Positions 1 to 64,000 of a stretch of DNA of 64,000 nt are shown here, piece by piece. Position 1 is the first letter of the stretch. The number at the start of each line of letters is the position of its first letter. The stretch comes from an uncultured Chloroflexia bacterium (GTDB lineage: Bacteria > Chloroflexota > Limnocylindria > Limnocylindrales > CSP1-4). A program made the position numbers and the translations under genes. Under the pieces are notes generated by a model. The model had not been told where the DNA came from. It saw only the letters and a program-made list of their open reading frames with translations, and did no database searches. The stretch is taken from the NCBI GenBank assembly GCA_963719285.1, contig CAVRBO010000004.1, positions 842,064 to 906,063 of the forward strand, in the 5' to 3' direction.

Positions 1-1096
1 CGACGATGCCCTGTGCCTCGAGCCAGCGCTCCGCGTCGATCGCGGCCTTGCAGCCGTCGGCGGCGGCCGTGACCGCCTGCCGGTAGCGGTGGTCGTGGAC
101 GTCGCCGGCGATGAACACGCCGTCGATCTTCGAGCCGGTCTCGTCGTGCACGACGAGGTAGCCCTTGGCGTCCACCTCGAGCGCGTCGCGGAAGACGTCG
201 GTGTTCGGGCGGTGGCCGATGGCGATGAACAGCCCCTCCGCGTCCATCGTCCGCAGTTCGTCCGTGACGGTGTCGCGGAGACGGAGGCCCTCCACGTGGG
301 CATCGCCGAGGACCTCCTCGACGGCCGTATTCGTGTGAACCTCGATCTTGGGGTTGTCATGGGCCCGGTCGACCATGATCTTGCTGCCCCGGAAAGCGTC
401 GCGCCGGTGGAGCAGATGGACCTTCGACGCGAACCGGGTCAGGTACGTCGCCTCCTCGAGGGCCGTGTCGCCGCCGCCGACGACCGCGATCTCCTTGTCC
501 CGGAAGAAGAAGCCATCGCACGTGGCGCAGGCCGACACGCCCCGTCCACGGAGGCGCTCTTCGCTCTCCAGGCCGAGCCACATCGCCGACGCGCCGGTCG
601 CGATGATGACCGCCTGGGCGCGGTACTCCTGCCCGCGAGCCCACAGGCCGAAAGGTCGCGAGGAGAAGTCCACCCGGTCGACGTCCACGTCGAAGATGCG
701 CGTCCCGAACCGCTCGGCCTGGGTACGGAAGGCGGCCATGAGGTCCGGACCCTGGATCCCGTCCGGGAAGCCCGGGTAGTTCTCGACGTCGCTCGTGAGC
801 ATGAGCTGACCACCGGCGGCCGAGCCGGCGATGACGATCGGAGAGAGGTTCGCCCGCGCGGCGTAGATCGCGGCGGTGAGCCCGGCCGGCCCCGACCCGA
901 CGATGAGGACCGCCGACTCGAGCGGCCCGGACCCGGCACCGTCCGCGCCGGGTCCCGCGGGGGCGACCGCCGGGGCGCCGAACGCGATGGGCGCGCTCGC
1001 GAACGAGATGGGCGTGGCACCCGCGGGAGTGGCGCCGCCGCCGCCGAAGTCGATGGCGAGGCTCGGCGCCTGTGAGGTCTCGGGACGGTCCGTCAT
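1..1096 (-). CDS. trxB: Thioredoxin-disulfide reductase. The C-terminal few residues are cut by the window edge. It carries a roughly 55 aa Gly/Ala/Pro-rich N-terminal extension.
   Basis: Minus-frame translation gives AVLIVGSGPAGLTAAIYAARANL (FAD Rossmann), the redox-active SACATCDGFFF motif, the NADPH-binding IAVVGGGDTALEEA segment and the C-terminal AADGCKAAIDAERWLEAQG. The ATG is at 1096-1094. Confidence 0.85.
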   Translation of the reverse strand, partial: MTDRPETSQAPSLAIDFGGGGATPAGATPISFASAPIAFGAPAVAPAGPGADGAGSGPLESAVLIVGSGPAGLTAAIYAARANLSPIVIAGSAAGGQLMLTSDVENYPGFPDGIQGPDLMAAFRTQAERFGTRIFDVDVDRVDFSSRPFGLWARGQEYRAQAVIIATGASAMWLGLESEERLRGRGVSACATCDGFFFRDKEIAVVGGGDTALEEATYLTRFASKVHLLHRRDAFRGSKIMVDRAHDNPKIEVHTNTAVEEVLGDAHVEGLRLRDTVTDELRTMDAEGLFIAIGHRPNTDVFRDALEVDAKGYLVVHDETGSKIDGVFIAGDVHDHRYRQAVTAAADGCKAAIDAERWLEAQGIV

Positions 1097-1151
1097 GTCG
1101 TCATCCTAGCATGTCGCCCATACTCCGGGGGAGTATCTACCCGAGGGTCCG

Positions 1152-2046
1152 TCACAGGTCGCGCAGCTGCGGGATGATCGCCGCCCCGATCGTCTCGACC
1201 GTCCCCGGGTCGACCCGATGCGGGCTCAGGATGACGTGCTGGACGCCCGCGTCGGCGAGATCGCCGAAACGGTCAACGAGCAGGGTCGGCGCACTCGCTC
1301 CTCGGGCGCCCTCGGGGGTCATCTCCACGCCCTGCAGGTTCGAGCGCTCGATCTCGTCGTACGGCCGCCCGACCGCGGCGCAGTGCTCGGCCAGGATCCC
1401 GTACTTGCGGTGGACGGTCTCCGGGCCACCGAACACGTTGCATGCGTCGGCGTACTGGGCGACCAGCCGGAGCGTCTTCCGTTCGCCGCCGCCGCCGACC
1501 ATGATCGGCGGGTGGGGCTTCGTGAGCGGGGCCGGGCTGTTGAGCATCCGCGTCGCGTGGACATGATGGCCGTCGAGGGCCGCCTCCGTGCCGCGCTCAC
1601 CGGCCCACATCGCATGGGCGACCCGAAGCGTGTCCTCGAGCAGCTCGAACCGCTCGCCCAGCGGCGGGAAGGCGAACCCGAGGCCGCGCGACTCCTCCTC
1701 GTTCCACGCCGCGCCGATGCCGAGCCAGGCCCGCCCGCCGGACAGGACATCCAGCGTGGTCGCCGACTTGACCCACAGCGCCGGCTGGCGGTAGTGGACG
1801 CCGCCGACCATGAGCCCGAGCCGGGCGCGCGAAGTGTGCGCCGCCAGGTAGCCGAGCGTCGTCCAGCCCTCGAGCATCGGATCGGTCGCCGGGCCGACGC
1901 CGCGGATCTGGAAGAAGTGGTCCATCACCCAGATCGAATCGAACCCCACGTCGTCGGCGATCCGGGCGATGCGCCCGAGGGTGGGGCCGATCATCGCCGG
2001 GCCGCCCGGGAAGTCGAACGCCGGGATCTGCAGGCCGAGCTTCATG
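1152..2046 (-). CDS. LLM-class (luciferase-like) F420-dependent oxidoreductase
   Basis: MKLGLQIPAFDF...IWVMDHFFQ...LGIGAAWNEEE... is typical of the luciferase-like monooxygenase / F420-dependent reductase family. The start is taken at MKLGLQ (ATG 2046-2044) inside the longer ORF 1152..2315. Confidence 0.8.
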
Positions 2047-2127
2047 GCCAGAGGGTAGCGGCGGTCGCGCCGGGACGCGGTCGGCGGCACGTGGCGAGGG
2101 TGGGCGGCGCCGAGGGGGCCGGGCCGG

Positions 2128-2907
2128 TCAGCGGAAGAGGTCGTTGTCCGCGGGGATGAGCGCGTCGGCGATGGTGGCCTCGGCCCGGGACGGGGACGCG
2201 CCGCGGACCAGGGCGACCGGCCGCCGGCCCAGCTTGCCGAGCGCGAGCTCGGCGGCCGAGGCGATCTCGTCGGCGACCGCCCGGATCGTCGTCCGCATGA
2301 CCCGTCCGTCGACATCCTTCGTGGCCCGCAGGTCGTCGAGCGGGGCGATCCCGCTCACGCCGATCGCGACATCGGTGACCCCCCACCGCCAGGGCCGGCC
2401 GAACGTGTCCGACACGATGACCGGGACGTCCACCCCGGTCCGGGCCGAGACGGCCGTCCGGATGGCGGTGGCCGAGGCGTCCGGGTCGCGCGGCAGCAGG
2501 AGGACGATGTCGCCGCTGCCGGGGCCGACATTCGAGGCGTCCACGCCACCGTTCGCGCAGACGAAGCCGTGCGGCGTCTCGGTGATGATCACGCCGTTGC
2601 CCATCCGGACGACCCGACGCGCCTCGCGCAACACGACCTCGATCTGGCGCGGGTCACGGCCCCAGCGCAGGCCGAAGGCCACGGCCTCCGGCCGCGGCTC
2701 GACCGTCCGCAGGTCGACCACCGCTCCCTCCGCCTTCGAGACGATCTTGGACGTGACGACGAGGACGTCGTCCTGGCGCAGGGGCCCGAGGCCGGTGTCC
2801 GCGGCGACCGCGTCGGACAGGGCTCCGGCGATCAGGGCGGGCAGGTCCGTGCCGGCCTCGATCTCGGGCAGGCCGTCGATCGTGAAGACCTCGAGGACCG
2901 CGCCCAC
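2128..2907 (-). CDS. cofE: Coenzyme F420-0:L-glutamate ligase (CofE / FbiB N-terminal domain)
   Basis: The 259 aa product with GLPEIEAGTDLPALI...VLVVTSKIVSKAEG...ETPHGFVCANGGVD matches the CofE family. It lies immediately downstream of cofC and cofD. Confidence 0.85.
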   Translation of the reverse strand: MGAVLEVFTIDGLPEIEAGTDLPALIAGALSDAVAADTGLGPLRQDDVLVVTSKIVSKAEGAVVDLRTVEPRPEAVAFGLRWGRDPRQIEVVLREARRVVRMGNGVIITETPHGFVCANGGVDASNVGPGSGDIVLLLPRDPDASATAIRTAVSARTGVDVPVIVSDTFGRPWRWGVTDVAIGVSGIAPLDDLRATKDVDGRVMRTTIRAVADEIASAAELALGKLGRRPVALVRGASPSRAEATIADALIPADNDLFR

Positions 2908-2909
2908 GA

Positions 2910-3566
2910 TCAGCCTGGCCCGTCCTGCGCGTGGGCCATCTCGTCCACGAGGAGCAGGTCGTCGGGCGTGTCGAGGTCGATCCCGAGAGGCCCGTCGCGC
3001 TCGAGGTAGCGGGCGCCCGCCGCGCGCGCACGTTGCGCGTGCGCCTCGCGGCTGTCCCCACCGAAGGCGCTTGCGATCACATCCGGCGGGCGCAGGAAGA
3101 GCGCGTTGGTGCCCCGCCCGTGGCGGTCCGGCACGAGGGCGACGATCGGGTCGTCGTCCAGGTCCGCTTCGGCGATCAGCGCGTCGAGCGCCGCGCCGTC
3201 CACGAACGGCAGGTCGGCCGGCAGGACCAGGAGCGCCCGGACGCCCTCGGCGAGGGCCAGGTCCCGCGCCTCCTCCACCGCGCAGTTGAGGCCACGCCCG
3301 CGCTGGGGGAGGGCGCGTGCGCCGGCCGACCGGGCCAGCTCGAGCGTCGCCGGGTCCGGACTGACGACGACCACCGAATCGACCCGGCCGGCTGCCCGGG
3401 CGGCGACGATGGTGCCCTCGAGGAGGCGCGTGACCAGGTCGCGCCGCTCTTCCGCGTCGAGTGCCTGGCCGAGCCGCGACTTCGCCTCCTCGAGGCCGCG
3501 GATGGGGATCACGACCATGAGCCGTGGGGCCGCCTCCTCGGTCCGGGGAGGTGCGTCGTCCGGCAT
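2910..3566 (-). CDS. cofC: 2-phospho-L-lactate guanylyltransferase (CofC/FbiD)
   Basis: The 218 aa product with MVVIPIRGLEEAKSRL...LVLPADLPFVDGAALDAL is CofC-like. It is sandwiched between cofD and cofE. Confidence 0.8.
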   Translation of the reverse strand: MPDDAPPRTEEAAPRLMVVIPIRGLEEAKSRLGQALDAEERRDLVTRLLEGTIVAARAAGRVDSVVVVSPDPATLELARSAGARALPQRGRGLNCAVEEARDLALAEGVRALLVLPADLPFVDGAALDALIAEADLDDDPIVALVPDRHGRGTNALFLRPPDVIASAFGGDSREAHAQRARAAGARYLERDGPLGIDLDTPDDLLLVDEMAHAQDGPG

Positions 3567-3569
3567 CGG

Positions 3570-4514
3570 TCAGGCCCGGACGGCTCGGCCGAACGCCAGG
3601 ATCTCCCGGGCGAGTCGCTCGCGCGACGCGTCATCGGTCATGACCGTGTCCGTGATCAGCGTCCGCATGCCGAGCGCTTCCACGTCGGGCCCGAGCGCGG
3701 CGTCCATGGTGTCCAGGACGAACCCGTCGACGACGTCCACGTACAGCCGGGCCACGCCGAGGGCGGTCGGCTCGTGGCCAAGGCTGGCCAGCATCCGGTC
3801 GGCCGGGCCCCTGAGCGCCTTGCCGCCCACGATCGGGCTGACGGCGAGGATCGGGGTCCCGCCGCGGCGCGCGGCCGCGAGCAGGTCCCGGACCCCTCGG
3901 ACGGCGAGGATCGGCCCGATCGACACGATCGGATTCGACGGCGCCACGACGATGGTCTCGGCGAATCCGAGCTCGCCCCGGACGCGGGCCGTCGCCTCCG
4001 CCCGCTCGATCCCGTCGAACCGCACCTCGTGGACCGGCGGCGCCTGGTGGCGGTGGACGAAGTACTCCTGGAACTCGAGCCAGCCGTCGTCCGTGCGGAC
4101 CTGGGTGCGGACCGGGTCGTCGCTCATCGGCAGGATCTTGGCGGCGACGCCGAGGCCGCGCTGGAGCGACAGGCAGACCTCCGTGAGGCGCTCGCCGGCC
4201 TTGAGCCGGGCCGTCCGGACGATGTGGGTCGCGAGGTCGCGGTCGCCGAGACGGAACCAGGTCTCCTCGCGGTAGCGTTCGAGCATCGCCGCCGCGCTGA
4301 AGGTCTCGTCGCGGACTCCCCATCCCTGGACGCGGTCGTCAAGGCCGGCCAGCGTGTACATCACGGTGTCGTGGTCCGGACAGACGAGGAGCCCGTGACG
4401 CTCGAGGTCGTCGGCGGTGTTGACGACCACGGTCAGGTCGTCGCGGACGACCGCCTGGAGCCCGGAGGCGAGCTTCGCCCCGCCGACCCCTCCGGCGAGC
4501 GCGACGACCCGCAC
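3570..4514 (-). CDS. cofD: 2-phospho-L-lactate transferase (CofD/FbiA)
   Basis: (V)RVVALAGGVGGAKLASGL...VVVNTADD...GDRDLATHIVRT...PSNPIVSIGPILAV is CofD-like. I place the start at the GTG at 4514 (DVVRVV), not the upstream ATG at 4637, which lies inside the neighbouring LLM gene. Confidence 0.8.
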   Translation of the reverse strand: MRVVALAGGVGGAKLASGLQAVVRDDLTVVVNTADDLERHGLLVCPDHDTVMYTLAGLDDRVQGWGVRDETFSAAAMLERYREETWFRLGDRDLATHIVRTARLKAGERLTEVCLSLQRGLGVAAKILPMSDDPVRTQVRTDDGWLEFQEYFVHRHQAPPVHEVRFDGIERAEATARVRGELGFAETIVVAPSNPIVSIGPILAVRGVRDLLAAARRGGTPILAVSPIVGGKALRGPADRMLASLGHEPTALGVARLYVDVVDGFVLDTMDAALGPDVEALGMRTLITDTVMTDDASRERLAREILAFGRAVRA

Positions 4515-4518
4515 GACG

Positions 4519-5457
4519 TCAGGCCCCGACCGGGACGCCCGCCAGCGCCGCCCGCAGCTCGGGCAGGCGCTCGATCGTCTCTCGGTCGTACGGTGCCGGC
4601 AGCCGGACCATGACATGCCGGAAGCCGAGCTCGACATAGGGCCGCAGGGCGGCGGCGATGGCGGCGGGTGGGCCGGCCAGGTTGGGGACGCCCGAGATCT
4701 CGGGGATGCCGTTGTGACGGCAGAGGTCCTGGATCGCTCCGCGCGCGGCTTCCTCCGTGTCCCGGATGACGATCGGGAAGCTGATCGTCAGTTCGATCTC
4801 GGCCAGGTCGCGGCCGACCGCCGCGCAGTGGTCGCGCAGGACGCCCAGGTTGCGGGTCGCGTCCTCGATCGTGCCCGAGGTGTTCCAGGCGTCGGCCCGC
4901 AGGGCGACCGTGCGCAGGGTCTTCTTGGGCCCCGAACCGCCGACCAGGATCGGCAGGTGGGGTTGGACGGGCCGCGGTGCGCAGACCGCGTCGTGGATCG
5001 AATAGTGCGCGCCCTCGAAACTGAACCGCTCGCCGTCGAGCAGCCGGCGCATGATCGCGACGGACTCGTCGAGACGGTCGAGCCGCTCGCCGAAGCCGGA
5101 CCCGAAGTCGATGCCGAGCGCGTCGTGCTCGCGGTCGAACCACGCGCCGCCGATGCCGAGGACGGCCCGGCCGTCGCTGATGTGGTCGAGGGTCGTGGCC
5201 AGTTTGGCCGTGTGACCCGGCGGCCGGAACGTGTTCGCCCCGACCATCAGGCCGACCCTGACCCGCCGGGTGACTGCGGCGACCGCCGCCAGGGAGGTCC
5301 AGCCCTCGAAGATCGGCTGCTCCCACGGTCCCTGGATCGCGAGCAGGTGATCCCAGGTCCAGACGCCGTCCCAGCCGGCCGCCTCGGCCGCGACCGCGGC
5401 ATCGCGAAAGCCGACCCACGGGCTCGCCTGCGACCAGAGCTGGGCGCCGAAGCGCAT
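4519..5457 (-). CDS. LLM-class F420-dependent oxidoreductase
   Basis: MRFGAQLWSQ...WDHLLAIQGPWEQPIFEGW...LGIGGAWFDREH is luciferase-like. The start is taken at MRFGAQ (ATG 5457) within the long ORF 4519..6342. Confidence 0.8.
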   Translation of the reverse strand: MRFGAQLWSQASPWVGFRDAAVAAEAAGWDGVWTWDHLLAIQGPWEQPIFEGWTSLAAVAAVTRRVRVGLMVGANTFRPPGHTAKLATTLDHISDGRAVLGIGGAWFDREHDALGIDFGSGFGERLDRLDESVAIMRRLLDGERFSFEGAHYSIHDAVCAPRPVQPHLPILVGGSGPKKTLRTVALRADAWNTSGTIEDATRNLGVLRDHCAAVGRDLAEIELTISFPIVIRDTEEAARGAIQDLCRHNGIPEISGVPNLAGPPAAIAAALRPYVELGFRHVMVRLPAPYDRETIERLPELRAALAGVPVGA

Positions 5458-5480
5458 GGGCCGGTCGCCGGTGGGGGCGT

Positions 5481-6470
5481 TCACGCGTGGAGCTTCGGGA
5501 GGACGTCCCGGCCGAAGACCTCGATCCAGCGGGCCTGATCGCGGCCGACGTTGTGCAGGTAGACCTGGTCGAAGCCCATGTCGAGGAACCTCTGGATGTA
5601 TGCCCGGTGGTCCTCCGGGTCGGCGCTGATGAGCATCCGACCCTCGAAATCCTCGGGCCGGACGAGCTTGGCCATCTGCTCGAAGTCGAGCGGGCTCCTG
5701 ATGTCCTGCTTGGGGAACTTCATCCCGCCATTCGGCCACTCGACCATCGCGTTGCGCATCGCCTCCTCGTCCGTGTCGGCCCACGACAGATGGAGCTGCA
5801 GGATGTACCGGAACTTGGCCGGGTCGTTGCCCGCCTCGACGCAGCCCTCGCGGCACTTCTCGAAGATCATCTCGATCTTCGATTCCGGCGCGCCCACGGT
5901 GATGAGCCCGTCGGCGTACATGCCGGTCTTCTTGGCGGTGATGGGGCCGGCGGTCGCGATGAGGATGGGCGGCGGCTCGGCGGGCATGGTCCACAGGCGC
6001 GTCGTCTCGAGCTTGAAGAACCGGCCGTCGTGCTTGACGTCCTTGCCGCTGAAGAGTTTGCGGATGATCTCGATGGCCTCGAACATCCGGGCGATCCGCT
6101 CGGGTGTCTCGGGCCAGTAGCCGGCCACGACGTGCTCGTTGAGGGCCTCGCCCGAGCCGAGTCCGAGCCAGTGCCGGCCGGGGTACATGGCGGCCAGGGT
6201 GGCCGACGCCTGGGCCACGATCGCCGGGTGCATCCGGAAGCTCGGGCAGGTGACGCCCGGGCCGATGTCGCCGGTCGTCCGGCCGGCGATGGCCGTCATG
6301 ACGTTCCACACGAACGCGGCCTGGCCCTGCTGGGGGACCCATGGCTGGAAGTGGTCGGCGGCCATGACCCCGGAGAAGCCATGCTCCTCGGCGAGCGCCG
6401 AGTACTCGACGACCTCCGTCGGCCCGAACTGTTCGAGCATCGCGGCATAGCCGATCTTCGCCTGCGCCAC
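5481..6470 (-). CDS. fgd: F420-dependent glucose-6-phosphate dehydrogenase
   Basis: MAQAKIGYAAMLEQFGPTEVVEYSALAEEHGFSGVMAADHFQPW... (329 aa) closely resembles mycobacterial Fgd1 at the N-terminus and in overall length. Confidence 0.85.
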   Translation of the reverse strand: MAQAKIGYAAMLEQFGPTEVVEYSALAEEHGFSGVMAADHFQPWVPQQGQAAFVWNVMTAIAGRTTGDIGPGVTCPSFRMHPAIVAQASATLAAMYPGRHWLGLGSGEALNEHVVAGYWPETPERIARMFEAIEIIRKLFSGKDVKHDGRFFKLETTRLWTMPAEPPPILIATAGPITAKKTGMYADGLITVGAPESKIEMIFEKCREGCVEAGNDPAKFRYILQLHLSWADTDEEAMRNAMVEWPNGGMKFPKQDIRSPLDFEQMAKLVRPEDFEGRMLISADPEDHRAYIQRFLDMGFDQVYLHNVGRDQARWIEVFGRDVLPKLHA

Positions 6471-6471
6471 G

Positions 6472-6906
6472 CTAGTCCTCGAGCTCGATGTGCGTGCGTT
6501 CCGGGACGACCCGGAAGCTGATCCGGCGCTGGGCCTCGAACCGGGCGATCGAGACGCGCGCCTCGCGGGGCGACTCGTACGCGCGAGCCATGGCGGCGAT
6601 GTCGGCCTGCGCCGTCGCCTGGTCCTCGACGGGCTCGGCGGTGCCGTCCACGGACACCCAATCGTGTCCGTCGCTCACGGTCAGCGACAGCCGCGGATCG
6701 CGCAGGAGGTTCGTGGGCCAGCGTCGACCCACGAGACTGTTGAGCACGATGGTGTCGTCGTCGAGTCGGTACCAGACGAGCACCTGGCGGGGCCGGCCGT
6801 CGGGGTCGAGCGTGACCACGACCGCGTGGCGGTGGGGCACGCGGAGGAAGTCGAGGACCTCGTCCGGCAGGGCCGCTGCCGGCCCCGCGGTGACTGGTTC
6901 GAGCAT
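6472..6906 (-). CDS. PPOX-class F420-dependent enzyme (pyridoxamine 5'-phosphate oxidase-like split-barrel)
   Basis: The 144 aa product, LDFLRVPHRHAVVVTLDPDGRPRQVLVWYRLDDDTIVLNS, has the typical PNPOx-like fold signature. Its stop overlaps the fgd start. Confidence 0.7.
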   Translation of the reverse strand: MLEPVTAGPAAALPDEVLDFLRVPHRHAVVVTLDPDGRPRQVLVWYRLDDDTIVLNSLVGRRWPTNLLRDPRLSLTVSDGHDWVSVDGTAEPVEDQATAQADIAAMARAYESPREARVSIARFEAQRRISFRVVPERTHIELED

Positions 6907-7223
6907 GACGCGATGGTACGCGAGCGCCCGCCGGACCGCCTCGGCGGTGCTTGAGTCCGCGTTCGGCGGGGTCCGCGTTCCGCGGGGTCCGCTCGGCGGA
7001 CTGCGCGCGAGTGCTTGTCAGATGATCGTCAGGCGGTCATTCGTCACCGATCCGGCGTGCACAGACTGCCACGCTGGTCGGATCGTCGTCAGGTGCCCGC
7101 GTGGAGAGCATCTGACGAGTCCGGAGGCCCCGAACTCCCGATCTTGACGACGAGTGACCTCTCCATGACCACCTGACGAGAACCCGGGTGACCGTGCGCC
7201 TTCGTCCGGGTCCGGTCCGGCTC

Positions 7224-8453
7224 TCAGGCGCCGGCGGCGACCTTGCCGACGCGGGCCGGGACGCGGACGCGCTTCCTGGGGGCCTCGTCCTCTTCGATCT
7301 CCCCGAGCGAGCCGCCCGGCAGGAGGCTCGCCAGCGGTCGAGGCGCGGACGGTTCCGGGGAGGGCTTGCCGAGCAGGTACCCCTGGCCGTAGGTCACGCC
7401 CAGGGAGCGCAGCATGATCAGCTCGCGCCGGGTCTCGATGCCCTCGGCCACGAGCTCCGCGCCGATCCGCCGGCCGAACGAGACGAACGCCTCGACGAGC
7501 GCCTGCTTCGCGTCGCCGCGCTTGTCGCCGATGCCCCGGATGATCTCGCGATCGATCTTGATGATCGACGGCCGCAGCGCGGCGATCAGGGTGAAGCTCG
7601 CGTAGCCGGCGCCCGCGTCGTCGACCGCGAACCCGAAACCGAGCTTGCGCATCTCCCTGACGTGCTTGGCCAGGCCCGACGGGTCGGGGATGTTCATCTG
7701 CTCGGTGCACTCGAGGGTGATCTGGCGGCGGATCAGGCCGTGGGCCGTGACGGCTTCGGCGAACGCGGCGGCGGAGAACGTCGGGCTCAGGAGGCTGGCC
7801 GGCGTGAAGTTGATCGCGTATCGGCGGCGCCGGTCTGCCGGCGCCGGACGGGCCTCGTCGATCGCGGCGATGCGATCGAGGATCCGGGCGACGATGAACT
7901 CGTCGAGCTCCACCGCGCGGTTCGTGGCGATGGCCATCTCGACGAGCTGGGTGATCGATCCCGGGAGGCGCGGCATGTCCGGCCGGAACAGGCACTCCCA
8001 CTCGTGGACCTGGCCGGTCCGGAGGTCCACGATCGGCTGGAAGACGACGCTGTGGTGGAGGTGGAAGAACAGGTCGAGCATCTTCCGATGGGCGACCTCC
8101 ACGGACTGGCCCATGCCGACCCGCTCGGCGATACCGGACTGCTGGACCGCGGCCGCCAGGGCGACGAGGTAGCGGTCCGATTCGGCGATCGACGCGTCGA
8201 CCTGGACGAGGCCGTACTCCGGCGCGTGGGCTTCGCGCGCGATCTCGACGGCGCGAGCCTCGGTGAGCTCCCTGGCCGGCGCGATGAGGCACGTGCCTGA
8301 CTCGAGTTCGAGGAGCCGTCCGCCGGGCATCAGCTGGGCGAGACGGTTCACGAACCGGATGTCGCGAGACCAGAGCAGCGACTCTTCTGGACGTCGGGGG
8401 GGAGTGAAGAAGCGCATGTTCTCGGGCGTGAGTTGAGGTGGTCCACACATCAT
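7224..8453 (-). CDS. EAL-domain protein (putative c-di-GMP phosphodiesterase) with an N-terminal domain of unknown function of about 150 aa
   Basis: The product has the EAL-domain signatures ...ECLFRP... and DDAGAGYASF...IKIDREIIRGI...AEGIETRRE. I trimmed the start to MMCGPP/MRFF (about 8453) inside ORF 7224..8657. Confidence 0.7.
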   Translation of the reverse strand: MMCGPPQLTPENMRFFTPPRRPEESLLWSRDIRFVNRLAQLMPGGRLLELESGTCLIAPARELTEARAVEIAREAHAPEYGLVQVDASIAESDRYLVALAAAVQQSGIAERVGMGQSVEVAHRKMLDLFFHLHHSVVFQPIVDLRTGQVHEWECLFRPDMPRLPGSITQLVEMAIATNRAVELDEFIVARILDRIAAIDEARPAPADRRRRYAINFTPASLLSPTFSAAAFAEAVTAHGLIRRQITLECTEQMNIPDPSGLAKHVREMRKLGFGFAVDDAGAGYASFTLIAALRPSIIKIDREIIRGIGDKRGDAKQALVEAFVSFGRRIGAELVAEGIETRRELIMLRSLGVTYGQGYLLGKPSPEPSAPRPLASLLPGGSLGEIEEDEAPRKRVRVPARVGKVAAGA

Positions 8454-8536
8454 GCGCGGCCTCGCCCGCGGCACGGGTAGGCCGAGGGTACCGGTCCCGG
8501 ATAGGACCATCGTACCGGTCCCGTTCAGGCGGCCGG

Positions 8537-9229
8537 TCAGGCGATCCGTTCCCCCGCTCGGACCGGCACGTCGAGCCGATTCTCCGGGGGCGCGAGCGGG
8601 CACGCCCACTTCGGATCGAAGGCGCATGACGGCTGGTAGCTGAAGTTGAAGTCGCACACCAGGGTCCGCCGGGTGGCGTCGCCACCGAGATCGGCGCTCT
8701 TCGCGGCATCGAGCAGGTAGCGCCCGGCGCCGTAGGTCTCGGTCCCGTTCGTCGCATCGCGGAACGGGACGAACAGGCCGCCCGCGTAGCCCTCCATCCA
8801 GTACAGGGCGAGCCGGCGCGCGCCGTCCGGGAACGGGACGTCGAGGAATCCGATCCGGCGGAACGACATCGTGCCGCCGCCGCTGGTCGGCAGGGCCAGC
8901 GCGAGGCCGAGCATCGGCCGGGCGTTGACCGGGTCCATGCCCGGGGCCGTGGCGGCGGCGACGCTCGGGGCTTCATCGTCCGGCCGGACCTCGAGCTCGA
9001 ACGCGAGGCGGGCGTCATAGCCCCAATAGCGGCCGCGGAAGGTCCGCCGGTCGGCCGGCCGGAGCGGCGACTGGGAGTGCTCCCGGAAGAGCGACTCGCG
9101 TTCGGCGCGCCACAGTTGCCAGGCCGCGACGGGATCGTCCGGATAGAGGAACCGGACATCGGCGTACAGGCGGGCGACGCGGCGTCGCCAGTCGGCGAGC
9201 TCGAGCTCGGTGCCGGTCGTGTCGCTCAC
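8537..9229 (-). CDS. DUF1684 domain-containing protein
   Basis: LELADWRRRVARLYADVR...FNFSYQPSCAFDPKWACPLAPPENRL matches the DUF1684 signature. A GTG start at 9229 (VSDTTGT) is assumed. Confidence 0.6.
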   Translation of the reverse strand: MSDTTGTELELADWRRRVARLYADVRFLYPDDPVAAWQLWRAERESLFREHSQSPLRPADRRTFRGRYWGYDARLAFELEVRPDDEAPSVAAATAPGMDPVNARPMLGLALALPTSGGGTMSFRRIGFLDVPFPDGARRLALYWMEGYAGGLFVPFRDATNGTETYGAGRYLLDAAKSADLGGDATRRTLVCDFNFSYQPSCAFDPKWACPLAPPENRLDVPVRAGERIA

Positions 9230-9408
9230 CCGTGCATCGTAGGGCCGCCGACATCGCGCTGCGGCCATGCGCCGAGTCGGGGCGGCGCCGTCGACTGGAA
9301 TGTGCTTCGCGGGCGAAACGACCGGGACCCGAGGCCCGGACGACGACGTGGGAGGTCGGCGCTCGCGGTAGCATCGGGCCTCACCCCAGGACAGGAGGCC
9401 GGTAGCGG

Positions 9409-10257
9409 ATGACGGACAGGGCGGAGATCGGCGTGATCGGCGGGTCGGGCTTCTACTCGCTGCTCGAGGACGTGCGCGAGATCAAGGTCGACACGCCGTA
9501 CGGGTCGCCGTCGGACAGCGTCTTCCTGGCTGACGTCGCGGGGCGCAAGGTCGCCTTCCTGCCCCGCCACGGGCGGCGCCACACGATCCCGCCCCATCGC
9601 GTGCCGTACCGGGCGAACGTCTGGGCGCTCCGGTCACTCGGCGTCAAGGCCGTCATCAGCCCCTGCGCGGCGGGCTCGCTCCAGGCTCGGGTCAAGCCCG
9701 GCGACTTCGTCGTGTGCGACCAGTTCGTCGACCGGACCTCCGGACGCGACCACACGTTCTTCGATGGGCCGATCGTGACCCACGTGAGCAGCGCCGAGAT
9801 CTACGACCCGGAACTGCGGCGCATCGCGATCGAGACGATCCGGGCCAATGGCATCCCGGTCCACGAGGCGGGCACGGTCGTCGTCATCCAGGGCCCGCGT
9901 TTCTCGACGAGGTCGGAGTCGAAGTGGTTCAGCGACGCGGGCTGGGAGGTCATCAACATGACCCAGTTCCCCGAGGCGTACCTGTGTCGCGAGCTTGGGA
10001 TGGCGGTCGTGAACATCAGCCTCATCACCGACTACGACGCCGGCGTCATCGAGGGGACCCAGGCCGTCAACGCCCTGAGCGTCCTCGAGGTCTTTGAACT
10101 CAACGCGGCCCGCATCCGCAAGGTCGTCCTCGACATGGTCGCCGCGTTCCCGGCCGATCTCGACGCGCTCGGCGCCGCGGAGGCGCTGCGTTACACCCGC
10201 GGCGACGGCCACGCGGCGTCGGCCGAGGACATCCGCCTGTTCGAGACGAGCCTCTAG
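9409..10257 (+). CDS. mtnP: S-methyl-5'-thioadenosine phosphorylase
   Basis: AEIGVIGGSGFYSL...PRHGRRHTIPPHRVPYRANVWAL...VINMTQFPEAYLCRELGM is MTAP/PNP family. An AGGAGG ribosome-binding site precedes the ATG. Confidence 0.85.
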   Translation: MTDRAEIGVIGGSGFYSLLEDVREIKVDTPYGSPSDSVFLADVAGRKVAFLPRHGRRHTIPPHRVPYRANVWALRSLGVKAVISPCAAGSLQARVKPGDFVVCDQFVDRTSGRDHTFFDGPIVTHVSSAEIYDPELRRIAIETIRANGIPVHEAGTVVVIQGPRFSTRSESKWFSDAGWEVINMTQFPEAYLCRELGMAVVNISLITDYDAGVIEGTQAVNALSVLEVFELNAARIRKVVLDMVAAFPADLDALGAAEALRYTRGDGHAASAEDIRLFETSL

Positions 10258-11099
10258 TGGGCGAGCCGCTGCCCATCGGGGTCAGCATCCGGACCATCCG
10301 GGCCGAGCCCCGCTGGTGGCTCGACAGCGCGCGGCGGCTGGAGGAGGCCGGCTACGCGGGCGTCTGGGCGTGGGACCACTTCATGGGCCGTGGCGACAAG
10401 ACCGTCCCGGTCGTCGAGTCGTGGACGATCCTGGCGGCCACCGCCGGTGCGACCTCGCGGATCACCGTCGGCCCGTTCGTCCTGAATGTCATGAACCGCC
10501 ATCCGGCCGTGCTCGCCCGGATGGCCTCCACGCTCCAGATCGTGAGTGGCGGTCGGTTGATCCTCGGCATCGGCATCGGCGGCCACCCGGACGAGCACGC
10601 GGCACTCGGCATCCCGTTCCCGGAGGCCCCGGAGCGGGTGGCCCGGGTCGAGGAGGCCGTGGCCGTGTTGCGGGCCCTGTGGACGGGCGGTCCGGTCACC
10701 CGGCCCTCGCCCTACTACCCGCTCGACGACGCGTACGCCCGCCCGGTCCCGGATCCGATGCCACGCATCCTCGTGGGTGGCGAGACCGCCGCCGGGGCGC
10801 GACTGGCCGGCCGCATCGGCGATGGCTGGTCGACCTTCGACAACAACTTCGAGGCGAACCTGCCGGCGTACCTCGAGGCGCTCGAGGCGTCCGGCCGGCG
10901 GCGCGCCGACCAGCTCGTCATCGTCGGCTACCAGGGCGACGACTGGCTCGATCACGGCCGCCTGGCCGGGACCGCCTGGATCGAGGATCCGCGCGGGACC
11001 TGGCAGCGCTGGCACGAAGCGGGCGCCGACGGGGCGATCGTCACCGCGAAGTCGGACGCGGACATCGACGCCCTCGTCGGCGCCGTCGAACGCTGGTAG
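10257..11099 (+). CDS. LLM-class F420-dependent oxidoreductase
   Basis: WAWDHFMGRGDKTVPVVESWTILAATA...LILGIGIGGHPDEHAALG is luciferase-like. The GTG start overlaps the mtnP TAG stop by 1 nt. Confidence 0.75.
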   Translation: MGEPLPIGVSIRTIRAEPRWWLDSARRLEEAGYAGVWAWDHFMGRGDKTVPVVESWTILAATAGATSRITVGPFVLNVMNRHPAVLARMASTLQIVSGGRLILGIGIGGHPDEHAALGIPFPEAPERVARVEEAVAVLRALWTGGPVTRPSPYYPLDDAYARPVPDPMPRILVGGETAAGARLAGRIGDGWSTFDNNFEANLPAYLEALEASGRRRADQLVIVGYQGDDWLDHGRLAGTAWIEDPRGTWQRWHEAGADGAIVTAKSDADIDALVGAVERW

Positions 11100-11129
11100 A
11101 GGGCGCTCGCAGGGGCGCCGATCGAATCC

Positions 11130-11624
11130 ATGGCACCATCGACCGCACCGATGAGCGCCGCCGACCCGACCCTGCCCGAGCCGACCCATGCCTGCGTCCG
11201 GTGCGGCCGTCCGGTCGCCCTGTCGATGGGCATGTGCGACCGCTGTAATCCCCTCGGGCTCGCCGATCCGGCCGCGTCGCAGGTGCACGGCACGGTGTTC
11301 CTGGCGATCGGCGTCGGGATCGCCGCCCTGGCGATCGCCGCGCGCCTCCTGCTCGCCGGCGTGGGGCCGTTCGCCGCCAGCGTCGCCGCCGTCAGCCCGA
11401 CCGCCGCTGGTCTCGACGTGACCCTGACCGTCACGAACCAGGGCAGCCAGGCCGGCAGCTCCACCTGCCGGATCCACAGCGGGGTCGCCCTCGGCAGCGA
11501 CGCGACGGCGTACTTCCTGTCGCCCCGCATCGAGCCCGGAGCGACGGTGACGTTCACCCGGGAGACGAGCGCATTGGGGACGGGCTCCGGGAGTGGCCTC
11601 GTCGCCGAGTGCGCGACTCCGTGA
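11130..11624 (+). CDS. Hypothetical membrane protein with an N-terminal CxxC...CxxC zinc ribbon
   Basis: CVRCGRP...CDRCNP is followed by a hydrophobic helix (VFLAIGVGIAALAIAARLLLAGV) and a Thr/Ser/Gly-rich C-terminal region. Composition is protein-like, not Arg/Pro-rich. Confidence 0.5.
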   Translation: MAPSTAPMSAADPTLPEPTHACVRCGRPVALSMGMCDRCNPLGLADPAASQVHGTVFLAIGVGIAALAIAARLLLAGVGPFAASVAAVSPTAAGLDVTLTVTNQGSQAGSSTCRIHSGVALGSDATAYFLSPRIEPGATVTFTRETSALGTGSGSGLVAECATP

Positions 11625-11649
11625 CGGCCCGCCGATCCGGCTCGCGCCG

Positions 11650-12486
11650 ATGACGCCGGCGACCTCCCCGTGGGCCGCCGATCTCGCCTTCGCCCTGGAC
11701 GTCGGGGCCCGTGCCGGTGCCGTCCTCATGGACCGCTACGAGCGCCTGGAGCGGATCCACCACAAGAGTGCCAAGGATGTCGTGACCGAGGCCGACACGA
11801 TGTCCGAGCGGCTCATCATGGCCGCGATCCGCGAGCACTCCCCGGGCGACGGGATGCTCGGCGAGGAGTCGGGCGGCCACGCGACCGGGACCGGCGCGGC
11901 GGCGACCGACAAGCACGGCCGGGTGTGGGTCATCGACCCCCTCGACGGCACGGTGAACTACGCGAACGGCATCCCGTTCTTCTGCGTCTCGATCGGTCTC
12001 GTCGTCGACGGCCGCCCGGTCGTGGGCATCGTCCACGACCCGACCCGGAGCGAGACGTACGCCGCCGCGGTCGACGGCCCGGCCCTCCTGGTCGATCGCG
12101 GCAGCCCCGGGGGGCGGGTGATCGTCGCCTCGGAGAAGGACAAGCTCACGGACTTCGTCGTCTCGCTCGCCCTCGGCGGCCGGGCGGTCGCGACGCGCAT
12201 CCGCGCCGTCCGCAAGGCCGTCCGGATCAGCCGGTCGATGGGCGCCGCCGCCCTTGCCCTGGCCTACGTCGCGAACGGCCGGTTCGACGCGTTCGCCCAA
12301 TCGAGTGGGCTGTCGACCTGGGACATCGCGGCCGGTGGCCTCATCGCCGAACGGGCGGGTGCCACGGTCACGGACATGGCCGGCGGTCCCTGGTTCGACC
12401 TCGGCCTCAAGAGCAGCACGATCGGGCTGTTCGCCGCCCCGGCCGCCCACCACGCCGCGCTCCTCGCCCTCGCCCGCGGAGACTGA
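11650..12486 (+). CDS. Inositol monophosphatase family protein (SuhB/ImpA-like)
   Basis: The product has the IMPase metal-binding signature VWVIDPLDGTVNYANGIPFF... and ...STWDIAAG. The start is taken at MTPATSPW. Confidence 0.8.
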   Translation: MTPATSPWAADLAFALDVGARAGAVLMDRYERLERIHHKSAKDVVTEADTMSERLIMAAIREHSPGDGMLGEESGGHATGTGAAATDKHGRVWVIDPLDGTVNYANGIPFFCVSIGLVVDGRPVVGIVHDPTRSETYAAAVDGPALLVDRGSPGGRVIVASEKDKLTDFVVSLALGGRAVATRIRAVRKAVRISRSMGAAALALAYVANGRFDAFAQSSGLSTWDIAAGGLIAERAGATVTDMAGGPWFDLGLKSSTIGLFAAPAAHHAALLALARGD

Positions 12487-12537
12487 TCGCCGGCGGGGAC
12501 CGATCGCCCGCCGGGGCGGCGATCTGCCCGGGCGGAC

Positions 12538-13428
12538 CTAGGCGGTCGTGGTCCAGCGGTGCGGGCGGCCACGCAGCCGCGCCAGGCCGAGCTCGTCGCA
12601 CAGGGCCTCCCAGGCGGCCCGGTCCGTGCCCTGCCAGCGGAGTTCCTCGGCCGAGGCCTGGGGGAGGGGCGCGTCGAGCCGCAGGCGGGCCAGCGTCCGA
12701 TACAGCTCGACCTCGTCGCGCCGCTCGTTGAGGGCAGCCGCGAGGCCGACGGCCCCCCGGAGGCCGGGCACGTCCCAGGCCGAGGCCCTGGCCGGGATCC
12801 GGTCGATCGAGCCCCACCGCGCGAGCACCGCGCCCGCGGACTTCGAGCCCCAGCCCGGGATGCCCGGATAGCCGTCCGCGCTGTCGCCGACGAGCGCGAG
12901 GTAGTCCGGGATCGACGACGGCGCGACGCCCCACTTCGCCCGGACGCCCGCGTCGTCGTAGGTCAGGTCCCGCCGCCGGTCCCACAGGACCACTCGACTG
13001 TCTCGCACGCACTGGGCGAGGTCCTTGTCGACCGAGCAGATGACGATCCGCTCGACTCCGGGCGCCGTGGCCCACCGGTCGGCCGCCGTCGCCAGCGCGT
13101 CGTCGGCCTCGAGCTCGACCATGGGCCAGAGCGCGAGCCCGAGTGCCTCGATCGCGCGTTCGGCCAAGGGGAACTGGGCGAGCAGCTCGGGCGGCATCCC
13201 CTCCTCGGTCTTGTAGCCTGCGTACAGGTCGTTCCGGAACGAGCGGATCACCCGATCCGTGGCGCAGCCGACGTGGGTCGCGCCCTGGTCGCGGAGCAGG
13301 TAGAGGAGCTGCTCGACGAGCCCGGACACGCCGGACAGCGGCATCCCGCCGCGCCCCAGGACCGGCGGCCGCGGCGCGAAATGTGCCCGGAAGAGTTCGT
13401 AGGTGGCGTCGACGAGATGGACGAGCAC
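12538..13428 (-). CDS. 5'-3' exonuclease (FEN-type, Pol I N-terminal-like)
   Basis: MLVHLVDATYELFRAHFA...LEADDALAT...VICSVDKDLAQCV...IPGWGSKSAG is the 5'-3' exonuclease family. Confidence 0.8.
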   Translation of the reverse strand: MLVHLVDATYELFRAHFAPRPPVLGRGGMPLSGVSGLVEQLLYLLRDQGATHVGCATDRVIRSFRNDLYAGYKTEEGMPPELLAQFPLAERAIEALGLALWPMVELEADDALATAADRWATAPGVERIVICSVDKDLAQCVRDSRVVLWDRRRDLTYDDAGVRAKWGVAPSSIPDYLALVGDSADGYPGIPGWGSKSAGAVLARWGSIDRIPARASAWDVPGLRGAVGLAAALNERRDEVELYRTLARLRLDAPLPQASAEELRWQGTDRAAWEALCDELGLARLRGRPHRWTTTA

Positions 13429-13434
13429 GCGCGC

Positions 13435-14034
13435 CTACCCCAGGCCGCCCGGGATGAGCTCGACCCCGGCGGCCGCCATCTCGTCGAGTGCCCGCTGCCC
13501 GTCCCCGGGCGCCAGGTCCACCGCCCGGATCCCGTCGGCCAGGACCGCGGTCGCGAACCCGAGCCCGATCGCGTCGAGCGCCGTCGCCTTGACGCAGTAG
13601 TCCGTCGCGAGGCCGCACACCACGACCCGGTCGATGCCGGAGGCTCGGAGCAGCGAGGCGAGCTCCGTCGGGGCGGTCACGCCGGAGGCCGGATCGCGGA
13701 CCGTGAAGCCGGAGTAGCCGTCCTCGCCCGAGGTCCCCTTGCGGATGACCGGGCCGTCGACGTGCAGCTCGGGATGGAACGCCGCGCCCCAGGTGCCGCC
13801 GACGCAGTGGACCGGCCAGATCCCGCCGTCCTGGGCGAAGTGCGGCGTGTGCGCGGGGTGCCAATCGGCCGTGTAGGCGATGAGCCCGCCCGCCGCGACG
13901 ACCGCCACCGCCGCCTCGTTGGCGGCCCGAACGACGTCCGCGGCTCCCTTCACGGCCAGCGATCCGGCCGGGTCGGCGAAGTCGTTCTGGACATCGACGA
14001 CGACCAGGGTCGTGGAGCGATCGAGGGGGCGCAC
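13435..14034 (-). CDS. pncA: Nicotinamidase/pyrazinamidase (isochorismatase fold)
   Basis: LVVVDVQNDFADPAGSLAV...WHPAHTPHF...WPVHCV...VVVCGLATDYCV aligns along its length with M. tuberculosis PncA, including the D/K/C catalytic residues. Confidence 0.8.
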   Translation of the reverse strand: MRPLDRSTTLVVVDVQNDFADPAGSLAVKGAADVVRAANEAAVAVVAAGGLIAYTADWHPAHTPHFAQDGGIWPVHCVGGTWGAAFHPELHVDGPVIRKGTSGEDGYSGFTVRDPASGVTAPTELASLLRASGIDRVVVCGLATDYCVKATALDAIGLGFATAVLADGIRAVDLAPGDGQRALDEMAAAGVELIPGGLG

Positions 14035-14151
14035 CCCGAGAGGCTACCCCAGCCCGCCGGGCTCCCGCCCGACGCCCGCCGACGGAAGGTCCGTCGTCAC
14101 CCGCTCCGTCACCCGGGCGCAACGTTCCCGCCACCGACGTGCCCGGCGCGG

Positions 14152-14538
14152 ATGGGCTACGCTCCCGCCATGCCCTTCGCGCCTGCCGACCTGGCCGCCC
14201 TGAGCGCGGCCGAGGAGATCGAGATCGAGACGCGAGCGTCCGCGGACGCGCAGCCTCACCGGACGATCATCTGGGTCATGACGGACGGCGCCGACGCGTT
14301 CGTCCGGAGCGTTCGTGGGCCCGCCGGCCGCTGGTACCGTGAGGCCGTCGCCGGCCCCCGGGTCGTCGTTCATGCGGGCGGGAGGACACTCCCCGCCCGG
14401 GTCGTCCCGGCGGCCGACGACGCGTCGATCGCCCGGACGAATGCCGGCCTGCGCCGGAAGTACACGGGCATCGAGGGTTTCGACGAGATGCTCGTCCCCG
14501 ACACGTTCCCCACCACCCTTCGACTCGAGCCCGCCTGA
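14152..14538 (+). CDS. DUF2255 family protein
   Basis: The 128 aa product, ...EIEIETRASADAQPHRTIIWVMTDGADAFVRSVRGPAGRWYREA, resembles DUF2255. The start is taken at MGYAPAMPF inside the long artifactual ORF 12559..14538. Confidence 0.55.
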   Translation: MGYAPAMPFAPADLAALSAAEEIEIETRASADAQPHRTIIWVMTDGADAFVRSVRGPAGRWYREAVAGPRVVVHAGGRTLPARVVPAADDASIARTNAGLRRKYTGIEGFDEMLVPDTFPTTLRLEPA

Positions 14539-14552
14539 GCCGGAGCGTCCCG

Positions 14553-17243
<2,691 letters not shown>

Positions 17244-17375
17244 CCGCCATGAGGGCCGGTGCGGTGCGTCCGTGCCCCGCCGGTCCGCGACCCGCGCGGA
17301 ACCGATCCCTCTCCACCCGCGTCAATGCCCCACTTCGGCCGCGACCCCGCGGCCCTCCGTGGGAGCCTCCGACCA

Positions 17376-18146
17376 ATGGCCACGACGATCACGATCCCTA
17401 CCATCGGGCCGCGCGCACGCTGGCTCGCCATCGCCGCGGCGGCGACCGCGGTCCTCGTCGCGACCGCCGCGCCGTCCTTCGCGCCGCGGCCGTCGCTCGC
17501 CGCTGACGCGACGAAGCCGGACCACACCATCAGCGTGTCGGGCACGGGCCGGGTCATCCTCGCCCCCGATACGGCGGACCTGCGGCTTGGCGTCTCGGTC
17601 CAGAGGCCCACGGTCAAGGCCGCCCGCGCCGACGCGGCGAAGGCGATGCAGGCCGTCATCGACGCGCTCAGGAAGCTCGGCATCGCGGACGCCGACATCC
17701 AGACCTCGTCGATCAACCTGAACCCGCAGTACGACTACACCAACGCGAACCCGCCGCGCCTCGTCGGTTATCAGTTCTCGAACAGCCTGGCCATCACGGT
17801 CCGCAAGCTCGACGTGCTGGGCGACGCGATCGACGATTCGCTGGCGGCGGGCGCCACGACGCTCGACAGCGTCCAGTTCCGGGTCGACGACGAGACCAAG
17901 GCCGAGGCCCAGGCGCGGGCGGCGGCGATGGCCGACGCGAAGGCCAAGGCGACGGCGCTGGCCAGCGCGGCCGGCGTGTCGATCGAGGGCGTGAGTTCCA
18001 TCAGCGAGACCGTCGCCCCGGCGCCGTATCCGGTCTTCTACGGTGCCGCGGCCGGTGCCGCGGTCGACAAGGCGGTCGGCACGCCGGTCCAGGCCGGTAC
18101 GAACGAAGTCACCGTGTCGGTCGCCGTGGTGTACCTGATCCCGTGA
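17376..18146 (+). CDS. SIMPL (DUF541) domain protein, secreted or membrane-anchored
   Basis: An N-terminal hydrophobic segment (WLAIAAAATAVLVATAAPSFA) is followed by ...VSGTGRVILAPDTADLRLGVSVQ...NPQYDY..., which is SIMPL-like. Confidence 0.7.
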   Translation: MATTITIPTIGPRARWLAIAAAATAVLVATAAPSFAPRPSLAADATKPDHTISVSGTGRVILAPDTADLRLGVSVQRPTVKAARADAAKAMQAVIDALRKLGIADADIQTSSINLNPQYDYTNANPPRLVGYQFSNSLAITVRKLDVLGDAIDDSLAAGATTLDSVQFRVDDETKAEAQARAAAMADAKAKATALASAAGVSIEGVSSISETVAPAPYPVFYGAAAGAAVDKAVGTPVQAGTNEVTVSVAVVYLIP

Positions 18147-18292
18147 GTCACGCACTCGATCCATCGTGGCAGTACGAGCAGGACTCCCGAGCGAAGGCGC
18201 CGGGGTGACCGGGCGCACGGGAGTGACATCGCTCGTGGATCGCCTTCCCTTCGGGTCGTCGTCGAAGGCCTGTCACCCGCGGCTGGGGGCGC

Positions 18293-19591
18293 TCAGGGTG
18301 ACGCGGCCACGACCTGGAGGAGGTCGCCGGAGGCGAGGTCGGTGAGGTAGAGCTCACCGACCTCGTCCTCCCCGAACGAGCTGATCGCCCGGTGAGTCTC
18401 GAGCAGCACGACCGATGGTGGGCCCGGAGGACCGGCGGCCGGGATCGCGCGGATCGTCCCCGTGCACTCGTCGGCGAACAGGTAGGTCCCATCGAGCGCC
18501 GGGATGGCAGATCCGCGATAGACGTACCCGCCGATGATGGCGCAGTCACCGGCGCCGTGGCCGTACTCGGTCACCGGCAGCGCGAGGCCGGCCTGGTCGC
18601 AGCCCAGGATGGCCTGGAAGCAGTGGGTTCCCTCCATCCGGTTCCAGCCGTAGTCGAGCCCGCGTCCGCCACCATCCGCGGCCCGGGCGACGTCGACCTC
18701 CTCCCAGCTGGCCTGGCCCACGTCGCCGATCCACAGGTCGCCGAGCGCCCGGTCGAAGCTGAACCGCCACGGGTTGCGCAGCCCGTATGCCCAGATCTCC
18801 GGCCTGGCGCCATCGCCCGCGGCGATGAACGGGTTCGTGTCGGGCACCGCGTAGGCTGCCGATCCCCCGTGGAGTGGATCGATCCGCAGGATCTTGCCAA
18901 GAAGCGTGTCGAGGCGCTGGCCGTTGCCCTGGGGATCGCCGCCGGACCCACCGTCGCCCATACCCACGTACAGGTACCCGTCCGGCCCGAACGCGACCAT
19001 GCCGCCGTTGTGGTTCGCGAACGGCTGGTCGACCTTGAGGATCGTGTGAACGGATCCCGGATCGGCCACGTCGGGGTTCGATGAGCTGGTGGTGCCCGTC
19101 GCGATCTCCGTGTCGCCGTTGACGTCCGTGTAGTCGACGACGAACACGTGGCCCCCGGAGCCGTAGCCCGGCTGGAATGCCAGGCCCAGCAGCCCTTGCT
19201 CGCCGCAGCAGCGGACGGACTCGCCGATGTCGAGGAACGGCGTCGGCAGGACTGCGCCGTCGCGCACGACACGGATCCGGCCGGGCTGCTCGACGACGAA
19301 GAGCCGGCCGCTGCCATCGCCGGCCCCGGTCGCGAAGACCGGCTGGTCGAACCCGCCGGCGACCTTCCGGAGGTCGATCGTCAAGGAGCCCGGGCCTGCC
19401 ACCGGCGGCGTGAAGGAGGGTGGTGAGCCGGGTGGCGAGGCCGTGGCGGGCGCGCCGGACGCCATCGGCGATGTGGCCGGGCTGGCGATCGGCGCGGGAG
19501 TCGCGGTCCCGAGGCAGGCGCTCCCGGTCAGCGTGGCCGCGAGGAGGGCGGCGATCCGGACCGCGCGCCCGGTTCGAGATGCCCGCTCCAT
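18293..19591 (-). CDS. PQQ-dependent sugar dehydrogenase (soluble glucose/sorbosone dehydrogenase beta-propeller family), lipoprotein
   Basis: A signal peptide with lipobox (LTGSAC) is followed by ...GRLFVVEQPGRIRVV...QGLLGLAF...NHNGGMVAFGPDGYLYVGMGDGGSGGDPQGNGQ...GLRNPWRFSFDR, which is the SGDH family. Confidence 0.75.
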   Translation of the reverse strand: MERASRTGRAVRIAALLAATLTGSACLGTATPAPIASPATSPMASGAPATASPPGSPPSFTPPVAGPGSLTIDLRKVAGGFDQPVFATGAGDGSGRLFVVEQPGRIRVVRDGAVLPTPFLDIGESVRCCGEQGLLGLAFQPGYGSGGHVFVVDYTDVNGDTEIATGTTSSSNPDVADPGSVHTILKVDQPFANHNGGMVAFGPDGYLYVGMGDGGSGGDPQGNGQRLDTLLGKILRIDPLHGGSAAYAVPDTNPFIAAGDGARPEIWAYGLRNPWRFSFDRALGDLWIGDVGQASWEEVDVARAADGGGRGLDYGWNRMEGTHCFQAILGCDQAGLALPVTEYGHGAGDCAIIGGYVYRGSAIPALDGTYLFADECTGTIRAIPAAGPPGPPSVVLLETHRAISSFGEDEVGELYLTDLASGDLLQVVAASP

Positions 19592-19653
19592 CCTGCGATG
19601 CTAGTCGTCATCGCCGCATGGCCTTTGCTAGGCTCCCGCGAGGAGGTGGGCGG

Positions 19654-20010
19654 ATGACGGACCGGGTCTGGACCAGCGAGCGGGTCGGGGCGTGGGAGCT
19701 CGCCGATCTCGTGGCGCGCGAAGAGGCGAGCGGAGGCCCGTACCTCGAATTCCTGCGGGTGCCGGACCTGTCCGTCGGCCTGTACGTGCTCGAGGCGGGT
19801 GGCGTCGATCGCCAGTCGCCACACACGGAGGACGAGGCCTACTTCGTCATGAGCGGCCGGGGCCGGCTCCGGATGGGCGACCAGGACGTCTCGGTCGGTC
19901 CGGGCACGACCGCGTTCGTCGCGGCGGGTATCGAGCATCGCTTCCACGACATCGAGGAGCGCCTGGTCCTCCTGGTCGCCTTCGGTCCGGCGGAGGAGTC
20001 GCGACGCTGA
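19654..20010 (+). CDS. Cupin-domain protein
   Basis: The 118 aa product, ...VGLYVLEAGGVDRQSPHTEDEAYFVMSGRGRLRMGDQDVSVGPGTTAFVAAGIEHRF, is preceded by AGGAGGTG 5 nt upstream of the ATG. Confidence 0.65.
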   Translation: MTDRVWTSERVGAWELADLVAREEASGGPYLEFLRVPDLSVGLYVLEAGGVDRQSPHTEDEAYFVMSGRGRLRMGDQDVSVGPGTTAFVAAGIEHRFHDIEERLVLLVAFGPAEESRR

Positions 20011-20122
20011 GTCGGCCTGCACTCCGGTGCGCCTGGCCAGCCCCGGCGCCTTCGCTCGGGGGTGCGCCGGGCCACCCCGGCGCCTTCGCTCGGGAGTCTT
20101 GCCCCGCGGGATCGCAGCGGGA

Positions 20123-20908
20123 TCAGGTCGGCATTGCTCCCCGGCGGCCGGCGACGAGCTCGGCCAGGCGCAACCCGCGGAGTGGTGAGGACCCGTCCTC
20201 GTCGTGCCGGAAGACCACGTACGCGTCCCGGCCGGCCTCGAGGAACGGCACCAGGCGTTCGGCCCACGCCCCCAGGTCCGCCTCGTCGTAGCTCGTCCGA
20301 CGCAGCCGGATGTACAGCCACGGCGCGGTGAGTCGGAGCGTCGGGGGTGCCGGATCGTCGTCGAGGTCCGTCGAACACCACGCGGCACCGGCGTCCCGGA
20401 GCATCTCGAACACCTCGTCGACCGCCCACGACGGATCGCGGCATTCGATGGTCAGAGGGAGGTCGGCGGGCCAGGCGCGGAGCAGGGCCGCCAGCCGCTC
20501 GTCGTCGCGCGGGACCTCGGCCGGGACGCGGAACAGGACGCAGCCGAGCTTGTCGGCGAAGTGGCGATACGGCGCCGTGAGCCAGCCCATGGTCCCGGTC
20601 GGGTCGGCGAGGAGCGCCCGCAAGCTGCCGCCCCGCTGCGCCTTGACCGCGAACCGGAACGTCGGGGGAGTCGCCGCGACCCAGGACGCGATCGAGGCCG
20701 CGGTCGGGTGCCGGTAGAACGTGTTGTTGATCTCGCAGCACGACAGCCGTGCCCCATAAACGGCGAGGAGATCCGCGGTCCGCGTGCCCGGCGGATAGAA
20801 CTTTGGCGCCCATGCACCGTACGAGAAGCCGCTTGTGCCCACGAAGAGGCGACCGGGCGGAGGCGCCCCATCGCCGGGTGCACCCGGCGTGCCGCCGGGG
20901 TTCGCCAT
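20123..20908 (-). CDS. DUF72 domain-containing protein
   Basis: RLFVGTSGFSYGAWAPKFYP...LSCCEINNTFYR...FRFAVKAQR matches the DUF72 signature. The start is taken at MANPGG (20908). Confidence 0.7.
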   Translation of the reverse strand: MANPGGTPGAPGDGAPPPGRLFVGTSGFSYGAWAPKFYPPGTRTADLLAVYGARLSCCEINNTFYRHPTAASIASWVAATPPTFRFAVKAQRGGSLRALLADPTGTMGWLTAPYRHFADKLGCVLFRVPAEVPRDDERLAALLRAWPADLPLTIECRDPSWAVDEVFEMLRDAGAAWCSTDLDDDPAPPTLRLTAPWLYIRLRRTSYDEADLGAWAERLVPFLEAGRDAYVVFRHDEDGSSPLRGLRLAELVAGRRGAMPT

Positions 20909-21462
20909 CAGACGGTCGCGGCCTCGGCGTCCTCGACGGGACCGCGCGCTCCCTGGCCCCGGCTTCCGGTGTCGCCACGCAGGACCTCGACGATCGTCCC
21001 GAGCGACCGACCGATCGCCCCGAGCTCGTCGGCCGACAGGGGGCCGATGAAGTAGTCGTCGATCCCGCGCAGGTGGGTCCGCGCGGCTCGCCGGAGGCGC
21101 GTGAGCCCCGTCTCGGTGATCACCGCCTCGGCCCCGCGGGCGTCGGTCGTGCACTGGCTGCGGTCGACGAAGCCGGCCGCGACGAGCCGGTCGACGAGCC
21201 GCGTCACGCCGCTCCGACTGAGCAACACCCGATCCGCCAGCTGGCTCATCCGGAGACGTCGTTCCGGGGCGGTCGCCAGGACCACCAACGCGTCGTACTC
21301 GGCCAGCGACATCGACTGCTCGGCCCGCAGTTCCTCGTCGAGGCGACGGCTGAGCAGCGCGTGCGCCTGGAGGAACGTCCGCCAGTCCTCGAGATAGGGG
21401 TGGCTGGGCACGGCGCCGGCGGTGGTCGGATCGTTGCGGGTCACGTTCGTATGGTAGCGCAT
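20908..21462 (-). CDS. MarR family transcriptional regulator
   Basis: SMSLAEYDALVVLATAPERRLRMSQLADRVLLSRSGVTRLVDRLVAAGFVDR is a MarR winged helix. The start is taken at MRYHTNV. Confidence 0.75.
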   Translation of the reverse strand: MRYHTNVTRNDPTTAGAVPSHPYLEDWRTFLQAHALLSRRLDEELRAEQSMSLAEYDALVVLATAPERRLRMSQLADRVLLSRSGVTRLVDRLVAAGFVDRSQCTTDARGAEAVITETGLTRLRRAARTHLRGIDDYFIGPLSADELGAIGRSLGTIVEVLRGDTGSRGQGARGPVEDAEAATV

Positions 21463-21577
21463 CCGGGCGATGATTGACTCAGCAACTATGGGTTGCAGGC
21501 CGATCGCAGATGGTAGACTGTCGACCGTTTCGCCGGTTCTCCCCAGCCTTCGTTCCCGCCGGACCGTCGGAGGACTC

Positions 21578-22369
21578 GTGAGCCTCACCCCTGCGCCCAA
21601 GCCGCGCTCTATCGCGGGAACGCGGCGGCCAAGCCCGCGCGGGAAGGTCCGGGCGGGGGCCGACGCCGCCCGGCGCGCGGACGGACCACCCGACTTCGCC
21701 GGACTGCCGGCGCTGCGCTCGCCCCGTCCCCTTGCCGAGGACGCCGCGGACGTCCTGCGCACCCAGATCCTGGCCGGCGGGCTGCCCCGCGGAGCTCACC
21801 TCGTCGAGGCCCGGATCGCCCGCCAGTTCAACGTCAGCCGGGGCCCCGTTCGGGAGGCGTTCAAGCTCCTGCGGGCCGAGGGCCTGGTGGAGGAGGAGCC
21901 GCGGCGGGGCACGTTCGTCGTGACGTTGAGTTCGGTCGACGTCCGCGAGATCTACGACCTGCGCGCGGCGCTTGAGGGCCGGGCGGCCCGCTCGATCGCC
22001 CGGCGGCGGGACCCGGCGGCGCTCGATGAGCTCCGGACGACGCTCGACGCGATCGCCGCCGCCGCGGCCGCCGGCGACGTCCGGGAAGTCGCCCGGCAGG
22101 ATCTCCAGTTCCACGACTCGATCTGCCGGCTGTCCGGCAACGCCCGCCTCCACTCCACCTTCCAGCGCCACGTGCCCGCCCTCCAGACGCTGATCAAGCT
22201 CGACGAGTATCTGTACCGCTCGATGTCCGAGATCGCCACGCAGCACGAGCCGATCCTGTCGGCCCTGGGCGTCGGCGACGCCGACGGGGCGGCCGCGGCC
22301 TGCGAGGCGCATTGCGACGACGCCCGGGATCTCGTGGCGGACTACATCGACCGGCTCCCGGCGCGCTGA
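21578..22369 (+). CDS. GntR family (FadR/FCD subfamily) transcriptional regulator
   Basis: AEDAADVLRTQILAGGLPRGAHLVEARIARQFNVSRGPVREAFKLLRAEGLV is a GntR helix-turn-helix followed by an FCD-like C-terminal domain. A GTG at 21578 with an upstream GGAGG is the chosen start, but the start is uncertain. Confidence 0.65.
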   Translation: MSLTPAPKPRSIAGTRRPSPRGKVRAGADAARRADGPPDFAGLPALRSPRPLAEDAADVLRTQILAGGLPRGAHLVEARIARQFNVSRGPVREAFKLLRAEGLVEEEPRRGTFVVTLSSVDVREIYDLRAALEGRAARSIARRRDPAALDELRTTLDAIAAAAAAGDVREVARQDLQFHDSICRLSGNARLHSTFQRHVPALQTLIKLDEYLYRSMSEIATQHEPILSALGVGDADGAAAACEAHCDDARDLVADYIDRLPAR

Positions 22370-22373
22370 CCCG

Positions 22374-23363
22374 ATGACCGCCCCGGCCATCGCCCGTCCG
22401 CCGTCCGGTCGCCGGGAAGGGCGTCGTCCGGGGCGCCGACCGCGCTGGTCGCGACAGACCCGGCGCGACCTGCGGATGGGGCTGCTGTTCATCTCGCCGT
22501 GGCTCGTCGGGTTCGCCGCGTTCTACCTCTACCCGGCGCTCGCGTCGCTCTACTACAGCTTCACCGACTTCAAGATCCTGTCCGCGCCGACGTGGGTCGG
22601 CCTCGACAACTACAGCAAGATGCTCGCCGATCCGTTGTTCTGGAAGGCGCTCGGCAACACGCTCTACATCACGATCATCGGCGTCCCGCTCGCGGTGCTG
22701 ACGGCCCTCGCGATCGCCCTCCTGCTGAACGTGAAGAAGATCGTCGGTATCGGGGTCTTCCGGACGATCTTCTACCTGCCGGTCGTCGTACCCCCGGTGG
22801 CATCGGCGCTGCTCTGGATCTGGCTCCTCAACCCCCAGTACGGCCTCATCAACCAGGCGCTCGGCGCCATGGGGCTGCCCCATCCGCTGTGGTTCTACGA
22901 CCCCGCGTGGGCGAAGGCCGGGATCATCCTCATCTCGATCTGGGGGGTGGGCGATGTCGTGATCATCTACCTGGGGGCGCTCCAGGGCGTGTCCCAGCAG
23001 CTGTACGAGGCGGCCGAGGTCGACGGCGCGGGCCGTTGGGCGAAGGTCCGCCACGTGACGATCCCGATGATCAGCCCGGCCATCCTGTTCAACCTCATCA
23101 CCGGCGCCATCGGTGCGTTCCAGTACTTCACCCAGGCGTACGTCATCAGCGAGGGCACCGTCGGCCGGGGGAGCGGCGCGGTCGGCGGCCAGAACGGGTC
23201 GCTCCTGTTCTACGGCATCGAGCTCTACAACGAGGCCTTCCGGTACTTCGACATGGGTTACGCGTCCGCCCTCGCCTGGGTCCTCCTGATCATCATCCTC
23301 GTGACGACCGCGATCATGCTCCGGGTGTCGCGGAGCAGGGTCTACTACGAGGAGGGCCGATGA
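22374..23363 (+). CDS. Carbohydrate ABC transporter permease (MalF/UgpA-like)
   Basis: Six predicted TM segments, and the motif EAAEVDGAGRWAKVRHVTIPM. Confidence 0.85.
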   Translation: MTAPAIARPPSGRREGRRPGRRPRWSRQTRRDLRMGLLFISPWLVGFAAFYLYPALASLYYSFTDFKILSAPTWVGLDNYSKMLADPLFWKALGNTLYITIIGVPLAVLTALAIALLLNVKKIVGIGVFRTIFYLPVVVPPVASALLWIWLLNPQYGLINQALGAMGLPHPLWFYDPAWAKAGIILISIWGVGDVVIIYLGALQGVSQQLYEAAEVDGAGRWAKVRHVTIPMISPAILFNLITGAIGAFQYFTQAYVISEGTVGRGSGAVGGQNGSLLFYGIELYNEAFRYFDMGYASALAWVLLIIILVTTAIMLRVSRSRVYYEEGR

Positions 23364-24253
23364 GCGCCGTCGCGCCGTCCGCCACGCCGGGAGCCGGCAG
23401 CGCCGGCGCCCGGGTCGTCCGCCGGCTGGCGCGCACCGACCCGGGCCTGGTCGCCGTGTACGGAGCCCTCATCGGGCTCGCCCTCCTGTTCATCGCGCCG
23501 TTCCTGTGGATGCTCTCGACATCGCTCAAGACCGGCCCGAGCTCGGTCGCCGTGCCGCCGATCTGGGTGCCCGACCCGATCGTCTGGAGCAACTTCCCGG
23601 ACGCCCTCGCCAAGATCGACTTCTGGGTCGCGCTCAAGAACACACTGGTCTACGCGATCCCGTCGGTCGTGGGCACGGTCATCTCGTGCAGCATCGTCGC
23701 CTATGGGTTCGCCCGGATCAAGTGGCCGGGGCGCGACATCGTGTTCATCGTCCTGCTCGGCACGATGATGTTGCCGAGCCAGGTGACGTTCATCCCCCTG
23801 TACGTGATCTACGCGAAGCTGGGCTGGGTGGGGACGTTGCTGCCGCTGATCGTGCCGACGTTCCTCGGCAACCCGTTCTTCATCTTCCTGCTCCGGCAGT
23901 TCTTCCTGGGCATCCCGCGCGAGCTCTCGGACGCGGCCCGGATCGACGGCGCTAGCGAGCTCCGGATCCTGCGCTCGATCGTCGTCCCGCTCTCGGTCCC
24001 GGCCCTCATCACGGTCGGGTTGTTCACGTTCATCGACAAGTGGACCGACTTCTTCGGACCGCGTGTCTACCTCAACGACCCGGAACAGTACCCGCTGTCG
24101 ATCGCGATCCAGACGTTCCAGGCGGCCCACAAGACCGACTGGCCCCTGTCCATGGCCGCTTCGACCGTCATCACCCTGCCCCTCGTGATCATCTACTTCT
24201 TCGCCCAGCGCAAGTTCATCCAGGGAATCACGCTCACCGGCATCAAGGGCTGA
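23359..24253 (+). CDS. Carbohydrate ABC transporter permease (MalG/UgpE-like)
   Basis: The motif DAARIDGASELRILRSIVVPL and the TM pattern. The start overlaps the previous stop (ATGA). Confidence 0.85.
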
Positions 24254-24359
24254 GGCGGCCAGACCGCCGTCGAAAGGAGGCAAGGACGAACTCGATGGTC
24301 CGATCGCGCCGGCATGGCGCCGGCCGCCATGGCAGGTCATCAGGAGGAGGAAATCCCAG

Positions 24360-25718
24360 ATGAGGAAGTCCAGGTACCTCGCGTCGCTCGCGGCGGTGGC
24401 GCTGGCCCTGTCGGCGTGTGCGGGCTCCGCCACGCCGAGTCCATCGGCCGCCCCACCCTCGTCGGGCGCCGCGACGCCGGCTCCGACCGCCGCCCCCACC
24501 GCGGTCCCGACGGTCAACCTCGTGCTGCGCTATTGCTGGTCGGGCGACGGCGAAGTCAAGGCCATGCAGTCGATCATCGATACATGGAACAAGGCCCATC
24601 CCGAGATCCAGGTCCGCGGCATCAGCGGATCGATCAAGATCGAGGAGATCGCCGCGGCCGTCGCCGGCGGCGCCCCGCCCGACATGGTCATCACCTGCAA
24701 CAACGAGGCGGTCCCGGGCTTCGCCCACGACGGCGTCATCCTGCCGATGGACGACCTGATCACCCAGGTCGGCGGCAACACCGACAACATCATCCCGGCG
24801 TCGCTGGACTGGGTGAAGTACCAGGGCAAGCTGTACGGGTTGCCCTTCCTCCAGGACGACTGGGGCTTCGCCTGGAACACCGACGCGTTCACCGCGGCCG
24901 GGCTCGACCCGACCAAGCCGCCGACCACGCTCGACGAGCTGTGGAACGACGCCAAGGCCCTGACCATCACGAACCCGGACGGGTCGTACAAGCAGGCAGG
25001 CTTCATCCCGTGGTACCCGGGCAACAACCTGACCGAGATGAGCGAGCTCTTCGGGTGCCACTACTACGACGAGGCGAACAAGAAGATCACGGTCAACAGC
25101 CAGGCCTGCATCGACTGGTTCGCCTGGTACAAGAAGTACAAGGACACCTACGACAAGAAGGGCGAACTGACGAACCTCATCGCGAGCAAGGGCTCCGAGG
25201 ATGAGGACCTGTTCTACACCGGCAAGGTCGCGATGGGGATGTTCGGCGAATGGCTGCCCGGTGCGGCCTATGCGCCGAACTTCGCCCCGAACCTGAAGTA
25301 CGAGACGGCGCCGTTCCCGGCCGTCGATCCGGCCTCCTACGGGTCGGGCTTCGTCAACGGCAACGCGTTCTTCATCCCCAAGGGATCGGACGATCCGGCG
25401 GCCGCGACGAAGTTCGGGCTGTACCTGATGACCGACGATCCGTCACGCGCGATGGCGATCCAGAATGCCTCCGTGCCCCAACTCAAGTCGCTCATCACCG
25501 ACCCGACCCTGACCGCCGTCCCGCACTTCTCGACGTTCCTGGACATCGCCGGCAACGCCAAGACGTGGACGAACCCGATGATCTCGGTCTGGGCGGAGCT
25601 CCATGACAACATGGACACCGCGCTCGACTCGGTGCTCACCGGAGGCGTGGACCCGAAGACGGCCCTCGACGACGTGGCCACCAAGGTCCAGGCGGACCTC
25701 GACAAGAACGGCCCGTAG
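24360..25718 (+). CDS. ABC transporter substrate-binding lipoprotein (solute-binding family 1, sugar/UgpB-like)
   Basis: A signal peptide with lipobox (LALSACAGS), a Pro/Ala/Thr linker, then a typical SBP_bac_1-type sequence of 452 aa. Confidence 0.85.
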   Translation: MRKSRYLASLAAVALALSACAGSATPSPSAAPPSSGAATPAPTAAPTAVPTVNLVLRYCWSGDGEVKAMQSIIDTWNKAHPEIQVRGISGSIKIEEIAAAVAGGAPPDMVITCNNEAVPGFAHDGVILPMDDLITQVGGNTDNIIPASLDWVKYQGKLYGLPFLQDDWGFAWNTDAFTAAGLDPTKPPTTLDELWNDAKALTITNPDGSYKQAGFIPWYPGNNLTEMSELFGCHYYDEANKKITVNSQACIDWFAWYKKYKDTYDKKGELTNLIASKGSEDEDLFYTGKVAMGMFGEWLPGAAYAPNFAPNLKYETAPFPAVDPASYGSGFVNGNAFFIPKGSDDPAAATKFGLYLMTDDPSRAMAIQNASVPQLKSLITDPTLTAVPHFSTFLDIAGNAKTWTNPMISVWAELHDNMDTALDSVLTGGVDPKTALDDVATKVQADLDKNGP

Positions 25719-25742
25719 CCGGGCTCGGTCGATCGACAGTGT

Positions 25743-26487
25743 TCAGGGGAGGCCCGGGTCGACGACCCGGGCCTCCTCCCGTGCGTCCGCGTGTTCGGCG
25801 ATGACCGCGACGAGGCGGTCCGGGAAGTCCGAGTAGAGACCGTCCACGCCGAGCGCGAGGAGACCGACCATCGCCGCCCGGTCCTGGGCGTCCCAACCGA
25901 ACGCCTTGAGGCCGGCGCGATGGCAGCGCTCCACGATGGCCGGCGTCCAGTCGCGCCAGTGCATGTTCAGGGCGTCGAGGTGGAGGACCGCGAGACGATC
26001 GATGAGCGCCAGGATGCCACCGTCCACCCGGTGCGGCCGAGTGGAGCACACGAGGCGGACGTCCGCCGAGCGGATCCGCATCTCGGCCAGCAGGCCGAGG
26101 TCGTCGTGGCAGGCCCACAGGCGGGAGGCGCTGGCGGCCCGCTCGGCGACCTCGATGACGGGTTCCACGACCGCCGGATCCTCGAGATCGAGGGAGAGCG
26201 CCGTGTCCGCGTGCCCCGTCGCCTCGAGTTCGGCATACAGGGCCGCCAGCGTCGGCACGCCATGGGCGGCCAGTGCCCTCGAGCTCGTCCGGGTCACGTC
26301 GATCGGGCGGCCCGCCCGGTGGATGGTCCGGTCGTGGGTCAGGACCGCGGCGCCGTCGGCGGCCCGCCAGGCGTCCGACTCGAGCCCGGTCGCGCCCTGG
26401 GCGAGTGCCAGCCGGAACGCGTCGAGTGTGTTCTCCGGCGCGTACGCCGACGCTCCCCGGTGGGCGAAGGCGATCGGCAGCGTCACC
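25743..26487 (-). CDS. Glycerophosphodiester phosphodiesterase (GDPD family)
   Basis: [36 protein letters not shown] is the GDPD N-terminal signature. A GTG start at 26487 is assumed; the upstream ATG at 27023 lies in Arg-rich antisense sequence. Confidence 0.75.
25749..25779. terminator. GC-rich hairpin between convergent genes (putative bidirectional terminator)
   Basis: GGAGGCCCGGG-tcgacga-CCCGGGCCTCC forms an 11 bp perfect stem with a 7 nt loop. It lies 30 nt after the SBP stop codon and overlaps the last codons of the convergent GDPD gene. There is no U-tract. Confidence 0.4.
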
Positions 26488-27037
26488 CTTCGCGCCAGAC
26501 GGCCCGCCAGTAGCCGCCGTATTCGCTCACGAGCCCGTCCGCGTCGACCTCGACCGGCGCCTTGAACCCCGCCGAGCGATAGCGCCACGCCAGCTCGCCG
26601 ACGCGCTCGTACGTCTGCGACCCGTGGACCACGTCGAGGCCCGGGAACCGGAGCCAGGCCGTCTCGATGTCGGCCGATGCGCCGGGGGCGAGGCCGAGCC
26701 GCCAGACAGGCAGGGAGTTGGTCAGCGGCGAGAAGCCGAGATCCACGTCGAGGCAGGCAGCCGAGTCGATGACGACCGCGCCATCGCGCTCCCAGCGGCC
26801 GTGGCCGTCGGCGTGAAGCTCGATCCGCACGGGTGCCGCGGCGCCGATCCAGGCATCGACTCGCGCCGTCCGCGTGCGACCGGCGGCGTCGAGCCCGATC
26901 GCGTACTCCAGGCGGTGGCCGACGCCGCCCTCGACGACGATCGCGCTGCCGGTGAGATGGGACCCCGACTCGGCACGGTCGATCTCGGCCCACTCGAGAC
27001 CGGGGACGTCCAGCCGTCGCCACATGATCCGGATCAC
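26483..27037 (-). CDS. Hypothetical protein, apparently translationally coupled to the GDPD gene
   Basis: The 184 aa ORF has protein-like composition (W/Y/E/D-rich). Its stop overlaps the GDPD start by about 5 nt. No family was recognised with confidence. Confidence 0.5.
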
Positions 27038-27090
27038 GGCGCCAGTATGTCGAACCGCCGGGACCGGGCGGGGGCCGCTACGATCGGTCC

Positions 27091-27849
27091 GTGCGACTGA
27101 CCGACCGGATCCACCTCATCGGCAGCGGCGAGCCCGACCTCATGACGACCGACCCGATCGACAGTCAGGTCTACCTGATCGAGTCCGACGCGGGCCATGT
27201 CGTGGTGGATGGCGGCGCCGGCAGGTCGATCGACGCGATCCTGGCCAACGTCGTGGCCGACGGGCTCGACCCGGCCCATATCGGTTGGCTGCTCATCACC
27301 CACGCGCACGGCGACCATGCCGGCGCCGGGCCTGCCTGGCGGGCGCACGTGCCGGGCCTCCGCATCGGGGCCTCGGCCGAGGTCGCCGGCTGGCTGGAGA
27401 CGGCCGACGAGGAGGCGACGAGCGTGGACAGGGCCCGCCGCGCCGGGATCTACCCCGCCGGATTCCGCCTGGCGCCCTGTGAGATCGACCTCCGGATGGC
27501 CGACGGGACGGCCCTCGAACTCGGCGACGGCCTCCGCCTCAGCGCGGTGGCGACGCCCGGGCACGCGGCCGGGCACCTCTCGTTCGTGCTCGACGAGGGG
27601 GCCGGCAGGGAGGGGCGACGGGCCACCTTCAGTGGCGACGCGCTCTTCCCCGGCGGGCTGATCCTCCTCCAGGACACGTGGGACTGCGACATGGGTGCGG
27701 CGATGCGGAGCGTCGAACGCCTGGCGGCCCTGGACGCCGACGACCTGCTCGCCGGGCACCTGGCGCCGGTCATCGGCGATGCCCGGGCGCACGCGGCGAC
27801 GGCACTCGGACGGATCTCCGCGCTCCTGCCGCCGGCGAACCTCCTGTGA
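27091..27849 (+). CDS. MBL-fold metallo-hydrolase
   Basis: LITHAHGDHAGAG is the HxHxDH motif, with downstream His/Asp ligands (ATPGHAAGH). Confidence 0.8.
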   Translation: MRLTDRIHLIGSGEPDLMTTDPIDSQVYLIESDAGHVVVDGGAGRSIDAILANVVADGLDPAHIGWLLITHAHGDHAGAGPAWRAHVPGLRIGASAEVAGWLETADEEATSVDRARRAGIYPAGFRLAPCEIDLRMADGTALELGDGLRLSAVATPGHAAGHLSFVLDEGAGREGRRATFSGDALFPGGLILLQDTWDCDMGAAMRSVERLAALDADDLLAGHLAPVIGDARAHAATALGRISALLPPANLL

Positions 27850-27859
27850 GCGAGCTCCG

Positions 27860-28318
27860 GTGAGCGGCGGCCTCGCGCCGGAGGTGCTCGACGCGCTCCT
27901 GCGCGAGACCATCGTCGCCCGTCTCGCCACGATCGACGACGACGGCTACCCCCACATCGTTCCCGTCTGGACAGAGTGGGATGGGTCCGCGATGTGGCTC
28001 GTCGCGCGCGCCCGCTCGGCGTACGCCTCGCACCTCGCCTCCCGCCCGAAGGTCGCCCTGTCGATCGTCCGGGCGGACGCGGCCGACACGCGGGCGCTCA
28101 TCCTCGGCCGGGCCGAGGTGGTGGCCGGCCCGGGTCCGCTCGAGGGCGAGATGGAGGCGATGGCCCGCCGGATGGCCGGCCGCTACGAGGGCGCCGACGG
28201 CGGCCGCTACATCGACGAGTCGCGCGACTGGCCGCGGATCCTCGTCCGGATCGTGCCCGACCGGATCATGTCGTGGGGCGAGCCCGATTGGCACCCCAGG
28301 TACCGCGGGCCGGCCTGA
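27860..28318 (+). CDS. Pyridoxamine 5'-phosphate oxidase-like / PPOX-class F420-dependent enzyme
   Basis: LLRETIVARLATIDDDGYPHIVPVWTEWDGSAMWL is a split-barrel signature. The GTG start lies 11 nt after the MBL stop. Confidence 0.7.
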   Translation: MSGGLAPEVLDALLRETIVARLATIDDDGYPHIVPVWTEWDGSAMWLVARARSAYASHLASRPKVALSIVRADAADTRALILGRAEVVAGPGPLEGEMEAMARRMAGRYEGADGGRYIDESRDWPRILVRIVPDRIMSWGEPDWHPRYRGPA

Positions 28319-28333
28319 CCGACGACCCGCACG

Positions 28334-31261
28334 TCAGTCGAGCTGGATCGTCCGGAGCGCCCACGGGCCGAGCTCGAGGTCGAGCCGGCCGCCGTCGTGG
28401 AGGACGAGGTCCGGACCCGGCCGGCCTAGGAGATCGGCCTCCCGGGCGGTCGCGAACGCGCCCCGGATCGTGGCGACCGTCCGATCCGGACGGAGATTGA
28501 GGATCCGCGCCTCGATGCGGTCGTCGCGCTGGCGGAGCGCCGTCAGGAGGACGCCGTCGCCGGCGACGCTCAGGCCCTCACCGACGGCGAGCGCGACGTC
28601 GGGTGCGGCCGCACCCTCGGCGACGACGAAGGGGAGGCGGTACGCCTCGGCCGCGTCGTCGATCTCGGCGGCCGCCCAGTCGCCGGTGTACGGCAGGAGC
28701 GCGAACGCGATGTGGACCGGCCCGAGCCGCTCGGCGGCCGGGGTGGCCACGACCGGACCGGCCGGCTCGGCACGCCACGGGTGGAGCGTCCGGCTGATCG
28801 TTCCGGTCGCGCGCAGGACCGTGAGCGCCAGCTCGTTCGCCCCGTCCGGTACGGCCTCGCGGCCGCTCCCATCGACGAGCTCGTATTCCATGACGTGGTC
28901 GGTCAGGATCGCGGCGCCGCCGGCCGCCACCCAGCCGTGGGCCGGGAAGGTGGGCAGCGGACGCTCGTCGTGCCCTCCCTCCATCGTGAGTGGCCGGTCC
29001 ACGACCGCGAACTGGCCCTCTGCGTGTGAGGTCGTCGCTGCCACTGCGAGCGGGACATGGAAGCGGAGGCGATGGTCGATCGCCCGGTTCTCCCAGTCGA
29101 GCGCGATCCTGGCGAATGGTTCACCGGCGTGGAGCTCGACCCGCATGACGATCGCGATCGGGACGGTCGCGCCGCTCCGTGCCGTCTCCCCGGGCGCGCT
29201 GTCCGGATCCCCGAGGAGGTCGCGCGGGATGTCGTAGGTGCGATGGACGACGAGCGCGCCGCGGAGCGGCCCGGTCTCGGCGACGTCCACGCGCACGTCC
29301 CGCGGCACCTCCACGAGCGTGTCGGCGGCGGGCGGAGCGTAGTTGTAGGCGTCACCCACGTCGCCGCCGTCCACGAGCCGGCCGACGCCCGCCAGGCGGC
29401 GACCTCCTCCGATGAGCGTGAGAGTGCCGTCGTCCGTGACTTCGACAGTCAGACGGCCGTTGGTCATCGTGCGGTCCGCGACCATGACGGGGTCGTCGTC
29501 GGGCCTGGGCACGGCGGCGACGACCCGGACCGCCGACCAGCCGAGCGCGGGCGCCGGGACGCGGGCCAGCAGCCGGCGCCGATCCGAGGCGACCACGCGG
29601 ATCCGCCAGGGGGCGGCGCCGTCCGGTCCAGCCTCGGCGACCATGCGGTCGCGCGCGCCGTCGATGTCCAGGTCGGGCGGCTCGGCCTGTTCGTCCACGT
29701 CGACCGTGAGGACCGTTGGTACGGGCGCTTCGGGCACGGATCCCTCGGCTCCCTGGGCGACCTCGGTGCCCGGCCGATCCACCCGGAAGCCGTTCATCTG
29801 GTACGTGAAGAGCTCGCGCATGTGCGCCCGGACCTCGAAGAACGCTCCGACCTCGCGACCGGGCAGGTCGACCTCGGCGATGACCCGCGCCCTCCGCCCG
29901 ACCTCCTGGACCGGCCGGAGCGATCCGTCCGGCAGCTCGATCGCGAGGCGATCGGCGCGCGGTTCGTCGCCCTCGGCGGCGGTCCGGCCCACGTCGCCCG
30001 GCGCGGCGCCGGGGAGCGGCACCCGGGCGTCAAGTTCGATGACGGCTTCCCGCTCGATCGGCGTGGGGTTGAGGACCGCGTGCGCGCCGCGCGGGACACG
30101 CCGTCCGACGTCGCGCCCGACCCCGGCCACGATGCCGGCCGCGATCTGCTCGGCCTCGGCGAACCGCACGAGGACCTGGGCGTCGACGTCGTCCATGGAG
30201 CACGCGCAGATCGAGTCGTGGGCCGAGTTCTCGATGACCCGCCGCCAGGCCATCTCGAGCAGTCGGGCGGGCCAGGTCGCCCCGTGCAGGGCCGCCAGCG
30301 GTTCGGCCAGGCGTTCGAGCAGCCGTTCCGCCCGTCCGGCCGCCTGCTTGACGTCGGCCCGGTGGCTTGTCACGCCCATGAGCACGTTCGCCCGAGCGCC
30401 GGACCGGAGCTCGCCGTGCCATGTCGAGAGGGACGCCGTGTCGGCCGGGTCCTCGGCGGTCGCCCGGACGTAGTCGGCGAGCGTCCCGACCACGACGTGG
30501 ACCGGGTCGCCCGACGCGTTCACGGCGTCGACCAGATCGCCGTAGTCGTCCTCGGGCAGTGAGTGGTCCTCGCCGTACATCGCCAGGATCGGCCGGTCGC
30601 CGAAGATCGGCTCGCGGCTGCGGACGAAGCGGGCGATGCGCTCGCGGACGATCGCAGCGTCCGCGATGACGAAGAGGTCGCGCGCATTGCCGTAGCCGCC
30701 CAGGAGGTACTCCGTCCGGACCATCGAGCCGTCCGGGCCGACCCAGCGGAAGGCATGCCGGTCGATCGCGGCGGGGACGCCGCGCCAGACGACCGCGTGG
30801 CCGATCCCCGTCCGGCGCAGGATCTGGGGCATCTGGGCGACGTGGCCGAACATGTCGGGCAGGTACCCGACGGCCATCGTCCCGCCCAGCTCCTCGGCCC
30901 GCCGGGTCCCGACTTCCAGGTTCCGGACGATCGTCTCGCCCGAGACGAGGAACTCGTCCATGAGGATGAGCCACGGGCCTACGGCCAGTCGGCCGGAGCG
31001 GATGAGGCCGCGGACGCGGGCCTCGTTCTCGGGCCGGACCTCGAGGTAGTCGTCGACCGTCGCGAGCTGGCCATCGAGCGTGAACGCGAGCCGCGGATCC
31101 GCCTCCATGGCGTCGAGGAGGCCGTCGATCAGGCCGACGAGGCGCATCCGGAACGCCTGGAAGGGCAGGTACCACTCGCGGTCCCAATGGGTGTGCGGGA
31201 CGACGTGGACCGTCCGGACGGCGGTCGACGAGGCCGGGGCGACTGGGGCGGGGGAGGCCAT
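28334..31261 (-). CDS. Glycoside hydrolase family 38 alpha-mannosidase
   Basis: The N-terminal VHVVPHTHWDREWYLPFQ is the GH38 catalytic-domain signature. A 975 aa length is typical of bacterial GH38 enzymes. Confidence 0.85.
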   Translation of the reverse strand: MASPAPVAPASSTAVRTVHVVPHTHWDREWYLPFQAFRMRLVGLIDGLLDAMEADPRLAFTLDGQLATVDDYLEVRPENEARVRGLIRSGRLAVGPWLILMDEFLVSGETIVRNLEVGTRRAEELGGTMAVGYLPDMFGHVAQMPQILRRTGIGHAVVWRGVPAAIDRHAFRWVGPDGSMVRTEYLLGGYGNARDLFVIADAAIVRERIARFVRSREPIFGDRPILAMYGEDHSLPEDDYGDLVDAVNASGDPVHVVVGTLADYVRATAEDPADTASLSTWHGELRSGARANVLMGVTSHRADVKQAAGRAERLLERLAEPLAALHGATWPARLLEMAWRRVIENSAHDSICACSMDDVDAQVLVRFAEAEQIAAGIVAGVGRDVGRRVPRGAHAVLNPTPIEREAVIELDARVPLPGAAPGDVGRTAAEGDEPRADRLAIELPDGSLRPVQEVGRRARVIAEVDLPGREVGAFFEVRAHMRELFTYQMNGFRVDRPGTEVAQGAEGSVPEAPVPTVLTVDVDEQAEPPDLDIDGARDRMVAEAGPDGAAPWRIRVVASDRRRLLARVPAPALGWSAVRVVAAVPRPDDDPVMVADRTMTNGRLTVEVTDDGTLTLIGGGRRLAGVGRLVDGGDVGDAYNYAPPAADTLVEVPRDVRVDVAETGPLRGALVVHRTYDIPRDLLGDPDSAPGETARSGATVPIAIVMRVELHAGEPFARIALDWENRAIDHRLRFHVPLAVAATTSHAEGQFAVVDRPLTMEGGHDERPLPTFPAHGWVAAGGAAILTDHVMEYELVDGSGREAVPDGANELALTVLRATGTISRTLHPWRAEPAGPVVATPAAERLGPVHIAFALLPYTGDWAAAEIDDAAEAYRLPFVVAEGAAAPDVALAVGEGLSVAGDGVLLTALRQRDDRIEARILNLRPDRTVATIRGAFATAREADLLGRPGPDLVLHDGGRLDLELGPWALRTIQLD

Positions 31262-31475
31262 GCGGCGATTCTAGGGCGACTCACCGGGGTGTGCGGTCGA
31301 CCGCTGTCGATGGACGCGAACGTCGCCGGCAACGGGTCCGGGACACCGTTGCGATGTCGCCTCTCCCGTGCGCTGGGGCGCGCCCCAGCGCCTTCGCCTC
31401 CAGGCGCTGCCCGCGCGGTGGCGCCACCGAGATCGCTCGCTCGGGAGCGTTGCTCCGCTACCATGGGCCCGTCCC

Positions 31476-32750
31476 ATGACTGCCTACGATGTCGACGCGC
31501 TCCGGCGCGAGTTCCCTGCCCTCGCGCTCACCGATGACGGCCTCCGGGTCGCCTATTTCGACGGCCCGGGCGGGACCCAGGTCCCCCAGCGCGTGATCGA
31601 CGCCGTGGTCGGCTACTACACGAGCGCCAACGCCAACGACGGCGGCGCGTTCGTCACGAGCGCCCGGAGCGACGCGATCGTCCAGGAGGCGCACGAAGCG
31701 CTCGCCGACTTCCTCAACGCCCGGTCCGCCGGCGAGATCAAGACGGGCTACAACATGACCACGCTCACGTTCCACGTCGGCCGCTCGATCGGCGCGACGA
31801 TGGAGCCGGGCGACGAGATCGTCGTGACGACGCTGGACCACGAGGCGAACGTGAGCCCGTGGCGGGCCATGGCCGCCGACCGCGGCCTGGTCGTCAAGAC
31901 CGTCGACATCCACCCAGAGGACGCGACGCTCGACCTCGAGGCGCTCGAGGCGGCCCTCGGTTCGCGCACGAAGCTCGTGGCGGTCGGCTACGCGTCGAAC
32001 GCGATGGGTACCATCAACCCGGTCCGGGCGATCGTGGACCGGGCCCACGAGGTGGGTGCCCTGACGTACGTGGACGCCGTCCACTACGCCCCCCACGGCC
32101 CGATCGACGTCCAGGCCCTCGACACCGACTTCCTCGCCTGCTCGGTCTACAAGTTCTACGGGCCGCATCTCGGCGTCCTGTACGGCAAGGAGGCGCTCCT
32201 CGAGCGCCTGCCGGCCGAGCGCTACAAGGTCCGCCCGGCCCACGACCGGTTCGAGACCGGGACCCAGAACTTCGAGGGCATCGCCGGCGCTCTCGCGGCC
32301 GTGGATTACCTCGCGTCGGTGGGCGAGCGGTTCGGGACGGAGTACGCCGGGGAATTCCCGGGGTTCACGGGTCGCCGGCTGGCGCTCAAGACCGCGATGC
32401 GGGCCATCCGGGTCTACGAGATGAAGCTGTTCGAGCGCCTGCTGGCCGGTCTCGAGGCGATCCCCGGTGTCCGGATCTGGGGCGTCACGGACCGCGCGCG
32501 CCTGGGCGCGGAGCGGACCCCGACGGCGGCGATCACGCTCGAGGGCAGCTCGCCCAGAGCGGCGGCCGAAGCGCTCGGGCGCCAGGCCATCACCACCTGG
32601 GACGGCGACTTCTACGCCCAGGCGCTCATCGAGCGGCTCGGCCTGTTCGAGGCGGGCGGCGTCCTGCGGATCGGCATCTCGCACTACAACACGGCGGCCG
32701 AGGTGGACCGGCTGCTCGGGGCCCTCCGGGAGATAGCCCGGCCGCGATGA
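31476..32750 (+). CDS. Aminotransferase class V (cysteine desulfurase-like / SufS-CsdA-like)
   Basis: ...RVAYFDGPGGTQVPQRVIDAV...VVTTLDHEANVSPW...FLACSVYKFYGPHLGVLYG is a class V PLP fold. The start is taken at MTAYDVD (31476). Confidence 0.8.
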   Translation: MTAYDVDALRREFPALALTDDGLRVAYFDGPGGTQVPQRVIDAVVGYYTSANANDGGAFVTSARSDAIVQEAHEALADFLNARSAGEIKTGYNMTTLTFHVGRSIGATMEPGDEIVVTTLDHEANVSPWRAMAADRGLVVKTVDIHPEDATLDLEALEAALGSRTKLVAVGYASNAMGTINPVRAIVDRAHEVGALTYVDAVHYAPHGPIDVQALDTDFLACSVYKFYGPHLGVLYGKEALLERLPAERYKVRPAHDRFETGTQNFEGIAGALAAVDYLASVGERFGTEYAGEFPGFTGRRLALKTAMRAIRVYEMKLFERLLAGLEAIPGVRIWGVTDRARLGAERTPTAAITLEGSSPRAAAEALGRQAITTWDGDFYAQALIERLGLFEAGGVLRIGISHYNTAAEVDRLLGALREIARPR

Positions 32751-33775
32751 CGATCCGGGTCGGGGTCGCCGGCGGCGGATTCATCGGCCGGGACCACCTC
32801 GCCGCGTACGCCGGCTGGCCGGACGCGCGGATCGCGGGCGTCGCGGACGTGGACCTGGACCGTGCCCGCGCCGCCGCCGCTCCGTTCGGCGCGACCGCCT
32901 ACCCGGACCTCGCGACGATGGCGGCCGCCGAACGCGGCGAAGGCACCCCGCTCGACGCGGTGAGCGTCTGCGTCCCGACCGGCCATCACCTGGCGGCCGT
33001 CCGGGACGCCACGGCCGCCGGCCTGCACATCCTGCTCGAGAAGCCGATGGCGATCTCGGTCGCCGAATGCGACGAGATCGCCCGACTCGTCGAGGCCGCC
33101 GGGGTCAGGCTCATGCTCGGCCTCACCCATCGCTTCCACGCCGAGCTCCTCCGGGCACGGGAGCTCATCGGCGCGGGCCGCCTCGGGCGGGTCGGGCTCG
33201 TCCACGACCACTTCAGCTTCGGCGAGACCGGCCCCTGGCCGGCCTGGTACTACGCCCGGGATCTGTCGGGCGGGGGCGAGCTCATGCACGACGCGGTCCA
33301 CCTCGTCGACCGGATGGCGTGGCTGCTGGACAGCCCGATCGTCGAGGTCCACGGCCGGACGAGCTCGTTCGTCCGTGGCATCGAGGGCGTGGAGGACGCA
33401 GGGGTCGCGACGCTCGCCTTCGCGAACGGGGCGATCGGGTCGCTCTTCGTCCACGAGGCGCCATTCCCGCTCCACCGGGACGATCCCCGAGTGCCGATGC
33501 CGGGCCGGCTGGAGCTCGAGATCCACGGAACGGCCGGCTCGCTCCGCTATCGCACCTGGCAATCGCTCGAGTTCGACACGGCCGACGAGCACTGGACGGT
33601 CGACGACGCGCCGCGCGACGAGATGCGCCTCGAGATCGGCGAGTTCCTGGCCGCGATCGGCGAGGGACGGCCACCGTCCGTCGGGGCGGCCGAGGGCCGA
33701 CGGGGCATCGCGGTCGTGCAGGCCATCTACGAGTCGGAGCGGCTGGGCCGGCCGGTGCGTCTCCCCGAGGATTGA
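32747..33775 (+). CDS. Gfo/Idh/MocA family oxidoreductase
   Basis: IRVGVAGGGFIGRDHLAAYAG... is a Rossmann N-terminus, followed by ...EKPMAISVAECDE. Its ATG overlaps the upstream stop (ATGA). Confidence 0.8.
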   Translation: MTIRVGVAGGGFIGRDHLAAYAGWPDARIAGVADVDLDRARAAAAPFGATAYPDLATMAAAERGEGTPLDAVSVCVPTGHHLAAVRDATAAGLHILLEKPMAISVAECDEIARLVEAAGVRLMLGLTHRFHAELLRARELIGAGRLGRVGLVHDHFSFGETGPWPAWYYARDLSGGGELMHDAVHLVDRMAWLLDSPIVEVHGRTSSFVRGIEGVEDAGVATLAFANGAIGSLFVHEAPFPLHRDDPRVPMPGRLELEIHGTAGSLRYRTWQSLEFDTADEHWTVDDAPRDEMRLEIGEFLAAIGEGRPPSVGAAEGRRGIAVVQAIYESERLGRPVRLPED

Positions 33776-33802
33776 TCCCGTTCCGCGCCCGGCCCGGCGA
33801 GG

Positions 33803-34018
33803 CTAGCGCTCGGTCGGCGCCTCGTTCGGGTCGGCCGGCACGATCGAGACCTCCTCGTCGCAGCTCTTGCAGCGGAAGATCCGGCCCACGCCCCACGAGC
33901 GCTCCGGATCGTCCGTCGCGGCATCGGGATGAGGGCGCTGCTCGACCATGACGCCTCGGCTGCCGTCGCCATGGCGGTGCTCCACCTGGAACGTCGTCAG
34001 GATGCTGCGCGGGTCCAT
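33803..34018 (-). CDS. Hypothetical small protein (71 aa) with a His/Cys cluster
   Basis: A strong ribosome-binding site (AAGGAGGAG) precedes the ATG. Composition is balanced. It contains HRHGDGS...FRCKSCDEE. No family was assigned. Confidence 0.4.
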   Translation of the reverse strand: MDPRSILTTFQVEHRHGDGSRGVMVEQRPHPDAATDDPERSWGVGRIFRCKSCDEEVSIVPADPNEAPTER

Positions 34019-34069
34019 CGGCTCCTCCTTCGTGTCCGGGCGACGATACCGCCTCCCTGGGCCGCAGGC

Positions 34070-34801
34070 TCAGCGGTCGACACCGCTCCGCGTCCGCTCA
34101 TAGCGCGCCCGGCGCTCGTGGAACAGCGCCTCGCCACCGGGAAGCTGGACCGAGCGGTAGACGATCGGCGGCCTGCCCGCGGACGCCAGCCGCTCCGCCG
34201 CACCGGCGAGGACCGCCCAGGCCAGTGCCACGAGCACGGCCCCGGAGGTGGGAGCGAACCGCTCCTCCAGCCCCGGGATGTCGAGCACGGCGTCGCCCAC
34301 GTCGCCGCCCACGTCGATGAGGATGTCGGCGAGGTCGATGAGTTTCGCGCCGCTCGGATGCTCGACGACGATGTCGGGATCGCGCTCGTACGCGACGCAG
34401 GTCAGGCCGATGACCGTGAGCCCGGCCGCGCGGGCGGCGATCGCGACCTGGACCGTCCCCGCGTCGGTCCCGGCGTTGGTGCCGACGATGACGACGTCGC
34501 CGGCCTCGGGGACGAAGTCGCCGTCTCCGCGCAGCATCCCGGCCTCGATCGACAGCATCGGGGAGGCGAGGTCGGGCGCCTCGCCGAGCGTGTGGACCGC
34601 CGCGAGGCCACCCGCTCGAAGATAGAGCTCGCTGTGAAGGACGTGGCTCGTGGCGGCGACGTACACACGCCGCCCGCTCGCGATCGCGTCGGCCACGGCA
34701 GCCGCCGCCCGGTCGATCGCGTCGGCCTGGGTCAGCGCGAGCTCCTCGAGGATGGCGATCGTCCGGCGCAGGTAGCGGGCCGGCGCCCCGGATCCCGTCA
34801 C
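34070..34801 (-). CDS. SIS-domain protein (UPF0309 / SIS_2-like)
   Basis: RVYVAATSHVLHSELYLRAGGLAAV...VIVGTNAGTDAGTVQVAIAARAAG resembles the UPF0309 SIS family of putative phospho-sugar-binding proteins. Confidence 0.7.
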   Translation of the reverse strand: MTGSGAPARYLRRTIAILEELALTQADAIDRAAAAVADAIASGRRVYVAATSHVLHSELYLRAGGLAAVHTLGEAPDLASPMLSIEAGMLRGDGDFVPEAGDVVIVGTNAGTDAGTVQVAIAARAAGLTVIGLTCVAYERDPDIVVEHPSGAKLIDLADILIDVGGDVGDAVLDIPGLEERFAPTSGAVLVALAWAVLAGAAERLASAGRPPIVYRSVQLPGGEALFHERRARYERTRSGVDR

Positions 34802-35842
34802 AGCGGCAGCTCGCCTTCGAGGTACGTCTTCCAGGGGCTGAAGCCGAACGGTCCGTAATACCCGAGCAGGGTCGTCCAGTCGATCACGCAGTCGCGCACG
34901 CCGCGCTCATGGAGCGTGTCCAGGGCCACGGCGAGCAGAGCCCGCCCGAGGCCGCGTCCACGCAGTCGCTCGACCACCCCGATCGGCCCCAGGCCTCCGC
35001 TCGCCGGCCTCAGCAGGCCCTCCCAGAAGCGCGGCCCGAAGAGCGCTCCGTCGCCGCGCTGGTGGATGGTGGCGAAGCCCGCGATCCGCTTCGCCGCGAC
35101 CGGAGGGGCCGGCGTGTCGGCGGGCACGAGCAGCAGCACGTCCGAGGGAGCCATGCCGTGGTCCAACGCCCAGCCCAGGTCGTGGACCCAGTCGAGCTTG
35201 AACTGGCGATCCAGGAAGGAGAGGAAACCCTCGCTCTCGCGAGGGTCCAGCGGCCGGACTGTCAGGCCCGCGGCGGCCAGGGCCTCCCGCTCGCGGTCGG
35301 TCGTCGCGGCCCCGTCGAGAGGCGCCCGCAGGTCGTAGGTCTCACCCTCGAACCTGGCGCCCAGGGCGGTGAAGAAGGGCTCGGCTGCGGGCAGGTCGGT
35401 CGGCACGCCCGGGAACAGGTAGTGGATGCCGCCGCCGATCCGGACGCGAGTGATGCCGTCGGCCCGTGCGTCGGCGACGAGCCGGTTGACGATCGCCCGG
35501 CCGATGCCCTCGCGCTGGCGGCCGGGAGTGACCGCGACGACCTGGAGCCAGCCCTCGTGGACCCAGCCCCGCCGCCCCCGGACGAGCCCGCGCGAGCGAC
35601 CCAGGTACCCGAATCCCACGACCGGACCCTGCCGCCTGGGTACACCCGGCTCCGGTTCGCCGAGGTCGGCGGCCGCAACGATGACATCCGACGGCTGGAA
35701 GTCGGGGTTGTCGGTCGTCAGCTGCCGCCACAGCCGTGCGCGAAGCGGGTACAGGTCTCCTGCGCAGGCCTGCCAGAGCGCGACGATCTCGGGATCGTCG
35801 GCCGGGCCGAGCTCCCGGAGGGCGACGCCGTAGACGCTCAAC
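34798..35842 (-). CDS. Tandem GNAT-domain N-acetyltransferase
   Basis: Two acetyl-CoA-binding blocks are present (VAVTPGRQREGIGRAIVN; VVERLRGRGLGRALLAVAL). A TTG start at 35842 is assumed, because the upstream stop at 35852 limits the frame. The start is uncertain. Confidence 0.6.
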
Positions 35843-35851
35843 GGTGCGTCC

Positions 35852-36853
35852 TCACCTGATGCCGCGGACCCGCAGGAAGGACTGCCGGACGACCGCCCAG
35901 GCGGCTGCCGGGTCCTCGCATGCGCAGGTCGACATCGCCGCGCAGCCGTCGTACGACCAGGCGGCGATGTTCCGCGCACCCGCTGCGACCGCTGCGTCGA
36001 CGGCGACACCGATCTCGCCCTCGCGCCCGGCCGGGACACTGAACGCCTGGATCCAGACATGGTGGTCGAGCCCGTGGCGCTGGGCCACCTCGACGGTCGC
36101 CTTCGCATGGCGCCCGACATACTCCGCGGCGTCGCCGCCGAAGCTGAACCAGTACGGATCCGTCCCGAAGTCGTCGAGGCCCGGGATCGAGGCGGCCCGG
36201 TCCCAGTCGCGGAAGCCAGGGTTCGTCGCCTCGGGCGGCATGATGCAGATCGCGTTGCGCATCCCCTTCGACCGCGCATACAGGCTGGCGTCGGCCAGCA
36301 GGTCGTGCATCGTCTGCTCGATGAACGCCTCGACGTCGGGTCCGTAGGCGGTCGGCATCTCGCCACCGTGCCGCTCCCGCCAGAGCGACCGACAGACCTC
36401 ACACCGGCAGCCCCACACCCCGTCCGCGAAGTAGACGGTGGGCTCGTCCCAGAAGACCGTCCGGCCGCCGATGTCCGACGCCCGGTCGATCCACTCGTGG
36501 AGCCAGGTCCGGAACGACGGCTGGTTGAGGCAGGCGATCGTCGTCCGCCCGCCGTCGGAGCGGATCTGGACGGCCTCGGGGTGGAACGCCCCGAACCGGC
36601 TGAACGGCTCGCCACCGAACACCTCGCCGACGCCCCACGGGTCGATCCAGCTGTCCATCCCACGTTCCTGGGTCATCCGCACGACGCGGGCGACCGAGTC
36701 CGGCTGCCAGCGCTGGTCGAACTCGCTGAAGCAGTGGACGACGTACGTCGTGCCGGAGGCGGCCATGTCGTCGAGATCCGCGGCGACGTGTTTCGGGGCT
36801 CGCGTCTCGAAGTACGCGACGCCGGTCTTGATGCCACTCGCCATGATGCTCAA
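35852..36853 (-). CDS. Hypothetical protein, possibly a TIM-barrel sugar-active enzyme
   Basis: The 333 aa product has the features FWDEPTVYFADGVWGCRCEVCR and HHVWIQAF and a balanced composition. The gene overlaps both neighbours by 4 nt. No confident family assignment was possible. Confidence 0.55.
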   Translation of the reverse strand: MSIMASGIKTGVAYFETRAPKHVAADLDDMAASGTTYVVHCFSEFDQRWQPDSVARVVRMTQERGMDSWIDPWGVGEVFGGEPFSRFGAFHPEAVQIRSDGGRTTIACLNQPSFRTWLHEWIDRASDIGGRTVFWDEPTVYFADGVWGCRCEVCRSLWRERHGGEMPTAYGPDVEAFIEQTMHDLLADASLYARSKGMRNAICIMPPEATNPGFRDWDRAASIPGLDDFGTDPYWFSFGGDAAEYVGRHAKATVEVAQRHGLDHHVWIQAFSVPAGREGEIGVAVDAAVAAGARNIAAWSYDGCAAMSTCACEDPAAAWAVVRQSFLRVRGIR

Positions 36854-38256
36854 ACCTCGCGCAGGTAGATGGGGTTGGTCAAGGCAGCGACGTCTCCGTT
36901 GCCGTCGTCGAGCTCGAGGCGGACGAATCGCCGGCCCGCCGATGGGATCCGGAAGGTGGCCCGTGGCGGGCCCGATGCTTCGAGCCCTCGATCGGACAGG
37001 ATGCGGACGGCGAGGCCCGTCGGGTCGCCGTCGAGGTCCGACTCCACCTCGATCGTCTCGTCGCGGCGAACGTCCATGGTCTCACCGGGCACTGCGCGGG
37101 GAAGGCCCCCGATCGAGGGCGCCGGAGCGGTCCCGCGCACGACGAGGCCCGGTCGGGGCGTGTCCGGACGGGCAGTGACCACGACGTGGCCGGCACGGAT
37201 CGCCTCGACGATGCCGTCCCGGTCGCGGGTCGCCGCGTGGACCCAGGTGGTCGGCCCGGCCAGGGGCTGGCCCTTGCGGCGCCGGAACGAATGGCAGTCG
37301 GAGCCGCCGACGGCGGTCGGATGAGCCCCGCCGGCCAGCAGCCCGGCCCACCAGTCGATGGCGCGACGCTCTTCCGACGACCACGGCCCGTTCCAGACCT
37401 CGATCGTGTCCGCCGCGGCGGCGACGGCGTCGCCCAGCTCCCACGGGGACGTGCCGCCGCAGGGGTGATTGACCGACACGAGGCCGCCCTGTCGATGGAC
37501 CTCGTCGAACGAGCGAAGCATGTCGGCCGAGGTTCGGTTCCGGAAGTCCACCCAGCCCGAGAGGCCCCATGCGTTCGAATGGCCGTAGTAGGTGGTGATC
37601 TCCTCGGCCCGGAGCAGCACGAGTCGGCCCCCCTCCGCCGCCAGCTCCGGATGGTGACTGTCCGTGTTGTGGTCCGTCACGGCCAGGAAGTCGAGGCCGA
37701 GATCGGTCGCCTCGGCGACAAGACCCGCCGGACGCTCCGCGCCGTCGCTGTGGACGGTGTGGCAGTGGAGATCGCCCCGCAGCCAGATGGGTGCGGTCCG
37801 TTCCCCCGCGCTGCGATGGGTCGAGGGCTCGGCCCTCGGAGGACGCGCGACCACGTCCACGACCGAGGGCGGCAGGGCGTCGAGCGTCTCGACGGTGAGG
37901 CGGTACGGGGCGCCGAGCTCGGCGACCTGGTAGAGCCCGAGGACGACGTGCCAGGTTCCCGGCGCGATCGGGCCCGGACGGTAGCCGGGCGTCGCCGCGT
38001 CGGCCGCCAGCCACACGTCCGACCGCTCGCTCCCGCTCCAGCCTCGGAATGCCGGCGATCCGAACTCGAGCGGACCCGGACCGAACAGACCCAGGTCGAT
38101 CGTGTTGCCGCCCGTGCGCACGTCCGCGGACATCGCGTCCTCGTAGGTGAAGCCGACATGGAGCGCAGAACGTCCCTGCGGAACGTCGAAGGGGATCGCC
38201 AGATAGTCGGACTGGAGGCGATCGGCGGGCATCACGCGACCGATCAGTTCCGTCAC
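36850..38256 (-). CDS. PHP-domain metallohydrolase (CehA/McbA-like) with an N-terminal beta-rich domain
   Basis: The PHP motifs are WLRGDLHCHTVHSDG, LAVTDHNT, YYGHSNAWG, VNHPCGG and GGSDCHS. Confidence 0.75.
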   Translation of the reverse strand: MTELIGRVMPADRLQSDYLAIPFDVPQGRSALHVGFTYEDAMSADVRTGGNTIDLGLFGPGPLEFGSPAFRGWSGSERSDVWLAADAATPGYRPGPIAPGTWHVVLGLYQVAELGAPYRLTVETLDALPPSVVDVVARPPRAEPSTHRSAGERTAPIWLRGDLHCHTVHSDGAERPAGLVAEATDLGLDFLAVTDHNTDSHHPELAAEGGRLVLLRAEEITTYYGHSNAWGLSGWVDFRNRTSADMLRSFDEVHRQGGLVSVNHPCGGTSPWELGDAVAAAADTIEVWNGPWSSEERRAIDWWAGLLAGGAHPTAVGGSDCHSFRRRKGQPLAGPTTWVHAATRDRDGIVEAIRAGHVVVTARPDTPRPGLVVRGTAPAPSIGGLPRAVPGETMDVRRDETIEVESDLDGDPTGLAVRILSDRGLEASGPPRATFRIPSAGRRFVRLELDDGNGDVAALTNPIYLREV

Positions 38257-38282
38257 CGTCGAAGCATAGCGAAGCCGACGAC

Positions 38283-38759
38283 ATGGAAACGGTCAACGGT
38301 CGACCATCGGACAGGCGTCACACCGGCCGTGGTTCGTCGGTCCGCGACAGTGTGCAAGGGGACGATCGCCCGTCGGCGTGGCAACGGATCGGGCCATTCG
38401 GCCGATTCCTCGTGGGAGCGGTCGTCGCGGCCGGCTTCGCGTTGGCCGGCGTGAAGGCCGTCGAGACGACGCTCGCCCTGACCGTGCGGGTGCCGACGGT
38501 CGAGACACTCCCGGACAGGATCGGGGTCTGCGGCCGAACCTATCATCGGGCGGCCGGTGGGCCGGACGACCTCCTCGGGATCGACGAGTTACGTGCGACC
38601 GGCCCCGAGCCGGTCATCGCGCTGCCGTTGCGGATCCAGCCCTGCATCGACGGGCCATGCAACCGCGGCTTCCCCGGCATCCCCGGATGCGCGACGGTCG
38701 TGTTCGTGCGTATCGAGGGCGACCGCTACGCGGCCTACGATCTCGTGGGCGGCCCCTGA
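38283..38759 (+). CDS. Hypothetical membrane-anchored protein
   Basis: A 158 aa ORF in an otherwise gene-free 590 nt gap. It has one hydrophobic helix (FLVGAVVAAGFALAGV) followed by a Cys-containing region (CGRTY...CIDGPCNRGFPGIPGC). There is no clear ribosome-binding site. Confidence 0.3.
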   Translation: METVNGRPSDRRHTGRGSSVRDSVQGDDRPSAWQRIGPFGRFLVGAVVAAGFALAGVKAVETTLALTVRVPTVETLPDRIGVCGRTYHRAAGGPDDLLGIDELRATGPEPVIALPLRIQPCIDGPCNRGFPGIPGCATVVFVRIEGDRYAAYDLVGGP

Positions 38760-38761
38760 CC

Positions 38762-38777
38762 TGCGCAACCGATTTCG
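38762..38777. promoter_or_regulatory. Candidate LacI-family operator (copy 4)
   Basis: TGCGCAACCGATTTCG lies 70 nt upstream of the Gfo/Idh/MocA start. Its core GCAACCGATTTC matches the reverse complement of the core of the 43357 site at 11 of 12 positions. Confidence 0.35.
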
Positions 38778-38845
38778 CGGGGCGAGGGCGGGTCGACTAC
38801 CATCGCGGCCTGGCGCCCAGCGGAGTGCGCCCATCGGAGGGCCGG

Positions 38846-39871
38846 ATGACGGCGCGGATCGGACTGGCGATCATCGGGGCGGGACGGATGGGCAGCAACC
38901 ACGCCCGGCTCATCGCCGCCGGCGCGCCCGAGCTGCGGATCGTCGCGATCGGCGACGTCGACGGCGATGCCGCCCGTCGCCTGGCCGACGAGATCGCGGC
39001 GACGCCGTTCGCCGATCCACTCAAGGCGATCGCGGCACCGGGGGTCGACGCGGTGCTCATCGCCGTCTCGTCGGTCCACCACCGGGCGATCGTGGAAGCG
39101 GCCGCCGCCGCCGGCCGCGACATCCTGTGCGAGAAGCCCCTGGCGCTCGATCTCCCCGAGACGGACGCGATCCTGGCCGCGGTCGCCCGGGCGGGTGTCC
39201 GCCTGCAGGTCGGCCTGATGCGCCGGCACGACCCGGATCACGTCCGGGCACGCGCCCGGATCGTCGCCGGGGAGCTCGGCCGGCCGCTCCTGTTCAACAG
39301 CCGCCAGTACGACACCGACCCGCCGCCCGCGGCCATCCTGGACCCCCGGATCAGCGGCGGGATCATGCTCGACATGGGGATCCACGAGTTCGATTCGGGG
39401 CGCTTCCTCATGGATTCGGAGGTCGTCGAGGTCCAGGCGACCGGCTCGGTCCAGGTCTACCCGGACGCCGCGACCCACGGCGACGTCGACACGGCCGTGG
39501 TCAACCTGAGATTTGCCTCCGGGGCCATCGGCAGCGTCGAACTCAGCCGGCGGGTCGCCTTCGGCGAGGACGTCCGGACCGAGGTCCACGGCACGGACGG
39601 AAGCGCCTTCATCGGCGGCCTGCCGATCGTCTCGGGCTCCGCGTTCGGTGGTCCGGGGGGTGTCCGCTGGGACCCGACCCCGCCATCGATGCCCCGTTTC
39701 GCGGCGGCCTACACGGACCAGGCGCGCGCCTTCGCCCGGTCGATCCTGGACGACCGGCCGGCGAGTCCGTCGGGGGCGGACGGACGGGCCGCATTCGTCA
39801 TCGCGATGGCCGCCCAGCGTGCGCTCGCGGACGGCGGCACGATCACGGTCGAGGCGCCAGCAGGGCCTTGA
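38846..39871 (+). CDS. Gfo/Idh/MocA family oxidoreductase (inositol 2-dehydrogenase-like)
   Basis: ARIGLAIIGAGRMGSNHARL...ILCEKPLALDL... The start is at MTARIG (38846) with GGAGG upstream. Confidence 0.8.
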   Translation: MTARIGLAIIGAGRMGSNHARLIAAGAPELRIVAIGDVDGDAARRLADEIAATPFADPLKAIAAPGVDAVLIAVSSVHHRAIVEAAAAAGRDILCEKPLALDLPETDAILAAVARAGVRLQVGLMRRHDPDHVRARARIVAGELGRPLLFNSRQYDTDPPPAAILDPRISGGIMLDMGIHEFDSGRFLMDSEVVEVQATGSVQVYPDAATHGDVDTAVVNLRFASGAIGSVELSRRVAFGEDVRTEVHGTDGSAFIGGLPIVSGSAFGGPGGVRWDPTPPSMPRFAAAYTDQARAFARSILDDRPASPSGADGRAAFVIAMAAQRALADGGTITVEAPAGP

Positions 39872-40700
39872 TCCGGTCGAACATGAACCGGGACGACTCC
39901 ACGGCGCGCTCCTCCCAGGCGAAGACGCACGCGGTGAGGATGCCGTCGAAGCCGACGGCGCGGAGCGCGCCGAAGCACGCCTCGAAGTCCACCTCGCCCT
40001 GGCCGATGTCGAGATGCTGGTGGACCCGGGCCGTCGAGCCGGGCGGGTTGACGATGTAGCGGTTGCCGGACGACGCCCGATGGTTGAGCACGTCCGCGAT
40101 GTGGACCTGGGCCAGGACGGGCGCGGCGTAGGCGATCATGGCCGCGATGTCGTCGCCGAGGTAGTACGTGTGCGGCGCACAGAAGACATAGCCCACGCCG
40201 GGCGAGTCGATCCCGCGGACGAGGTCGACCGCATCGGTGTTGCGCTCGATGAAGTCGTCCGGATGGGCCTCCAGGTTGAGCTTGATGCCCTCCTGCTCGA
40301 AGATCGGCAGGAGCTCTTCCATCGAGCGCCAGAACTGGGCCTCGCTCCGGGCCGCCTGCTCCGGCCGCCCGTTGAACTCCGAGTTCATCGTCGTGCAGCC
40401 CACGTCCACGCACAGCTGGATCGCCCGCTTCCAGTAGCGCACGGCGGCCAGGCGTTCGTCCTCGTCGGGGCTCGACCAGCGGTAGAGGGGCAGGATCGAC
40501 GCCATCTCGAGTCCTGAGTCGGTCAGCCCCTTGCGGAACTCGCCGACCTTGGCCCGGTCGGCCCGCGGGTGGGTGAAGAACGGGATGAAGTCCGGCCGGG
40601 GCGACAGCTCGATCGCGTCGTAGCCGATGTCGGCCGCGATCCGGCAGACCTCGCCGAACGGCCGGTCGCGGAGCATGTACGGATCGAGGGCGATCTTCAC
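39843..40700 (-). CDS. Sugar phosphate isomerase/epimerase (xylose-isomerase-like TIM barrel)
   Basis: The 285 aa product, ...YDAIELSPRPDF...NLEAHPDDFIERNTDAVDLV...HIADV, matches the AP-endonuclease-2 / xylose-isomerase-like TIM-barrel family. Confidence 0.8.
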   Translation of the reverse strand: MKIALDPYMLRDRPFGEVCRIAADIGYDAIELSPRPDFIPFFTHPRADRAKVGEFRKGLTDSGLEMASILPLYRWSSPDEDERLAAVRYWKRAIQLCVDVGCTTMNSEFNGRPEQAARSEAQFWRSMEELLPIFEQEGIKLNLEAHPDDFIERNTDAVDLVRGIDSPGVGYVFCAPHTYYLGDDIAAMIAYAAPVLAQVHIADVLNHRASSGNRYIVNPPGSTARVHQHLDIGQGEVDFEACFGALRAVGFDGILTACVFAWEERAVESSRFMFDRIKALLAPRP

Positions 40701-40701
40701 G

Positions 40702-43299
40702 TCAGGGAACCTCCCGTGTCGAAGCGATGCGACCGCGGAGCGTCGTCCCGCTCTCCGCGATCCGTGCCGCCATCCGCGCCCGCAGGGCCGGGTCCGCGAT
40801 CGTCGCGATGGTCTCGAGCCATCGTACGGTCCCGTCGATGACGGCGACGATCGCCTCGGCGTCGGTCCTGGCGAACAGCGGCCGATCGACGACCTCGACG
40901 TACACCGGCGAGGTGTGGGCGGCCATGCTCGTCAGGTACGCGGACCGGATCTCGTGGTCGCTCCGCGCACGGGCGGCGATCCAGGCGCCGGACGTGACGT
41001 CCACGAGGGCGGACAGCGACAGCTCGGTCGTGCCGCCCGGCGCATCCTCGCGCGCCACGACCCGGCCATTCATGACGAGCTCCACGCAACCCACGATGGG
41101 CTGGGCTGCCCGGACCCGGATCCGGACCTCCAGGCGGCCACCGGAGGCGGGCAGGACGACGACGTCGCCGGGCTCGTGGCCGTCGACCAGCAGCTCGATG
41201 ACCGGCCCGGACGTGGCGAACGTGCGGCCGGCCCGGACCGCGGCCGCCCAGGACTCGAACGTGGCGGCGCCATCGGGATCGAGGCGCGCATACGTCCGGA
41301 CCCCGCCGAGCGGCATCTCGGCCGACATCTTGTCGGTCCCGCCCAGGACCGGGACGCGATAGCCGCAGTTCAGGAAGCGGTACCACTCGTTGACCGTGGG
41401 GTTGTCGAGGCCGGGCGCGAACGTCTGCATCTCGATCGCGTCGATCCGGCCGGCGACGATGTCGGCCGCGATCTCCGCGAAGGGCAGCGGGAAGTGGGCG
41501 CCGACGACGAGCCCACCCTCGGCATGGCAGCGATCGGCCCAGTCGGCCAGCAGCTCGGCGATCGGGGCGCCGATCGGGCCCTCCGGCGCGCCGCCCGACG
41601 CCAGGGGCAGGATCGGCCGGCGCGCCCCCAGCAGCCCCAGGTGGCCCAGCACGTTCTGGCGGTTCTCGGTCCCGACCATCACGACGTGGCGACCGCTCGG
41701 GTCCTGTTGCGAGCCGAAGGCGAGGTCCGCGACGCTGGCGAACTCGTCGCCGAGCTGGGTGGCGAGCAGGTGCACGAACGTGATGTCCTCGGCGGCCGCC
41801 TGGAGCAGGGCCGTTGAGGGCGGGATGAAGTGGACGTGCGGGTCGGCCGTGCGCCACCCCGCGGCGCGCAGGTCGATCGAGCGATCCAGCGCGAACGCCA
41901 GCTCGCGGGTGCCCGGTCCGACCGTCACGGTCGTGCGCACCGGCCGGTGGTCGAAGCCCTTCACGACCTCGACCTCGACGGCGCCCACCGGCAGGTCGAT
42001 CTCGAACCGACCGGGGACGTAGGCGTAGGTGTCGGCTCCGAGGACGAGGCCGGCGCCGGAGTCCTCGTAGATCCCCGTATTGACCTCGTCGCGATGGCCG
42101 AGCGGCGGCAGGTACCGCCCGTCCGCGGCGACGAACCGCACCCGTGCCGGGCTCGCCTCGCCGTCCGCGCCGACCCGCACCTCGACCCGGACGCCGGCAG
42201 CCGCCAGGGGTTCGATCCTGACCCGACCGTCCGGACTGGTCGCTCCGGTCGCCAGGTCCGCCGCGGCGACCGTCCAGTCACCGAGCGCGATCCGCGCGTC
42301 CGGCGCCAGCGCGAGATCGACGACACGGCGCGCTGCGACCTCGCCGTCGGCCGCGTCGGCGCTGGGTGTCGGCCGGCCCCAGCCGATCGGCCCCGGCCCG
42401 TCGTGCGGGCATCCGCGCGGCAGGGGCAGCGGCCTCGACCGGATCGCGATGCCCAGGTCGACCTCGGGGAGCTCCGCGCCGGCGCCCGTGACGAGGATCT
42501 GCCGGCGGGGCGCCAGAACGAGCGGGTCCGCCGTGCCGGCGAACAGGGTGACGGCCGCGATGACGATGTCCGTCCCGGGTCGTCCGCCGCCGAGCGGGAT
42601 GACCCGGAGCGTCGCGGGCTCGGCGACCCCGCCGAGGGGGATCGCGTGGAGCCAGTACGTCGCGTCGTCGTCGGGCGTCGGGACGAAGTCGGCCACGCCG
42701 GTCTGGTGCGCGCCCCACGAGCCGGGCAGGACCGTGAGCGCCCCGCCGTGTCCGGCCGGCGCGTACCGACCGGGGGCCTGGCGGCTGTACGGGCCGCGCC
42801 AGTCGAGCGCCTCATCAGAGCGATGGCCGATGGCCGCGAACGGCACGAACCCCCAGCCGATGATGCCGTCCGCGATCTCGAACCGGCGTCGCACGTCCAC
42901 GGTCCGGGTCTCGCCGCCGGCCAGGCTGAACTCGTAGCGCGCGAGAGGCTCGCCCGTGGGGAGGACCCAGCCCACCGGGTTCCCGGGGCTGCGTTCGCCG
43001 GTGGCGTCGCGCCAGCTGTCGGCGAAATGGGCGATCACGATGTGGCTCGCCGGACCGTGGTCCCGCAGGTCGATGGTCAGCTCATCGCCGGCGACGATCC
43101 AGCGGCGTCCTGCCGCCCGGAACCCCAGGTCGAACGGCAGGCCACGGAACACCGAGGGTCCCTCGGGCAGGCGGGCGAGGGCCTGCTCATAGAGCGGATG
43201 GAAGCGCGCGCCGACCTCCGCGTCAGACGCGTTCCAGGCCGTCGAGAGGTCGACGGAGCGGGCCAGGGGAGTGGCTCGACGCGTGCGCCCGGTCGTCAT
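40702..43299 (-). CDS. Large uncharacterised protein (865 aa). The N-terminal region of about 480 aa is unknown; the C-terminal part is a divergent PHP-like module.
   Basis: The C-terminal motifs WRTADPHVHF, VMVGTENRQNVLGHLGLLG, GGLVVGAHFP and GGTDKMS align with the PHP protein at 36850-38256. This protein is a paralog of the one at 55467-58061. Confidence 0.8.
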   Translation of the reverse strand: MTTGRTRRATPLARSVDLSTAWNASDAEVGARFHPLYEQALARLPEGPSVFRGLPFDLGFRAAGRRWIVAGDELTIDLRDHGPASHIVIAHFADSWRDATGERSPGNPVGWVLPTGEPLARYEFSLAGGETRTVDVRRRFEIADGIIGWGFVPFAAIGHRSDEALDWRGPYSRQAPGRYAPAGHGGALTVLPGSWGAHQTGVADFVPTPDDDATYWLHAIPLGGVAEPATLRVIPLGGGRPGTDIVIAAVTLFAGTADPLVLAPRRQILVTGAGAELPEVDLGIAIRSRPLPLPRGCPHDGPGPIGWGRPTPSADAADGEVAARRVVDLALAPDARIALGDWTVAAADLATGATSPDGRVRIEPLAAAGVRVEVRVGADGEASPARVRFVAADGRYLPPLGHRDEVNTGIYEDSGAGLVLGADTYAYVPGRFEIDLPVGAVEVEVVKGFDHRPVRTTVTVGPGTRELAFALDRSIDLRAAGWRTADPHVHFIPPSTALLQAAAEDITFVHLLATQLGDEFASVADLAFGSQQDPSGRHVVMVGTENRQNVLGHLGLLGARRPILPLASGGAPEGPIGAPIAELLADWADRCHAEGGLVVGAHFPLPFAEIAADIVAGRIDAIEMQTFAPGLDNPTVNEWYRFLNCGYRVPVLGGTDKMSAEMPLGGVRTYARLDPDGAATFESWAAAVRAGRTFATSGPVIELLVDGHEPGDVVVLPASGGRLEVRIRVRAAQPIVGCVELVMNGRVVAREDAPGGTTELSLSALVDVTSGAWIAARARSDHEIRSAYLTSMAAHTSPVYVEVVDRPLFARTDAEAIVAVIDGTVRWLETIATIADPALRARMAARIAESGTTLRGRIASTREVP

Positions 43300-43321
43300 G
43301 CCTGCGGACCCCTCCCGACGA

Positions 43322-43372
43322 TATTGACGTGGGGCGAGGCGCGATGATACCTTCCCTGCAATCGGTTGCGCA
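43322..43372. promoter_or_regulatory. Putative promoter plus LacI-family operator (copy 1)
   Basis: TATTGACG is at 43322-43329. The near-palindrome TGCAATCGGTTGCGCA at 43357-43372 matches the LacI-family consensus TGNAANCGNTTNCA in 13 of 14 positions. It sits immediately upstream of the AAGGAG site and ATG of iolD, and is divergent from the large paralog at 43299. Confidence 0.5.
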
Positions 43373-43382
43373 AGGAGAAAAG

Positions 43383-45269
43383 ATGGAGACCGTCCGGCTG
43401 ACCGTGGGCCAGGCCATCGTGCGTTTCCTTGCCCAGCAGTATGTCGAGCGGGACGGACGCGAGGGCCGCTTCATCGAGGGCGTCTGGGGCATCTTCGGGC
43501 ACGGCAACGTGGCCGGCCTGGGCCAGGCCCTCGAGGAGCTCGGCGACGCCGAGGCGATGCCGTACTACCGACCCCAGAACGAGCAGGCCCAGGTCCACCT
43601 GGCCGCGGCGTTCGCCCGCCACCACAACCGCCTCCGGGCCTATGCCTGCACGTCGTCGGTGGGACCTGGCGCGATGAACATGGTCACCGGTGCCGCCGGG
43701 GCGACCGTCAACCGCATCCCTGTCCTGCTCCTCCCGAGCGACTACTTCGCCAACCGGGCCCCGGATCCGGTCCTCCAGCAGATCGAGCACCCGACCGAGC
43801 GCGATGCGAGCGCCAACGACGCCTTCCGGCCGGTCTCGCGCTTCTTCGACCGGATCTCGCGGCCGGAGCAGCTCCTCGGCTCCCTGCCGGAGGCGTTCCG
43901 TGTCCTCACCGATCCGGCAGAGACGGGAGCGGTGACGATCTCGCTGCCCGAGGACGTCCAGTCCGAGGCGTTCGACTGGCCGACCCGGTTCTTCGGGAAG
44001 CGCGTCTGGCGGGTCCGGCGCCCGCAGCCGGACGCGGCCGACCTGGCCGCCGCGGCGCGGGTCATCGGCGCGTCCAAGGCCCCGGTCATCGTCGTGGGCG
44101 GCGGCACGATCTACTCCGAGGCGACCGACGAGCTCGCCGCGTTCGCGACCCGCTTCGGCATCCCGGTCGTCGAGACCCAGGCCGGCAAGGGCGCCCTGCC
44201 CTGGAACCATCCGATGAACGCCGGGCCGGCCGGCACGAACGGCGGCCTGGCGGCCAACCGGCTGGCCCGCGACGCGGACGTCGTCATCGGCATCGGGACC
44301 CGGATGGGCGACTTCGTCACCGCCTCGCGCACGACCTTCCAGCATCCCGGCGCGACGTTCGTCGGCATCAACATCGGGTCGATGGACGCCCACAAGTGGC
44401 GGGCGATCCCGGTGGTCGCAGACGCTCGCGAAGCGATCCGGGCGCTCGAGGCGCGGCTCACCGCGGACGGCTACGCCGGCACGGCGGCTCCCTATCGCCG
44501 GCGGATCGCGGACCTCAAGCACGAGTGGGACGGCATCGTCGACGGCCTGCGGGCGATCAACGGCGAGCCGGGCGATCTCGGCCAGGCCGAGGTGATCGGC
44601 CTCGTCAACGACGCGGTGGGCGGCCACGCGACCGTCATCTGCGCCGCCGGCAGCCTGCCCGGCGACCTGCTCCGCCTGTGGCGGCCCGAGGACCCCAAGG
44701 CCTACCACGTGGAGTACGGCTTCTCGTGCATGGGTTACGAGATCGTGGCCGGGCTCGGCGTACGCCTGGCCGACCCCGAGCGCGACGTGGTCGTCATGGT
44801 CGGCGACGGGTCGTATCTCATGCTCAACTCGGAGATCGTGACGGCGGTGGCCGAGGGCCTCAAGTTCACGATCGTCGTCCTCGACAACCATGGCTTCCAG
44901 TGCATCCTCGCGCTGCAGCGCCTGGTAGGCGTGCCCGACTTCGGCAACGAGCTCCGCTTCCGCGACCCGGAGCGCAACCGGCTGACCGGGCCGTACGTGC
45001 CGGTGGACTTCAAGGCCCACGCCGAGGCGATGGGCGCCCTCGCGATCCACGCCTGCACGCCCGATGAGCTGCGCGCCGCGCTCGCCCAGGCGAAGGTCGC
45101 CGACCGGGTCACGGTCATCGTCGTCCCGACCGAGCCCGAGAAGCGGATGCCCGGCTTCGAGTCGTGGTGGGACGTGCCGGTCGCGGGCGCGAGCGGACAG
45201 GCCGGCGTGCGGACCGCCCGGAAGGACTACGACAAGAAGCGCGCCGCCCAGCGCATCGACATCCAGTGA
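43383..45269 (+). CDS. iolD: 3D-(3,5/4)-trihydroxycyclohexane-1,2-dione acylhydrolase (thiamine-diphosphate enzyme, IolD-like)
   Basis: METVRLTVGQAIVRFLAQQYVERDG... is a typical IolD N-terminus, with a TPP-binding GDGSYLMLNSE motif. The start is at 43383 (AAGGAG site); the ATG at 43329 from the ORF track was not used. Confidence 0.85.
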   Translation: METVRLTVGQAIVRFLAQQYVERDGREGRFIEGVWGIFGHGNVAGLGQALEELGDAEAMPYYRPQNEQAQVHLAAAFARHHNRLRAYACTSSVGPGAMNMVTGAAGATVNRIPVLLLPSDYFANRAPDPVLQQIEHPTERDASANDAFRPVSRFFDRISRPEQLLGSLPEAFRVLTDPAETGAVTISLPEDVQSEAFDWPTRFFGKRVWRVRRPQPDAADLAAAARVIGASKAPVIVVGGGTIYSEATDELAAFATRFGIPVVETQAGKGALPWNHPMNAGPAGTNGGLAANRLARDADVVIGIGTRMGDFVTASRTTFQHPGATFVGINIGSMDAHKWRAIPVVADAREAIRALEARLTADGYAGTAAPYRRRIADLKHEWDGIVDGLRAINGEPGDLGQAEVIGLVNDAVGGHATVICAAGSLPGDLLRLWRPEDPKAYHVEYGFSCMGYEIVAGLGVRLADPERDVVVMVGDGSYLMLNSEIVTAVAEGLKFTIVVLDNHGFQCILALQRLVGVPDFGNELRFRDPERNRLTGPYVPVDFKAHAEAMGALAIHACTPDELRAALAQAKVADRVTVIVVPTEPEKRMPGFESWWDVPVAGASGQAGVRTARKDYDKKRAAQRIDIQ

Positions 45270-45328
45270 CCCACCCACACGCCCCGAGCCTGCCCGGGCC
45301 GGGCGCGTCCGCTTAGCGAGGAGACAGC

Positions 45329-46567
45329 ATGCCCGGACCCGGGATCGAGCTCGTCGGCGCCGAAGAGACGGCCGAGGTGATGGAGGTGCTCCAGAGCGGC
45401 TACCTGAGCCGCTACGGCCCATCCGACGACCCCCGGTTCAAGGCCAAGGTCCACCACGTCGAAGAGGCGATCGCGAAGCTGACCGGGGTCAACCACGCCC
45501 TCGCCCTCCATGGCGGTGGATCGGCGGCGTTGTGGATCACCCTGCTCAGCCTGGGCATCGGAGCGGGCGACGAGGTCATCGTGCCCGGGTTCACCTACGT
45601 CGCCTCCATCTCGGCGATCGTGTACACCGGCGCGACGCCGGTCCTGGCGGAGATCGACCAGACGTTCGACCTGGACCCGGCCGACGTCGAGGCGAAGATC
45701 ACGCCCCGCACGGCGGCGATCCTCGTCGTCCACATGTTGGGTGGGGTGGCCCGGATCGAGGAGCTCAAGGCGATCGCCGACAAGCACGGGATCGCCCTCA
45801 TCGAGGATTGCGCCCAGGCATTCGGAGCGTCGTACAAGGGCCGCAGCGTCGGCTCATTCGGCATCGCCGGCACGTACAGCTTCAACGAGTACAAGACGAT
45901 CACCTGCGGCGACGGGGGGATGATCGTGACCGACGACGCCGGCCTGTACGAGCGCGCCTTCGCCATGCACGACCAGGGCCATGCCCCGGACCGGCTCGAG
46001 TCGAAGTACGCGCCGCGGCCCTTCCTTGGCATGAACTTCCGGATGACCGAGTTGTCCGGTGCCGTTCTCGGCGCGCAGGTCAGGAAGCTCGACACCATCG
46101 TGTCGCACCTGCGGGCCAACAAGGCGATCGTCAAGGACATGCTCGAAGAGGTCCCGATGATCGACTTCCGGACCTTGACCGACCCCGCGGGCGACCTCGC
46201 CACCCACCTCGTCGTCGTGCTTCCGACCGCGGAGATGGCCGACAAGGTGGTGGCGGAGGTCGGCTCGAGGACCCTCGGCGAGTCGGGCTGGCACACCTAC
46301 AGCCGGATGAACCACCTGCTCGACAAGCGGACGATCAACGGCAAGGGCTGCCCGTTCGATTGTGGCGACCCCAGCCACGCCCACGGCGAGTACCGCGCCG
46401 GCATGCTCCCCCAGACCGACGCGCTTCTCGATCGCTCGCTGAGCATCGGCATCGGGGTCAAGGATGCGAACCTGGCGCCGTTCGGCCTCCGGATGCGCGA
46501 CGGGGCGGCCGAGGCCCGGCAGGTCGGGGCCACGTTCCGGGACGCCGTGATCAAGCACCGGGCGTGA
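45329..46567 (+). CDS. DegT/DnrJ/EryC1/StrS-family PLP aminotransferase (scyllo-inosose / sugar aminotransferase-like)
   Basis: ...EVMEVLQSGYLSRYG...ALALHGGGSAALWITL...HMLGGVARIEELKAIADKHGIALIEDCAQAFGASYKGRSVGSFGIAGTYSFNEYKTITCGDGGM is a DegT-family fold. A GAGGAG ribosome-binding site is present. Confidence 0.85.
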   Translation: MPGPGIELVGAEETAEVMEVLQSGYLSRYGPSDDPRFKAKVHHVEEAIAKLTGVNHALALHGGGSAALWITLLSLGIGAGDEVIVPGFTYVASISAIVYTGATPVLAEIDQTFDLDPADVEAKITPRTAAILVVHMLGGVARIEELKAIADKHGIALIEDCAQAFGASYKGRSVGSFGIAGTYSFNEYKTITCGDGGMIVTDDAGLYERAFAMHDQGHAPDRLESKYAPRPFLGMNFRMTELSGAVLGAQVRKLDTIVSHLRANKAIVKDMLEEVPMIDFRTLTDPAGDLATHLVVVLPTAEMADKVVAEVGSRTLGESGWHTYSRMNHLLDKRTINGKGCPFDCGDPSHAHGEYRAGMLPQTDALLDRSLSIGIGVKDANLAPFGLRMRDGAAEARQVGATFRDAVIKHRA

Positions 46568-46583
46568 TCGCGAGGGGTCGTCG

Positions 46584-47582
46584 GTGATCGAGGCGGTCGT
46601 CGTCGGTCGGGTCGGCGTCGATCTCACCCCAGCGACGCCCCGAACGACGCTGGCCGCCGCGGACGGCTTCGTCCGGGCCGTCGGCGGGTTCGCCGGCAAC
46701 ATCGCCACGGGCCTCGCCCGGCTCGGGGTGTCCAGCGCGGTCGTCTCGGCCGTCGGCGACGACGGGCACGGCGACCACGTGCGTGCCTTCCTCGCGGGGG
46801 AGGGGATCGATGTCGGGGCGCTCGTCACCCGGGCGGGGTCGCGGACCCAGGTGGCGTTCTTCGAGGTCTGGCCGCCGGAACGCTTCCCGGTGACGTTCTA
46901 CCGGCCCGCCCCGGCACCCGAGACGCGACTGACGGTCGCCGACCTGCCCGTGGCGCTCCTGGACGAGGCGCCGCTGGTGATCGTCTCCGGCACGCTCCTG
47001 GCCACCGAACCGGCCCGCTCCGCGACGATGAGCCTCCTCGAGGTGCGACTGGCGTCGCGCTCCCGGCGGCCACCGTCCACCACGATCCTGGACCTGGACT
47101 GGCGCCCCACCCTGTGGGCTGACCCGGCCCAGGCGCCCGCGCTCATGGCCAGAGCGGCGGGACTGTCCGACATCCTCATCGGGAGCGACGCGGAGTTCGC
47201 GGCGACGGGCCTGGATCCGGCGATCGGCCGCGATGCGCATCCCGCGCTCATCGTGCTCAAGCACGGCGCGGATGGCGTCTCGCTCGTGACGCCGGGTGGT
47301 CGTCGGACCCTGGCCGGCCTCCCGATCGACGTCCTGTGCGGGATCGGGGCCGGCGACGCACTCAGCGCGGCCTTCGCCGCGGGCCTGCTCCGCGGCCTGG
47401 ACCCGGCGACGGCGCTGGAACGTGGCAATGCCGCCGGGGCGATCGTCGCCTCGCGCCTGATGTGCAGCACGGCCATGCCGACACCGGCCGACATCGACGC
47501 GCTGCTGGCCGCCCGGTCGAGCGTGCCTCGCCCGCGCGGCCCCGACAACCGACAGAGCCGTCCGCAGGAGGCCCGTCCATGA
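46584..47582 (+). CDS. iolC: PfkB-family carbohydrate kinase (5-dehydro-2-deoxygluconokinase-like)
   Basis: GRVGVDLTP...FVRAVGGFAGNIATGLARLG...GAGDALSAAFAAGLL is ribokinase/PfkB-like. Its position between the aminotransferase and iolB supports the call. Confidence 0.7.
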   Translation: MIEAVVVGRVGVDLTPATPRTTLAAADGFVRAVGGFAGNIATGLARLGVSSAVVSAVGDDGHGDHVRAFLAGEGIDVGALVTRAGSRTQVAFFEVWPPERFPVTFYRPAPAPETRLTVADLPVALLDEAPLVIVSGTLLATEPARSATMSLLEVRLASRSRRPPSTTILDLDWRPTLWADPAQAPALMARAAGLSDILIGSDAEFAATGLDPAIGRDAHPALIVLKHGADGVSLVTPGGRRTLAGLPIDVLCGIGAGDALSAAFAAGLLRGLDPATALERGNAAGAIVASRLMCSTAMPTPADIDALLAARSSVPRPRGPDNRQSRPQEARP

Positions 47583-48505
47583 CGAACGCAGGCGCCCCCC
47601 GGGAGCCGGTCATCCACCCGGCGAAGCTCCCGATGACCCGCGATGTCGCCTCCCTGCACATCCATCCCGATGGCACGGGCGCCGTCGCGACCGACCCCGC
47701 CCGGTCGGGCTGGCGGTATCTCTCGTTCCGCGCGTTCGGGCTCGCCGACGGCGAGGTCGTGGAGCTCGACCGGCCCGAGCAGGAGGCCGCGATCGTCACG
47801 ATCTCGGGCGGCGGCGTGGAGGTCGCGCCCGAGCGCGGCCCGGCGCTGGCGCTGCCCGGCCGGACCACGGTCTTCGCGGGGATGCCCTGGAGCGCGTATA
47901 TCCCGGCCGGGACCCGGACCCGGATCGTCGGCCGGCCGCTCCCCGGGCAGCGGGCCGTCGTGGCGGTCGCCCAGGCCCCGGGAACGGGTCGGGGCGGAGT
48001 GGCCCCCGAGCCGATCCTCGTGCGACCGGACGAGGTGGAGATCGAGATCCGGGGCGCCGGCAACGCCACCCGCCAGATCAACAACATCATGATGCCGGGC
48101 TTCCCCGCCGACCGGCTGCTCATCTGCGAGGTCTTCACCCCGAACGGCAACTGGTCGGGCTGGCCGCCCCACAAGCACGACGTGGACGACCCGCCACGCG
48201 AAGCGGTCCTCGAAGAGACGTACTACTACCAGATCAGCCGGCCCGAGGGCTGGGCGATCCAGCGCGTCTACCACCGCGATGGATCGCGGGACCTGGTCCT
48301 GCCGGTCCGCCATGGCGACCTGCTGAGCGTCGACCAGGGTTACCACCCGTTCGCCTCGACCCAGGGCTACGACGCCTACTACCTGAACGCACTGGCCGGC
48401 GACCGGCGGACGATGGCCAACACGGACGATCCGGACCTCGCCTGGGTCCGCACGCTGTGGCCGTCGATGGTGCCGGATCCCCGCCTGCCGCTCGTGCACA
48501 CGTGA
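47579..48505 (+). CDS. iolB: 5-deoxy-glucuronate isomerase
   Basis: ...SGWRYLSFRAFGLADGE...TPNGNWSGWPPHKHDVDDPPREAVLEETYYYQ... is the IolB family. It overlaps the upstream stop (ATGA). Confidence 0.8.
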   Translation: MTNAGAPREPVIHPAKLPMTRDVASLHIHPDGTGAVATDPARSGWRYLSFRAFGLADGEVVELDRPEQEAAIVTISGGGVEVAPERGPALALPGRTTVFAGMPWSAYIPAGTRTRIVGRPLPGQRAVVAVAQAPGTGRGGVAPEPILVRPDEVEIEIRGAGNATRQINNIMMPGFPADRLLICEVFTPNGNWSGWPPHKHDVDDPPREAVLEETYYYQISRPEGWAIQRVYHRDGSRDLVLPVRHGDLLSVDQGYHPFASTQGYDAYYLNALAGDRRTMANTDDPDLAWVRTLWPSMVPDPRLPLVHT

Positions 48506-49434
48506 CGGTCGAGGAGCGCCGCCTGCGGTTGCTCCGACTGGCCGGCGATCGGGGCATCGTGGCCGGCATCGCGCTCGATCATCGCGACAGCCTCCGATCC
48601 ATCCTCGAGCGGCGGGGCCTGGTCGGCCTCACGGACGCCGCGATGCGCTCCCTCAAGGTCCGGCTGGCCCGGGCGCTCGCCCCGGCGGCCACGGCGATCA
48701 TGCTGGACGAGGAATTCGGCGGCGAAGCGCTCGATGCGGGCGTGGTGCCGGCGTCAGTCGGCCTGATCATGCCCCTCGAGGCGCAGGGCTACGAGATGGT
48801 CGAGGACGGTCGGACGACCACCCTGCTCGCCGACTTCTCGCCCGACCATGCCCGCCGGCGCGGCGCCGACGCCTGCAAGCTGCTCCTGCCGTACCGGGTC
48901 GACCACGAGCCCTCGGCGATCCGCCAGGACGCCCTCGTGGAGGCGGCGGCGCGGACGTGCCACGAGGCCGGGCTGCCGCTGGTCGTGGAGCCCGTCGTGT
49001 ACCGCTGGTCCACCGAGCCGGCCGCCACCTACGCCGGTGCGTACGGACGCCTCGCGATCGAGGCCGTCGCGCGCATCCGGGCACTCGGACCGGACCTGCT
49101 CAAGCTGCCGTTCCCCGTACTCGGCCTGGCCACCGACGGCGAGGCGGCGGCGCTCGAAGCCTGCCGGGCGCTGGACACGGCGTGCGCGGGCACGCCCTGG
49201 GTCCTCCTCGGCGCGGGCGCAGATACCGCCACCTTCATCGACCAGATCCGCATCGCCGGTACGGCCGGGGCGTCCGGGTTCCTCGCCGGTCGCGGGATCT
49301 GGGCCGCCGCCCTGGGGCGGGATCCGGACGAGGTGGAGCGGGTGGCGCTGGCCGTCTGCCGCCCGGACTTCGAGCGCTGCCGGGCGATGGCCGAACGGGT
49401 CGCCCGTCCCATCGAGGCACCGGCGAGCGGCTGA
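48502..49434 (+). CDS. Class I aldolase (tagatose-1,6-bisphosphate aldolase / LacD-DeoC-like); candidate 6-phospho-5-dehydro-2-deoxy-D-gluconate aldolase
   Basis: IALDHRDSLRSI...DACKLLLPYRVDH...LPLVVEPVVY...DLLKLPFPV. A GTG start overlaps the iolB stop (GTGA). Confidence 0.65.
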   Translation: MTVEERRLRLLRLAGDRGIVAGIALDHRDSLRSILERRGLVGLTDAAMRSLKVRLARALAPAATAIMLDEEFGGEALDAGVVPASVGLIMPLEAQGYEMVEDGRTTTLLADFSPDHARRRGADACKLLLPYRVDHEPSAIRQDALVEAAARTCHEAGLPLVVEPVVYRWSTEPAATYAGAYGRLAIEAVARIRALGPDLLKLPFPVLGLATDGEAAALEACRALDTACAGTPWVLLGAGADTATFIDQIRIAGTAGASGFLAGRGIWAAALGRDPDEVERVALAVCRPDFERCRAMAERVARPIEAPASG

Positions 49435-49489
49435 CGCCGGCGTCACCGCCCCACCGCCGAACGTTCGTCCCGACCCCCAGGAGTCAACG

Positions 49490-50347
49490 ATGCGTCTCGT
49501 CTACAACTCCAATTCGACGATGTACCTCCCGGCGCTCATGCAGATCCGGATCGCCCGGGAGACCGGCTGGGACGGGATCTTCGTCCGGGCCGAGCACCTC
49601 CTGCGCTACCTCGCCCAGGGCTACCCGGTCGAGAGCCTGCGCGACGCGCTGGCCGGCCTGGGGCCGGTCAACCTGGGTGCGTTGCCGGACGTGGAGCGCT
49701 GGCGACCCGACGAGCGGGCCGCGATGCTCGCGGAGGCGGAGGCGCTGACCCGACTGGCGGTGGACGTCGGGGTCACGAACGTCCAGGTCCTGTCCGGACC
49801 GGTCTCCCCCGGCGGGGCGTACGGCGGCCCGGCGGAGCTGGCGCCGGCGGAGCTCCGGCGGGTGACCGCCGAGGCGATCCGGGCCGTCGCCGACCTCGGC
49901 GCGCCGCACGGGATCCGGTACTACCTGGAGCCCGTGGCATGGACGCCCCTCGGTTCGCTCGCCCGGGCGGTCGAGGCGATCGACGCCGTCGAGCGCGACA
50001 ACGTGGGCCTCGTGCTCGACTTCTGGCATCTCTGGCAGCGGGGCACGACGCCGGACGAGATCGCCAGGCTCGACCGCCGGGTCATCTCCGGGGTGGACTT
50101 CGCCGACTCGCTGGGTCCGGCGGGCGCGCCGACGCCGGAGCAGGCAACGCGCCGCGTCTGGCCGGGCGAGGGCGAGATCCCGCTCCGGGAGTGGGTCGCC
50201 GCGGTCCGTGCGACCGGCTTCGACGGCTGGTGGGACAACGAGTTGTACAGCCCGCTCCACTGGGAATGGGCGGATCCGTTCGCGGTCGGCTCCGGACTCC
50301 TGGAGGTCCTCCGGATGTCGCTGCGGGATCGACCCTCGGTCAGGTAG
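49490..50347 (+). CDS. Sugar phosphate isomerase/epimerase (xylose-isomerase-like TIM barrel; IolE/IolI-like)
   Basis: ...WDGIFVRAEHL...YYLEPVAWTPLGSLARAVEAIDAVERDNVGLVLDFWHLW... A CAGGAG ribosome-binding site is present. Confidence 0.75.
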   Translation: MRLVYNSNSTMYLPALMQIRIARETGWDGIFVRAEHLLRYLAQGYPVESLRDALAGLGPVNLGALPDVERWRPDERAAMLAEAEALTRLAVDVGVTNVQVLSGPVSPGGAYGGPAELAPAELRRVTAEAIRAVADLGAPHGIRYYLEPVAWTPLGSLARAVEAIDAVERDNVGLVLDFWHLWQRGTTPDEIARLDRRVISGVDFADSLGPAGAPTPEQATRRVWPGEGEIPLREWVAAVRATGFDGWWDNELYSPLHWEWADPFAVGSGLLEVLRMSLRDRPSVR

Positions 50348-50395
50348 ATTGACGTCGCGGATGCGCGGGTGCTACGGTCTGCGCAATCGGTTGCA
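50347..50395. promoter_or_regulatory. Putative promoter plus LacI-family operator (copy 2, autoregulatory position)
   Basis: GATTGACG is at 50347-50354. TGCGCAATCGGTTGCA at 50380-50395 is essentially the reverse complement of the 43357 site. It lies upstream of the LacI regulator gene. Confidence 0.5.
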
Positions 50396-50587
50396 GTCGT
50401 TGGAGGTGCGGTCCAAGATGCGTGCTTCCCCGCGCGATCTCCGGGCGACCGACGTCGCCTGGTCGGGCGACCTGCGCTGCCATCGGGCCGGATCGGCCGG
50501 TCGGGCACGCCAGCGGGCGGCCCTCGACCGGAGCGCCCGCGGGGCTGACCGCGCCCTTCGCGTCGCGGTCTAGGGGAGGAGGGGCGC

Positions 50588-51643
50588 GTGGCGGTGAGCG
50601 GGGACGGCCAGCGCCGTCGGATCCTCCTCAAGGATGTCGCCGCGCGGGCGAACGTGTCCGGTTCGACGGCATCGCGTGCCCTGGCCGACGATCCACGCAT
50701 CAGCCTCGGGACGCGTGAGACGGTCAAGGCCGCCGCGGCCGACCTGCACTACGTCCCGAACGCCGCCGCTCGGAGCCTCCGCGTCCGGCGGACGCGGACG
50801 CTCGGCCTGCTATTGCCGGATCTCCGCGATCCGGTCCACGGCCAGATCGCCTCCGCGTTCGAGCAGGAGGCCCGCGAGGCGGGCTATGTCGTGATGGTCG
50901 TGGCCGGCGAACGGGACCTCGTCCGCGAGCGCCTCGCGCTGCGCATCTTCTCGGAGCACGGCACGGACGGCGTGGCGATCGTGTCGAGCGTCCTGTCGCC
51001 CAGGGAGCTCCGGGAGCGGGTCGACCCCGACCGGCTCGTGCTCGTCTGGCCGGACCACCGGAGCCTGCCCCGGCGCGACGGGCCGCGCGTCCCCGGGGTG
51101 ATCCAGACCGATGACGAGAGCGGCGTCCGCGCGGCCGTCGATCACCTCGTCGACAGCGGCTGCCGGCGGCTGGGCTATGTCGAGAGCGGCGTGCGCGCCT
51201 CCAACACGATCCGTGCCGAGACCGTGGCCGCGACCCTGCGCTCGCGTGGCATCCGCGCCCCCGTGCGGATGTTCAAGGGGAGCGTCGACGCGTGGCGCGA
51301 CCCGGCCGACCTCGCGGCCGAGATCGCCGGGGACCTGCCCGACGCGCTGGTGTGCTACGACGATCTCCTCGCCCTCGGCCTCATGGACGCGCTGCGCGAT
51401 CGCGGCGTGCGCATCCCGGACGACGTCGGCATCGTGGGCTTCGACGGCATCCCGTTCGCGGCGATCTCCAATCCCCGGCTGACCACGGTGGCCGTACCGT
51501 CGGCCGAGATGGGCCGGGCGGCGGCCGCGTCGCTCATCCGGGCGGTCCACGAGGGCGTCCTGCCCGACGGGGTGATGTTGTCGGTGGAGTTCAAGGTCCG
51601 CGAGAGCACCCGCAGCGCAGCGGTGCGGGGTGGTCGCTCGTGA
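50588..51643 (+). CDS. LacI family transcriptional regulator
   Basis: LKDVAARANVSGSTASRALADDPRISLGTRETVKAAAADLHYVPNAAARSL is the LacI helix-turn-helix, followed by a periplasmic-binding-protein-like sugar-binding domain. A GTG start follows a GGAGGA ribosome-binding site. Confidence 0.85.
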   Translation: MAVSGDGQRRRILLKDVAARANVSGSTASRALADDPRISLGTRETVKAAAADLHYVPNAAARSLRVRRTRTLGLLLPDLRDPVHGQIASAFEQEAREAGYVVMVVAGERDLVRERLALRIFSEHGTDGVAIVSSVLSPRELRERVDPDRLVLVWPDHRSLPRRDGPRVPGVIQTDDESGVRAAVDHLVDSGCRRLGYVESGVRASNTIRAETVAATLRSRGIRAPVRMFKGSVDAWRDPADLAAEIAGDLPDALVCYDDLLALGLMDALRDRGVRIPDDVGIVGFDGIPFAAISNPRLTTVAVPSAEMGRAAAASLIRAVHEGVLPDGVMLSVEFKVRESTRSAAVRGGRS

Positions 51644-52586
51644 CGTGCCGATCCGACCCGCTCGGGCGCGAGGCGCGTCCCGGCCGGCCGATCCGTTGCC
51701 GCTGACGCCGGACGGGGGAGCCGAGCCGCAGGTCGATCTCGCGGATCTCGCCCGGCGCGGCCGGTTGCTGGTCGTCGAGTCGGTCGCCCACAGTGGCGCC
51801 GGGCACATCGGCGGCCCGCTGTCGGCGATGGACCTGCTCCTCGCCCTGTTCTTCCGGGTCCTGCGCATCCGCCCCGACGAGCCGGACTGGCCCGATCGGG
51901 ACCGGTTCATCCTGTCCAAGGGCCACTCCGCGATCGGGCTGTACGTGGCGATGGCGCTGCGCGGCTACTTCCCGGTCGAGGAGCTCGCGACGTTCGACAG
52001 CGGCGACAGCCGGCTCCAGGGCCACCCGGACATGACCCGCCTGCCCGGGCTCGAGGCGTCCACGGGTTCCCTTGGCCAGGGGCTCGCGGTCGGGCTCGGG
52101 ATCGCCCTGGGAGCGCGGATGCGCGGCCTGGACGTGCACACGTTCGTCATGCTCGGCGACGGTGAGACCCAGGAAGGGATGATCTGGGAGAGCGTGATGG
52201 TCGCGGCCCGCTACGGGCTGGGCAACCTCACCGCGATCGTCGACTGCAATGGCCTCCAGCAGTACGGCTGGCCGTTGAGCCCGGGCGACGAGGCTCGCGC
52301 CGACCGGCAGGACCCGCTGGCCGGGACGCGCCTTCGGGCCGCGCTCGAGGCGTTCGGCTGGCGCGTGCTGGAGATCGACGGCCACGACACGGAGGCGATC
52401 GTGGCGGCATGCACGGATGCCCGTGCCGGCGCGCCCGCCGGGCGGCCCACCGCGATCCTGGCTCGGACCGCGAAGGGCCGCGGGCTGTCGTTCACCGAAG
52501 GGCGGTTCGAGTGGCACGCCCGGGTGGCCACGGCCGACGAGGTGGCAGCGGCCAGGCGCGAGCTCGCGCCGGAGGTCGTGTCGTGA
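51630..52586 (+). CDS. Transketolase, N-terminal (TPP-binding) subunit of a split transketolase
   Basis: HSGAGHIGGPLSAMDLL...RDRFILSKGHSAIGLY...GSLGQGLAVGLGIA...FVMLGDGETQEG. The start is uncertain and overlaps the end of the LacI gene. Confidence 0.8.
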   Translation: MVARDVPIRPARARGASRPADPLPLTPDGGAEPQVDLADLARRGRLLVVESVAHSGAGHIGGPLSAMDLLLALFFRVLRIRPDEPDWPDRDRFILSKGHSAIGLYVAMALRGYFPVEELATFDSGDSRLQGHPDMTRLPGLEASTGSLGQGLAVGLGIALGARMRGLDVHTFVMLGDGETQEGMIWESVMVAARYGLGNLTAIVDCNGLQQYGWPLSPGDEARADRQDPLAGTRLRAALEAFGWRVLEIDGHDTEAIVAACTDARAGAPAGRPTAILARTAKGRGLSFTEGRFEWHARVATADEVAAARRELAPEVVS

Positions 52587-53542
52587 CGACCGCCATGCGC
52601 GACGCCTGGGCGGAGACCCTGTCCGAGCTCGCGGACGAGGACCCGAACCTGCTCGTCCTCGACGCGGACCTCGGGACCTCCACTCGGGCGGACCGGTTCG
52701 CGCTCGCGCACCCGGACCGCTTCCTGCAGATGGGCATCGCCGAGCAGAACATGGTCGGCACGGCGGTCGGGCTCGCGACGATGGGCTACGTCCCGTGGCT
52801 CTCGTCGTTCGGCGTGTTCTTCACCCACCGTGCGGTCGATCCGATCCGGATGCTCGTCGCCCAGACCCACGCGAACGTCAAGATCGGCGCGGCCTACACG
52901 GGGCTGCTCACCGGGTTCACCGGCAAGACCCACCAGGATGTCGAGGACCTCGCGATCATGCGGGCGATGCCGGGCATGACGGTGATCTCCCCGGGCGACG
53001 CCGCCGAGTGCGCGGCCGCGATCCGCTGGGCCACGGCGACGCCGGGTCCGGTCTACCTGCGCCTCGCTCGCGACGCGGGGCCCGACCTGTTCGATGCCGG
53101 GTACCGCTTCGAGCCCGGCCGGGTGGTCTCGTTGCGCGAGGGGTCGGACGTGCTTCTCGTCTCGACCGGCGTGCAGTCGGCGCGCTGCGTGGCGGCGGCC
53201 TCGCTCCTCGATGCGGCGGGCATCTCCGCGGGACTCCTCCACGTCCCGTCCATCAAGCCGGTGGATGCCGCCGCGATCGCCGCGGCGGCCGCGCGGGTCG
53301 AGCTCGTGGTGACGGTCGAGGAGCACACGATCCACGGCGGCCTGGGCGGTCTGGTGGCCGAGATCCTGGGCGAGCTGCAGCCCCGCCGGATGGTCCGCAT
53401 CGGCATCGCCGACACGTGGGGCGAGTCGGCGCCCAACGCCTTCCTGCTCGAGCGCCACGGACTGTCCGCCGAGCGGGTGGCCGAGCGCGTCGCGCGCGAG
53501 TTCCCCGGCGCCCCGGCGCAGGTCGGGACCACGGATCGATGA
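52583..53542 (+). CDS. Transketolase, C-terminal (pyrimidine-binding) subunit
   Basis: ...MGIAEQNMVGTAVGLATMGYVPW...FFTHRAVDPIRM... It overlaps the upstream stop (GTGA). Confidence 0.8.
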   Translation: MTTAMRDAWAETLSELADEDPNLLVLDADLGTSTRADRFALAHPDRFLQMGIAEQNMVGTAVGLATMGYVPWLSSFGVFFTHRAVDPIRMLVAQTHANVKIGAAYTGLLTGFTGKTHQDVEDLAIMRAMPGMTVISPGDAAECAAAIRWATATPGPVYLRLARDAGPDLFDAGYRFEPGRVVSLREGSDVLLVSTGVQSARCVAAASLLDAAGISAGLLHVPSIKPVDAAAIAAAAARVELVVTVEEHTIHGGLGGLVAEILGELQPRRMVRIGIADTWGESAPNAFLLERHGLSAERVAERVAREFPGAPAQVGTTDR

Positions 53543-53573
53543 CCACCAGGCCAGGGCTGATCGAGGAGATCGG

Positions 53574-54617
53574 ATGAGCGGATTCACGGTCAAGAATCCC
53601 GGCGACATCGGGGTCGCGTTCCTCGGCGTGGGCCGGATCGGCACGACCCACCTCCTGACCCTGGCCGGGATCCCCAACGCCCGCCTCGTCGTCGTCGCCG
53701 ATCTCGACCCGGCCGAGGCGGAGCGCGGCCGCGAGGTCGGACGGGCGGAGCGGGCGACGATCGACGCGCTCGACGCGATCGACGACCCGGCCGTGGAGGC
53801 GGTCGTCATCGTCACCCCTACCAGCACCCACGCCACCCTCATCGAGGCCGCCCTGCGGGCGGGCAAGGCGATCTGGAGCGAGAAGCCCATCGCCCTGGAC
53901 CTGGCCGAAACGAACCGGGTCGTCACCCTCTGGCGCGAGACCGGCCTGCCGGTCCAGATGGGGTTCATGCGCCGGTTCGATCCGGGCTACGTCCGGGCGA
54001 AGGAGCTCATCGACGCGGGCGAGCTCGGCCGCGTCGAGCAGTTCCGGGCGTATTCGCGCGACACGTACCTGCCGCCGGCCAAGTTCATCCGCGACAGTGG
54101 CGGGTCGTTCCTCGACATGAGCGTCCACGACTTCGACCTCGCCCGGTTCCTCGTCGGGGAGGTCGAGGAGGTCTCGGCCTGGGGCAGCAACGTCATCGAC
54201 CGGCGCTTCGAGGAGGGCGGCGACGTCGACACGGCCGTCACGATGCTCCGCTTCCGCAACGGGGCCTTGGGTGTCGTGGAGATGTCCCGGCGATCCGCCT
54301 GGGGCTACGACATACGGACGGAGGTCGCCGGTGCGGCCGGCAAGGTCGTCGTCGAGGCGCCCCACAAGACCGATCTGACCTTCTCGCGCCGGTTCGGCTA
54401 CGAGGGCGACCACTACGAGAACTTCCCCGATCGGTTCGAGGTGGCCTACCGGCTCGAGTTCGAGGCGTTCTTCAAGGCGCTCGCGGCGGGGGTCGTACCC
54501 ACACCGGGTCCGGACGAAGCGCTCGAGACGCTGCGGCTCGCGCTGGCGGCCAAGAAGAGCTGGCTCGAGGGGCGGCCGGTCAGGGTCGACGAGATCGTCG
54601 CCGAGGTGCCCGCGTGA
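53574..54617 (+). CDS. iolG: Inositol 2-dehydrogenase-like Gfo/Idh/MocA oxidoreductase
   Basis: GVAFLGVGRIGTTHL...IWSEKPIALDLAE...GELGRVEQFRAYSRD... A GAGGAG ribosome-binding site is present. Confidence 0.75.
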   Translation: MSGFTVKNPGDIGVAFLGVGRIGTTHLLTLAGIPNARLVVVADLDPAEAERGREVGRAERATIDALDAIDDPAVEAVVIVTPTSTHATLIEAALRAGKAIWSEKPIALDLAETNRVVTLWRETGLPVQMGFMRRFDPGYVRAKELIDAGELGRVEQFRAYSRDTYLPPAKFIRDSGGSFLDMSVHDFDLARFLVGEVEEVSAWGSNVIDRRFEEGGDVDTAVTMLRFRNGALGVVEMSRRSAWGYDIRTEVAGAAGKVVVEAPHKTDLTFSRRFGYEGDHYENFPDRFEVAYRLEFEAFFKALAAGVVPTPGPDEALETLRLALAAKKSWLEGRPVRVDEIVAEVPA

Positions 54618-55453
54618 CCGGGCCCGTCCGCCACCTTCGACCAGGGACCGGGCCGGGCGTCGTCCTCGACATGTCCCCGGAGAGCGTCGGCTGGCGCTAC
54701 CTGTCGTCCCGGATCGTCGTGCTGGGGCCCGGCGAGACCTTCGAGGGGGACACCGGCGGCAACGAGATCGCGGTCGTGCCGCTCCAGGGCTCCGGCACGT
54801 TCGCGTTCGGCGGCGAGACGCGTGCCGTCGCGCGGGCCGACGTCTTCACGGCCAAGCCGCAGGTCCTGTATCTGCCGCCGGGGACGGGCTATGTGATCGG
54901 CGCGGTCGGCGCCTTCGAGGTGGCGATCGGCGAGGCGCCCGCGACCGGTCGGTATCCGGCCCGCCTGTATGCGCCGGGCGAGCTGCCGGCCTTCGCGCGC
55001 GGTGGCGGGAATGTGAGCCGGGGCGTGACGGCGACCCTCGATCCATCGTTCGACTCGGAGCGGCTGATCGCCTACGAGATCCTCACCCCGAGCGGCAACT
55101 GGTCGAGCTTCCCGCCGCATCGTCACGACGGGCGCGAGGGGACGACCTATCACGAGGAGTCGTACTACTACCGGCTGTCGCCGGCCGATGGGTTCGCGAT
55201 CCAGCGGATCTACACCCGGGACACGGATCTCGACGTCGCGATCGCGGCGGCGGATGGCGACCTGGTCCTCGTCCATGAGGGCTACCACACGGTGGCGGTC
55301 GCACCCGGCACGAACGCGTACTACCTGAACTTCCTGGCCGGCGACACGAAGCCCGTGACCCAGCTCAACGATCCGGCCTACGCGTGGATCGCCGACGACT
55401 GGACCGGCCGGCCGATCGCGATCCCGCTCGATCCGGCGGACCCTCCCGGCTGA
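54614..55453 (+). CDS. iolB: 5-deoxy-glucuronate isomerase, second paralog
   Basis: VGWRYLSSRIVVLGPGE...TPSGNWSSFPPHRHDGREGTTYHEESYYYRL is the IolB family. It is roughly 35% identical by eye to the 47579 copy. A GTGA overlap with iolG is present. Confidence 0.8.
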   Translation: MTGPVRHLRPGTGPGVVLDMSPESVGWRYLSSRIVVLGPGETFEGDTGGNEIAVVPLQGSGTFAFGGETRAVARADVFTAKPQVLYLPPGTGYVIGAVGAFEVAIGEAPATGRYPARLYAPGELPAFARGGGNVSRGVTATLDPSFDSERLIAYEILTPSGNWSSFPPHRHDGREGTTYHEESYYYRLSPADGFAIQRIYTRDTDLDVAIAAADGDLVLVHEGYHTVAVAPGTNAYYLNFLAGDTKPVTQLNDPAYAWIADDWTGRPIAIPLDPADPPG

Positions 55454-55466
55454 CCCGGGTGCGTCC

Positions 55467-58061
55467 CTACCGTCCGGTCCGGTCGCCCAGCCTGCGGCGA
55501 AGGGTCTCGAGGCTCGTGTCGAGGAACGCGACCATGCGCGCCCGCTCGGCCGGGTCGGCCACGGCGGCCAGGCCGGCGACCCACGTCCGCGCGCCCTCGA
55601 TGACCTGTTCCACGACCCGTGCGTCCTCGACGGACGGCTCGAACGGCCGGCCCCCGACCTCGACGTACACGGGCGACGTGTGGGCCGCCATCGAGGTCTG
55701 GAAGGCCGATACGATCTCGTGCCGGCTGCGCGAGCGGGCGGCGATCCACGCCCCGGCCTCGACCGCGATCGTCTCGTGGAGCGCGAGCTCGGTCGTGCCG
55801 CCGGCCGCGCTCGTCGCCGCCACGATCCGGCCGTTCACGATCAGCTCCACCTCCGACACGACCGGCTGTGCGGCGCGCGCCCGGACCGCCACCTCGAGCC
55901 GGCCGCCCGAGCTCAGCCGGACCACGTCGCCCGGCTCGTGGCCATCGACGGCGAGTTCGAGGACCGGACCGGAGGTGACGAACGTGCGGCCGGCGCGGAC
56001 GGCGGCAGCCCACGTCTCGAACGTCAGCGTCTCGTCGGTCAGCAGGTGGACATATGCCCGGACCGCCCCGATCGGCACCTCCGACGACATCTTGTCGGTG
56101 CCGCCCACGATCGGCAGGCGATAGCCCAGGTTCAGGAAGCGGTACCACTCCAGCACCGACGGGTCGTCCAGGCCGGGAGACAGCGCCTGGGTCTCGAGGG
56201 CGTCGATCTTGCCGGCCACGATGTCGGCCCCGATCTCCGCGTACGGAAGCGGGAAGTGGGCCGCCACGACCAGGCCGCCGGCGGCGCGGCAGCGATCAGC
56301 CCAGTCGGCGAGCAGGACGTCGAGCGCGCCCGCCATCCGGCCCTCGGGCGGGCCGGCGCTGGCATACGGCAGCGTGGGCCGGTGGGCGCCGAGCAGCGCC
56401 AGATGGCCGAGCATGTTCTGGCGGTTCTCGGTCCCCACGACGACGAGTCGCCGGCCGGACGGGTCGGCCATCGAACCCCATGGCAGGTCCGTCACGTTCG
56501 TGTACAGCTCGCCCCACTGGGCGGCCAGGAGGTTGACCAGGTCGACGTCCTCGGCGGCGGCCTGGAGGAGGGCCGTGGACGGCGCCAGGAAGTGGACGTG
56601 GGTGTCGGCGGTGACCCAGCGGCCGGCGTGGAGGTCGATCGCCCGGGCGAGCGGCAGCTCGAGCCGGCGGGTCGCGGGATCCACCTCGATCCGGGCGCGG
56701 TGCGGCAGCCGGTCGAAGCCGCCGACGACCTCGACGTCCACGCCACCGACCGGCAGGTCGATCGCGAACCGGCCCGGGACATAGGCATACGCGGCGGTCC
56801 CGAGGATCAGGTCGCCGCCGGTGTCCTCGAAGAACGCCGGGTTGATCTCGTCGCGGTGGCCGACCGGCGGCAGGTACCGGCCGTCCGGCGTCGTGAAGCG
56901 GACCCGGCCGGGCACGCGCTCGCCGGTCGTCCGGTCCACGATGTCGACCTCCACCGGCACGCGCGGCGCGGGCAGGACCTCGATCGAGCGGAGGCCGGCC
57001 GGGTCGCGCGGCACGTTCCCGGCGAGCAGGTCCCGCCCGGGGACGTCCCAGTCGCCGAAGCCGACGACGGCATCGGGAGCGAGCGACAGGTCGACGACGC
57101 TCGATCCGACGGTCGGGGCGCCGGGCGCCACCCGCGGCGTCCCCCATCCGAAGATCGTGCCAACGTCCCCGGCTCCGTTCGCGCCCGGGGCGGTCGCTGC
57201 CGGAAGGGTCCGGATGATCGTCCCGAGATCCACCTGCGGTGGCCGGCCGTCGAACCCGTTCACGCGGACACTGAACCGCGGGCTCCGGACGAGGGGATCG
57301 CCGGTGCCCCGGAAGAGCGTGACCGCCGCGACGACGACGTCGCTCCCCGGCCTGCCGTCCGTCAGCGACTCGAGCCGGAGCGTCGCCGGCTCGGTCCCCG
57401 GCGGGAGCGCGATCGCGCACAGCCAGAGGAGCACGTCGTCAGTGGGGCTCGGCACGAAGTCGGACATCCCCACCTGGTTGCCGCCGAACGTGCCGGGCAT
57501 GATCGTGAGCGAGCCCGACTGGCCGGCCGGGGCGTACCGGCCCGGGCCCTGGGCGGCGTGCGGCCCGCGCCAATCGAGGACCTCGTTCGCCAGGTGCGGG
57601 ATGGCCGCGAACGGCGCCGAGCCCCAGCCCAGGATCCCGTCGTCGATCTCGAACCGGCGGCGGATCGTCCGCGACGTCTCGCGTCCGGTGCGGTCCGCGA
57701 CCGTGTACCGGGCGAGCGGCTCGCCGACCGGGACGACGTGGCCCACCGCCAGCCCTGGCGGTCGCCGGCCGGCGTCATCGCGCCAGGCATCGCACAGGTG
57801 GGCGACGACGACGTGGCTGGCGGACCCTTCGCCGGGCAGGTCCAGCGTCGCCGTCCCATCCAGCAGGATCCAGCGCGCGACGTCCGCGCCGGCGGCCGGG
57901 CCCAGCTCGAACGGCAGCCCATGGAACACCTGCGGCCCGTCCGGCAGGCGGGCCAGCGCGGGCTCGTAGACGGGGTGGAAGCGGGCGGCGACGACGCCTT
58001 CGGTCGCGTTCCGGAAGCGCTCCAGGTCGACCGTCCGGGCGAGCGGGCTGGAGCGTCCCAT
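55467..58061 (-). CDS. Large uncharacterised protein (864 aa), paralog of 40702-43299, with a C-terminal divergent PHP-like module
   Basis: Collinear with 40702-43299 over its full length, with many identical blocks (ARFHP.YE.ALARLP.GP.VF.GLPF.LG; RRRFEI.DGI.GWG; YAPAG; TADTHVHFLAPSTALLQAAAED; GTENRQNMLGHL; GGTDKMS). Confidence 0.8.
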   Translation of the reverse strand: MGRSSPLARTVDLERFRNATEGVVAARFHPVYEPALARLPDGPQVFHGLPFELGPAAGADVARWILLDGTATLDLPGEGSASHVVVAHLCDAWRDDAGRRPPGLAVGHVVPVGEPLARYTVADRTGRETSRTIRRRFEIDDGILGWGSAPFAAIPHLANEVLDWRGPHAAQGPGRYAPAGQSGSLTIMPGTFGGNQVGMSDFVPSPTDDVLLWLCAIALPPGTEPATLRLESLTDGRPGSDVVVAAVTLFRGTGDPLVRSPRFSVRVNGFDGRPPQVDLGTIIRTLPAATAPGANGAGDVGTIFGWGTPRVAPGAPTVGSSVVDLSLAPDAVVGFGDWDVPGRDLLAGNVPRDPAGLRSIEVLPAPRVPVEVDIVDRTTGERVPGRVRFTTPDGRYLPPVGHRDEINPAFFEDTGGDLILGTAAYAYVPGRFAIDLPVGGVDVEVVGGFDRLPHRARIEVDPATRRLELPLARAIDLHAGRWVTADTHVHFLAPSTALLQAAAEDVDLVNLLAAQWGELYTNVTDLPWGSMADPSGRRLVVVGTENRQNMLGHLALLGAHRPTLPYASAGPPEGRMAGALDVLLADWADRCRAAGGLVVAAHFPLPYAEIGADIVAGKIDALETQALSPGLDDPSVLEWYRFLNLGYRLPIVGGTDKMSSEVPIGAVRAYVHLLTDETLTFETWAAAVRAGRTFVTSGPVLELAVDGHEPGDVVRLSSGGRLEVAVRARAAQPVVSEVELIVNGRIVAATSAAGGTTELALHETIAVEAGAWIAARSRSRHEIVSAFQTSMAAHTSPVYVEVGGRPFEPSVEDARVVEQVIEGARTWVAGLAAVADPAERARMVAFLDTSLETLRRRLGDRTGR

Positions 58062-58094
58062 CAGGCTGGGTCGGGCCGGCGCGACCGGGCGCTG

Positions 58095-58141
58095 TATTGA
58101 CGGGCCATAGGTCGGACGCTAGCATCGTACAAACGGTTGCA
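58095..58141. promoter_or_regulatory. Putative promoter plus LacI-family operator (copy 3)
   Basis: TATTGACG is at 58095-58102. TACAAACGGTTGCA at 58128-58141 matches TGNAANCGNTTNCA in 13 of 14 positions. It lies in the divergent intergenic region between the large paralog (58061) and the PotA-like ABC operon (58281). Confidence 0.45.
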
Positions 58142-58280
58142 CAAGAGGGAGCTGATGCGCGCATCCCCACCCCCTGCCGCCCGATCATGGTGATCCCGAT
58201 ACACGAACGGGAGCTCCCCGCCGCGCCGACCGAGCCGGCTGTGCCCGAGACGCTGATCGCGCCAGCGAGCGGTTTCGACC

Positions 58281-59366
58281 TTGCCTGAGTCGACACCCGC
58301 CATCGAGCTGCGCCACACCACGAAACGCTATGGCCAGACGGTCGCCCTCAACGACGTGTCGATGGTGATCGAACCCGGCGAGTTCTTCTGCCTCCTCGGC
58401 CCGTCCGGGTGTGGCAAGACGACGACCCTGAACCTCATCGGCGGGTTCATCCCGGTGAGCGCGGGCGAGCTGCTGATCGAGGGCCGCACGGTCAACGACC
58501 TGCCGCCCCACAAGCGCAACGTCAACACGGTCTTCCAGAACTACGCCCTGTTCCCGCACATGACCGTGGCCCAGAACGTCGCGTTCGGCCTGCGGATGGA
58601 GAGCCTGCCCGCGGCGGAGGTGACCCGACGGACCGGCGAGTACCTGGAGCTCGTCGGGCTGGAAGGGCTGAGCCAGCGGCTTCCGTCGGAGATGTCCGGC
58701 GGCCAGCAACAGCGGGTGGCCCTGGCCCGGGCCCTGGCCAAACGTCCCGCGGTCCTGCTGCTCGACGAGCCGCTCGGCGCCCTCGATCTCAAGCTGCGCC
58801 GGAACATGCAGTCGGAGCTGTCGCGTATCCATCGCCAGGTGGGCACGACCTTCGTCTTCGTCACCCACGATCAGGACGAGGCGCTCTCGATGGGCACCCG
58901 GATCGCCATCATGTCGGGCGGTCGGGTCGCCCAGATCGGGACGCCCCGGGAGGTCTACGACCGGCCGGTCAACCGCTTCGTGGCCGACTTCGTCGGCGAG
59001 ACGAACTTCCTGTCCGGGACGGTGGCGCCGGAGGACGGCCGGCCGGTGTTCGGCCTGTCGGGCGGCGGCCGGGTGATCGCCCCCACGGGATCGCCCGCCG
59101 GGCCCGCGACGCTCATGGTCCGCCCGGAGTCGCTGACCCTGCGGCCGCTCGACGATCCGAGCCCGGAGCCCGGTATCACCGGGCGGATCGTGGACATCGC
59201 ATTCCTGGGCAACCACACACGGATCACCCTCGCGACGACGGCAGGTGACATCGTCGCGATCCGGCCACACGGGACCAGTGTTCGAACGACCCACCAGGAG
59301 GAGGAGTTGGGGGAGGAGGTGTGCGTATGGTGGCCTGCGGACGACGCCGCACTCATCGGAGACTGA
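58281..59366 (+). CDS. ABC transporter ATP-binding protein (PotA/spermidine-putrescine type)
   Basis: Walker A (GPSGCGKTT), the signature LSGGQQQRVALARAL, Walker B (LLLDEPLGALD), and a C-terminal TOBE-like domain. The first available in-frame start is the TTG at 58281; there is an in-frame stop at 58254. Confidence 0.8.
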   Translation: MPESTPAIELRHTTKRYGQTVALNDVSMVIEPGEFFCLLGPSGCGKTTTLNLIGGFIPVSAGELLIEGRTVNDLPPHKRNVNTVFQNYALFPHMTVAQNVAFGLRMESLPAAEVTRRTGEYLELVGLEGLSQRLPSEMSGGQQQRVALARALAKRPAVLLLDEPLGALDLKLRRNMQSELSRIHRQVGTTFVFVTHDQDEALSMGTRIAIMSGGRVAQIGTPREVYDRPVNRFVADFVGETNFLSGTVAPEDGRPVFGLSGGGRVIAPTGSPAGPATLMVRPESLTLRPLDDPSPEPGITGRIVDIAFLGNHTRITLATTAGDIVAIRPHGTSVRTTHQEEELGEEVCVWWPADDAALIGD

Positions 59367-59403
59367 TCGACCGTCACGTGGACGATGCAAGGAGGAGCGT
59401 GGA

Positions 59404-60588
59404 ATGACTGATCTGATGCGCGAATACAGCCGACGGCAGTTCCTCAAGGTGACTGCCGCGGCGAGCGCAGCTGTCGGCGCCGGCGGCATCCTCGCCGCCT
59501 GTTCGACCGCCGCGACGCCGGTCCCGACGACCGCTCCGACGGCCGCCGGCACGGCCGGTCCGACTGCCGCTCCGGCGACCGCCGCCCCGACCGCCGCCCC
59601 GACCGGAACGTTCAACTGGATGACCTGGGGTGACCACTGGTACCAGGCCCAGGTCGACGCCATCGCCGCGACGAACAACATCAAGATCAACGCGACGCTG
59701 TTCAGCGACAACATCGACGCCTATACCAAGGTCAAGCAGGTCGGCGGCCAGATCGACATGGTCTCGGGGGACGCCCTGTGGGTACCCCACTACTTCGAGG
59801 CGGGCCTCATCGAGGCGTGGGACATCAACTCGCTCGAGGTCGCGAAGCAGCTCTACTCGATCGCTCGCTCGTTCCCGATCTGGACGAAGCCGGAAGGCTA
59901 CCTCGGCTACCCGTTCGGGTGGTCGCCGGTCCAGATCTACTACGACCCGGCGCACGTCTCCCCGGCCCCCGATTCGTGGGAGGTCCTCATCGACCCGAAG
60001 TACAAGAAGCGGGTCGTCGTGGAGAACCAGCCGGTCGAGATCATGGCCTACATGGGCAAGTTCGCCGGGGTGGGCAATGCCTACAGCATGACCCCCGACG
60101 AGATCGCCAAGGCCAAGGACCTGCTCAAGCAGCTCAAGCCGAACATCCTGAAGCTGGCCGACCAGGCCACCGACACGATCGCCCTGCTCAAGACGGGTGA
60201 GGCGTGGATCGCCACCGGCAACCTCGGCACCGAATCGCGGGTCAAGGACCAGGGCGGCCCCGATCTCAACGTCTTCACGCCCAAGGAGGGGACCATCGGC
60301 TGGATGGACTCCGAGATGATCGTGAAGGGCGGCGGGAACGAGAACCTGATCATGCCGTTCCTCGAGCTGGCCGAGCAGGCCGAATACATCGCCGCGAACT
60401 TCATCCTCAACGGGCGGCCGCTGTTCAACGAGGCCGCCTACAAGATCCTGGTCAACCAGGGCCAGCAGGAGCGCGCCGATCGGTTCCTGTACAACAAGCC
60501 CGAGACGGTCCAGACGATGGACCTCAAGGGCCCCGGCACGTCCACCCAGGCCGTGATCGACGCGTTCAACGAGGTCTTCGGCGCCTAG
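59404..60588 (+). CDS. ABC transporter substrate-binding lipoprotein (PotD/PotF polyamine-type family) with a Tat-like signal
   Basis: SRRQFLKVTAAASAAVGAGGILAAC (twin-arginine motif plus lipobox) is followed by a Pro/Ala/Thr linker and a PotD-like fold of 394 aa. An AGGAGG ribosome-binding site is present. Confidence 0.8.
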   Translation: MTDLMREYSRRQFLKVTAAASAAVGAGGILAACSTAATPVPTTAPTAAGTAGPTAAPATAAPTAAPTGTFNWMTWGDHWYQAQVDAIAATNNIKINATLFSDNIDAYTKVKQVGGQIDMVSGDALWVPHYFEAGLIEAWDINSLEVAKQLYSIARSFPIWTKPEGYLGYPFGWSPVQIYYDPAHVSPAPDSWEVLIDPKYKKRVVVENQPVEIMAYMGKFAGVGNAYSMTPDEIAKAKDLLKQLKPNILKLADQATDTIALLKTGEAWIATGNLGTESRVKDQGGPDLNVFTPKEGTIGWMDSEMIVKGGGNENLIMPFLELAEQAEYIAANFILNGRPLFNEAAYKILVNQGQQERADRFLYNKPETVQTMDLKGPGTSTQAVIDAFNEVFGA

Positions 60589-60618
60589 TCCCGAAGAGCT
60601 CGGGACGGGACCGACAAC

Positions 60619-61536
60619 ATGACGACCGAGATCCGCGGCGGGGCCGGAGAGGCTCCGCTCGCGGGTTCCGGCCGCGGCGTGGGCGCGCGGCTGGGACGGG
60701 CCCTCCCGTTCTGGCCGGGCCTGCTCATGCTGACCCTGCTGTTCATCATCCCCATGTTCATCATGTTGCTGTTCAGCTTCTGGCGGACCAACTCGGACTT
60801 CGACCTGGTCCGCGAGTTGAACACCAACAACTACGCGCGGTTCTTCAACCAGCCGACGTACATCCGGACCTTCTTCAAGACCCTGCTGATGGGGTCCGCC
60901 GTGACGATCGGCGGGCTGGCCATCTCCCTGCCGTTCACCTACTTCCTCGTGCGCTACGTGAGCCGGCGCTGGCAGCGGATCGTGCTCCTGGCCGTGATCG
61001 TCCCGTTCTGGACGAGCTACCTGCTCCGGGTCTACGCATGGGAGGCGATCCTGGGCGAGACGGGCGCGCTGAACCAGTTCCTCATGGGCATCGGCGTCAT
61101 CCACGAACCGTCGACCCTGTTCGTCTACAACAACCTGACGGTCTTCGTCGTGCTCGTGTACGTCTACTTTCCGTTCGCCGCGCTCGCCCTGTACGCGGCC
61201 CTCGAGAAGTTCGACTTCACCCAGCTCAACGCGGCCCAGGACCTGGGCGCACGGCCCGACCAGGCGTTCCGGCACATCCTGCTGCCCCAGATCCGGACCG
61301 GGATCATCACGGCCTGCATCTTCGTGTTCATCCCGATCCTGGGCGAGTTCCTCACCCCGACCCTGGTGGGTGGAGCCGACGGGAGCCTGATCGCGAACCT
61401 GATCGTGAACTTCACCCGCCAGGGCCAGTACCCGGAAGGGGCCGCGCTGGCGATCATCATCGCGGCGTTCGTCACGATCGTGCTCATCGTGTTCCGCCGA
61501 TCCCTGCGGGTCGAGGATGTGGTGACCCGTGGCTAA
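60619..61536 (+). CDS. ABC transporter permease (PotB-like)
   Basis: Six TM helices and the motif AAQDLGARPDQAFRHILLPQ. Confidence 0.85.
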   Translation: MTTEIRGGAGEAPLAGSGRGVGARLGRALPFWPGLLMLTLLFIIPMFIMLLFSFWRTNSDFDLVRELNTNNYARFFNQPTYIRTFFKTLLMGSAVTIGGLAISLPFTYFLVRYVSRRWQRIVLLAVIVPFWTSYLLRVYAWEAILGETGALNQFLMGIGVIHEPSTLFVYNNLTVFVVLVYVYFPFAALALYAALEKFDFTQLNAAQDLGARPDQAFRHILLPQIRTGIITACIFVFIPILGEFLTPTLVGGADGSLIANLIVNFTRQGQYPEGAALAIIIAAFVTIVLIVFRRSLRVEDVVTRG

Positions 61537-62374
61537 GGGGATCGGCGCGCTCGACACGATGCCGGTCAGTCCGCTGGCCCGGCAGACCCGTGGCTGCCTC
61601 GGTGTCCTCGCCGGCGCGACGCTGGTGTTCCTCTACCTGCCGATCGTGTTCCTCATCCTGTTCTCGTTCGAGGAGGCCGACACGCCGGGGTTCCCCATCA
61701 CGGGCCTGACCCTCCACTGGTACGAGAAGATGCTCACGGACAGCGCGATCCACTCCGCCCTGTTCAACTCCGTGCTCGTGGCCGTCATCGTCTCGCTCCT
61801 GGCGACGCTGATCGGCACGATGGCGGCCTTCCCGCTCGTGCGTGGCGGCATCCGCTTCCCCGGGACCGCCCGGATCCTGTTCACGCTGCCGATCATGATC
61901 CCGGGCGTGCTCATCGGGCTCGGCCTGCTCGTCTTCCTGACCCTGCTCGGGATCAAGCTGGGCCTGCACACCGTGATCCTGGGCCACCTCGTGTTCACGA
62001 CGCCGTTCGTCGTGCTCATCGTGGCCGCCCGGCTCCAGGGCTTCGACCGACGACTCGAGTGGGCGGCCGCGGACCTCGGGGCGAACGGCCGGCAGACCCT
62101 CCGCCACATCGTCCTGCCCCTCATCGCGCCGGCGATCGTGGCCGGAGCGCTCCTGAGCGTCACCCTCTCGATCGACGAGTTCGTCGTGACGTTCTTCACG
62201 ATCGGCCCGCAACTCACCCTGCCGCTGTTCATCATCACCCAGATCAAGTTCGGCGTGACCCCGGAGGTCAACGCCCTGGCCGCCGTCATCCTCGTCGGCA
62301 CGCTGTCCGTGTTCGGGGTCGGCTCGCTCCTGCTCGGCGGCAGCCGCAGGCTCCGGCACAGCGACGCCGAATGA
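61529..62374 (+). CDS. ABC transporter permease (PotC-like)
   Basis: The TM pattern and the motif AAADLGANGRQTLRHIVLPL. It overlaps the previous gene by 8 nt. Confidence 0.85.
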   Translation: MAKGIGALDTMPVSPLARQTRGCLGVLAGATLVFLYLPIVFLILFSFEEADTPGFPITGLTLHWYEKMLTDSAIHSALFNSVLVAVIVSLLATLIGTMAAFPLVRGGIRFPGTARILFTLPIMIPGVLIGLGLLVFLTLLGIKLGLHTVILGHLVFTTPFVVLIVAARLQGFDRRLEWAAADLGANGRQTLRHIVLPLIAPAIVAGALLSVTLSIDEFVVTFFTIGPQLTLPLFIITQIKFGVTPEVNALAAVILVGTLSVFGVGSLLLGGSRRLRHSDAE

Positions 62375-62429
62375 GGCGCCAGTCACAGGTCGGGTCAGAG
62401 CCGTCGGGCGCCCGGACGAGGTCGCGGCC

Positions 62430-63461
62430 GTGACCGGCCAGACCGTGGCGCCGGCCGCCGCGTCCGGACTCCTCGGTCCGCGACCCGCGCCCGACGCGCC
62501 GATCCGGATCGCGTTCCAGATCTGGGGCCAGGCGGTCGCCTGGCCGGACCTCATGGCGGCCGGCGAGCGGGTCGAGGCGCTCGGCTTCGCCAGCCTGTTC
62601 GCCAACGATCACCTCATGCCGATCCTGGGCGACGCGGATGGGCCGGTGCTCGGTTCGGAAGGGCCGGTCTTCGAGGGCTGGATGACCCTCGGCGCCTGGG
62701 CCGCGCGGACCACCCACATCCCCCTCGGCGTGCTCGTGTGCGGGGTCGGTTACCGGAACGTGGGGCTCACGGTGAAGATGGCGACCGCCCTCGACCACGC
62801 CAGTGGCGGCCGGGCGATGCTCGGCCTGGGCGCCGGGTGGCACGAGCCCGAGCACCGCGCGTTCGGCTACGAGATGCTGTCCCTGGGCGACCGGATCAGC
62901 CGGTTCGACGAGGCCAGCCGGCTCGCCCGGGGGATGCTGGACGGTGCGCCCTTCACCCAGGACGGGCGCTGGGTCAGCGGCGTCGCGGTGCGCAACGACC
63001 CGCCGCCCGTCCAGGCCAGGATGCCGCTCCTGATCGGTGGCAGCGGCGAGAAGCGGACACTCCGGATCGTCGCCCGCGACGCGGACATCTGGAATGGCGA
63101 GGGCGACCCGGCGACGTTCGCCCACAAGAGCGCGGTGCTCGATGCGCACTGCGCCGAGCTGGGCCGCGATCCGGCCGCGATCCGGCGGACTGTCGGCGTC
63201 CAGCCGGTCTGCATCCGCGACACGCGTGAGGCGGCGGTCGACGCGCTGGCCGCGATCCTCACGCTCCAGGGTGCCGACCCGGCGAGCGCCCGCGCCTGGG
63301 CGGCGAGCTCGCCACTGGCCGATACCCAGGACACCGTGGTGCGGCTGTTCCGCGCCTGGCGCGCCGCCGGGGCCGAGGAGGCCGTCGTCGACCTGCCCAC
63401 GCCACTGGACGACGAGACGATGGAGCGACTGGCCGGGCCGGTCCGGGATCGACTCGCGTGA
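62430..63461 (+). CDS. LLM-class F420-dependent oxidoreductase
   Basis: ...FANDHLMPILG...FEGWMTLGAWAART...LGLGAGWHEPEH is luciferase-like. A GTG start is used. Confidence 0.8.
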   Translation: MTGQTVAPAAASGLLGPRPAPDAPIRIAFQIWGQAVAWPDLMAAGERVEALGFASLFANDHLMPILGDADGPVLGSEGPVFEGWMTLGAWAARTTHIPLGVLVCGVGYRNVGLTVKMATALDHASGGRAMLGLGAGWHEPEHRAFGYEMLSLGDRISRFDEASRLARGMLDGAPFTQDGRWVSGVAVRNDPPPVQARMPLLIGGSGEKRTLRIVARDADIWNGEGDPATFAHKSAVLDAHCAELGRDPAAIRRTVGVQPVCIRDTREAAVDALAAILTLQGADPASARAWAASSPLADTQDTVVRLFRAWRAAGAEEAVVDLPTPLDDETMERLAGPVRDRLA

Positions 63462-63492
63462 ACGCGACCCAGTACAACGGAGGGCCCAGCTG

Positions 63493-64000
63493 ATGCGAGC
63501 CGCAGTCTACGAGGGCGAGGGCCGCCTCGTCGTCAAGGATGTCCCGGACCCGACGCCCGCGGCCGACGAGGTCCTCATCGAGGTGGAGGCCTGCGGCGTC
63601 TGCGGCTCGGACGTGCAGATCATCAACATGCCGCCCGGTCACCCGTCGACGCCGCCGGTCATCATCGGCCACGAGTTCGTCGGCCACGTGCGGGCGGTGG
63701 GGTCCGACGTCACGGACATCGCGCTGGGCACCAGGGTCGTCGTCGATCCCGATCCCAAGTGTGGGGCCTGCGATTCGTGCCGGGCGGGCCGGCCGGCGAA
63801 CTGCACGAACATCGTGGCCCTCGGCGTGTACCGCGACGGGGCGCTGGCCCAGTTCGTGACCGCGCCGGCGAACAGCGTCTACCCGATCTCGGACGACGTC
63901 TCGGCCGAGATGGCCGCGCTCGTCGAGCCGCTCGCGTGCGTGGTGAACGGCGCCAATCGGGCGGCCGTCCGGCCCGGCGAGTCGGTCGTCGTGTTCGGGG
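63493..64000 (+). CDS. Zinc-binding medium-chain dehydrogenase (sorbitol/threonine dehydrogenase-like); the 3' end is truncated by the window
   Basis: MRAAVYEGEGRLVVKDVPDP...EVEACGVCGSDVQ...GHEFVGHV...DPDPKCGACDSCRAGRPANC carries the catalytic and structural Zn motifs. Confidence 0.8.
   Translation, partial: MRAAVYEGEGRLVVKDVPDPTPAADEVLIEVEACGVCGSDVQIINMPPGHPSTPPVIIGHEFVGHVRAVGSDVTDIALGTRVVVDPDPKCGACDSCRAGRPANCTNIVALGVYRDGALAQFVTAPANSVYPISDDVSAEMAALVEPLACVVNGANRAAVRPGESVVVFG

Follow-up and report, generated by a model that had tools for sequence, protein, structure and literature searches.

Gene content and order

Eight genes occupy positions 1 to 6906 on the minus strand of the 64-kb stretch of DNA analyzed here (the window), as judged by GC3 frame analysis and translation. 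In order, these are PPOX (6472..6906), encoding a PPOX-class (FDOR-B) F420-dependent oxidoreductase of 144 aa; an fgd-like gene (5481..6470); LLM2 (4519..5457), encoding a TIGR03560-family F420-dependent luciferase-like oxidoreductase of 312 aa; cofD (fbiA; 3570..4514), for a phospho-C3-acid transferase; cofC (fbiD; 2910..3566), for a guanylyltransferase; cofE (2128..2907), for an F420-0:gamma-glutamyl ligase of 259 aa; LLM1 (1152..2045), for a further TIGR03560-family F420-dependent luciferase-like oxidoreductase of 297 aa; and trxB (<1..1096), for a low-Mr thioredoxin reductase of the NADPH type that loses a few C-terminal residues at the window edge. These are the genes and the order given in the initial annotation, which regarded all eight as a single redox module of F420 biosynthesis, F420 reduction and thioredoxin reduction.

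Several junctions had been described as overlapping. When gap lengths are computed with starts backed by homology and GC3, the junctions from PPOX to trxB measure 1, 23, 4, 3, 2, 82 and 55 nt and none overlaps; the cofD gene, for example, begins with a GTG codon 4 nt past the LLM2 stop. Overlaps would be created by the longest-ORF starts (ATG 4637 for cofD and ATG 2315 for LLM1), which the GC3 frame switch contradicts. Elsewhere in the window, four more F420-family genes had been claimed but only three are found, namely an LLM gene at 10257..11099 (140 bits), a PPOX gene at 27860..28318 (74.1 bits), and another LLM gene at 62430..63461 (199 bits), all of which score under the curated cut-offs. 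All seven F420-related proteins of the cluster lie above their curated NCBIfam cut-offs, LLM2 and PPOX narrowly, and these scores uphold the placement of cofD-cofC-cofE amid F420-family oxidoreductases.

Late-stage F420 biosynthesis genes

The three biosynthetic proteins qualify as equivalogs by profile score. Specifically, CofD reaches 318.5 bits against TIGR01819 (cut-off 257.45), CofC reaches 161.4 against the guanylyltransferase model TIGR03552 (cut-off 105), and CofE reaches 246.3 against the gamma-glutamyl ligase model TIGR01916 (cut-off 180.65). CofC has PDB matches to 7p97, 2i5e and 6bwg. Roles have been described for CofC residues including Ser162, which is diagnostic for 3-PG, and Mtb L92 (PMC8764529). 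In the window CofC, a Gly in FGGDS aligns to S162 of 7p97 and to G163 of 6bwg, and a Leu occupies the Mtb L92 position. A 3PG-F420 pathway of the Mycetohabitans type was rejected because Gly replaces the diagnostic Ser, and the protein is a predicted PEP/2-phospholactate-type CofC, not one of the 3-PG type.

CofE is a single-domain protein that matches PF01996 only and is without the nitroreductase C-terminal domain. The same domain content is found in all 120 of its closest database relatives, which range from 251 to 290 aa. A bifunctional FbiB of the actinobacterial kind was dismissed on these grounds, because no nitroreductase-fold domain is fused to the 259-aa window protein, in contrast to the 452-aa FbiB of Rhodococcus.

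Accompanying F420-family oxidoreductases

The fgd-like protein scores above the cut-off of TIGR03557 (300 versus 210) and well below that of the actinobacterial Fgd equivalog model TIGR03554 (225.6 versus 420). The characterized Fgd of Thermomicrobium roseum, for which a structure has been solved, yields the same pattern, with a TIGR03554 score of 206.5. Thus, Fgd proteins of the Chloroflexota type fall outside the NCBI equivalog model. The T. roseum enzyme is also the best PDB match of the fgd-like protein (9hav, E=1e-124, 53% identity), and the fgd label given in the initial annotation is therefore reasonable. In alignment, the protein keeps His40, Trp44, Glu109, Lys259 and Arg283 (Mtb numbering), which include the catalytic triad and two of the three phosphate-binding residues; the third, Lys198, is replaced by Pro (Asn in T. 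roseum Fgd). We regard the protein as a putative Thermomicrobium-type Fgd with a presumed specificity for glucose-6-phosphate.

The PPOX protein (Pfam PNPOx_N) has Rv2991 as its nearest solved structure and is a marginal member of TIGR03618 (83.3 versus a cut-off of 79.05), a family in which its homologs from T. roseum and from the cluster at locus L091 score 103.5 and 106.8, respectively. LLM1 and LLM2 share 44% identity and exceed the TIGR03560 cut-off of 231.4 with scores of 269.3 and, marginally, 234.1; LLM2 carries a Bac_luciferase domain. The initial annotation had made its reading depend on F420-binding signatures in the LLM genes, and because both proteins score above the cut-off of an F420-specific profile, the reading holds in this respect.

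Predicted promoters and operon structure

Promoters were predicted from a sequence motif together with general knowledge of leaderless genes. The signature, a TANNNT box followed by 6 nt and the start codon, offers a simple leaderless-promoter rule for the host genome; it occurs 17 times in the window, with 11 of these at real gene starts. Within the region it is present only ahead of PPOX (TACCAT, 6913..6918, minus strand), LLM1 (TACCCT, 2052..2057, minus strand) and trxB (TAGGAT, 1103..1108, minus strand), each box lying 6 nt upstream of the ATG, and it is absent from the other five starts. This distribution predicts one six-gene operon extending from PPOX to cofE, with gaps of 1-23 nt throughout, plus two separate units formed by LLM1 and by trxB, rather than the one eight-gene unit originally proposed.

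Related genomes are consistent with this prediction. Ahead of the PPOX start, a TANNNT box lies at a distance of 5-8 nt in 63 of 64 relatives, reading TACCAT in 54. A comparable motif precedes LLM1 in 21 of 76 relatives, and none is found ahead of cofD (0 of 79) or cofE (0 of 69).

Conservation and comparison within Chloroflexota

The same gene order recurs in 80 related species-level genomes, and thus the arrangement is not due to chance. However, part of this conservation is simple lineage synteny, because unrelated flanking genes (MTAP, DUF1684, EAL, an ABC exporter and argC) are kept as well. Membership varies among relatives: PPOX is found in 59 of 64, LLM2 in 51 of 64 (a median of 30 bp away from cofD), and LLM1 downstream of cofE in 41 of 48, with trxB following LLM1 in 39 of 48. 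Only 16 of 64 carry the fgd-like gene (about 25%, at 76-89% identity), and Fgd is accessory in these Limnocylindria. The actinobacterial framing of the initial annotation is wrong, and the host genome belongs to Limnocylindria (Chloroflexota), not to Actinobacteria. Unrelated insertions split cofD from cofC in 15 of 69 relatives, and the gap between LLM1 and trxB, with a median of 208 bp, exceeds 700 bp in 14 of 49.

Among other Chloroflexota, T. roseum carries two F420 loci on megaplasmid NC_011961.1, one with the order cofD-cofC-DMT-nitroreductase (FbiE) and the other PPOX-cofE-OsmC. Its single-domain CofE, its CofD and its CofC are 55%, 58% and 42% identical to the window proteins, its Fgd is of the same type, and its TIGR03618 PPOX, 47% identical to that of the window, directly abuts a cof gene, namely cofE. 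In T. roseum, a stand-alone dehydro-F420 reductase (FbiE) follows cofD-cofC, whereas the 64-kb window shows no FbiE; it keeps cofD, cofC and cofE together in a single series and also has two TIGR03560 LLMs. A soil Chloroflexi lineage (VBFM01/VBHV01, 56% GC) has the order fbiE-cofD-cofC-fgd-DAGK-PPOX. As in the window, an Fgd of the T. roseum type (56% identical) and a TIGR03618 PPOX (38% identical) accompany cofD-cofC, whereas fbiE and a DAGK/YegS-like kinase are present, cofE and TIGR03560 LLMs are missing from the cluster, and the CofD proteins share only 48% identity. Both of these Chloroflexota lineages, whose gene orders differ from that of the window, have a TIGR03618 PPOX next to genes for F420 biosynthesis, and the latter also has this Fgd type there.

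Given that unrelated genes on either side are syntenic too, might the neighborhood reflect inherited gene order only, with the oxidoreductases and trxB as bystanders that have no functional tie to cofDCE? The heterogeneous insertions at cofD|cofC and LLM1|trxB, and the incomplete distribution of Fgd and LLM2, would fit such a reading. However, fgd, LLM2, cofD, cofC and cofE lack promoter motifs of their own and connect to the PPOX start through gaps of 1-4 nt. Moreover, PPOX adjoins cofE in T. roseum, and PPOX and Fgd recur beside cofD-cofC, in a different order, in the unrelated 56%-GC lineage. We consider inheritance of gene order alone to be unlikely.

The thioredoxin reductase gene

TrxB scores 404 against TIGR01292 (cut-off 343) and bears an Ala/Gly/Pro-rich N-terminal extension of about 60 aa. 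A working role in the module, coupling F420 to thiol redox, could be envisaged if the enzyme were F420H2-dependent like methanogen DFTR. Its position after LLM1 in most relatives, the thiol peroxidase-like OsmC gene right after cofE in T. roseum, and the lack of a trxA partner nearby would suit this proposal. Against it, TrxB has its own predicted promoter and a variable distance to LLM1, retains the CATC, GGGDTA and HRRDAFR motifs of NADPH-type enzymes, and finds its best PDB matches in NADPH-dependent mycobacterial and E. coli thioredoxin reductases (E=1e-100 to 1e-103, the mycobacterial match at 1e-103).

DFTR enzymes are recognized by having lost the NADPH-binding motif that low-Mr thioredoxin reductases carry. 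Although the DFTR of Methanocaldococcus jannaschii, listed as an F420H2-dependent thioredoxin reductase in PMC8498797, is likewise a low-Mr flavoenzyme of the TrxR fold that is set in an F420 context, the window TrxB keeps HRRxxxR and GGGDxA and most resembles its NADPH-dependent bacterial counterparts. A DFTR identity was rejected on its motifs, profile score and top PDB matches, and we judge a working part for trxB in the module to be very unlikely. With canonical NADPH-type motifs, loose linkage, conserved unrelated flanks, and an ABC exporter and argC downstream rather than trxA, its place in a redox module is unsupported; trxB is probably a neighbor and not part of the F420 unit.

Pathway steps absent from the neighborhood

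Neither a dehydro-F420 reductase nor an FO synthase is encoded nearby, and the pathway as seen is therefore incomplete. Searches with FbiB-C and T. roseum FbiE (tblastn) and with an FbiE profile HMM gave zero matches in the window and none at distances of up to 10 kb from the cluster in 80 relatives (L001-L081), where contigs reach, while positive controls were recovered at E=1e-71 to 1e-117. The initial annotation had suggested a search for cofG/cofH (fbiC) elsewhere in the genome; tblastn with CofG, CofH and FbiC, applied to the window and the loci of the 80 relatives, found none at E<1e-3. Similarly, Fno is absent from the window and from within 10 kb of the cluster in relatives, as far as contigs reach. 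Two candidate descriptions were discarded accordingly, namely a Thermomicrobia-type cluster with a stand-alone FbiE, since no such gene lies beside cofD/cofC, and a complete F420 pathway in one locus, since FO synthase (FbiC or CofG plus CofH) is not near the cluster.

If no gene for the dehydro-F420 reductase step is visible near the cluster, then what performs this step? One proposal is that Limnocylindria lack FbiE/FbiB-C and that a non-orthologous cluster enzyme (LLM2, LLM1 or PPOX) is biosynthetic, either taking over the reduction of dehydro-F420-0 from the FbiE/FbiB-C nitroreductase or supplying 2-phospholactate. The single-domain CofE, the predicted PEP/2-phospholactate type of CofC, and the failure to detect FbiE despite positive controls are in keeping with this proposal. 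In addition, fbiE adjoins cofD-cofC in three other lineages of Chloroflexota, and LLM2, directly upstream of cofD, takes the position of fbiE in loci L091 and L094. However, FbiE may sit elsewhere in the genome, as the FO synthase genes are likewise absent from the neighborhood and the F420 genes of T. roseum are split over two loci. Furthermore, LLM2 is absent in 13 of 64 relatives, and other lineages have PPOX and Fgd alongside fbiE. We know of no biochemical precedent for an LLM or PPOX protein in an F420 biosynthetic step, and we regard both the proposed loss and its replacement as quite unlikely.

Proposed function and known systems

In a Chloroflexota bacterium of the class Limnocylindria, the region very probably encodes the late stages in the synthesis of the redox cofactor F420, together with enzymes that use or recharge the cofactor. 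We hypothesize that CofC activates a C3 acid of the PEP or 2-phospholactate type with GTP, that CofD transfers this acid to FO made by genes elsewhere, giving F420-0 or dehydro-F420-0, and that the gamma-glutamyl tail is attached by the single-domain CofE. These genes would be co-transcribed with PPOX, Fgd and LLM2 as a leaderless mRNA from the PPOX ATG. The Thermomicrobium-type Fgd would reduce F420 with glucose-6-phosphate, the TIGR03618 PPOX/FDOR-B reductase and LLM2 may be users or rechargers, and both the paralogous LLM1 and the thioredoxin reductase, a standard NADPH enzyme, would be expressed from their own predicted promoters.

This reading assigns F420 biosynthesis to an abundant uncultured class of soil and freshwater bacteria and, as predicted from homology, F420 reduction driven by glucose-6-phosphate to a subset of its species. 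We found no paper in the searchable literature that names Limnocylindria (or Ellin6529) together with F420. The kind of arrangement is nevertheless already known, as a review (PMC8498797, Fig. 10 legend) depicts Fgd, Fno, FDOR and LLHT genes as neighbors of F420 biosynthetic clusters. The cluster is real but ordinary.

The mycobacterial genes fbiA-fbiB, fbiD, fbiC and fgd1 are expected to perform the same chemistry, with a PEP/2-phospholactate-type CofC, CofD, a glutamyl ligase, and F420 reduction driven by glucose-6-phosphate. Mycobacterial fbiD and fgd1 are not known to cluster with fbiAB. Mycobacterial FbiB is a CofE-nitroreductase fusion whereas the window CofE stands alone, and FGD1 is only 35-37% identical to the window protein, which falls short of TIGR03554 and does not keep Lys198 and His260. 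Proteobacterial and Thermoleophilia plasmid clusters (cofE/cofD/cofC with npdG or cofGH) resemble the window in that a single-domain cofE adjoins cofD, cofC and an F420-reducing enzyme, but they rely on Fno (npdG) for the reduction and include FO synthase genes, and the window has neither.

Gene content of the F420 cluster

Genes were called from third-position GC content (GC3), a frame plot, and translations. Because the window is ~72% GC, raw ORF lists are crowded with shadow frames. This procedure reproduces the gene order proposed in the initial annotation, and all eight genes lie on the minus strand. [quoted passage not shown] The intergenic gaps, in the same order, are 1, 23, 4, 3, 2, 82, and 55 nt. 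Overlapping junctions, which had also been described, are produced by longest-ORF starts alone, and those starts are contradicted by the GC3 frame switch. The observed cluster is confirmed. It had been interpreted as a compact redox module, and the F420 part of that interpretation stands, whereas the single eight-gene module and the role assigned to trxB do not.

Protein identities were assigned with NCBIfam curated cut-offs and Pfam, and all eight proteins exceed a curated cut-off. Specifically, the scores are 404 for TrxB (TIGR01292, cut-off 343), 246 for CofE (TIGR01916, cut-off 181), 161 for CofC (TIGR03552, cut-off 105), 318 for CofD (TIGR01819, cut-off 257), and 300 for the Fgd-like protein (TIGR03557, cut-off 210), with PPOX passing marginally (TIGR03618, 83 versus 79). 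LLM1 scores 269 and LLM2, again marginally, 234 against the TIGR03560 cut-off of 231. Thus, both LLM proteins carry the F420 signature whose absence had been named as evidence against the F420 reading. Plasmid-borne homologs of LLM1 offered no clue to function: they are unremarkable TIGR03560 members from Streptomyces and haloarchaea. Of four additional F420-family genes reported for the window, three were found (10257..11099, 27860..28318, and 62430..63461), each nearest to F420 families and under the cut-offs; the fourth was not found.

The Fgd-like protein

Against the Fgd equivalog model TIGR03554, the Fgd-like protein scores 226, below the cut-off of 420. Its closest solved structures are 9hav-9hay (E=1e-124), which represent the hexameric glucose-6-phosphate dehydrogenase, dependent on F420, of Thermomicrobium roseum (CASP16 paper, PMC12750041). 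It is 53% identical to this T. roseum Fgd and 35-37% identical to mycobacterial and Rhodococcus FGD1. In the alignment, His40, Trp44, Glu109, Lys259, and Arg283 (Mtb numbering) are kept, and Lys198 is kept in neither Chloroflexota protein. The T. roseum enzyme yields the same profile pattern, failing TIGR03554 (206) and TIGR03885 (349) and passing TIGR03557 (303), and therefore TIGR03554 does not cover this type of Fgd. By homology, the fgd assignment of the window gene is reasonable.

Conservation in relatives

Among one-genome-per-species contigs, the relatives of CofD (63-88% identity) are nearly all Chloroflexota or Candidatus Limnocylindria/Limnocylindrales, and the taxonomy of the CofE relatives agrees. 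These assignments overturn the earlier framing of the cluster as actinobacterial. To assess synteny, window proteins were compared by tblastn with the loci of 80 relatives, and presence counts were restricted to loci with enough flank. The recurrent order is LLM3(-), MTAP(-), DUF1684, EAL, PPOX, [fgd], [LLM2], cofD, cofC, cofE, LLM1, trxB. On the upstream side, PPOX is present in 59/64 loci, LLM2 in 51/64, and fgd in 16/64; on the downstream side, the counts are 45/48 for cofC, 47/48 for cofE, 41/48 for LLM1, and 39/48 for trxB. Because the synteny reaches far past the F420 genes, this conservation is partly plain lineage synteny.

Relatives keep tight spacing from PPOX through (fgd) and LLM2 to cofD, and from cofC to cofE. 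Interruptions of more than 700 bp occur at cofD|cofC (15 of 69 loci) and at LLM1|trxB (14 of 49). A search of the cluster insertions in relatives for hidden pathway genes found none, revealing instead unrelated transporters, regulators, GGDEF/EAL proteins, and peptidases. Despite its high conservation (76-89% identity, versus 36-55% for PPOX and 56-75% for LLM2 in loci L002-L076 of relatives), the fgd-like gene occurs in just about one quarter of related genomes, almost always between PPOX and LLM2 where present. The EAL-domain protein (window 7224..8657, minus strand), which many relatives conserve upstream of the cluster, has an N-terminal region of ~200 aa without a Pfam match.

Predicted transcription units

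Scans for consensus sigma-70 promoters and terminators found nothing, and an Rfam search of the whole window returned no match. The sequence TACCAT lies 5-8 nt (most often 6) before the PPOX start codon in 50 of 63 aligned upstream sequences. A TANNNT motif ~6 nt before a start codon is a signature of leaderless genes, in which transcription begins at the start codon. Across the whole window, just 17 of the 3089 ATG/GTG triplets are preceded at 5-8 nt by TANNNT. Of these 17, eleven open a GC3-supported ORF, and in each of the eleven the spacer is 6 nt (ORF starts 1096, 2045, 6906, 9229, 14034, 14170, 19591, 21444, 27091, 31261, and 38256). The signature therefore helps to refine start codons in this lineage.

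Within the window cluster, the motif precedes PPOX (TACCAT), LLM1 (TACCCT), and trxB (TAGGAT), and is absent before fgd, LLM2, cofD, cofC, and cofE. In relatives it precedes PPOX in 63/64 cases, cofC in 54/73, cofD in 0/79, and cofE in 0/69, with the control genes EAL and DUF1684 at 0/28 and 4/52, respectively. In place of a single eight-gene module, the motifs predict three units in this genome: PPOX-fgd-LLM2-cofD-cofC-cofE, LLM1 by itself, and a unit beginning with trxB.

Thioredoxin reductase

TrxB has a CATC redox centre and the NADPH-binding motifs GGGDTA and HRRDAFR, and it best matches NADPH-dependent thioredoxin reductases from mycobacteria and E. coli (E=1e-100 to 1e-103). Given the intact NADPH-type motifs, an F420H2-dependent thioredoxin reductase of the kind known from methanogens (DFTR) was rejected. 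A trxBA operon was likewise rejected for lack of a nearby trxA; in relatives, trxB is followed by an ABC exporter and argC. Given these motifs, a predicted promoter of its own, and loose linkage, nothing specific connects trxB with F420, and its proposed membership in a redox module is unsupported.

The TrxB N-terminus (917..1096, minus strand) forms an Ala/Gly/Pro-rich extension of ~60 aa that solved thioredoxin reductases lack, such that PDB alignments start near residue 60. Matches of similar full length by tblastn in many relatives suggest that the extension is conserved. In T. roseum, a gene for an OsmC-family thiol peroxidase-like protein (L081 12714..13145) follows cofE; its position is loosely parallel to that of trxB in Limnocylindria, possibly by coincidence.

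Biosynthetic route and the dehydro-F420 reductase

Three routes to F420 are outlined in PMC8498797, proceeding from 2-phospholactate (2-PL), from PEP via dehydro-F420, or from 3-PG. The window CofC carries Gly where Ser is diagnostic of 3-PG use (alignment read against PMC8764529). On this residue the 3-PG route was rejected, and synthesis from PEP or 2-PL is expected instead. PMC8498797 also describes the reductase as FbiB's C-terminal domain and as the stand-alone FbiE of T. roseum. CofE (259 aa) has PF01996 as its sole domain and is missing the reductase domain. Searches by tblastn with two queries and by a profile HMM, whose positive controls worked, found no FbiE-type nitroreductase in the 64-kb window or in the loci of the 80 relatives, which span up to 10 kb on each side of the cluster, contigs permitting. 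FO synthase and Fno are absent from the same regions.

When databases were searched with FbiE sequences, the best 120 matches listed were all at least ~60% identical, versus the ~45-55% expected for Limnocylindria orthologs. Named matches among those listed came from Thermomicrobiales, Sphaerobacter, Nitrolancea, Ktedonobacteraceae, or generic Chloroflexi. Follow-up FbiE loci were ruled out as Limnocylindria by a GC content of 56-60% or a CofD just 48-58% identical. It seems quite improbable that a clustered LLM or PPOX protein serves as a non-orthologous replacement for FbiE.

Comparison with other F420 clusters

Such an arrangement is already known, since the Fig. 10 legend of PMC8498797 names Fgd, Fno, FDOR, and LLHT as neighbours in F420 gene clusters. 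T. roseum carries its F420 genes on a megaplasmid in two groups, PPOX-cofE-OsmC and cofD-cofC-DMT-nitroreductase, and the PPOX there is 47% identical to that of the window (both TIGR03618). The order fbiE-cofD-cofC-fgd-DAGK-PPOX is seen in a soil Chloroflexi lineage of 56% GC, whose Fgd and PPOX are 56% and 38% identical to the window proteins. Proteobacterial and Thermoleophilia plasmids carry cofE, cofD, and cofC together with npdG or cofGH. Two other lineages, each with its own gene order, also place a TIGR03618 PPOX next to cof genes, and one of the two does so with this Fgd type; this recurrence argues for a real functional association.

Two other Chloroflexota lineages have a DAGK_cat/YegS-like kinase gene within their cofD-cofC-(fgd)-PPOX/FbiE clusters (L089-L094, at about 5.6-6.7 kb in L091; L088 6909..7289). 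This gene, which might encode a kinase of the pathway (for 2-phospholactate, for instance), is absent from the window and the Limnocylindria loci.

Natural fusions of an N-terminal PPOX with a C-terminal FbiE nitroreductase also exist (P0179, P0191, P0193, P0211, P0214, P0236, and P0239). In L088 the fusion (8001..9110) is ~3 kb from cofD-cofC, and cofD-cofC near such a fusion was seen in a 72%-GC lineage. As a Rosetta-stone link to the window PPOX, P0214 and the others were rejected, since their PPOX domain falls in another subfamily and gives only partial matches of 28-35%.

Elsewhere in the window, two paralogous minus-strand ORFs (40702..43470 and 55467..58118; ~865 aa each, 58% identical) have a strong coding signal and zero Pfam matches at E<1e-5. 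The pair is surrounded by inositol/sugar catabolism and ABC transport genes.

What the first reader, a model, noticed from the sequence alone, without database searches (positions are those of the whole stretch)
34070..38256. Tightly coupled four-gene operon: PHP hydrolase, unknown protein, tandem GNAT, SIS-domain protein
Four minus-strand genes have 4 nt start/stop overlaps at 36850-36853 and 34798-34801 and a 9 nt gap at 35843-35851. A PHP metallohydrolase (a phosphoesterase-type fold), a SIS domain (phospho-sugar binding) and a double GNAT (N-acetylation) together suggest processing of an amino-sugar or amino-cyclitol phosphate. A weak AAACGGT-containing sequence (GAAACGGTCAACGGTCG, about 38263-38279) lies just upstream of the first gene and loosely resembles the regulon half-site.
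Basis: partly seen in the sequence, partly recalled or inferred. Interest (0 to 1): 0.55.

Follow-up and report, generated by a model that had tools for sequence, protein, structure and literature searches.

The report
Conserved amino-sugar salvage operon, Limnocylindria
This is a real, co-regulated gene cluster of an uncultured soil Chloroflexota bacterium that most likely salvages amino sugars. It matters mainly because its "unknown" gene founds an unannotated family of glycosidase-like enzymes and because a conserved control site sits upstream.

Summary
The genes are real: GC3 is 0.87-0.92 and all have homologues. Three details need correcting. B probably starts at ATG 36844, which leaves a 5-nt gap after A rather than a 4-nt overlap. 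The B/C gap is 10 nt. The quoted motif lies at 38286-38302. A fifth small gene, E (33803-34018), follows D.

The organism is Chloroflexota, class Limnocylindria.

- **Conservation:** B-C-D is conserved in order and strand in all 17 related loci. A (CehA/McbA-type PHP metallohydrolase) is absent from 8 of the 15 species-representative loci.
- **C:** resembles GlmA, the glucosamine/glucosaminide N-acetyltransferase (E 4e-31).
- **D:** belongs to the UPF0309/NagS SIS family but keeps only 2 of the 4 essential NagS residues.
- **Regulation:** an exact 13-mer, GTCGACCGTYGAC, precedes the first operon gene in 13 loci and the window. Related copies precede the GntR-ABC transporter operon and the GH38/aminotransferase genes.

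Best reading: GntR-controlled salvage of glucosaminide-type amino-sugar glycosides. The substrate is unproven.

The parts
38286..38310 (-). Operator-like element. The exact 15-mer TGGTCGACCGTTGAC lies at 38292-38306 and contains the conserved 13-mer GTCGACCGTYGAC. It is built from GTCGAC-like hexamers spaced 7 bp apart.
   Evidence: The exact 13-mer occurs once per locus, always upstream of the first operon gene (A, or B where A is missing). This holds in 11 of 15 species-representative Limnocylindria loci plus L001 and L002. One-mismatch variants occur in L011 and L017. It is the only zero-mismatch match in the window.
38263..38268 (-). Probable -10 box TATGCT, 6 nt upstream of the GTG of A. 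This implies a leaderless or nearly leaderless transcript.
   Evidence: TATGCT is conserved at the same place in the window, L005 and L006. In L006 it also lies 6 nt before the GTG of A. A has no Shine-Dalgarno sequence. This is an inference: the consensus sigma-70 scan found no promoter.
36850..38256 (-). A: three-domain CehA/McbA-type PHP metallohydrolase. It has an N-terminal beta-sandwich with an invariant FRGWSGSER motif, a PHP barrel, and a C-terminal beta-sandwich. It is an accessory first gene of the operon.
35852..36844 (-). B: 330-aa single-domain GH42-like TIM barrel with a Cys4 cluster (C108, C149, C151, C154), D136-E137 on strand beta4 and Q269 at the end of beta7. Residue numbers are counted from the alternative TTG start at 36853. 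It is an unannotated family and a candidate amino-sugar glycosidase.
34798..35841 (-). C: tandem-GNAT N-acetyltransferase of the GlmA type (glucosamine/glucosaminide N-acetyltransferase-like), with a TTG start.
   Evidence: Pfam finds two GNAT regions. PDB 5kf1 (GlmA) matches at E 3.8e-31 over residues 97-342, with the viDWT and YG positions conserved. PMC10936415 identifies 5KF1 as GlmA. MshD scores only 19.5 bits against a cut-off of 163.
34070..34801 (-). D: SIS-domain protein of the UPF0309/PRK02947 family, a NagS relative but not an orthologue. It overlaps C by 4 nt (GTGA).
   Evidence: SIS_2 matches at 9e-14 and PRK02947 scores 149.5 bits against 135. PDB 3cvj matches at 6e-21 and NagS 9eol at 2.3e-20. 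At the NagS essential positions, R64 and D179 are kept, H53 is Thr and E94 is not conserved.
33803..34018 (-). E: 71-aa small protein with HxH...CxxC, a strong RBS (GAAGGAGG) and a 51-nt gap after D. It occurs only in the closest relatives.
   Evidence: GC3 is 0.92. Orthologues with their own RBS occur in L005 and L006 at 59% and 55% identity. It was called independently as a 71-aa gene on L087.
21509..21531 (+). Second operator copy, GATGGTAGACTGTCGACCGTTTC, upstream of the operon formed by the GntR(FCD) regulator and the ABC sugar transporter genes.
   Evidence: It matches the extended consensus TGGTAcACTGTCGACCGTT seen upstream of the operon in other species.
31293..31312 (+). Third, weaker operator-like copy (GCGGTCGACCGCTGTCGATG). 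It lies in the divergent region between GH38 alpha-mannosidase and the aminotransferase-V/Gfo operon.
   Evidence: It has one mismatch to the 11-mer core and is intergenic. This copy is weak and could be chance.

Best explanation
The locus is a cytoplasmic salvage operon for amino-sugar glycosides. It runs promoter/operator, then (A), B, C, D and (E).

**Proposed mechanism**
1. An oligosaccharide or glycoside carrying a terminal, non-acetylated glucosamine is imported by the co-regulated ABC transporter.
2. C, a GlmA-type tandem GNAT, N-acetylates the terminal amine with acetyl-CoA.
3. B, a GH42-like zinc-cluster TIM barrel, removes the resulting N-acetylhexosamine. It has an Asp-Glu pair on strand β4 and no Glu at the nucleophile position. 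It would therefore use the substrate's own acetamido group, as GH20-type hexosaminidases do, and fill the role of NagZ.
4. After phosphorylation by a kinase encoded elsewhere, D converts the sugar phosphate. D is an SIS enzyme of the NagS/MurQ-related UPF0309 family.
5. A, a CehA/McbA-type PHP metallohydrolase, is a dispensable extra hydrolase. It could be a deacetylase, esterase or phosphatase.
6. Transcription starts about 6 nt after a TATGCT box. It is controlled through the conserved GTCGACCGTYGAC element, most likely by the cluster's GntR/FCD regulator, whose own operon carries a copy.

**Status of each step**
- Shown here: gene structure, conservation, folds, family memberships and conservation of the operator.
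- Inferred: substrate identity, the order of reactions, the catalytic mechanism of B, the phosphorylation step, and which regulator binds.
For: - **Operon and conservation:** B, C and D keep the same order and strand in all 17 related loci: 15 species representatives plus L001 and L002. Junctions of 1-13 nt or 4-nt overlaps are seen in L001 and L002.
- **C:** GlmA (5kf1) matches at E 3.8e-31 with the D287/Y297-equivalent positions kept. The next best hit, 4zm6, is a GH3 β-N-acetylglucosaminidase fused to a GlmA-like domain, at E 9e-17. That is a natural fusion of the two proposed activities.
- **B, residues:** WDEP, the four Cys, Y234, W267 and W299 are invariant.
- **B, genomic context:** homologues lie directly upstream, on the same strand, of AnmK (L057, L058, L059, L064) or NamZ (L003, L004, L024, L038). 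In B. subtilis, namZ's operon partner is the exo-β-N-acetylglucosaminidase nagZ, in an operon that also holds the SIS etherase murQ (PMC8054146).
- **D:** it passes the PRK02947 cut-off. Its only characterised relative acts on GlcNAc-6P and ManNAc-6P (PMC12680351).
- **Regulation:**
Against: - No enzyme activity has been tested.
- D lacks two of the four essential NagS residues. About 30%-identical NagS homologues were inactive on GlcNAc-6P (PMC12680351).
- B's catalytic residues were inferred from an AF2 secondary-structure map, not from a superposition.
- 11 of 35 B-family members give weak hits to xylose-isomerase-like TIM barrels.
- The hhalign comparison with a GH20 was not significant.
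- No sugar kinase, NagA or NagB lies in the operon.
- The co-regulated GH38, Gfo/Idh/MocA, VC1184-type PLP enzyme and MBL genes are not explained by a simple GlcN/GlcNAc route.
- Distant B homologues mostly stand alone, without C or D.
- The catalytic roles of GlmA D287 and Y297, and GlmA's substrate range, are recalled from memory. The primary paper could not be read.
Confidence: 0.45

Rival explanations
1. The cluster catabolises glycosyl-inositol head groups, such as GlcN-inositol cores of GPI anchors, plant or fungal GIPCs, or mycothiol-derived GlcN-Ins. GH38 would trim alpha-mannose. C would acetylate GlcN-Ins and B would release GlcNAc and myo-inositol. The inositol would feed the adjacent iol pathway.
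For: In the window and its closest relatives the operon is divergent from an iolG-like gene (TIGR04380, 288 bits). It abuts an iol cluster with iolD, iolC, iolB and aldolase genes.

Other species carry related genes nearby. L001 and L002 have GDPD phosphodiesterases next to the cluster, and L001 also has an inositol monophosphatase and PfkB kinases.

GH38 is conserved next to B. A 'glycolipid-binding' protein is nearby. GPI GlcN is naturally non-acetylated (general knowledge).
Against: Adjacency to the iol genes is limited to the window's own genus-level clade: the window, L005, L006 and L087. The GlcN-inositol bond is alpha, which a GH-A/GH42-like barrel would not be expected to cleave. Nothing direct was found. 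C matches MshD far below its cut-off.
Confidence: 0.15
2. B is not a hydrolase. It would be a metal-dependent TIM-barrel lyase or isomerase working with the conserved Gfo/Idh/MocA oxidoreductase. The oxidoreductase would oxidise the sugar at C3 and B would cleave or rearrange it by elimination, as in 3-keto-glycoside or levoglucosan-type pathways. C and D would process the products.
For: Gln, not Glu, sits at the end of strand β7 where the clan GH-A nucleophile lies. Many acidic residues and His are invariant. 11 of 35 members give weak AP_endonuc_2 hits, the best at 2.8e-5, and Foldseek also lists psicose epimerases. A Gfo/Idh/MocA gene is conserved convergently downstream and has weak similarity to levoglucosan and glycoside 3-dehydrogenases.
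Confidence: 0.15
3. The cluster degrades N-glycan or mannoside cores. GH38 would remove alpha-mannose. B would be a beta-mannosidase acting on Man-beta-1,4-GlcNAc, like GH164 or GH5_18 (BlMan5B). C and D would deal with the released hexosamine.
For: The top Foldseek hits are GH164 beta-mannosidase, and they also include BlMan5B bound to GlcNAc. GH38 lies directly divergent from B in six species that lack A (L010, L013, L014, L016, L017 and, as fragments, L002). A GH20 is nearby in L002.
Against: B lacks the Asn-Glu and the β7 Glu that retaining beta-mannosidases require. An N-acetyltransferase has no obvious role, because N-glycan GlcNAc is already acetylated. The AnmK and NamZ contexts point to muramic-type sugars.
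Confidence: 0.12
4. The module is biosynthetic or modifying rather than catabolic, for example making an N-acetylated amino-sugar metabolite. Alternatively, the genes are merely neighbours with no shared pathway.
For: GNAT, SIS and PHP proteins all occur in biosynthetic clusters. No transporter or kinase lies inside the operon itself.
Against: There is no glycosyltransferase, nucleotidyltransferase or exporter. An operator is shared with an uptake ABC transporter and a GH38. Gene order is strictly conserved with 4-nt overlaps across genomes whose B proteins are only 61-91% identical to the window's.
Confidence: 0.06

Closest known systems
GlmA of Clostridium acetobutylicum (glucosamine/glucosaminide N-acetyltransferase, PDB 5KF1)
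   Same: C has a tandem GNAT architecture. It matches GlmA at E 3.8e-31 over about 245 residues, with the viDWT and YG active-site positions conserved. GlmA belongs to a cell-wall sugar recycling context together with an SIS etherase (recalled from memory).
   Different: C is about 20 residues longer and its N-terminal domain aligns poorly. It comes from a different phylum. Its partner here is an unannotated TIM barrel rather than NagZ, MurK or MurQ. Its activity is untested.
NagS (SCO4393), GlcNAc-6P dehydratase of Streptomyces; UPF0309/PRK02947 SIS family
   Same: D belongs to the same NCBIfam subfamily, scoring above its cut-off. It matches at E 2e-20 over the full length. R64, A65, S54 and D179 equivalents are kept.
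   Different: H53 is replaced by Thr and E94 is not conserved. S91 is Pro, S121 is Ala and N228 is Gln. There is no dmdR1 synteny. Homologues at about 30% identity were shown to be inactive on GlcNAc-6P (PMC12680351). D therefore probably has a different substrate or reaction.
GH42 beta-galactosidases (for example 4UCF, 3TTS, 1KWK)
   Different: Identity is only 12-16%, and no Pfam GH42 hit appears even at E<=10. B is a single domain without the trimerisation and C-terminal domains. It has Asp-Glu rather than Asn-Glu, and Gln at the nucleophile position.
Bacillus subtilis murQ-murR-murP-amiE-nagZ-namZ peptidoglycan/MurNAc recycling operon
   Same: Both combine an SIS phosphosugar enzyme with exo-hexosaminidase-type enzymes under a dedicated repressor. 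B homologues pair with NamZ or AnmK in other phyla (PMC8054146).
   Different: The Limnocylindria operon has no MurP, AmiE, NamZ or AnmK. It uses an ABC transporter and a GntR regulator, and its enzyme families differ.
CehA/McbA carbaryl hydrolases and PHP-family phosphoesterases (3E38, TM0559 2ANU)
   Different: CehA and McbA are about 770-800 aa long and hydrolyse a xenobiotic carbamate. A is 468 aa, with its own conserved N-terminal beta-sandwich. Its closest structures have no known function. BLASTP finds no similarity to the two 865-aa paralogues in the window.

Membership tests
CehA/McbA family metallohydrolase (PHP superfamily) - gene A | Score above the curated cut-off of NCBIfam NF038032 | tested here: met
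   206.4 bits against a cut-off of 80, residues 158-465. Pfam PHP is only marginal at 27.1 against 26.4.
CehA/McbA family metallohydrolase (PHP superfamily) - gene A | PHP metal-binding His/Asp/Glu set and PHP barrel fold | tested here: met
CehA/McbA family metallohydrolase (PHP superfamily) - gene A | Carbamate-ester or phosphoester hydrolase activity | not testable with these tools
   Only the literature is available: McbA needs His residues of its PHP-like domain for carbaryl hydrolysis (PMC8292978).
Glycoside hydrolase family 42 - gene B | Sequence match to the family model | tested here: not met
   No Pfam Glyco_hydro_42 hit for any of 35 family members, even at E<=10. No PDB sequence hit.
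Glycoside hydrolase family 42 - gene B | Catalytic (beta/alpha)8 barrel of GH42 type | tested here: met
Glycoside hydrolase family 42 - gene B | Clan GH-A catalytic pair: Asn-Glu after strand beta4 and a nucleophile Glu at the end of beta7 | tested here: not met
   Strand β4 (132-136) is followed by the invariant D136-E137, with no Asn. Strand β7 (263-269) ends in Q269, which is nearly invariant and is Leu in two members. The nearest invariant Glu, E278, lies 9 residues later. This rests on model topology; no superposition was possible.
Glycoside hydrolase family 42 - gene B | Cys4 zinc site next to the acid/base residue, and three-domain trimeric architecture | tested here: inconclusive
   C108, C149, C151 and C154 are invariant, with spacing like the Thermus A4 beta-galactosidase site (that site is recalled from memory). 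B is a single 330-aa domain, so the architecture criterion is not met.
GlmA-type glucosamine/glucosaminide N-acetyltransferase - gene C | Tandem GNAT architecture with significant similarity to GlmA | tested here: met
   Two GNAT regions. 5kf1 matches at E 3.8e-31, residues 97-342 against 76-310. 5KF1 is named as GlmA in PMC10936415.
GlmA-type glucosamine/glucosaminide N-acetyltransferase - gene C | Catalytic Asp287 and Tyr297 equivalents | tested here: met
   'vidwt' and 'ygpfgf' align with GlmA 'vidwt' and 'ygrfnf'. That these two residues are the catalytic ones is recalled from memory; the primary paper was not readable.
MshD mycothiol synthase - gene C (considered) | Score above the cut-off of TIGR03448 | tested here: not met
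   19.5 bits against a cut-off of 163.1.
UPF0309 / PRK02947 SIS family - gene D | Score above the curated cut-off, and an SIS_2 domain | tested here: met
   NF002805 scores 149.5 against 135. SIS_2 matches at 9.1e-14.
NagS GlcNAc-6P dehydratase - gene D | The four residues essential for NagS activity (H53, R64, E94, D179) | tested here: not met
   A MAFFT alignment with 10 clade members gives R64 to R, D179 to D and H53 to T. E94 is S, E, D or Q, so it is not conserved. The residue list comes from PMC12680351.
NagS GlcNAc-6P dehydratase - gene D | At least about 59% identity to NagS and synteny with dmdR1, as in Streptomycetaceae | tested here: not met
   D is a remote relative only (76 bits, E 2e-20), well short of the >=58.7% identity shared by true NagS orthologues. 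It is flanked by C and E, and no dmdR1-like gene was seen.
GntR/FadR-type regulon | Shared operator upstream of the regulator's own gene and of the target operons | tested here: inconclusive
   Motif copies occur upstream of the (A)BCD operon, of the GntR-ABC operon in the window, in the divergent GntR/A region of L001 and L007, of MBL in L009 and of the SBP gene in L019. Binding by GntR was not tested.

The most novel reading that the evidence does not exclude
B founds a new, widely scattered family of cytoplasmic glycosidase-like enzymes derived from GH42 (about 1000 clusters at 50% identity). The family has lost the clan GH-A nucleophile. It would act on 2-acetamido sugars by substrate-assisted catalysis and replace NagZ in peptidoglycan or amino-sugar recycling, in Sumerlaeota, Spirochaetota, Chloroflexota and others. 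In Limnocylindria it would be coupled to a GlmA-type acetyltransferase and to a UPF0309 SIS enzyme with a reaction different from NagS. Together these would define a previously undescribed amino-sugar salvage route under a novel operator.
Probability: 0.3. Interest if true: 0.65.

Novelty: new variant of a known kind. Interest (0 to 1): 0.45.

Why it matters
Limnocylindria are abundant but uncultured soil and freshwater Chloroflexota, and their carbon sources are largely inferred. This locus offers three directly testable items:

- A compact, well-modelled protein family with no annotation. It has a GH42 fold and unusual catalytic residues, and it is linked by gene order to AnmK, NamZ and GlmA-like genes.
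- A second clade of the newly discovered NagS/UPF0309 family, with a different active site.
- A sharply conserved operator that defines a small regulon: transporter, GH38, PLP enzyme, oxidoreductase and B-C-D.

If the proposed roles hold, annotation of about a thousand 'hypothetical proteins' would improve, and amino-sugar and peptidoglycan recycling would gain an alternative enzyme. If they do not hold, this remains an ordinary, uncharacterised sugar operon.

Tried and rejected
- **Actinomycete origin:** rejected. The best related loci are Limnocylindrales/Chloroflexota MAGs, and one ENA contig is 99.1% identical.
- **AAACGGT as a regulon half-site:** rejected. The heptamer is not enriched. 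The real conserved unit is GTCGACCGTYGAC.
- **TTGACC of the motif as the -35 box for TATGCT:** rejected, because the spacer would be 22 nt. The consensus scans found no promoter or terminator.
- **C as MshD (mycothiol synthase):** rejected at 19.5 bits against 163.
- **D as a NagS orthologue:** rejected.
- **Profile comparison of B with a GH20 from L002:** not significant, probability 0.65%. Its only alignment does pair FWDE with GWDE.
- **Neighbour census of 109 genes flanking distant B homologues:** this gave mostly unrelated genes (His_Phos_1, DinB_2, PrsW, BioY). Only the AnmK and NamZ pairs are informative.
- **Homologue search for D:** it returned only close Limnocylindria relatives, so D's context in other phyla could not be examined.
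- **Contexts of A homologues elsewhere:** GH43, NanE and a BadFG kinase in L085; an Opp-type transporter plus a GNAT in L086. These are suggestive but not specific.
- **Primary GlmA papers:** not available.
- **Superposition of the B model on GH42:** not possible, because model coordinates are not exposed.

Full report
**1. Observation**

The window has about 72% G+C, so gene calls were checked by third-position G+C. Four consecutive minus-strand ORFs at 34070-38256 have GC3 of 0.87-0.92 and GC2 of 0.52-0.55.

Three details differ.
- **Start of B.** The A/B overlap depends on a TTG at 36853. The ATG at 36844 has a GAGG 11 nt upstream. It gives a 330-aa product, the same length as the 91%-identical homologue P0001. 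An independent gene caller chose it on a 99.1%-identical ENA contig. With this start, A and B are separated by 5 nt.
- **Start of C.** C can only start at TTG 35841, so the B/C spacer is 10 nt and is preceded by GAGGA.
- **Position of the motif.** The quoted sequence lies at 38286-38302.

A fifth gene, E (33803-34018, 71 aa), follows D after 51 nt. It has a GAAGGAGG ribosome-binding site and GC3 of 0.92. Orthologues occur in the two closest species, and it was called independently on L087.

**2. Organism and conservation**

Relatives of B fetched from one genome per species are MAGs of Candidatus Limnocylindrales/Chloroflexota, with the best at 91% and 89% identity. The window is therefore not actinomycetal.

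In 15 species-representative loci plus two further contigs (B identity to the window's B 61-91%), B, C and D lie in the same order and on the same strand. Junctions are 4-nt overlaps or very short gaps.

A precedes B in only 7 of the 15 loci, plus L001 and L002. It is missing from the closest species, L005. In five of the loci that have GH38 next to the operon (L010, L013, L014, L016, L017), a full-length GH38 α-mannosidase lies directly divergent from the first operon gene; L002 carries GH38 fragments in that position. A is therefore an accessory first gene.

Convergent downstream genes are also conserved: a Gfo/Idh/MocA oxidoreductase, a class-V PLP enzyme (TIGR01976, VC1184 type) and an MBL-fold hydrolase. 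So are an ABC sugar transporter and a GntR/FCD regulator.

B homologues at 49% identity or less, from other phyla, have no A, C or D nearby.

**3. The proteins**

*A (468 aa).* A passes the NCBIfam CehA/McbA metallohydrolase model at 206 bits against a cut-off of 80.
- A 32-sequence alignment shows an intact PHP ligand set and an invariant N-terminal FRGWSGSER motif.
- The AF2 model (pLDDT 91.5) shows a β-sandwich, a PHP barrel and a second β-sandwich.
- The family's characterised members hydrolyse a carbamate ester through the PHP-like domain (PMC8292978). A phosphoesterase role is therefore not a given.

*B (330 aa).* B has no Pfam, NCBIfam or PDB sequence match.
- Its family is modest in size: 1035 representatives at E<=1e-3 among 1.84 billion. 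Where sources name these proteins, they are all 'hypothetical'.
- The AF2 model (pLDDT 93.4) is a (β/α)8 barrel.
- Invariant residues include C108, C149, C151 and C154. From memory, this pattern and spacing match the GH42 zinc site.
- WDEP135-138 is invariant at the end of strand β4, as are Y234 after β6, W267 on β7 and W299 on β8.
- Two hallmarks of clan GH-A are missing. Asp, not Asn, precedes the β4 Glu. Strand β7 ends in Gln269 rather than the nucleophile Glu, and the nearest invariant Glu (E278) lies nine residues later.
- An Asp-Glu pair without an enzyme nucleophile is the signature of substrate-assisted N-acetylhexosaminidases such as GH20 (established knowledge). Applying that to B is my inference.
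- 11 of 35 members also give weak hits to xylose-isomerase-like barrels. This keeps a non-hydrolytic role open.

*C (347 aa).* C is a tandem GNAT.
- Its best solved relative is GlmA of Clostridium acetobutylicum (5kf1), at E 3.8e-31. The viDWT and YG positions are conserved.
- The next hit, 4zm6, is a GH3 β-N-acetylglucosaminidase carrying a C-terminal GlmA-like domain. It is a natural fusion of a hexosaminidase with this kind of acetyltransferase.
- MshD is rejected at 19.5 bits against a cut-off of 163.

*D (243 aa).* D passes the PRK02947/UPF0309 model. It matches BH3325 (3cvj) and NagS (9eol) at about 1e-20.
- NagS dehydrates GlcNAc-6P and ManNAc-6P.
- Its essential residues are H53, R64, E94 and D179.
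- Homologues at about 30% identity were inactive (PMC12680351).
- In D and ten clade members, R64 and D179 are kept, H53 is Thr and E94 is not conserved. Two of the three phosphate-binding hydroxyls remain.
- D is therefore a family member with a different, unknown reaction. It is the most conserved protein of the operon within the class, at 68-95% identity.

**4. Context of B in other phyla**

A census of 109 flanking genes was mostly uninformative. One pattern stands out. B is followed on the same strand, within about 20-150 nt, by one of two genes.
- Anhydro-MurNAc kinase AnmK, in L057, L058, L059 and L064. There the pair sits among unrelated housekeeping genes.
- Exo-β-N-acetylmuramidase NamZ, in L003, L004, L024 and L038.

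In B. subtilis, namZ lies next to nagZ, the exo-β-N-acetylglucosaminidase, in an operon that also contains the SIS etherase murQ (PMC8054146). This supports, but does not prove, a NagZ-like role for B.

**5. Regulation**

- The exact 13-mer GTCGACCGTYGAC occurs once per locus. It always lies upstream of whichever gene is first, A or B. This holds in 11 of the 15 species loci plus L001, L002 and the window. One-mismatch versions occur in two more loci.
- Many species share the longer form TGGTAcACTGTCGACCGTTGAC.
- In the window, a second copy (21509-21531) precedes the GntR-permease-SBP operon. A weaker third copy (31293-31312) lies between GH38 and the PLP-enzyme/Gfo operon.
- In other species, copies precede the MBL operon (L009) and the SBP gene (L019), or sit in the divergent GntR/A intergenic region (L001, L007).
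- A TATGCT box is conserved in the window, L005 and L006. It lies 6 nt before the GTG of A, which has no Shine-Dalgarno sequence. This suggests a leaderless transcript with the operator centred near -41.
- That the GntR protein is the binding factor is an inference.

**6. Interpretation**

The best-supported reading is a GntR-controlled, cytoplasmic salvage module for glycosides with a terminal, non-acetylated hexosamine.
1. C acetylates the terminal sugar.
2. B removes it.
3. D converts a derived sugar phosphate.
4. A is an optional extra hydrolase.

Confidence in this reading is about 0.45.

The gene structure, conservation, folds, family placements and operator are shown. The substrate, the reaction order, B's mechanism, the phosphorylation step and the regulator are inferred.

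Three rivals remain open.
- Catabolism of glycosyl-inositol (GlcN-Ins) head groups. This is suggested by the adjacent iol genes, and by GDPD and inositol-phosphatase genes in other species.
- A non-hydrolytic role for B together with the Gfo oxidoreductase.
- Degradation of N-glycan cores, with B as a β-mannosidase.

The amino-sugar model does not explain the roles of GH38, the Gfo enzyme, the VC1184-type PLP enzyme or the MBL hydrolase.

**7. Novelty and verdict**

This is not a new kind of system. It is a sugar-utilisation operon with a repressor-type operator.

It does combine three unusual parts: an unannotated enzyme family with a GH42 fold, a GlmA-type acetyltransferase, and a divergent member of the recently defined NagS family. 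It occurs in an uncultured class.

I rate it a new variant of a known kind, with interest 0.45.

Noticed in passing
window 33803-34018 (-): An unlisted fifth gene, E, encodes a 71-aa protein with HxH...CxxC and a strong RBS. It is conserved only in the closest species (L005, L006) and on the near-identical contig L087. No family hit was found.
   Followed up: partly
window 21509-21531 (+) and 31293-31312 (+): Further copies of the operon's operator-like element lie upstream of the GntR-ABC transporter operon and, more weakly, between GH38 and the PLP-enzyme/Gfo operon. This suggests a small regulon.
   Followed up: partly
window 38765-55453: An inositol catabolism cluster holds iolG-like, IolE-like TIM barrel, iolD-like, iolC-like, aldolase and LacI genes, two IolB genes and a split transketolase. 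A DegT/LegC-type aminotransferase (45329-46567) sits between the iolD-like and iolC-like genes, which hints at an inosamine (amino-cyclitol) branch.
   Followed up: no
window 40702-43299 (-) and 55467-58061 (-): Two further 865-aa proteins carry CehA/McbA-type PHP domains. They are 58% identical to each other and show no BLASTP similarity to A. Each has a roughly 480-aa N-terminal region with no family hit.
   Followed up: partly
L005 9400-10001, compared with window 36850-38256: Gene A is cleanly absent in the closest species. There the operator and TATGCT box are followed by a roughly 50-nt leader with an AGGAG and then B. This is a presence/absence polymorphism of the first operon gene.
   Followed up: partly
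L057, L058, L059, L064 (about 11.1-12.3 kb; L064 at 4962-6107); L003, L004 at 9014-10237; L024; L038 at 2715-3962: B-family genes in Sumerlaeota, Spirochaetota and unclassified bacteria are immediately followed by AnmK or NamZ. In L059 the pair is flanked by unrelated genes (gyrA, bioY).
   Followed up: yes
window 38283-38759 (+): A divergent small gene, F, encodes a protein of about 140-158 aa with a probable N-terminal membrane anchor and no family hit. It is conserved in L005 at 67% identity. The listed ATG start at 38283 would overlap the operator, so a later GTG near 38341 seems more likely.
   Followed up: no
window 1152-6470 and 62430-63461: F420 biosynthesis genes (CofC, CofD) and three luciferase-like monooxygenases are present. 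An inositol monophosphatase lies at 11593-12486.
   Followed up: no
window 58131-58137 (+): Another intergenic AAACGGT (CAAACGGTTGCAC) lies between the 864-aa CehA/McbA paralogue and an ABC ATPase gene. It does not match the conserved 13-mer and may be chance.
   Followed up: no

Follow-up and report, generated by a model that had tools for sequence, protein, structure and literature searches.

Two paralogous proteins of the CehA/McbA branch of the PHP superfamily at the edges of an operator-marked iol-type gene cluster in an uncultured Limnocylindrales bacterium

Most characterised PHP enzymes are phosphoesterases, and the ligands of a third metal serve the classical PHP phosphoesterases, such as YcdX and those with histidinol-phosphatase-type sites. 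The NCBIfam model NF038032 (CehA_McbA_metalo) is named after the carbaryl/carbofuran hydrolases McbA (Pseudomonas sp. C5pp and XWY-1) and CehA (Rhizobium sp. AC100 and Sphingobium). For the 850-890 aa architecture that is described below, we know of no protein with a known enzyme activity. The bond cleaved by McbA and CehA is a carbamate ester, and His467, His477 and His504 of McbA were reported to be crucial for the hydrolysis (PMC8292978).

The window analysed here, a stretch of 64,000 nucleotides from an uncultured bacterium of the order Limnocylindrales, encodes two proteins of this architecture, paralog A (40702-43299, minus strand, 865 aa) and paralog B (55467-58061, minus strand, 864 aa). 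ORF calling and translation located both genes exactly where the original prediction had placed them. The two had also been expected to be full-length paralogs with more than 50% identity, and BLASTP gave 58% (498 identical residues of 862, E = 0) over the full length. Their GC3 values, 0.89 and 0.94, are as expected for coding sequence at the window GC content of 72%. Paralog A is composed of five parts, namely a jelly-roll, a transthyretin-like sandwich, a PHP barrel, a C-terminal sandwich and a helical hairpin (AlphaFold2 model, pLDDT 79.8, pTM 0.76), and B has the same architecture. The 37 orthologs of clade A (mean identity 69%) are separate from the 10 orthologs of clade B (mean identity 73%), and the presence of many orthologs in each clade rules out a recent duplication or an assembly artefact. 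The clades date the duplication that gave A and B to before the species radiation, which makes the two old paralogs. On reading the N-termini of A and B, no evident signal peptide was seen; the absence of a leader from both rules out a secreted enzyme, and the two proteins are probably cytoplasmic.

Residues 481-802 of A (40894-41859, minus strand) form the catalytic module, a CehA/McbA-type PHP barrel with a C-terminal sandwich. NF038032 matched this segment with 148.6 bits (E 2.7e-43) and residues 481-801 of B (nt 55659-56621) with 154.5 bits, in both cases along model positions 1-315 of 315 and with a curated cutoff of 80. Pfam searches with A and B returned no family at E<=1, and Pfam PHP (PF02811) was undetected. 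The module has the distorted (beta/alpha)7 barrel fold of the PHP superfamily, and the barrel is the best-conserved part of the protein (mean 0.78 in 151 sequences). Residues 427-840 of A were aligned with McbA by BLASTP over 432 columns (25% identity, E 1e-21), and similarity to CehA was detected by tblastn (E 2e-7). These matches lie far above chance and agree with the proposal of a homology between the C-terminal half and the CehA/McbA branch; no characterised family with a known substrate took in the whole protein. The same proposal had called the PHP module cryptic, which was not borne out, as the NF038032 scores come close to double the cutoff and databases already list homologs under the name 'CehA/McbA family metallohydrolase'. 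The family of A and B is real, but its members are variants of an enzyme type that is already known, distantly related to McbA and CehA.

The barrel carries the HxH metal-binding motif H488-V-H490 (41830-41838, minus strand), and E545, H553, H602 and D656 would be the other ligands of A according to the alignments. Thus, the alpha/beta ligand set of the PHP superfamily (HxH, a bridging Glu, two His and Asp) is present in A and B. Each of D486, H488, H490, E545, H553, H602 and D656 is found in at least 148 (148-150) of the 151 family members, and about 30 more barrel residues are invariant across the 151 sequences, at identities down to about 30%. H553 and H602 align with His467 and His504 of McbA, and McbA His477 aligns with a non-His position in A. 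That the canonical metal site is partly lost, and that Pfam PHP is blind to A and B, might be taken to mean that they are catalytically dead scaffolds or regulators which keep the fold alone, but the invariance of the six ligands and the additional barrel residues among such divergent sequences, in the most conserved part of the protein, makes this highly improbable.

Two of the classical motifs are changed in A, which reads H488-V-H490-F-I-P-P-S where the canonical sequence is HCHTVHSDG, and GGTD656-K657-M658-S where it is GGSDCHS, so that D656-K657-M658 (41326-41334, minus strand) stands in place of the classical D-x-H. The loss of SDG and the replacement of the last His by K-M had been noticed beforehand, and our survey of homologs showed that they hold throughout the family, with K657 in 148 and M658 in 146 of the 151 members. 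Relatives from Bradyrhizobium and Mesorhizobium also have D-K-M, which is a signature of the family. In the alignment, the third-metal ligand positions of A are occupied by S495 (+5 after HxH), by 'ADL' for 'TDH', and by M658 for the His of DxH; all three classical third-metal ligands are thus seen to be absent from the A/B family. The predicted alteration of the metal site is therefore real in A and B, although it is not special to them, because McbA (GSDYPY, HIHIGRS), CehA (ETDYPC) and eight other examined members are also without SDG and the DxH His.

These positions bear on whether A and B could be phosphoesterases that dephosphorylate an imported or internal phosphorylated cyclitol before the iol pathway, for which an inositol phosphate, an inosamine phosphate or a glycerophosphoinositol-type compound would be candidates. 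The barrel fold resembles that of phosphoesterases and nucleases (2anu, 3e38, RNase AM and EndoQ), the conserved cationic residues R547, K657, R668 and R777 would suit an anionic group, and the binding protein of the cluster has weak similarity to PhnS2. However, the third-metal ligands are all absent, nothing in the cluster by way of kinase or phosphatase logic calls for this step, and McbA and CehA, the only relatives with this set of ligands to have been characterised, act on a carbamate ester (PMC8292978). We consider a phosphoesterase activity to be unlikely, while giving it appreciable weight.

Another conserved position is H795 (40915-40917, minus strand), in the 'AAHTSPVYV' strand, an invariant His which is specific to McbA/CehA-type members. 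It is kept in 150 of the 151 family members, and an equivalent His was found in nine of ten members without the DxH His. H795, together with M658, could rebuild a third metal site.

The window also contains a suitable comparator, a canonical CehA/McbA and PHP protein of 468 aa (36850-38256, minus strand), whose gene lies in a separate operon with uncharacterised, GNAT and SIS genes. This protein scored 206 bits with NF038032 and 27.1 bits with Pfam PHP. It shares the NCBIfam domain and collinear motifs with A and B, and the original motif-by-motif pairing was reproduced exactly by hhalign using the family profile, with a weak score (E 0.018). Since the pairwise BLASTP comparison with A was not significant (E 1.6), the homology is shown through the NCBIfam profile and McbA. 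The 468 aa protein keeps the full classical set (HCHTVHSDG, TDH and GGSDCHS), which A and B do not, and it has Leu at the position of H795 and a shorter, different N-terminus. By its motifs, this neighbour is the unusual, classical-looking one among the CehA/McbA members examined. Because it is encoded only 3 kb away in the same genome, the locus offers a natural comparison of a putative two-metal with a three-metal PHP site.

The N-terminal region of A consists of a jelly-roll beta-sandwich without a sequence family (residues 1-300; 42400-43299, minus strand) and a transthyretin/carboxypeptidase-regulatory-like beta-sandwich which is partly common to McbA (residues 324-478; 41866-42330, minus strand). 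The jelly-roll is interrupted by a conserved Gly/Pro/Trp-rich insertion (residues 138-212; 42664-42888, minus strand), which was modelled with low confidence (pLDDT 28-58 in the AlphaFold2 model) and has a mean conservation of 0.72 in the 151 sequences, compared with 0.65 and 0.59 in the flanking fold. Residues 1-480 matched no Pfam family, NCBIfam family or PDB sequence; PDB sequence searches with the single sequence and with a 57-sequence profile gave nothing meaningful, and a Foldseek search of the N-terminal fold against PDB gave no significant match. The original view that an N-terminus of about 480 aa is unassignable stands in that no sequence family was found, but the homology with McbA begins at residue 427, within the second beta-sandwich, and full-length rhizobial relatives can be aligned from residue 114 of A. 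By these alignments, the truly unassigned stretch is only about 380 to 425 aa. We reject an occurrence of the N-terminal domain in other architectures, as the full-length matches among 482 representatives were all of 820-1020 aa and of the same build. The shorter matches among these representatives look like contig fragments.

The N-terminus of A has a possible similarity, at the level of fold only (18% identity), to AziU2 of the AziU3/U2 aziridine synthase (PDB 7wuw_A), an enzyme which eliminates sulfate; it may not exceed that among jelly-rolls in general. This raises the idea of a non-hydrolytic reaction on a cyclitol (elimination, isomerisation or ring chemistry) with the participation of an AziU2-like N-terminal domain. 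We regard it as improbable, since neither Foldseek nor a profile-to-PDB search recovered AziU2 or gave a sequence-profile signal for it, the conserved metal ligands are of the hydrolase type, and no AziU3-like partner was seen in the cluster. AziU2, which acts in antibiotic biosynthesis, is a free-standing subunit of about 200 aa, and the 75-residue conserved insertion is specific to the A/B family. A more speculative proposal treats A and B as a distinct enzyme class, in which the third-site His would have moved to H795 of the C-terminal sandwich, K657-M658 would reshape the pocket, and the conserved, disordered insertion of an AziU2-like domain would serve as a lid, all of which would make up a new active site, with the two paralogs removing two different N-substituents in an as yet undescribed catabolic route for N-substituted aminocyclitols. 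To this we assign a small chance. Example substrates in that case would be carbamoyl-, amidino- and acyl-inosamines from aminoglycoside-type or rhizopine-type compounds.

As the original prediction held, A and B lie at the edges of an operator-marked cluster, which is made up of iol-type gene families. Directly downstream of A, and probably in the same operon, is a gene for an AP_endonuc_2 protein (xylose-isomerase-like TIM barrel; 39843-40700, minus strand, Pfam E 2e-50). Between A and B are two plus-strand operons. The first (43384-50347) encodes IolD (TIGR04377, 890 bits, cutoff 715), a DegT aminotransferase (Pfam E 1e-80), IolC (IolC_N, 257 bits, under the cutoff of 300), IolB (TIGR04378, 263 bits, cutoff 205), a DeoC/LacD-type aldolase and an AP_endonuc_2 protein, and the second (50588-55453) encodes a LacI regulator (50588-51643), a split transketolase, an IolG-like dehydrogenase (TIGR04380, 336 bits, slightly below the cutoff of 355) and a second IolB. 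No match to the IolE equivalog was found in the cluster. Beyond B, an ABC importer (an ATPase, a PotD/PhnS-like binding protein with a TAT signal and two permeases) and, after it, an F420-type LLM oxidoreductase are encoded at 58281-63461 on the plus strand. The binding protein shows weak similarity both to PotD and to PhnS2, a binding protein for 2-aminoethylphosphonate. The DegT protein is closest to KdnA (8-amino-Kdo transaminase, E 2e-82) and not to inosose aminotransferases, so that 'inosamine' is not established.

The LacI-type operator GCAAWCGGTTGC, the operator sequence of the LacI-family protein also being written TGCAATCGGTTGCA, occurs at four sites in the window compared with 0.27 expected, and none of 100 shuffles reached four. 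Two of the sites are in the divergent intergenic regions adjoining A and B: one core lies in the 84 bp between A and iolD (43358-43369, plus strand), and the other between B and the ABC transporter genes (58129-58140, plus strand), just after a promoter-like site, TTGACG-17-TAGCAT. A third core is upstream of the lacI-family regulator gene (50383-50394, plus strand), and the fourth, operator-like site, with one mismatch, is upstream of a GFO/IDH/MocA dehydrogenase gene (38762-39871; site 38765-38776, minus strand). The operators sit just downstream of plus-strand promoter elements, and it is clear that they act on the divergent operons. From their position, they may also control A and B themselves; a sigma-70 consensus scan found no minus-strand promoter for A or B. 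In 55 of 63 related loci, an operator is present 60-135 bp upstream of the hydrolase gene.

The gene linkage is conserved as well. Of 74 related loci, 57 have DegT, 56 LacI and 49 IolD; the ABC importer is present at 37 and the AP_endonuc_2 gene downstream at 36. AP_endonuc_2 adjoins the A-type gene in 36 loci, the importer is a neighbour of B-type genes and of clade C genes in 30-37 loci, and independent gene calls showed the same synteny. The more divergent clade C keeps the importer, LacI, DegT, MocA dehydrogenases, AP_endonuc_2 and an IolD-like TPP enzyme, and its lower pathway differs. The nearest relatives of A are in Limnocylindrales MAGs, with identities up to 75% (GTDB species) and 92% in a JGI metagenome. 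In total, more than 800 proteins of 850-890 aa from Chloroflexota, rhizobia, Burkholderiales and Trueperaceae belong to the family, all annotated only generically. Some of them come from genera that can be cultivated (Bradyrhizobium, Mesorhizobium, Ensifer, Variovorax and Paraburkholderia), and cultured-strain orthologs include Bradyrhizobium WP_247360271 and the proteins of Paraburkholderia phenoliruptrix and Variovorax ureilyticus. Distant members occur in contexts without iol genes. Among five such contexts, an aminotransferase gene is adjacent in Paraburkholderia and Trueperaceae and within 10 kb in Mesorhizobium, and four are beside or near transporter genes, of which none was seen at the Trueperaceae locus.

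Our best reading is that A and B are two-metal hydrolases of a C-N or C-O bond, which would release a cyclitol-like compound with an amine group into the iol pathway. In its full form, as cytoplasmic two-metal hydrolases of the CehA/McbA branch within a LacI regulon that act on an amine-bearing cyclitol-like or sugar-like conjugate, this proposal is tentative, and we hold it with slightly less than even confidence. The PotD-like ABC system would import the conjugate, and A or B would strip one substituent from it. The barrel would hold the alpha/beta two-metal site (H488, H490, bridging E545, H553, H602 and D656), a metal count which we infer from the alignments. As to the metal itself, NicO and CbiX neighbours suggest Ni or Co. 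By analogy with McbA and CehA, a metal-activated water would most likely attack a carbonyl-type bond (amide, carbamate or ester). The DegT aminotransferase and the MocA/IolG dehydrogenases may then turn the freed amine into a ketone, and the carbon would enter the route of IolE-like protein, IolD, IolB, IolC and aldolase; this order of steps, like the bond type and the substrate, is read from the family and the gene neighbourhood. A and B probably take two related substrates or two positions of one substrate.

Within the regulon, the inositol pathway is linked with an aminotransferase and an importer of the amine type, and this combination points to conjugated amino-cyclitols or similar compounds as the natural substrate class, whose breakdown has not been described so far. 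More than 800 proteins of this architecture carry merely the name of a pesticide-hydrolase family. In soil Chloroflexota, the gene is always found within a cluster for the breakdown of inositol and amino-sugar-type compounds, and in Limnocylindrales, an abundant uncultured lineage of soil and freshwater, the hydrolase gene is a fixed part of the regulon. The family may also indicate the ancestry of the pesticide hydrolases McbA and CehA.

In comparison with known systems, McbA and CehA, which are also large (769 and 794 aa), share with A and B part of the preceding beta-sandwich, the PHP barrel and the C-terminal sandwich, the same ligands (HxH, E, H, H and D) without SDG and without His after the Asp, and the 'HT(S/Y)P' histidine near the C-terminus. 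The common NCBIfam domain and the significant pairwise similarity might then suggest that A and B are their functional equivalents, xenobiotic carbamate hydrolases of the carbaryl/carbofuran type. The likelihood of this seems very slight, as the identity is about 25% and limited to the C-terminal 440 aa, and the N-terminal 330-425 aa or so of McbA and CehA have no detectable similarity to residues 1-425 of A. McbA and CehA start with hydrophobic or RR leaders for export, which A and B do not have; they have D-Y-P where A and B have D-K-M, and they lack the family-specific N546-R547 and K657-M658. They are plasmid- and transposon-borne, whereas A and B belong to a conserved chromosomal catabolic regulon of uncultured Limnocylindrales and not to a transposon-flanked plasmid island. 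Classical PHP proteins (YcdX, histidinol-phosphate phosphatase, TrpH/RNase AM, TM0559, Pol III alpha and PolX) match PF02811, unlike A and B, which are without the third-metal ligands and carry three additional beta-sandwich domains as well as a helical hairpin. In the literature searched, we found nothing relevant on inositol metabolism in Limnocylindria, or on clusters for inositol, inosamine or rhizopine that include a hydrolase of the PHP or CehA type. With bacterial myo-inositol (iol) and rhizopine (moc) clusters, the A/B cluster has in common IolD, IolB, IolC-like and IolG-like proteins, an aldolase, AP_endonuc_2 (IolE/MocC-like) and GFO/IDH/MocA proteins, with one repressor and an ABC importer. 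It differs from them in its PHP-fold hydrolases, which are not reported for such clusters, and in that a KdnA-like DegT gene is inside the iolD-iolC operon and that the binding protein is PotD-like and not of the sugar type.

The ORFs at 40702-43299 (minus strand; A, 865 aa) and 55467-58061 (minus strand; B, 864 aa) have third-position GC of 0.89 and 0.94, respectively, typical of real genes in this window, whose GC is 72%. Since A and B are identical at 498 of 862 positions (58%) across their whole length (BLASTP, E = 0), their paralogy, for which over 50% identity had been estimated by eye, is not in doubt. A PHP module had been predicted in their C-terminal halves; no Pfam family matched A or B, whereas NCBIfam model NF038032 ('CehA/McbA family metallohydrolase'; 315 positions, curated cutoff 80 bits) was spanned entirely by both matches (A, residues 481-802, 148.6 bits, E 2.7e-43; B, residues 481-801, 154.5 bits). 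The canonical CehA/McbA neighbour of 468 aa (36850-38256, minus strand) scored 206 bits with this model and matched Pfam PHP, and it had PDB sequence matches to PHP phosphoesterases. BLASTP of A against this neighbour was not significant, and a profile-to-sequence comparison was weak, yet returned exactly the motif pairs of the original prediction. A is also similar to the carbaryl hydrolases McbA (Pseudomonas sp. XWY-1; 25% identity, residues 427-840, E 1e-21) and CehA (E 2e-7). The homology of the PHP module thus rests on the profile and on direct similarity to characterised enzymes rather than on the pairing with the 468 aa ORF, and by sequence the catalytic domain of A and B is a member of the named CehA/McbA family.

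In YcdX-type and histidinol-phosphatase-type structures, the classical PHP site binds metal one through HxH, Glu and Asp, metal two through Glu and two His, and a third metal through an Asp/His five to six residues past HxH and the histidines of 'TDH' and DxH. A and B align Ser495, 'ADL' and Met658 with the third-site positions, and with all three replaced a two-metal site would be the simplest inference. Across an alignment of 151 full-length family members, whose N-terminal halves are as little as about 30% identical, at least 145 sequences keep each of D486, H488, H490, E545, N546, R547, H553, H602 and D656, as well as E609, D620, E623, T655, R668, R777, H795 and S797. K657 is found in 148 members and M658 in 146, showing that the K-M substitution is conserved among homologs. 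His467 and His504 of McbA, which align with H553 and H602, are crucial for hydrolysis according to a review (PMC8292978). The loss of SDG and of the DxH histidine is real, but it is not peculiar to A and B: both features are missing from 10 of 11 aligned CehA/McbA-family proteins (A, B, two homologs from rhizobia, McbA, CehA, the 468 aa ORF and one protein each from Gemmatirosa, Croceicoccus, Sphingomonas and Nonomuraea). A C-terminal 'HT(S)P' strand provides a His, H795 in A, in nine of these 10, and the sole classical member, the 468 aa ORF, has Leu there, suggesting that a metal ligand may have moved to this C-terminal His.

The N-terminal part, originally described as assignable to no family, matched nothing in Pfam, NCBIfam or PDB by sequence or profile. 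A structure model divides it into two domains, a predicted jelly-roll sandwich (A residues 1-300, minus strand) and a second sandwich partly common to McbA, whose alignment begins at residue 427. The jelly-roll domain holds a Gly/Pro/Trp-rich insertion of 75 residues (A residues 138-212; 42664-42888, minus strand). Its AlphaFold pLDDT was 28-58 in both runs and its conservation 0.72, versus 0.65 and 0.59 in the surrounding fold; it could plausibly serve as a lid or an interface. The barrel has two further loops (residues 516-528 and 564-577) that are likewise conserved but modelled with low confidence. Residues 1-470 queried against 1.84 billion representatives gave 482 relatives, of which the full-length ones are all 820-1020 aa with the same build.

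Clustering of the family sequences gave an A clade (n = 37), a B clade (n = 10) and a clade C (n = 21), the last about 51% identical to A and to B alike. Seven positions, four of them in the barrel, cleanly distinguish the A clade from the B clade, and the occurrence of A and B on the same contigs (for example, related loci L003 with L038 and L034 with L055) argues that the duplication is old. Close relatives (49-92% identity) come nearly all from Chloroflexota MAGs, mainly Candidatus Limnocylindrales or 'uncultured Chloroflexia'; a single close-family MAG is labelled Verrucomicrobiia. In the latter, a 6.9 kb contig (L004, DATLVO010000105.1) carries a homolog at 72% identity with the same set of downstream genes, and the label is likely a binning error, not gene transfer. 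The full architecture is also found in more remote members (35% identity from residue 114; D-K-M and HTS kept), which come from Bradyrhizobium, Mesorhizobium, Ensifer, Variovorax, Paraburkholderia, Inquilinus, Thermomicrobiales and Trueperaceae. At E<=1e-20 the family holds at least 848 proteins, without exception named generically or 'hypothetical'.

Iol-type blocks and operators lie next to both A and B, in agreement with the LacI-operator-marked cyclitol-catabolic cluster originally proposed. An AP_endonuc_2 gene (39843-40700) comes next after A, and the divergent operon encodes IolD (890 bits with TIGR04377, whose cutoff is 715), a DegT aminotransferase (45329-46567, plus strand, between iolD and iolC), IolC, IolB, an aldolase and another AP_endonuc_2 protein. 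A LacI block comprises the regulator, the two halves of a split transketolase, an IolG-like gene and another copy of iolB, and B is divergent from the genes of an ABC importer, whose binding protein is PotD/PhnS-like, and of an F420-type LLM oxidoreductase. In 74 related loci searched with the proteins of the window, the hydrolase was accompanied by DegT in 57, making this the most constant partner of the family, by LacI in 56, IolD in 49, the importer in 37 and the downstream AP_endonuc_2 gene in 36; the synteny was also seen in independent gene calls. Clade C loci retain the importer, LacI, DegT, MocA-type dehydrogenases, a TPP enzyme resembling IolD and an AP_endonuc_2 gene, and add an SDR, an HpcH aldolase and a lactonase. 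NCBIfam detected no IolE equivalog in the cluster, and the AP_endonuc_2 proteins (49433-50347 and 39843-40700) reached no NCBIfam equivalog (best scores about 30 bits), although IolD depends on the IolE product; one of the two presumably acts as a divergent inosose dehydratase.

The split transketolase (51630-53542, plus strand; one gene for the N-terminal half, one for the pyrimidine-binding/C-terminal half) lies between the LacI regulator and the IolG-like dehydrogenase and recurs in 15-19 related loci; it is not known to have a part in the textbook iol pathway. The F420-dependent luciferase-like (LLM) oxidoreductase (62430-63461, plus strand) follows the importer, a place kept in 27 related loci. 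A separate operon (34070-38256, minus strand) encodes the 468 aa classical PHP-type protein, a 333 aa protein with no Pfam match, a two-domain GNAT acetyltransferase and a SIS-domain protein, and the latter three recur beside the iol cluster in one related locus (L027). A 158 aa ORF (region 38283-38776), also with no Pfam match, is conserved at 67% in L027 and terminates just ahead of an operator-like site and a MocA-type dehydrogenase gene; a frame change at about 38760 in the frame plot indicates two genes, not one.

The window contains four occurrences of the core operator GCAAWCGGTTGC (38765, 43358, 50383 and 58129), where 0.27 would be expected, and three of them directly follow TTGACG-type promoter elements that belong to plus-strand operons. 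Of 63 related loci, 55 carry the motif 60-135 bp ahead of the hydrolase gene; several of the remaining eight have the gene at other coordinates, which makes this fraction an underestimate. A simple consensus scan recognised no minus-strand promoter for A or B, and it is from the shared intergenic regions (84 bp and about 220 bp) that we infer their co-regulation. At 58097-58280 (plus strand), a promoter-like TTGACG-17-TAGCAT and the operator are separated from the ABC ATPase ORF by about 150 nt; this stretch contains a 12-codon ORF starting at 58154 and may be a long leader.

The constant companions of the hydrolase (amine-type importer, aminotransferase, dehydrogenases and ring-opening TPP enzyme) suggest that the pathway substrate would be an amine-bearing conjugate, cyclitol-like or sugar-like, and that A and B would perform an early deconjugation step. 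A carbonyl-type bond is favoured over a phosphoester as the point of attack, both by the arrangement of ligands, which is that of McbA and CehA, and by the lack of a third metal. We regard phosphoesterase activity of A and B as unlikely; non-hydrolytic chemistry appears more improbable still. Early deconjugation by a carbonyl-type-bond hydrolase is put forward tentatively, as a mechanism that could well apply. The specific 'inosamine' idea is weakened by the undetected IolE equivalog and by the DegT protein, which is far closer to KdnA, the 8-amino-3,8-dideoxy-octulosonate (8-amino-Kdo) transaminase (best PDB match, 5k8b, E 2e-82), than to inosose aminotransferases, including 2-deoxy-scyllo-inosose aminotransferases (E 1e-43 or worse). 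Among five distant contexts, an aminotransferase is adjacent in Paraburkholderia and Trueperaceae and within 10 kb in Mesorhizobium, which fits amine release. The adjacent ones, in Paraburkholderia phenoliruptrix and Trueperaceae, are class-V enzymes. A NicO nickel/cobalt transporter gene (locus L079, 11747-12874) adjoins the P. phenoliruptrix member and a CbiX-like gene (locus L080, 12286-12561) lies two genes downstream of the Trueperaceae member, which hints at Ni or Co as the metal of the hydrolase.

We found no paper on the architecture of the N-terminal part, on the K-M signature, on the probable cytoplasmic location or on the fixed place in an iol/aminotransferase regulon, and these appear to be undescribed. 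The family is a good candidate for enzyme discovery, with no categorical surprise: its catalytic domain belongs to a family already named, and the altered metal site of A and B is already embodied in the carbaryl hydrolases McbA and CehA.

Follow-up and report, generated by a model that had tools for sequence, protein, structure and literature searches.

The window, by which we mean the whole 64-kb stretch of DNA analyzed here (G+C content 72%), carries a cluster of catabolic and transporter operons that looks, from its content, like an inositol pathway. The product of iolD scores 891 bits against TIGR04377, above the cut-off, and the two iolB genes likewise score above theirs; the scores of the iolC-like and iolG-like genes are below their cut-offs. 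Within the cluster lies a gene for a LacI-family protein, and no second LacI-family gene is found in the 64-kb window. This gene opens an operon that continues with a transketolase, an iolG-like gene and an iolB-like gene. The transketolase is split, its N-terminal half and its pyrimidine-binding/C-terminal half being encoded by two genes (51630-53542, plus strand). Co-transcription of a split transketolase and of second copies of iolG-like and iolB genes with a regulator lies outside the classical iol pathway. One metagenome contig (L003) is the same DNA as window positions 40588-61643, and its public gene calls are fragmented over the iolD-to-iolB stretch and over two large paralogous genes, where calls of 730 aa and 441+231 aa stand instead of 865 and 864 aa. 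Thus, annotation-based searches would miss parts of the cluster.

The NCBIfam CehA/McbA metallohydrolase domain is found in three genes of the window, all on the minus strand (40702-43299, 55467-58061 and 36850-38256). In the 865-aa and 864-aa paralogs (A and B), this domain spans residues 481-802, and neither protein belongs to a Pfam family. A search of both against PDB sequences gave no match. An AlphaFold2 model of the large paralog has a mean pLDDT of 70 and a poorly modelled catalytic region; the N-terminal part of ~480 aa is modelled as beta-sandwich domains, and a Foldseek search of the PDB with the model returned immunoglobulin-like beta-sandwich matches alone, with E > 0.001. Homologs of the large paralogs are named from Chloroflexota metagenome bins only, and nothing is assigned to these proteins beyond the NCBIfam domain. 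The DegT-type aminotransferase (45329-46567, plus strand) has as its closest solved relative KdnA, a Kdo8N transaminase that acts on the free sugar (5k8b, 1.9e-82). This is by far the closest and is neither a nucleotide-sugar nor an inosose aminotransferase; inosose aminotransferases are much weaker matches. The SBP_bac_6 binding protein of the transporter operon (~59383-60588) is PotD/PotF-like.

Table 1. Predicted regulatory elements and target genes of the cluster (window coordinates)
Feature	Position	Strand	Remarks
Predicted operator 4, GCAACCGATTTC (weaker)	38765..38776		17.7 bits; over the -35 region of the Gfo/Idh/MocA promoter
Target gene 4: Gfo/Idh/MocA (iolG-like) dehydrogenase	38846..39871	+	
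Divergent target: 865-aa CehA/McbA-type metallohydrolase, paralog A (40702-43299), and TIM-barrel gene (39843-40700)	39843..43299	-	
Module 1 -35, TTGACG, iolD operon	43324..43329	+	Invariant in 8 orthologous intergenic regions
Candidate minus-strand promoter, module 1 (865-aa gene)	TTGCGC 43368-43373; TATCAT 43344-43349	-	18-nt spacer; invariant bases
Module 1 extended -10, TGaTACCTT, iolD	43345..43353	+	18-nt spacer; ATGATACC invariant in 8 orthologous intergenic regions
Predicted operator 1, GCAATCGGTTGC	43358..43369		21.6 bits; over the predicted iolD transcription start; invariant in 8 orthologous intergenic regions
Target operon 1: iolD, DegT-type aminotransferase, iolC-like kinase, iolB, DeoC/LacD-type aldolase, TIM-barrel (AP_endonuc_2)	43383..50347	+	
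Module 2 promoter, lacI	50349..50378	+	TTGACG 50349-50354, 18-nt spacer, TGcTACGGT 50370-50378
Predicted operator 2, GCAATCGGTTGC	50383..50394		21.6 bits; 4 nt past the lacI promoter -10
lacI (351 aa)	50588..51643	+	First gene of an operon that extends to 55453; Pfam LacI, Peripla_BP_1, Peripla_BP_3
Divergent target: 864-aa paralog B	55467..58061	-	58% identical to paralog A
Module 3 promoter, ABC transporter	58097..58125	+	TTGACG 58097-58102, 17-nt spacer, TAGCAT 58120-58125; conserved in 9 loci
Candidate minus-strand promoter, module 3 (864-aa gene)	TTGTGC 58139-58144; TGcTAGCGT 58116-58124	-	17-nt spacer; conserved bases
Predicted operator 3, ACAAACGGTTGC	58129..58140		21.2 bits; 3 nt past the module 3 -10
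Target operon 3: two coupled upstream ORFs, PotA-like ATPase (58281-59366), TAT-signal SBP_bac_6 binding protein, two permeases, F420/LLM-class oxidoreductase	58155..63461	+	
Module 3 upstream-ORF relay	uORF1 58155-58193; uORF2 58187-58288; ATPase TTG start 58281	+	

A preliminary description of this DNA reported four LacI-family-type palindromes, which are present in the window exactly where it placed them: TGCAATCGGTTGCGCA at 43357-43372, TGCGCAATCGGTTGCA at 50380-50395, TACAAACGGTTGCA at 58128-58141 and TGCGCAACCGATTTCG at 38762-38777. The gene contexts that it gave are also correct. The sites lie before iolD (start 43383), which is divergent from the 865-aa gene, before lacI (50588), between the 864-aa paralog and the ABC ATPase gene, and before the Gfo/Idh/MocA gene (38846); we refer to the first three, with their upstream promoter elements, as modules 1-3. 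All four contain the core GCAA-N-CG-N-TTGC, an even palindrome centered on CG, and the label "LacI-family-type" is apt, in that most LacI-family motifs have this form (PMC4052901). The proposed 14-mer consensus, TGNAANCGNTTNCA, stands only in its inner part: the 12-bp core is conserved, whereas the outer T and A vary among orthologs.

The sites are far more frequent than expected by chance. With at most one mismatch, TGNAANCGNTTNCA has four matches in the 64-kb window, against 0.17 expected, and none of 100 shuffled sequences reached four. Three of these matches are among the sites already described. The remaining match, at 16899, falls within a PDH-E1-like gene; it does not fit the 12-bp core, its matrix score is low, and we consider it a chance match. 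For the core GCAANCGNTTGC, a limit of one mismatch gives exactly four matches in the window, each of them in intergenic DNA (38765, 43358, 50383 and 58129). When two mismatches are allowed, 17 matches are found against 23 expected in the window, which is the chance level and yields no extra sites. A scoring matrix (consensus GTGCAATCGATTGCAC) that was trained on related metagenome loci only, with the window excluded, assigns the four sites 17.7-21.6 bits, and the next best position in the window scores 6.8. The score of operator 4, 17.7 bits, barely exceeds the top score of 20 shuffles (16.9). The best non-site score of 6.8 bits is itself below the maxima of mononucleotide shuffles (mean 12.4, highest 16.9), and the window seems to be poor in sequences that come close to the operator.

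Boxes reading TTGACG had been noted upstream of the first three palindromes. They are indeed present, ending 27, 25 and 25 nt before them, and modules 1 and 3 both read TATTGACG, as had been stated. The pattern TTGACG-N17/18-TANNNT occurs three times in the 64-kb window, only at modules 1-3, whereas 0.01 and 0.03 occurrences are expected. In module 1, for example, TTGACG is followed by 18 nt, TGaTACCTT, 4 nt, GCAATCGGTTGC, AAGGAG and the iolD ATG. At all three modules, the predicted promoter is of the sigma-70 type and the operator starts 3-4 nt after its -10 element. A consensus promoter scanner applied with a strict rule to 38.5-58.4 kb found, on the plus strand, the promoter of module 3 alone; those of modules 1 and 2 need the TANNNT rule. 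The fourth site is arranged differently, with a -10-like hexamer, TACCAT (38798-38803), located 21 nt downstream of the operator.

A scan of reference genomes with the LacI protein gave just two distant loci (50% and 32% identity), and a metagenome collection was therefore used for comparison. Scanning metagenome contigs with an alignment of LacI orthologs produced 80 loci. The sources of close LacI homologs are named as Chloroflexi, Chloroflexota or Candidatus Limnocylindrales; by these names, the DNA comes from a high-GC, Limnocylindria-type member of the Chloroflexota and not from an actinobacterium. Operator and promoter precede lacI in ~35 orthologous loci whose LacI proteins are 61-86% identical, and also in distant ones at ~50%. 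In nearly all loci in which LacI is at least 61% identical, GCAA(T/C)CGGTTGC lies ahead of the matched LacI start at a distance of 40-183 nt, and a TTGAC box is present at -32 to -37 before the operator. Thirty-one of 32 lacI-side modules can be parsed as TTGAC(G/T/C), 17-18 nt, TGnTAnnnT, 3-8 nt and the operator, and the TG of the extended -10 is present in all 31. Because a conserved extended -10 lies at this distance, the suggestion that the TTGACG boxes are -35 elements is well founded.

The remaining sites are also retained in related loci. In the longer contigs (L007, L023, L032, L048 and L085-L088), the iolD-side site is retained along with a -10 of its own (ATGATACC), and so is the transporter-side site, where the same ACAAACGGTTGC variant is accompanied by a CGCTAGCAT -10. 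The sequence ACAAACGGTTGC stands at the equivalent place in L023, L028, L032, L034, L048 and L088, and L024 and L071 have GCAAACGGTTGC there. In the loci of the distant, ~50% identical regulators (L001, L043, L044, L050-L057 and L076), GCAATCGGTTGC or GCAACCGATTGC follows a TTGAC box. The sequence of operator 4 is identical in L085 and L087, again 21 nt from TACCAT, and L086 has no core match there with at most one mismatch, such that the site appears to be missing. Across dozens of metagenome loci, the sites take the same three or four positions relative to genes.

Two further differences among these contigs concern gene content. In L086, the Gfo/Idh/MocA gene has as its neighbors a P450 gene and a set of inserted prophage-like genes (ParB/methylase, terminase and integrase; 13501-21368). 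An EamA-family transporter gene lies between the aldolase and TIM-barrel genes in L085 (3007-3879), L086 (2940-3815) and L087 (within 2986-4827), and it is absent from the equivalent place in the window (~49434-49490).

Conservation is confined to the promoter and operator elements. Averaged over the columns of 33 distinct modules, identity reaches 0.97 at the -35, 0.96 at the -10, 0.99 at the operator and 0.93 in the last five bases of the spacer, and it falls to 0.50-0.56 in the rest of the spacer and in the flanks. This pattern bears on the idea that the repeated module is a non-regulatory remnant of a segmental duplication, in which paralog A and its intergenic region gave rise to paralog B, or else a dispersed repeat. 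Two of the modules do adjoin the paralogous genes, and TTGACG, TANNNT and the palindrome occur in the same order at all three. However, paralogs with just 58% identity reflect an old duplication, and the lacI-side module has no adjacent paralog. Moreover, modules 1-3 have only the functional elements in common, and their spacers are unrelated in sequence; thus, they are not recent copies of one another. Since orthologs also conserve the -35, -10 and operator columns alone (0.96-0.99, compared with ~0.5 elsewhere), we regard this origin as very improbable.

The palindrome might instead act in RNA, as a hairpin in the 5' UTR that affects translation or stability. At modules 1-3, it would be transcribed and lies directly before ribosome-binding sites. 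However, such a stem would be short, having only 4-5 base pairs (GCAA/TTGC), and mismatched at its center. Compensatory changes are absent, and the bases that are conserved fit recognition by a protein. Operator 4 is upstream of its -10, and therefore would not be transcribed. A search of the whole window with Rfam at gathering thresholds gave zero matches, and thus none of the long 5' regions holds a riboswitch or an already described leader. An RNA function for the palindrome consequently appears highly unlikely.

These observations leave a DNA operator as the preferred reading, and the question becomes which protein binds it. The LacI protein has an N-terminal helix-turn-helix and a periplasmic-binding-type domain (PF00356, 2.2e-13; PF00532; PF13377, 1.3e-33), and it aligns over its full length to the structures of PurR (1pnr and others, E ~1e-28), CcpA and RbsR. 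Its hinge, NAAARSLR, occupies residues 58-65, of which A61, R62, S63, L64 and R65 are invariant in 24 orthologs. In characterized LacI-family members, the leucine of the hinge helix inserts at the central CpG of the operator.

The purF-type operator of Escherichia coli PurR is ACGCAAACGTTTGCGT, and the consensus of the CcpA cre site is TGWAANCGNTNWCA. The window sites share the GCAA-N-CG-N-TTGC operator core type with PurR, whose resemblance extends to the full-length protein alignment and to a hinge of the form ARSL(K/R), and the 14-mer consensus of the preliminary description is nearly identical to cre. It is therefore conceivable that the sites are bound by another LacI-family protein encoded elsewhere, such as a global regulator of the CcpA or PurR kind, and that the local LacI protein has some other target. 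The scan for the motif covers 64 kb of an 806-kb contig, and a core so like generic cre and PurR boxes would suit such a protein. However, the outer T and A of cre are not conserved in these sites, and the regulator is a local one, encoded in the same cluster as its targets. The protein is also not an equivalog of CcpA (115.8 bits against TIGR01481, whose cut-off is 442) or of PurR (113.7 bits against NF007979, whose cut-off is 501). In addition, all four sites in the 64 kb fall in one cluster, and dozens of short contigs have the motif together with an ortholog of this LacI protein, in most cases 40-200 nt ahead of its gene. It follows the regulator even where gene content has changed, as in L088 and L053. 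Binding by a different LacI-family protein is thus improbable, if slightly less so than the two alternatives considered above.

The four palindromes are therefore very probably operators of the LacI-family repressor encoded at 50588-51643, which is predicted from comparative sequence data to be a local and autoregulated regulator. The proposal that the LacI protein at 50588 controls a candidate regulon is supported by its domain architecture, by the site before its own gene, and by the co-occurrence of motif and orthologs in dozens of loci. Within the window, the stretch that it would control measures about 25 kb, and the earlier figure of 20 kb is too small.

In the divergent intergenic regions, the plus-strand -35 boxes are 24 and 35 nt from the starts of the hydrolase genes. 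The same stretches hold candidate promoters for the opposite direction; these include the operator, and they are placed back to back with the plus-strand promoters, whose -10 elements they overlap. Bases that only the minus-strand hexamers require are retained: A 43344 and A 43347 do not vary, and most loci have ACG at 58116-58118. No indels occur in these stretches among the compared loci, and the intergenic DNA beyond the module is not conserved (8 iolD-side regions and 9 transporter-side loci). The consensus promoter scanner found no promoter on the minus strand of 38.5-58.4 kb, and so the divergent promoters are inferred from the invariant bases. The lacI-side module mostly has an A before the TG too, though it has no divergent gene, and the reading of the minus strand should be weighed with this in mind. 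Operators 1 and 3 probably lie within minus-strand promoters of the 865-aa and 864-aa genes, such that the promoters of both directions share one operator. Because this operator would occupy the spacer and the -35 of the minus-strand promoter, one dimer could close both directions.

The leaders of modules 2 and 3 contain small ORFs. In module 3, the operator is followed by a Shine-Dalgarno sequence (AAGAGGG) and an ATG, both conserved, from which one to three short ORFs run on in a chain. This arrangement is present in all eight loci examined (the window, L023, L024, L028, L032, L034, L048 and L071); the encoded peptides are unrelated, and the stop and start codons overlap (ATGGTGA, GTGA, TTGCCTGA). 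The ATPase start codon (TTG, GTG or ATG) has no Shine-Dalgarno sequence, and the last TGA of the chain overlaps codons 2-3 of the ATPase gene. In six of the eight loci, the final TGA is placed in codons 2-3, and in these the second codon ends in T (CCT or GCT), despite a G+C content of 0.91 at third codon positions of the gene. When the interiors of five long leaders were shuffled, a complete relay was formed in just 6-21% of trials. From this sequence pattern, we infer that the upstream-ORF chain would hand ribosomes to the ATPase start, and that translation of the transporter would be coupled to it.

Translational coupling that depends on upstream ORFs has been described in high-GC bacteria, for example in Mycobacterium tuberculosis (PMC11260477), as has termination-reinitiation at overlapping stop and start codons (PMC6728339). 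The known cases share with the present one an NTGA-type overlap of stop and start codons and a downstream start without its own Shine-Dalgarno sequence. They differ from it in that one to three non-conserved short ORFs lead here in series from a single ATG with a Shine-Dalgarno sequence to the ATPase gene.

The ~190-nt leader between operator 2 and the LacI start is filled by a 51-aa upstream ORF (MRASPRDL...; 50419-50573). Several orthologs have an equivalent GTG or ATG "MRAS" codon in frame with LacI, only 50-75 nt from the operator; it follows that a variable insertion, present in the window and in some of its relatives, sets an upstream ORF apart. Both small ORFs, after modules 2 and 3, start with "MRASP," which was considered as a sign of a duplicated leader and rejected, in that the transporter-side ORFs of orthologous loci start differently. 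We treat the resemblance as a coincidence, and MRAS- is the N-terminus of the regulator itself in several loci.

Regulation by this repressor would proceed as follows. A LacI dimer would bind each 12-bp core, GCAA(T/A/C)CGGTTGC, with the leucine of its hinge helix (AAARSLR) presumably inserting at the central CpG as in characterized relatives. Since operators 1-3 lie immediately after the extended -10 elements, they cover the predicted transcription starts of iolD, lacI and the ABC transporter operon and would block RNA polymerase. These starts are predicted near 43360, 50385 and 58132 on the plus strand, and those of the candidate minus-strand promoters near 43337 and 58109. Operator 4, over the -35 region, would occlude the Gfo/Idh/MocA promoter. 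At the two divergent intergenic regions, a single dimer would shut both directions, and through operator 2 the repressor would limit its own synthesis. PurR requires a corepressor for binding, and most sugar-type members of the LacI family are released by an inducer. In the scheme proposed here, the repressor would be released by a small-molecule effector, which is probably either the imported amine-bearing sugar or cyclitol itself or one of the products of its breakdown.

This arrangement of operator and promoter is ordinary, and as a regulatory mechanism it contains nothing new. A survey of the LacI family (PMC4052901; Ravcheev et al. 2014) found autoregulation in 72% of regulators, and it distinguished seven non-orthologous groups of LacI-type IolR proteins that regulate inositol genes; the groups described there include AAur_1987, mlr1005 and HCH_03302. 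The present system resembles the regulons of that survey in its even palindrome with a central CG, in the site before the gene of the regulator itself, in having iol genes among its predicted targets, and in the placement of sites near the starts of clustered catabolic and transporter operons. This likeness is one of features. It differs from them in that it belongs to a Limnocylindria-type Chloroflexota lineage outside the sample of the study. Unlike the IolR regulogs, it has a conserved core that consists of the large metallohydrolases, the DegT-type aminotransferase and the PotA/PotD-like transporter. The content of the regulon, the shared divergent promoters and the upstream-ORF relay are more unusual than the operator.

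Two loci are informative about the purpose of the regulon. L088 (1-12601) has no iol genes, yet all three operator classes are kept there, as are the regulator, the transporter, the aminotransferase and the two hydrolase paralogs. L053 (2372-14990), from the ~50% group, encodes a large protein without a Pfam family, a TIM-barrel protein, a gluconolactonase-like protein, an SDR, a DegT protein, LacI and the same type of transporter. Neither of these reduced or alternative clusters has iolD, iolC, iolB or iolJ. Because the regulator and operators are kept in their absence, the iol genes look like an accessory part of the regulon, which may not be primarily an inositol regulon. A reasonable guess is that the substrate is an amine-bearing sugar or cyclitol. 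MosB is known to transaminate scyllo-inosose (PMC6668481), and a role in scyllo-inosamine metabolism was accordingly considered for the aminotransferase; its closest solved relative is KdnA and not an inosose aminotransferase, and we retain this role only as a possibility.

A more specific proposal is tentative, and we consider it rather doubtful as a whole. The cluster might encode a so far undescribed system by which soil Limnocylindria break down an amine-bearing sugar or cyclitol. The conserved core of this system would be the two CehA/McbA-type hydrolases, the KdnA-like DegT aminotransferase and the PotA/PotD-like transporter, with the iol genes as an optional downstream module. One operator would act on overlapping, face-to-face promoters, and synthesis of the transporter would proceed via one to three coupled upstream ORFs.

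The analysis provides a comparatively supported regulon, with operator, promoter, regulator and targets, for an abundant group of uncultured soil Chloroflexota in which transcription signals are almost undescribed. The promoters of these Chloroflexota resemble canonical sigma-70 promoters of the form TTGACG / TGnTAnnnT. The association of two families of uncharacterized large metallohydrolases, an aminotransferase and a polyamine-type transporter with the iol pathway offers a lead for assignment of the substrate. Once the effector is known, the pair of repressor and operator could be used as a heterologous part for biosensing.
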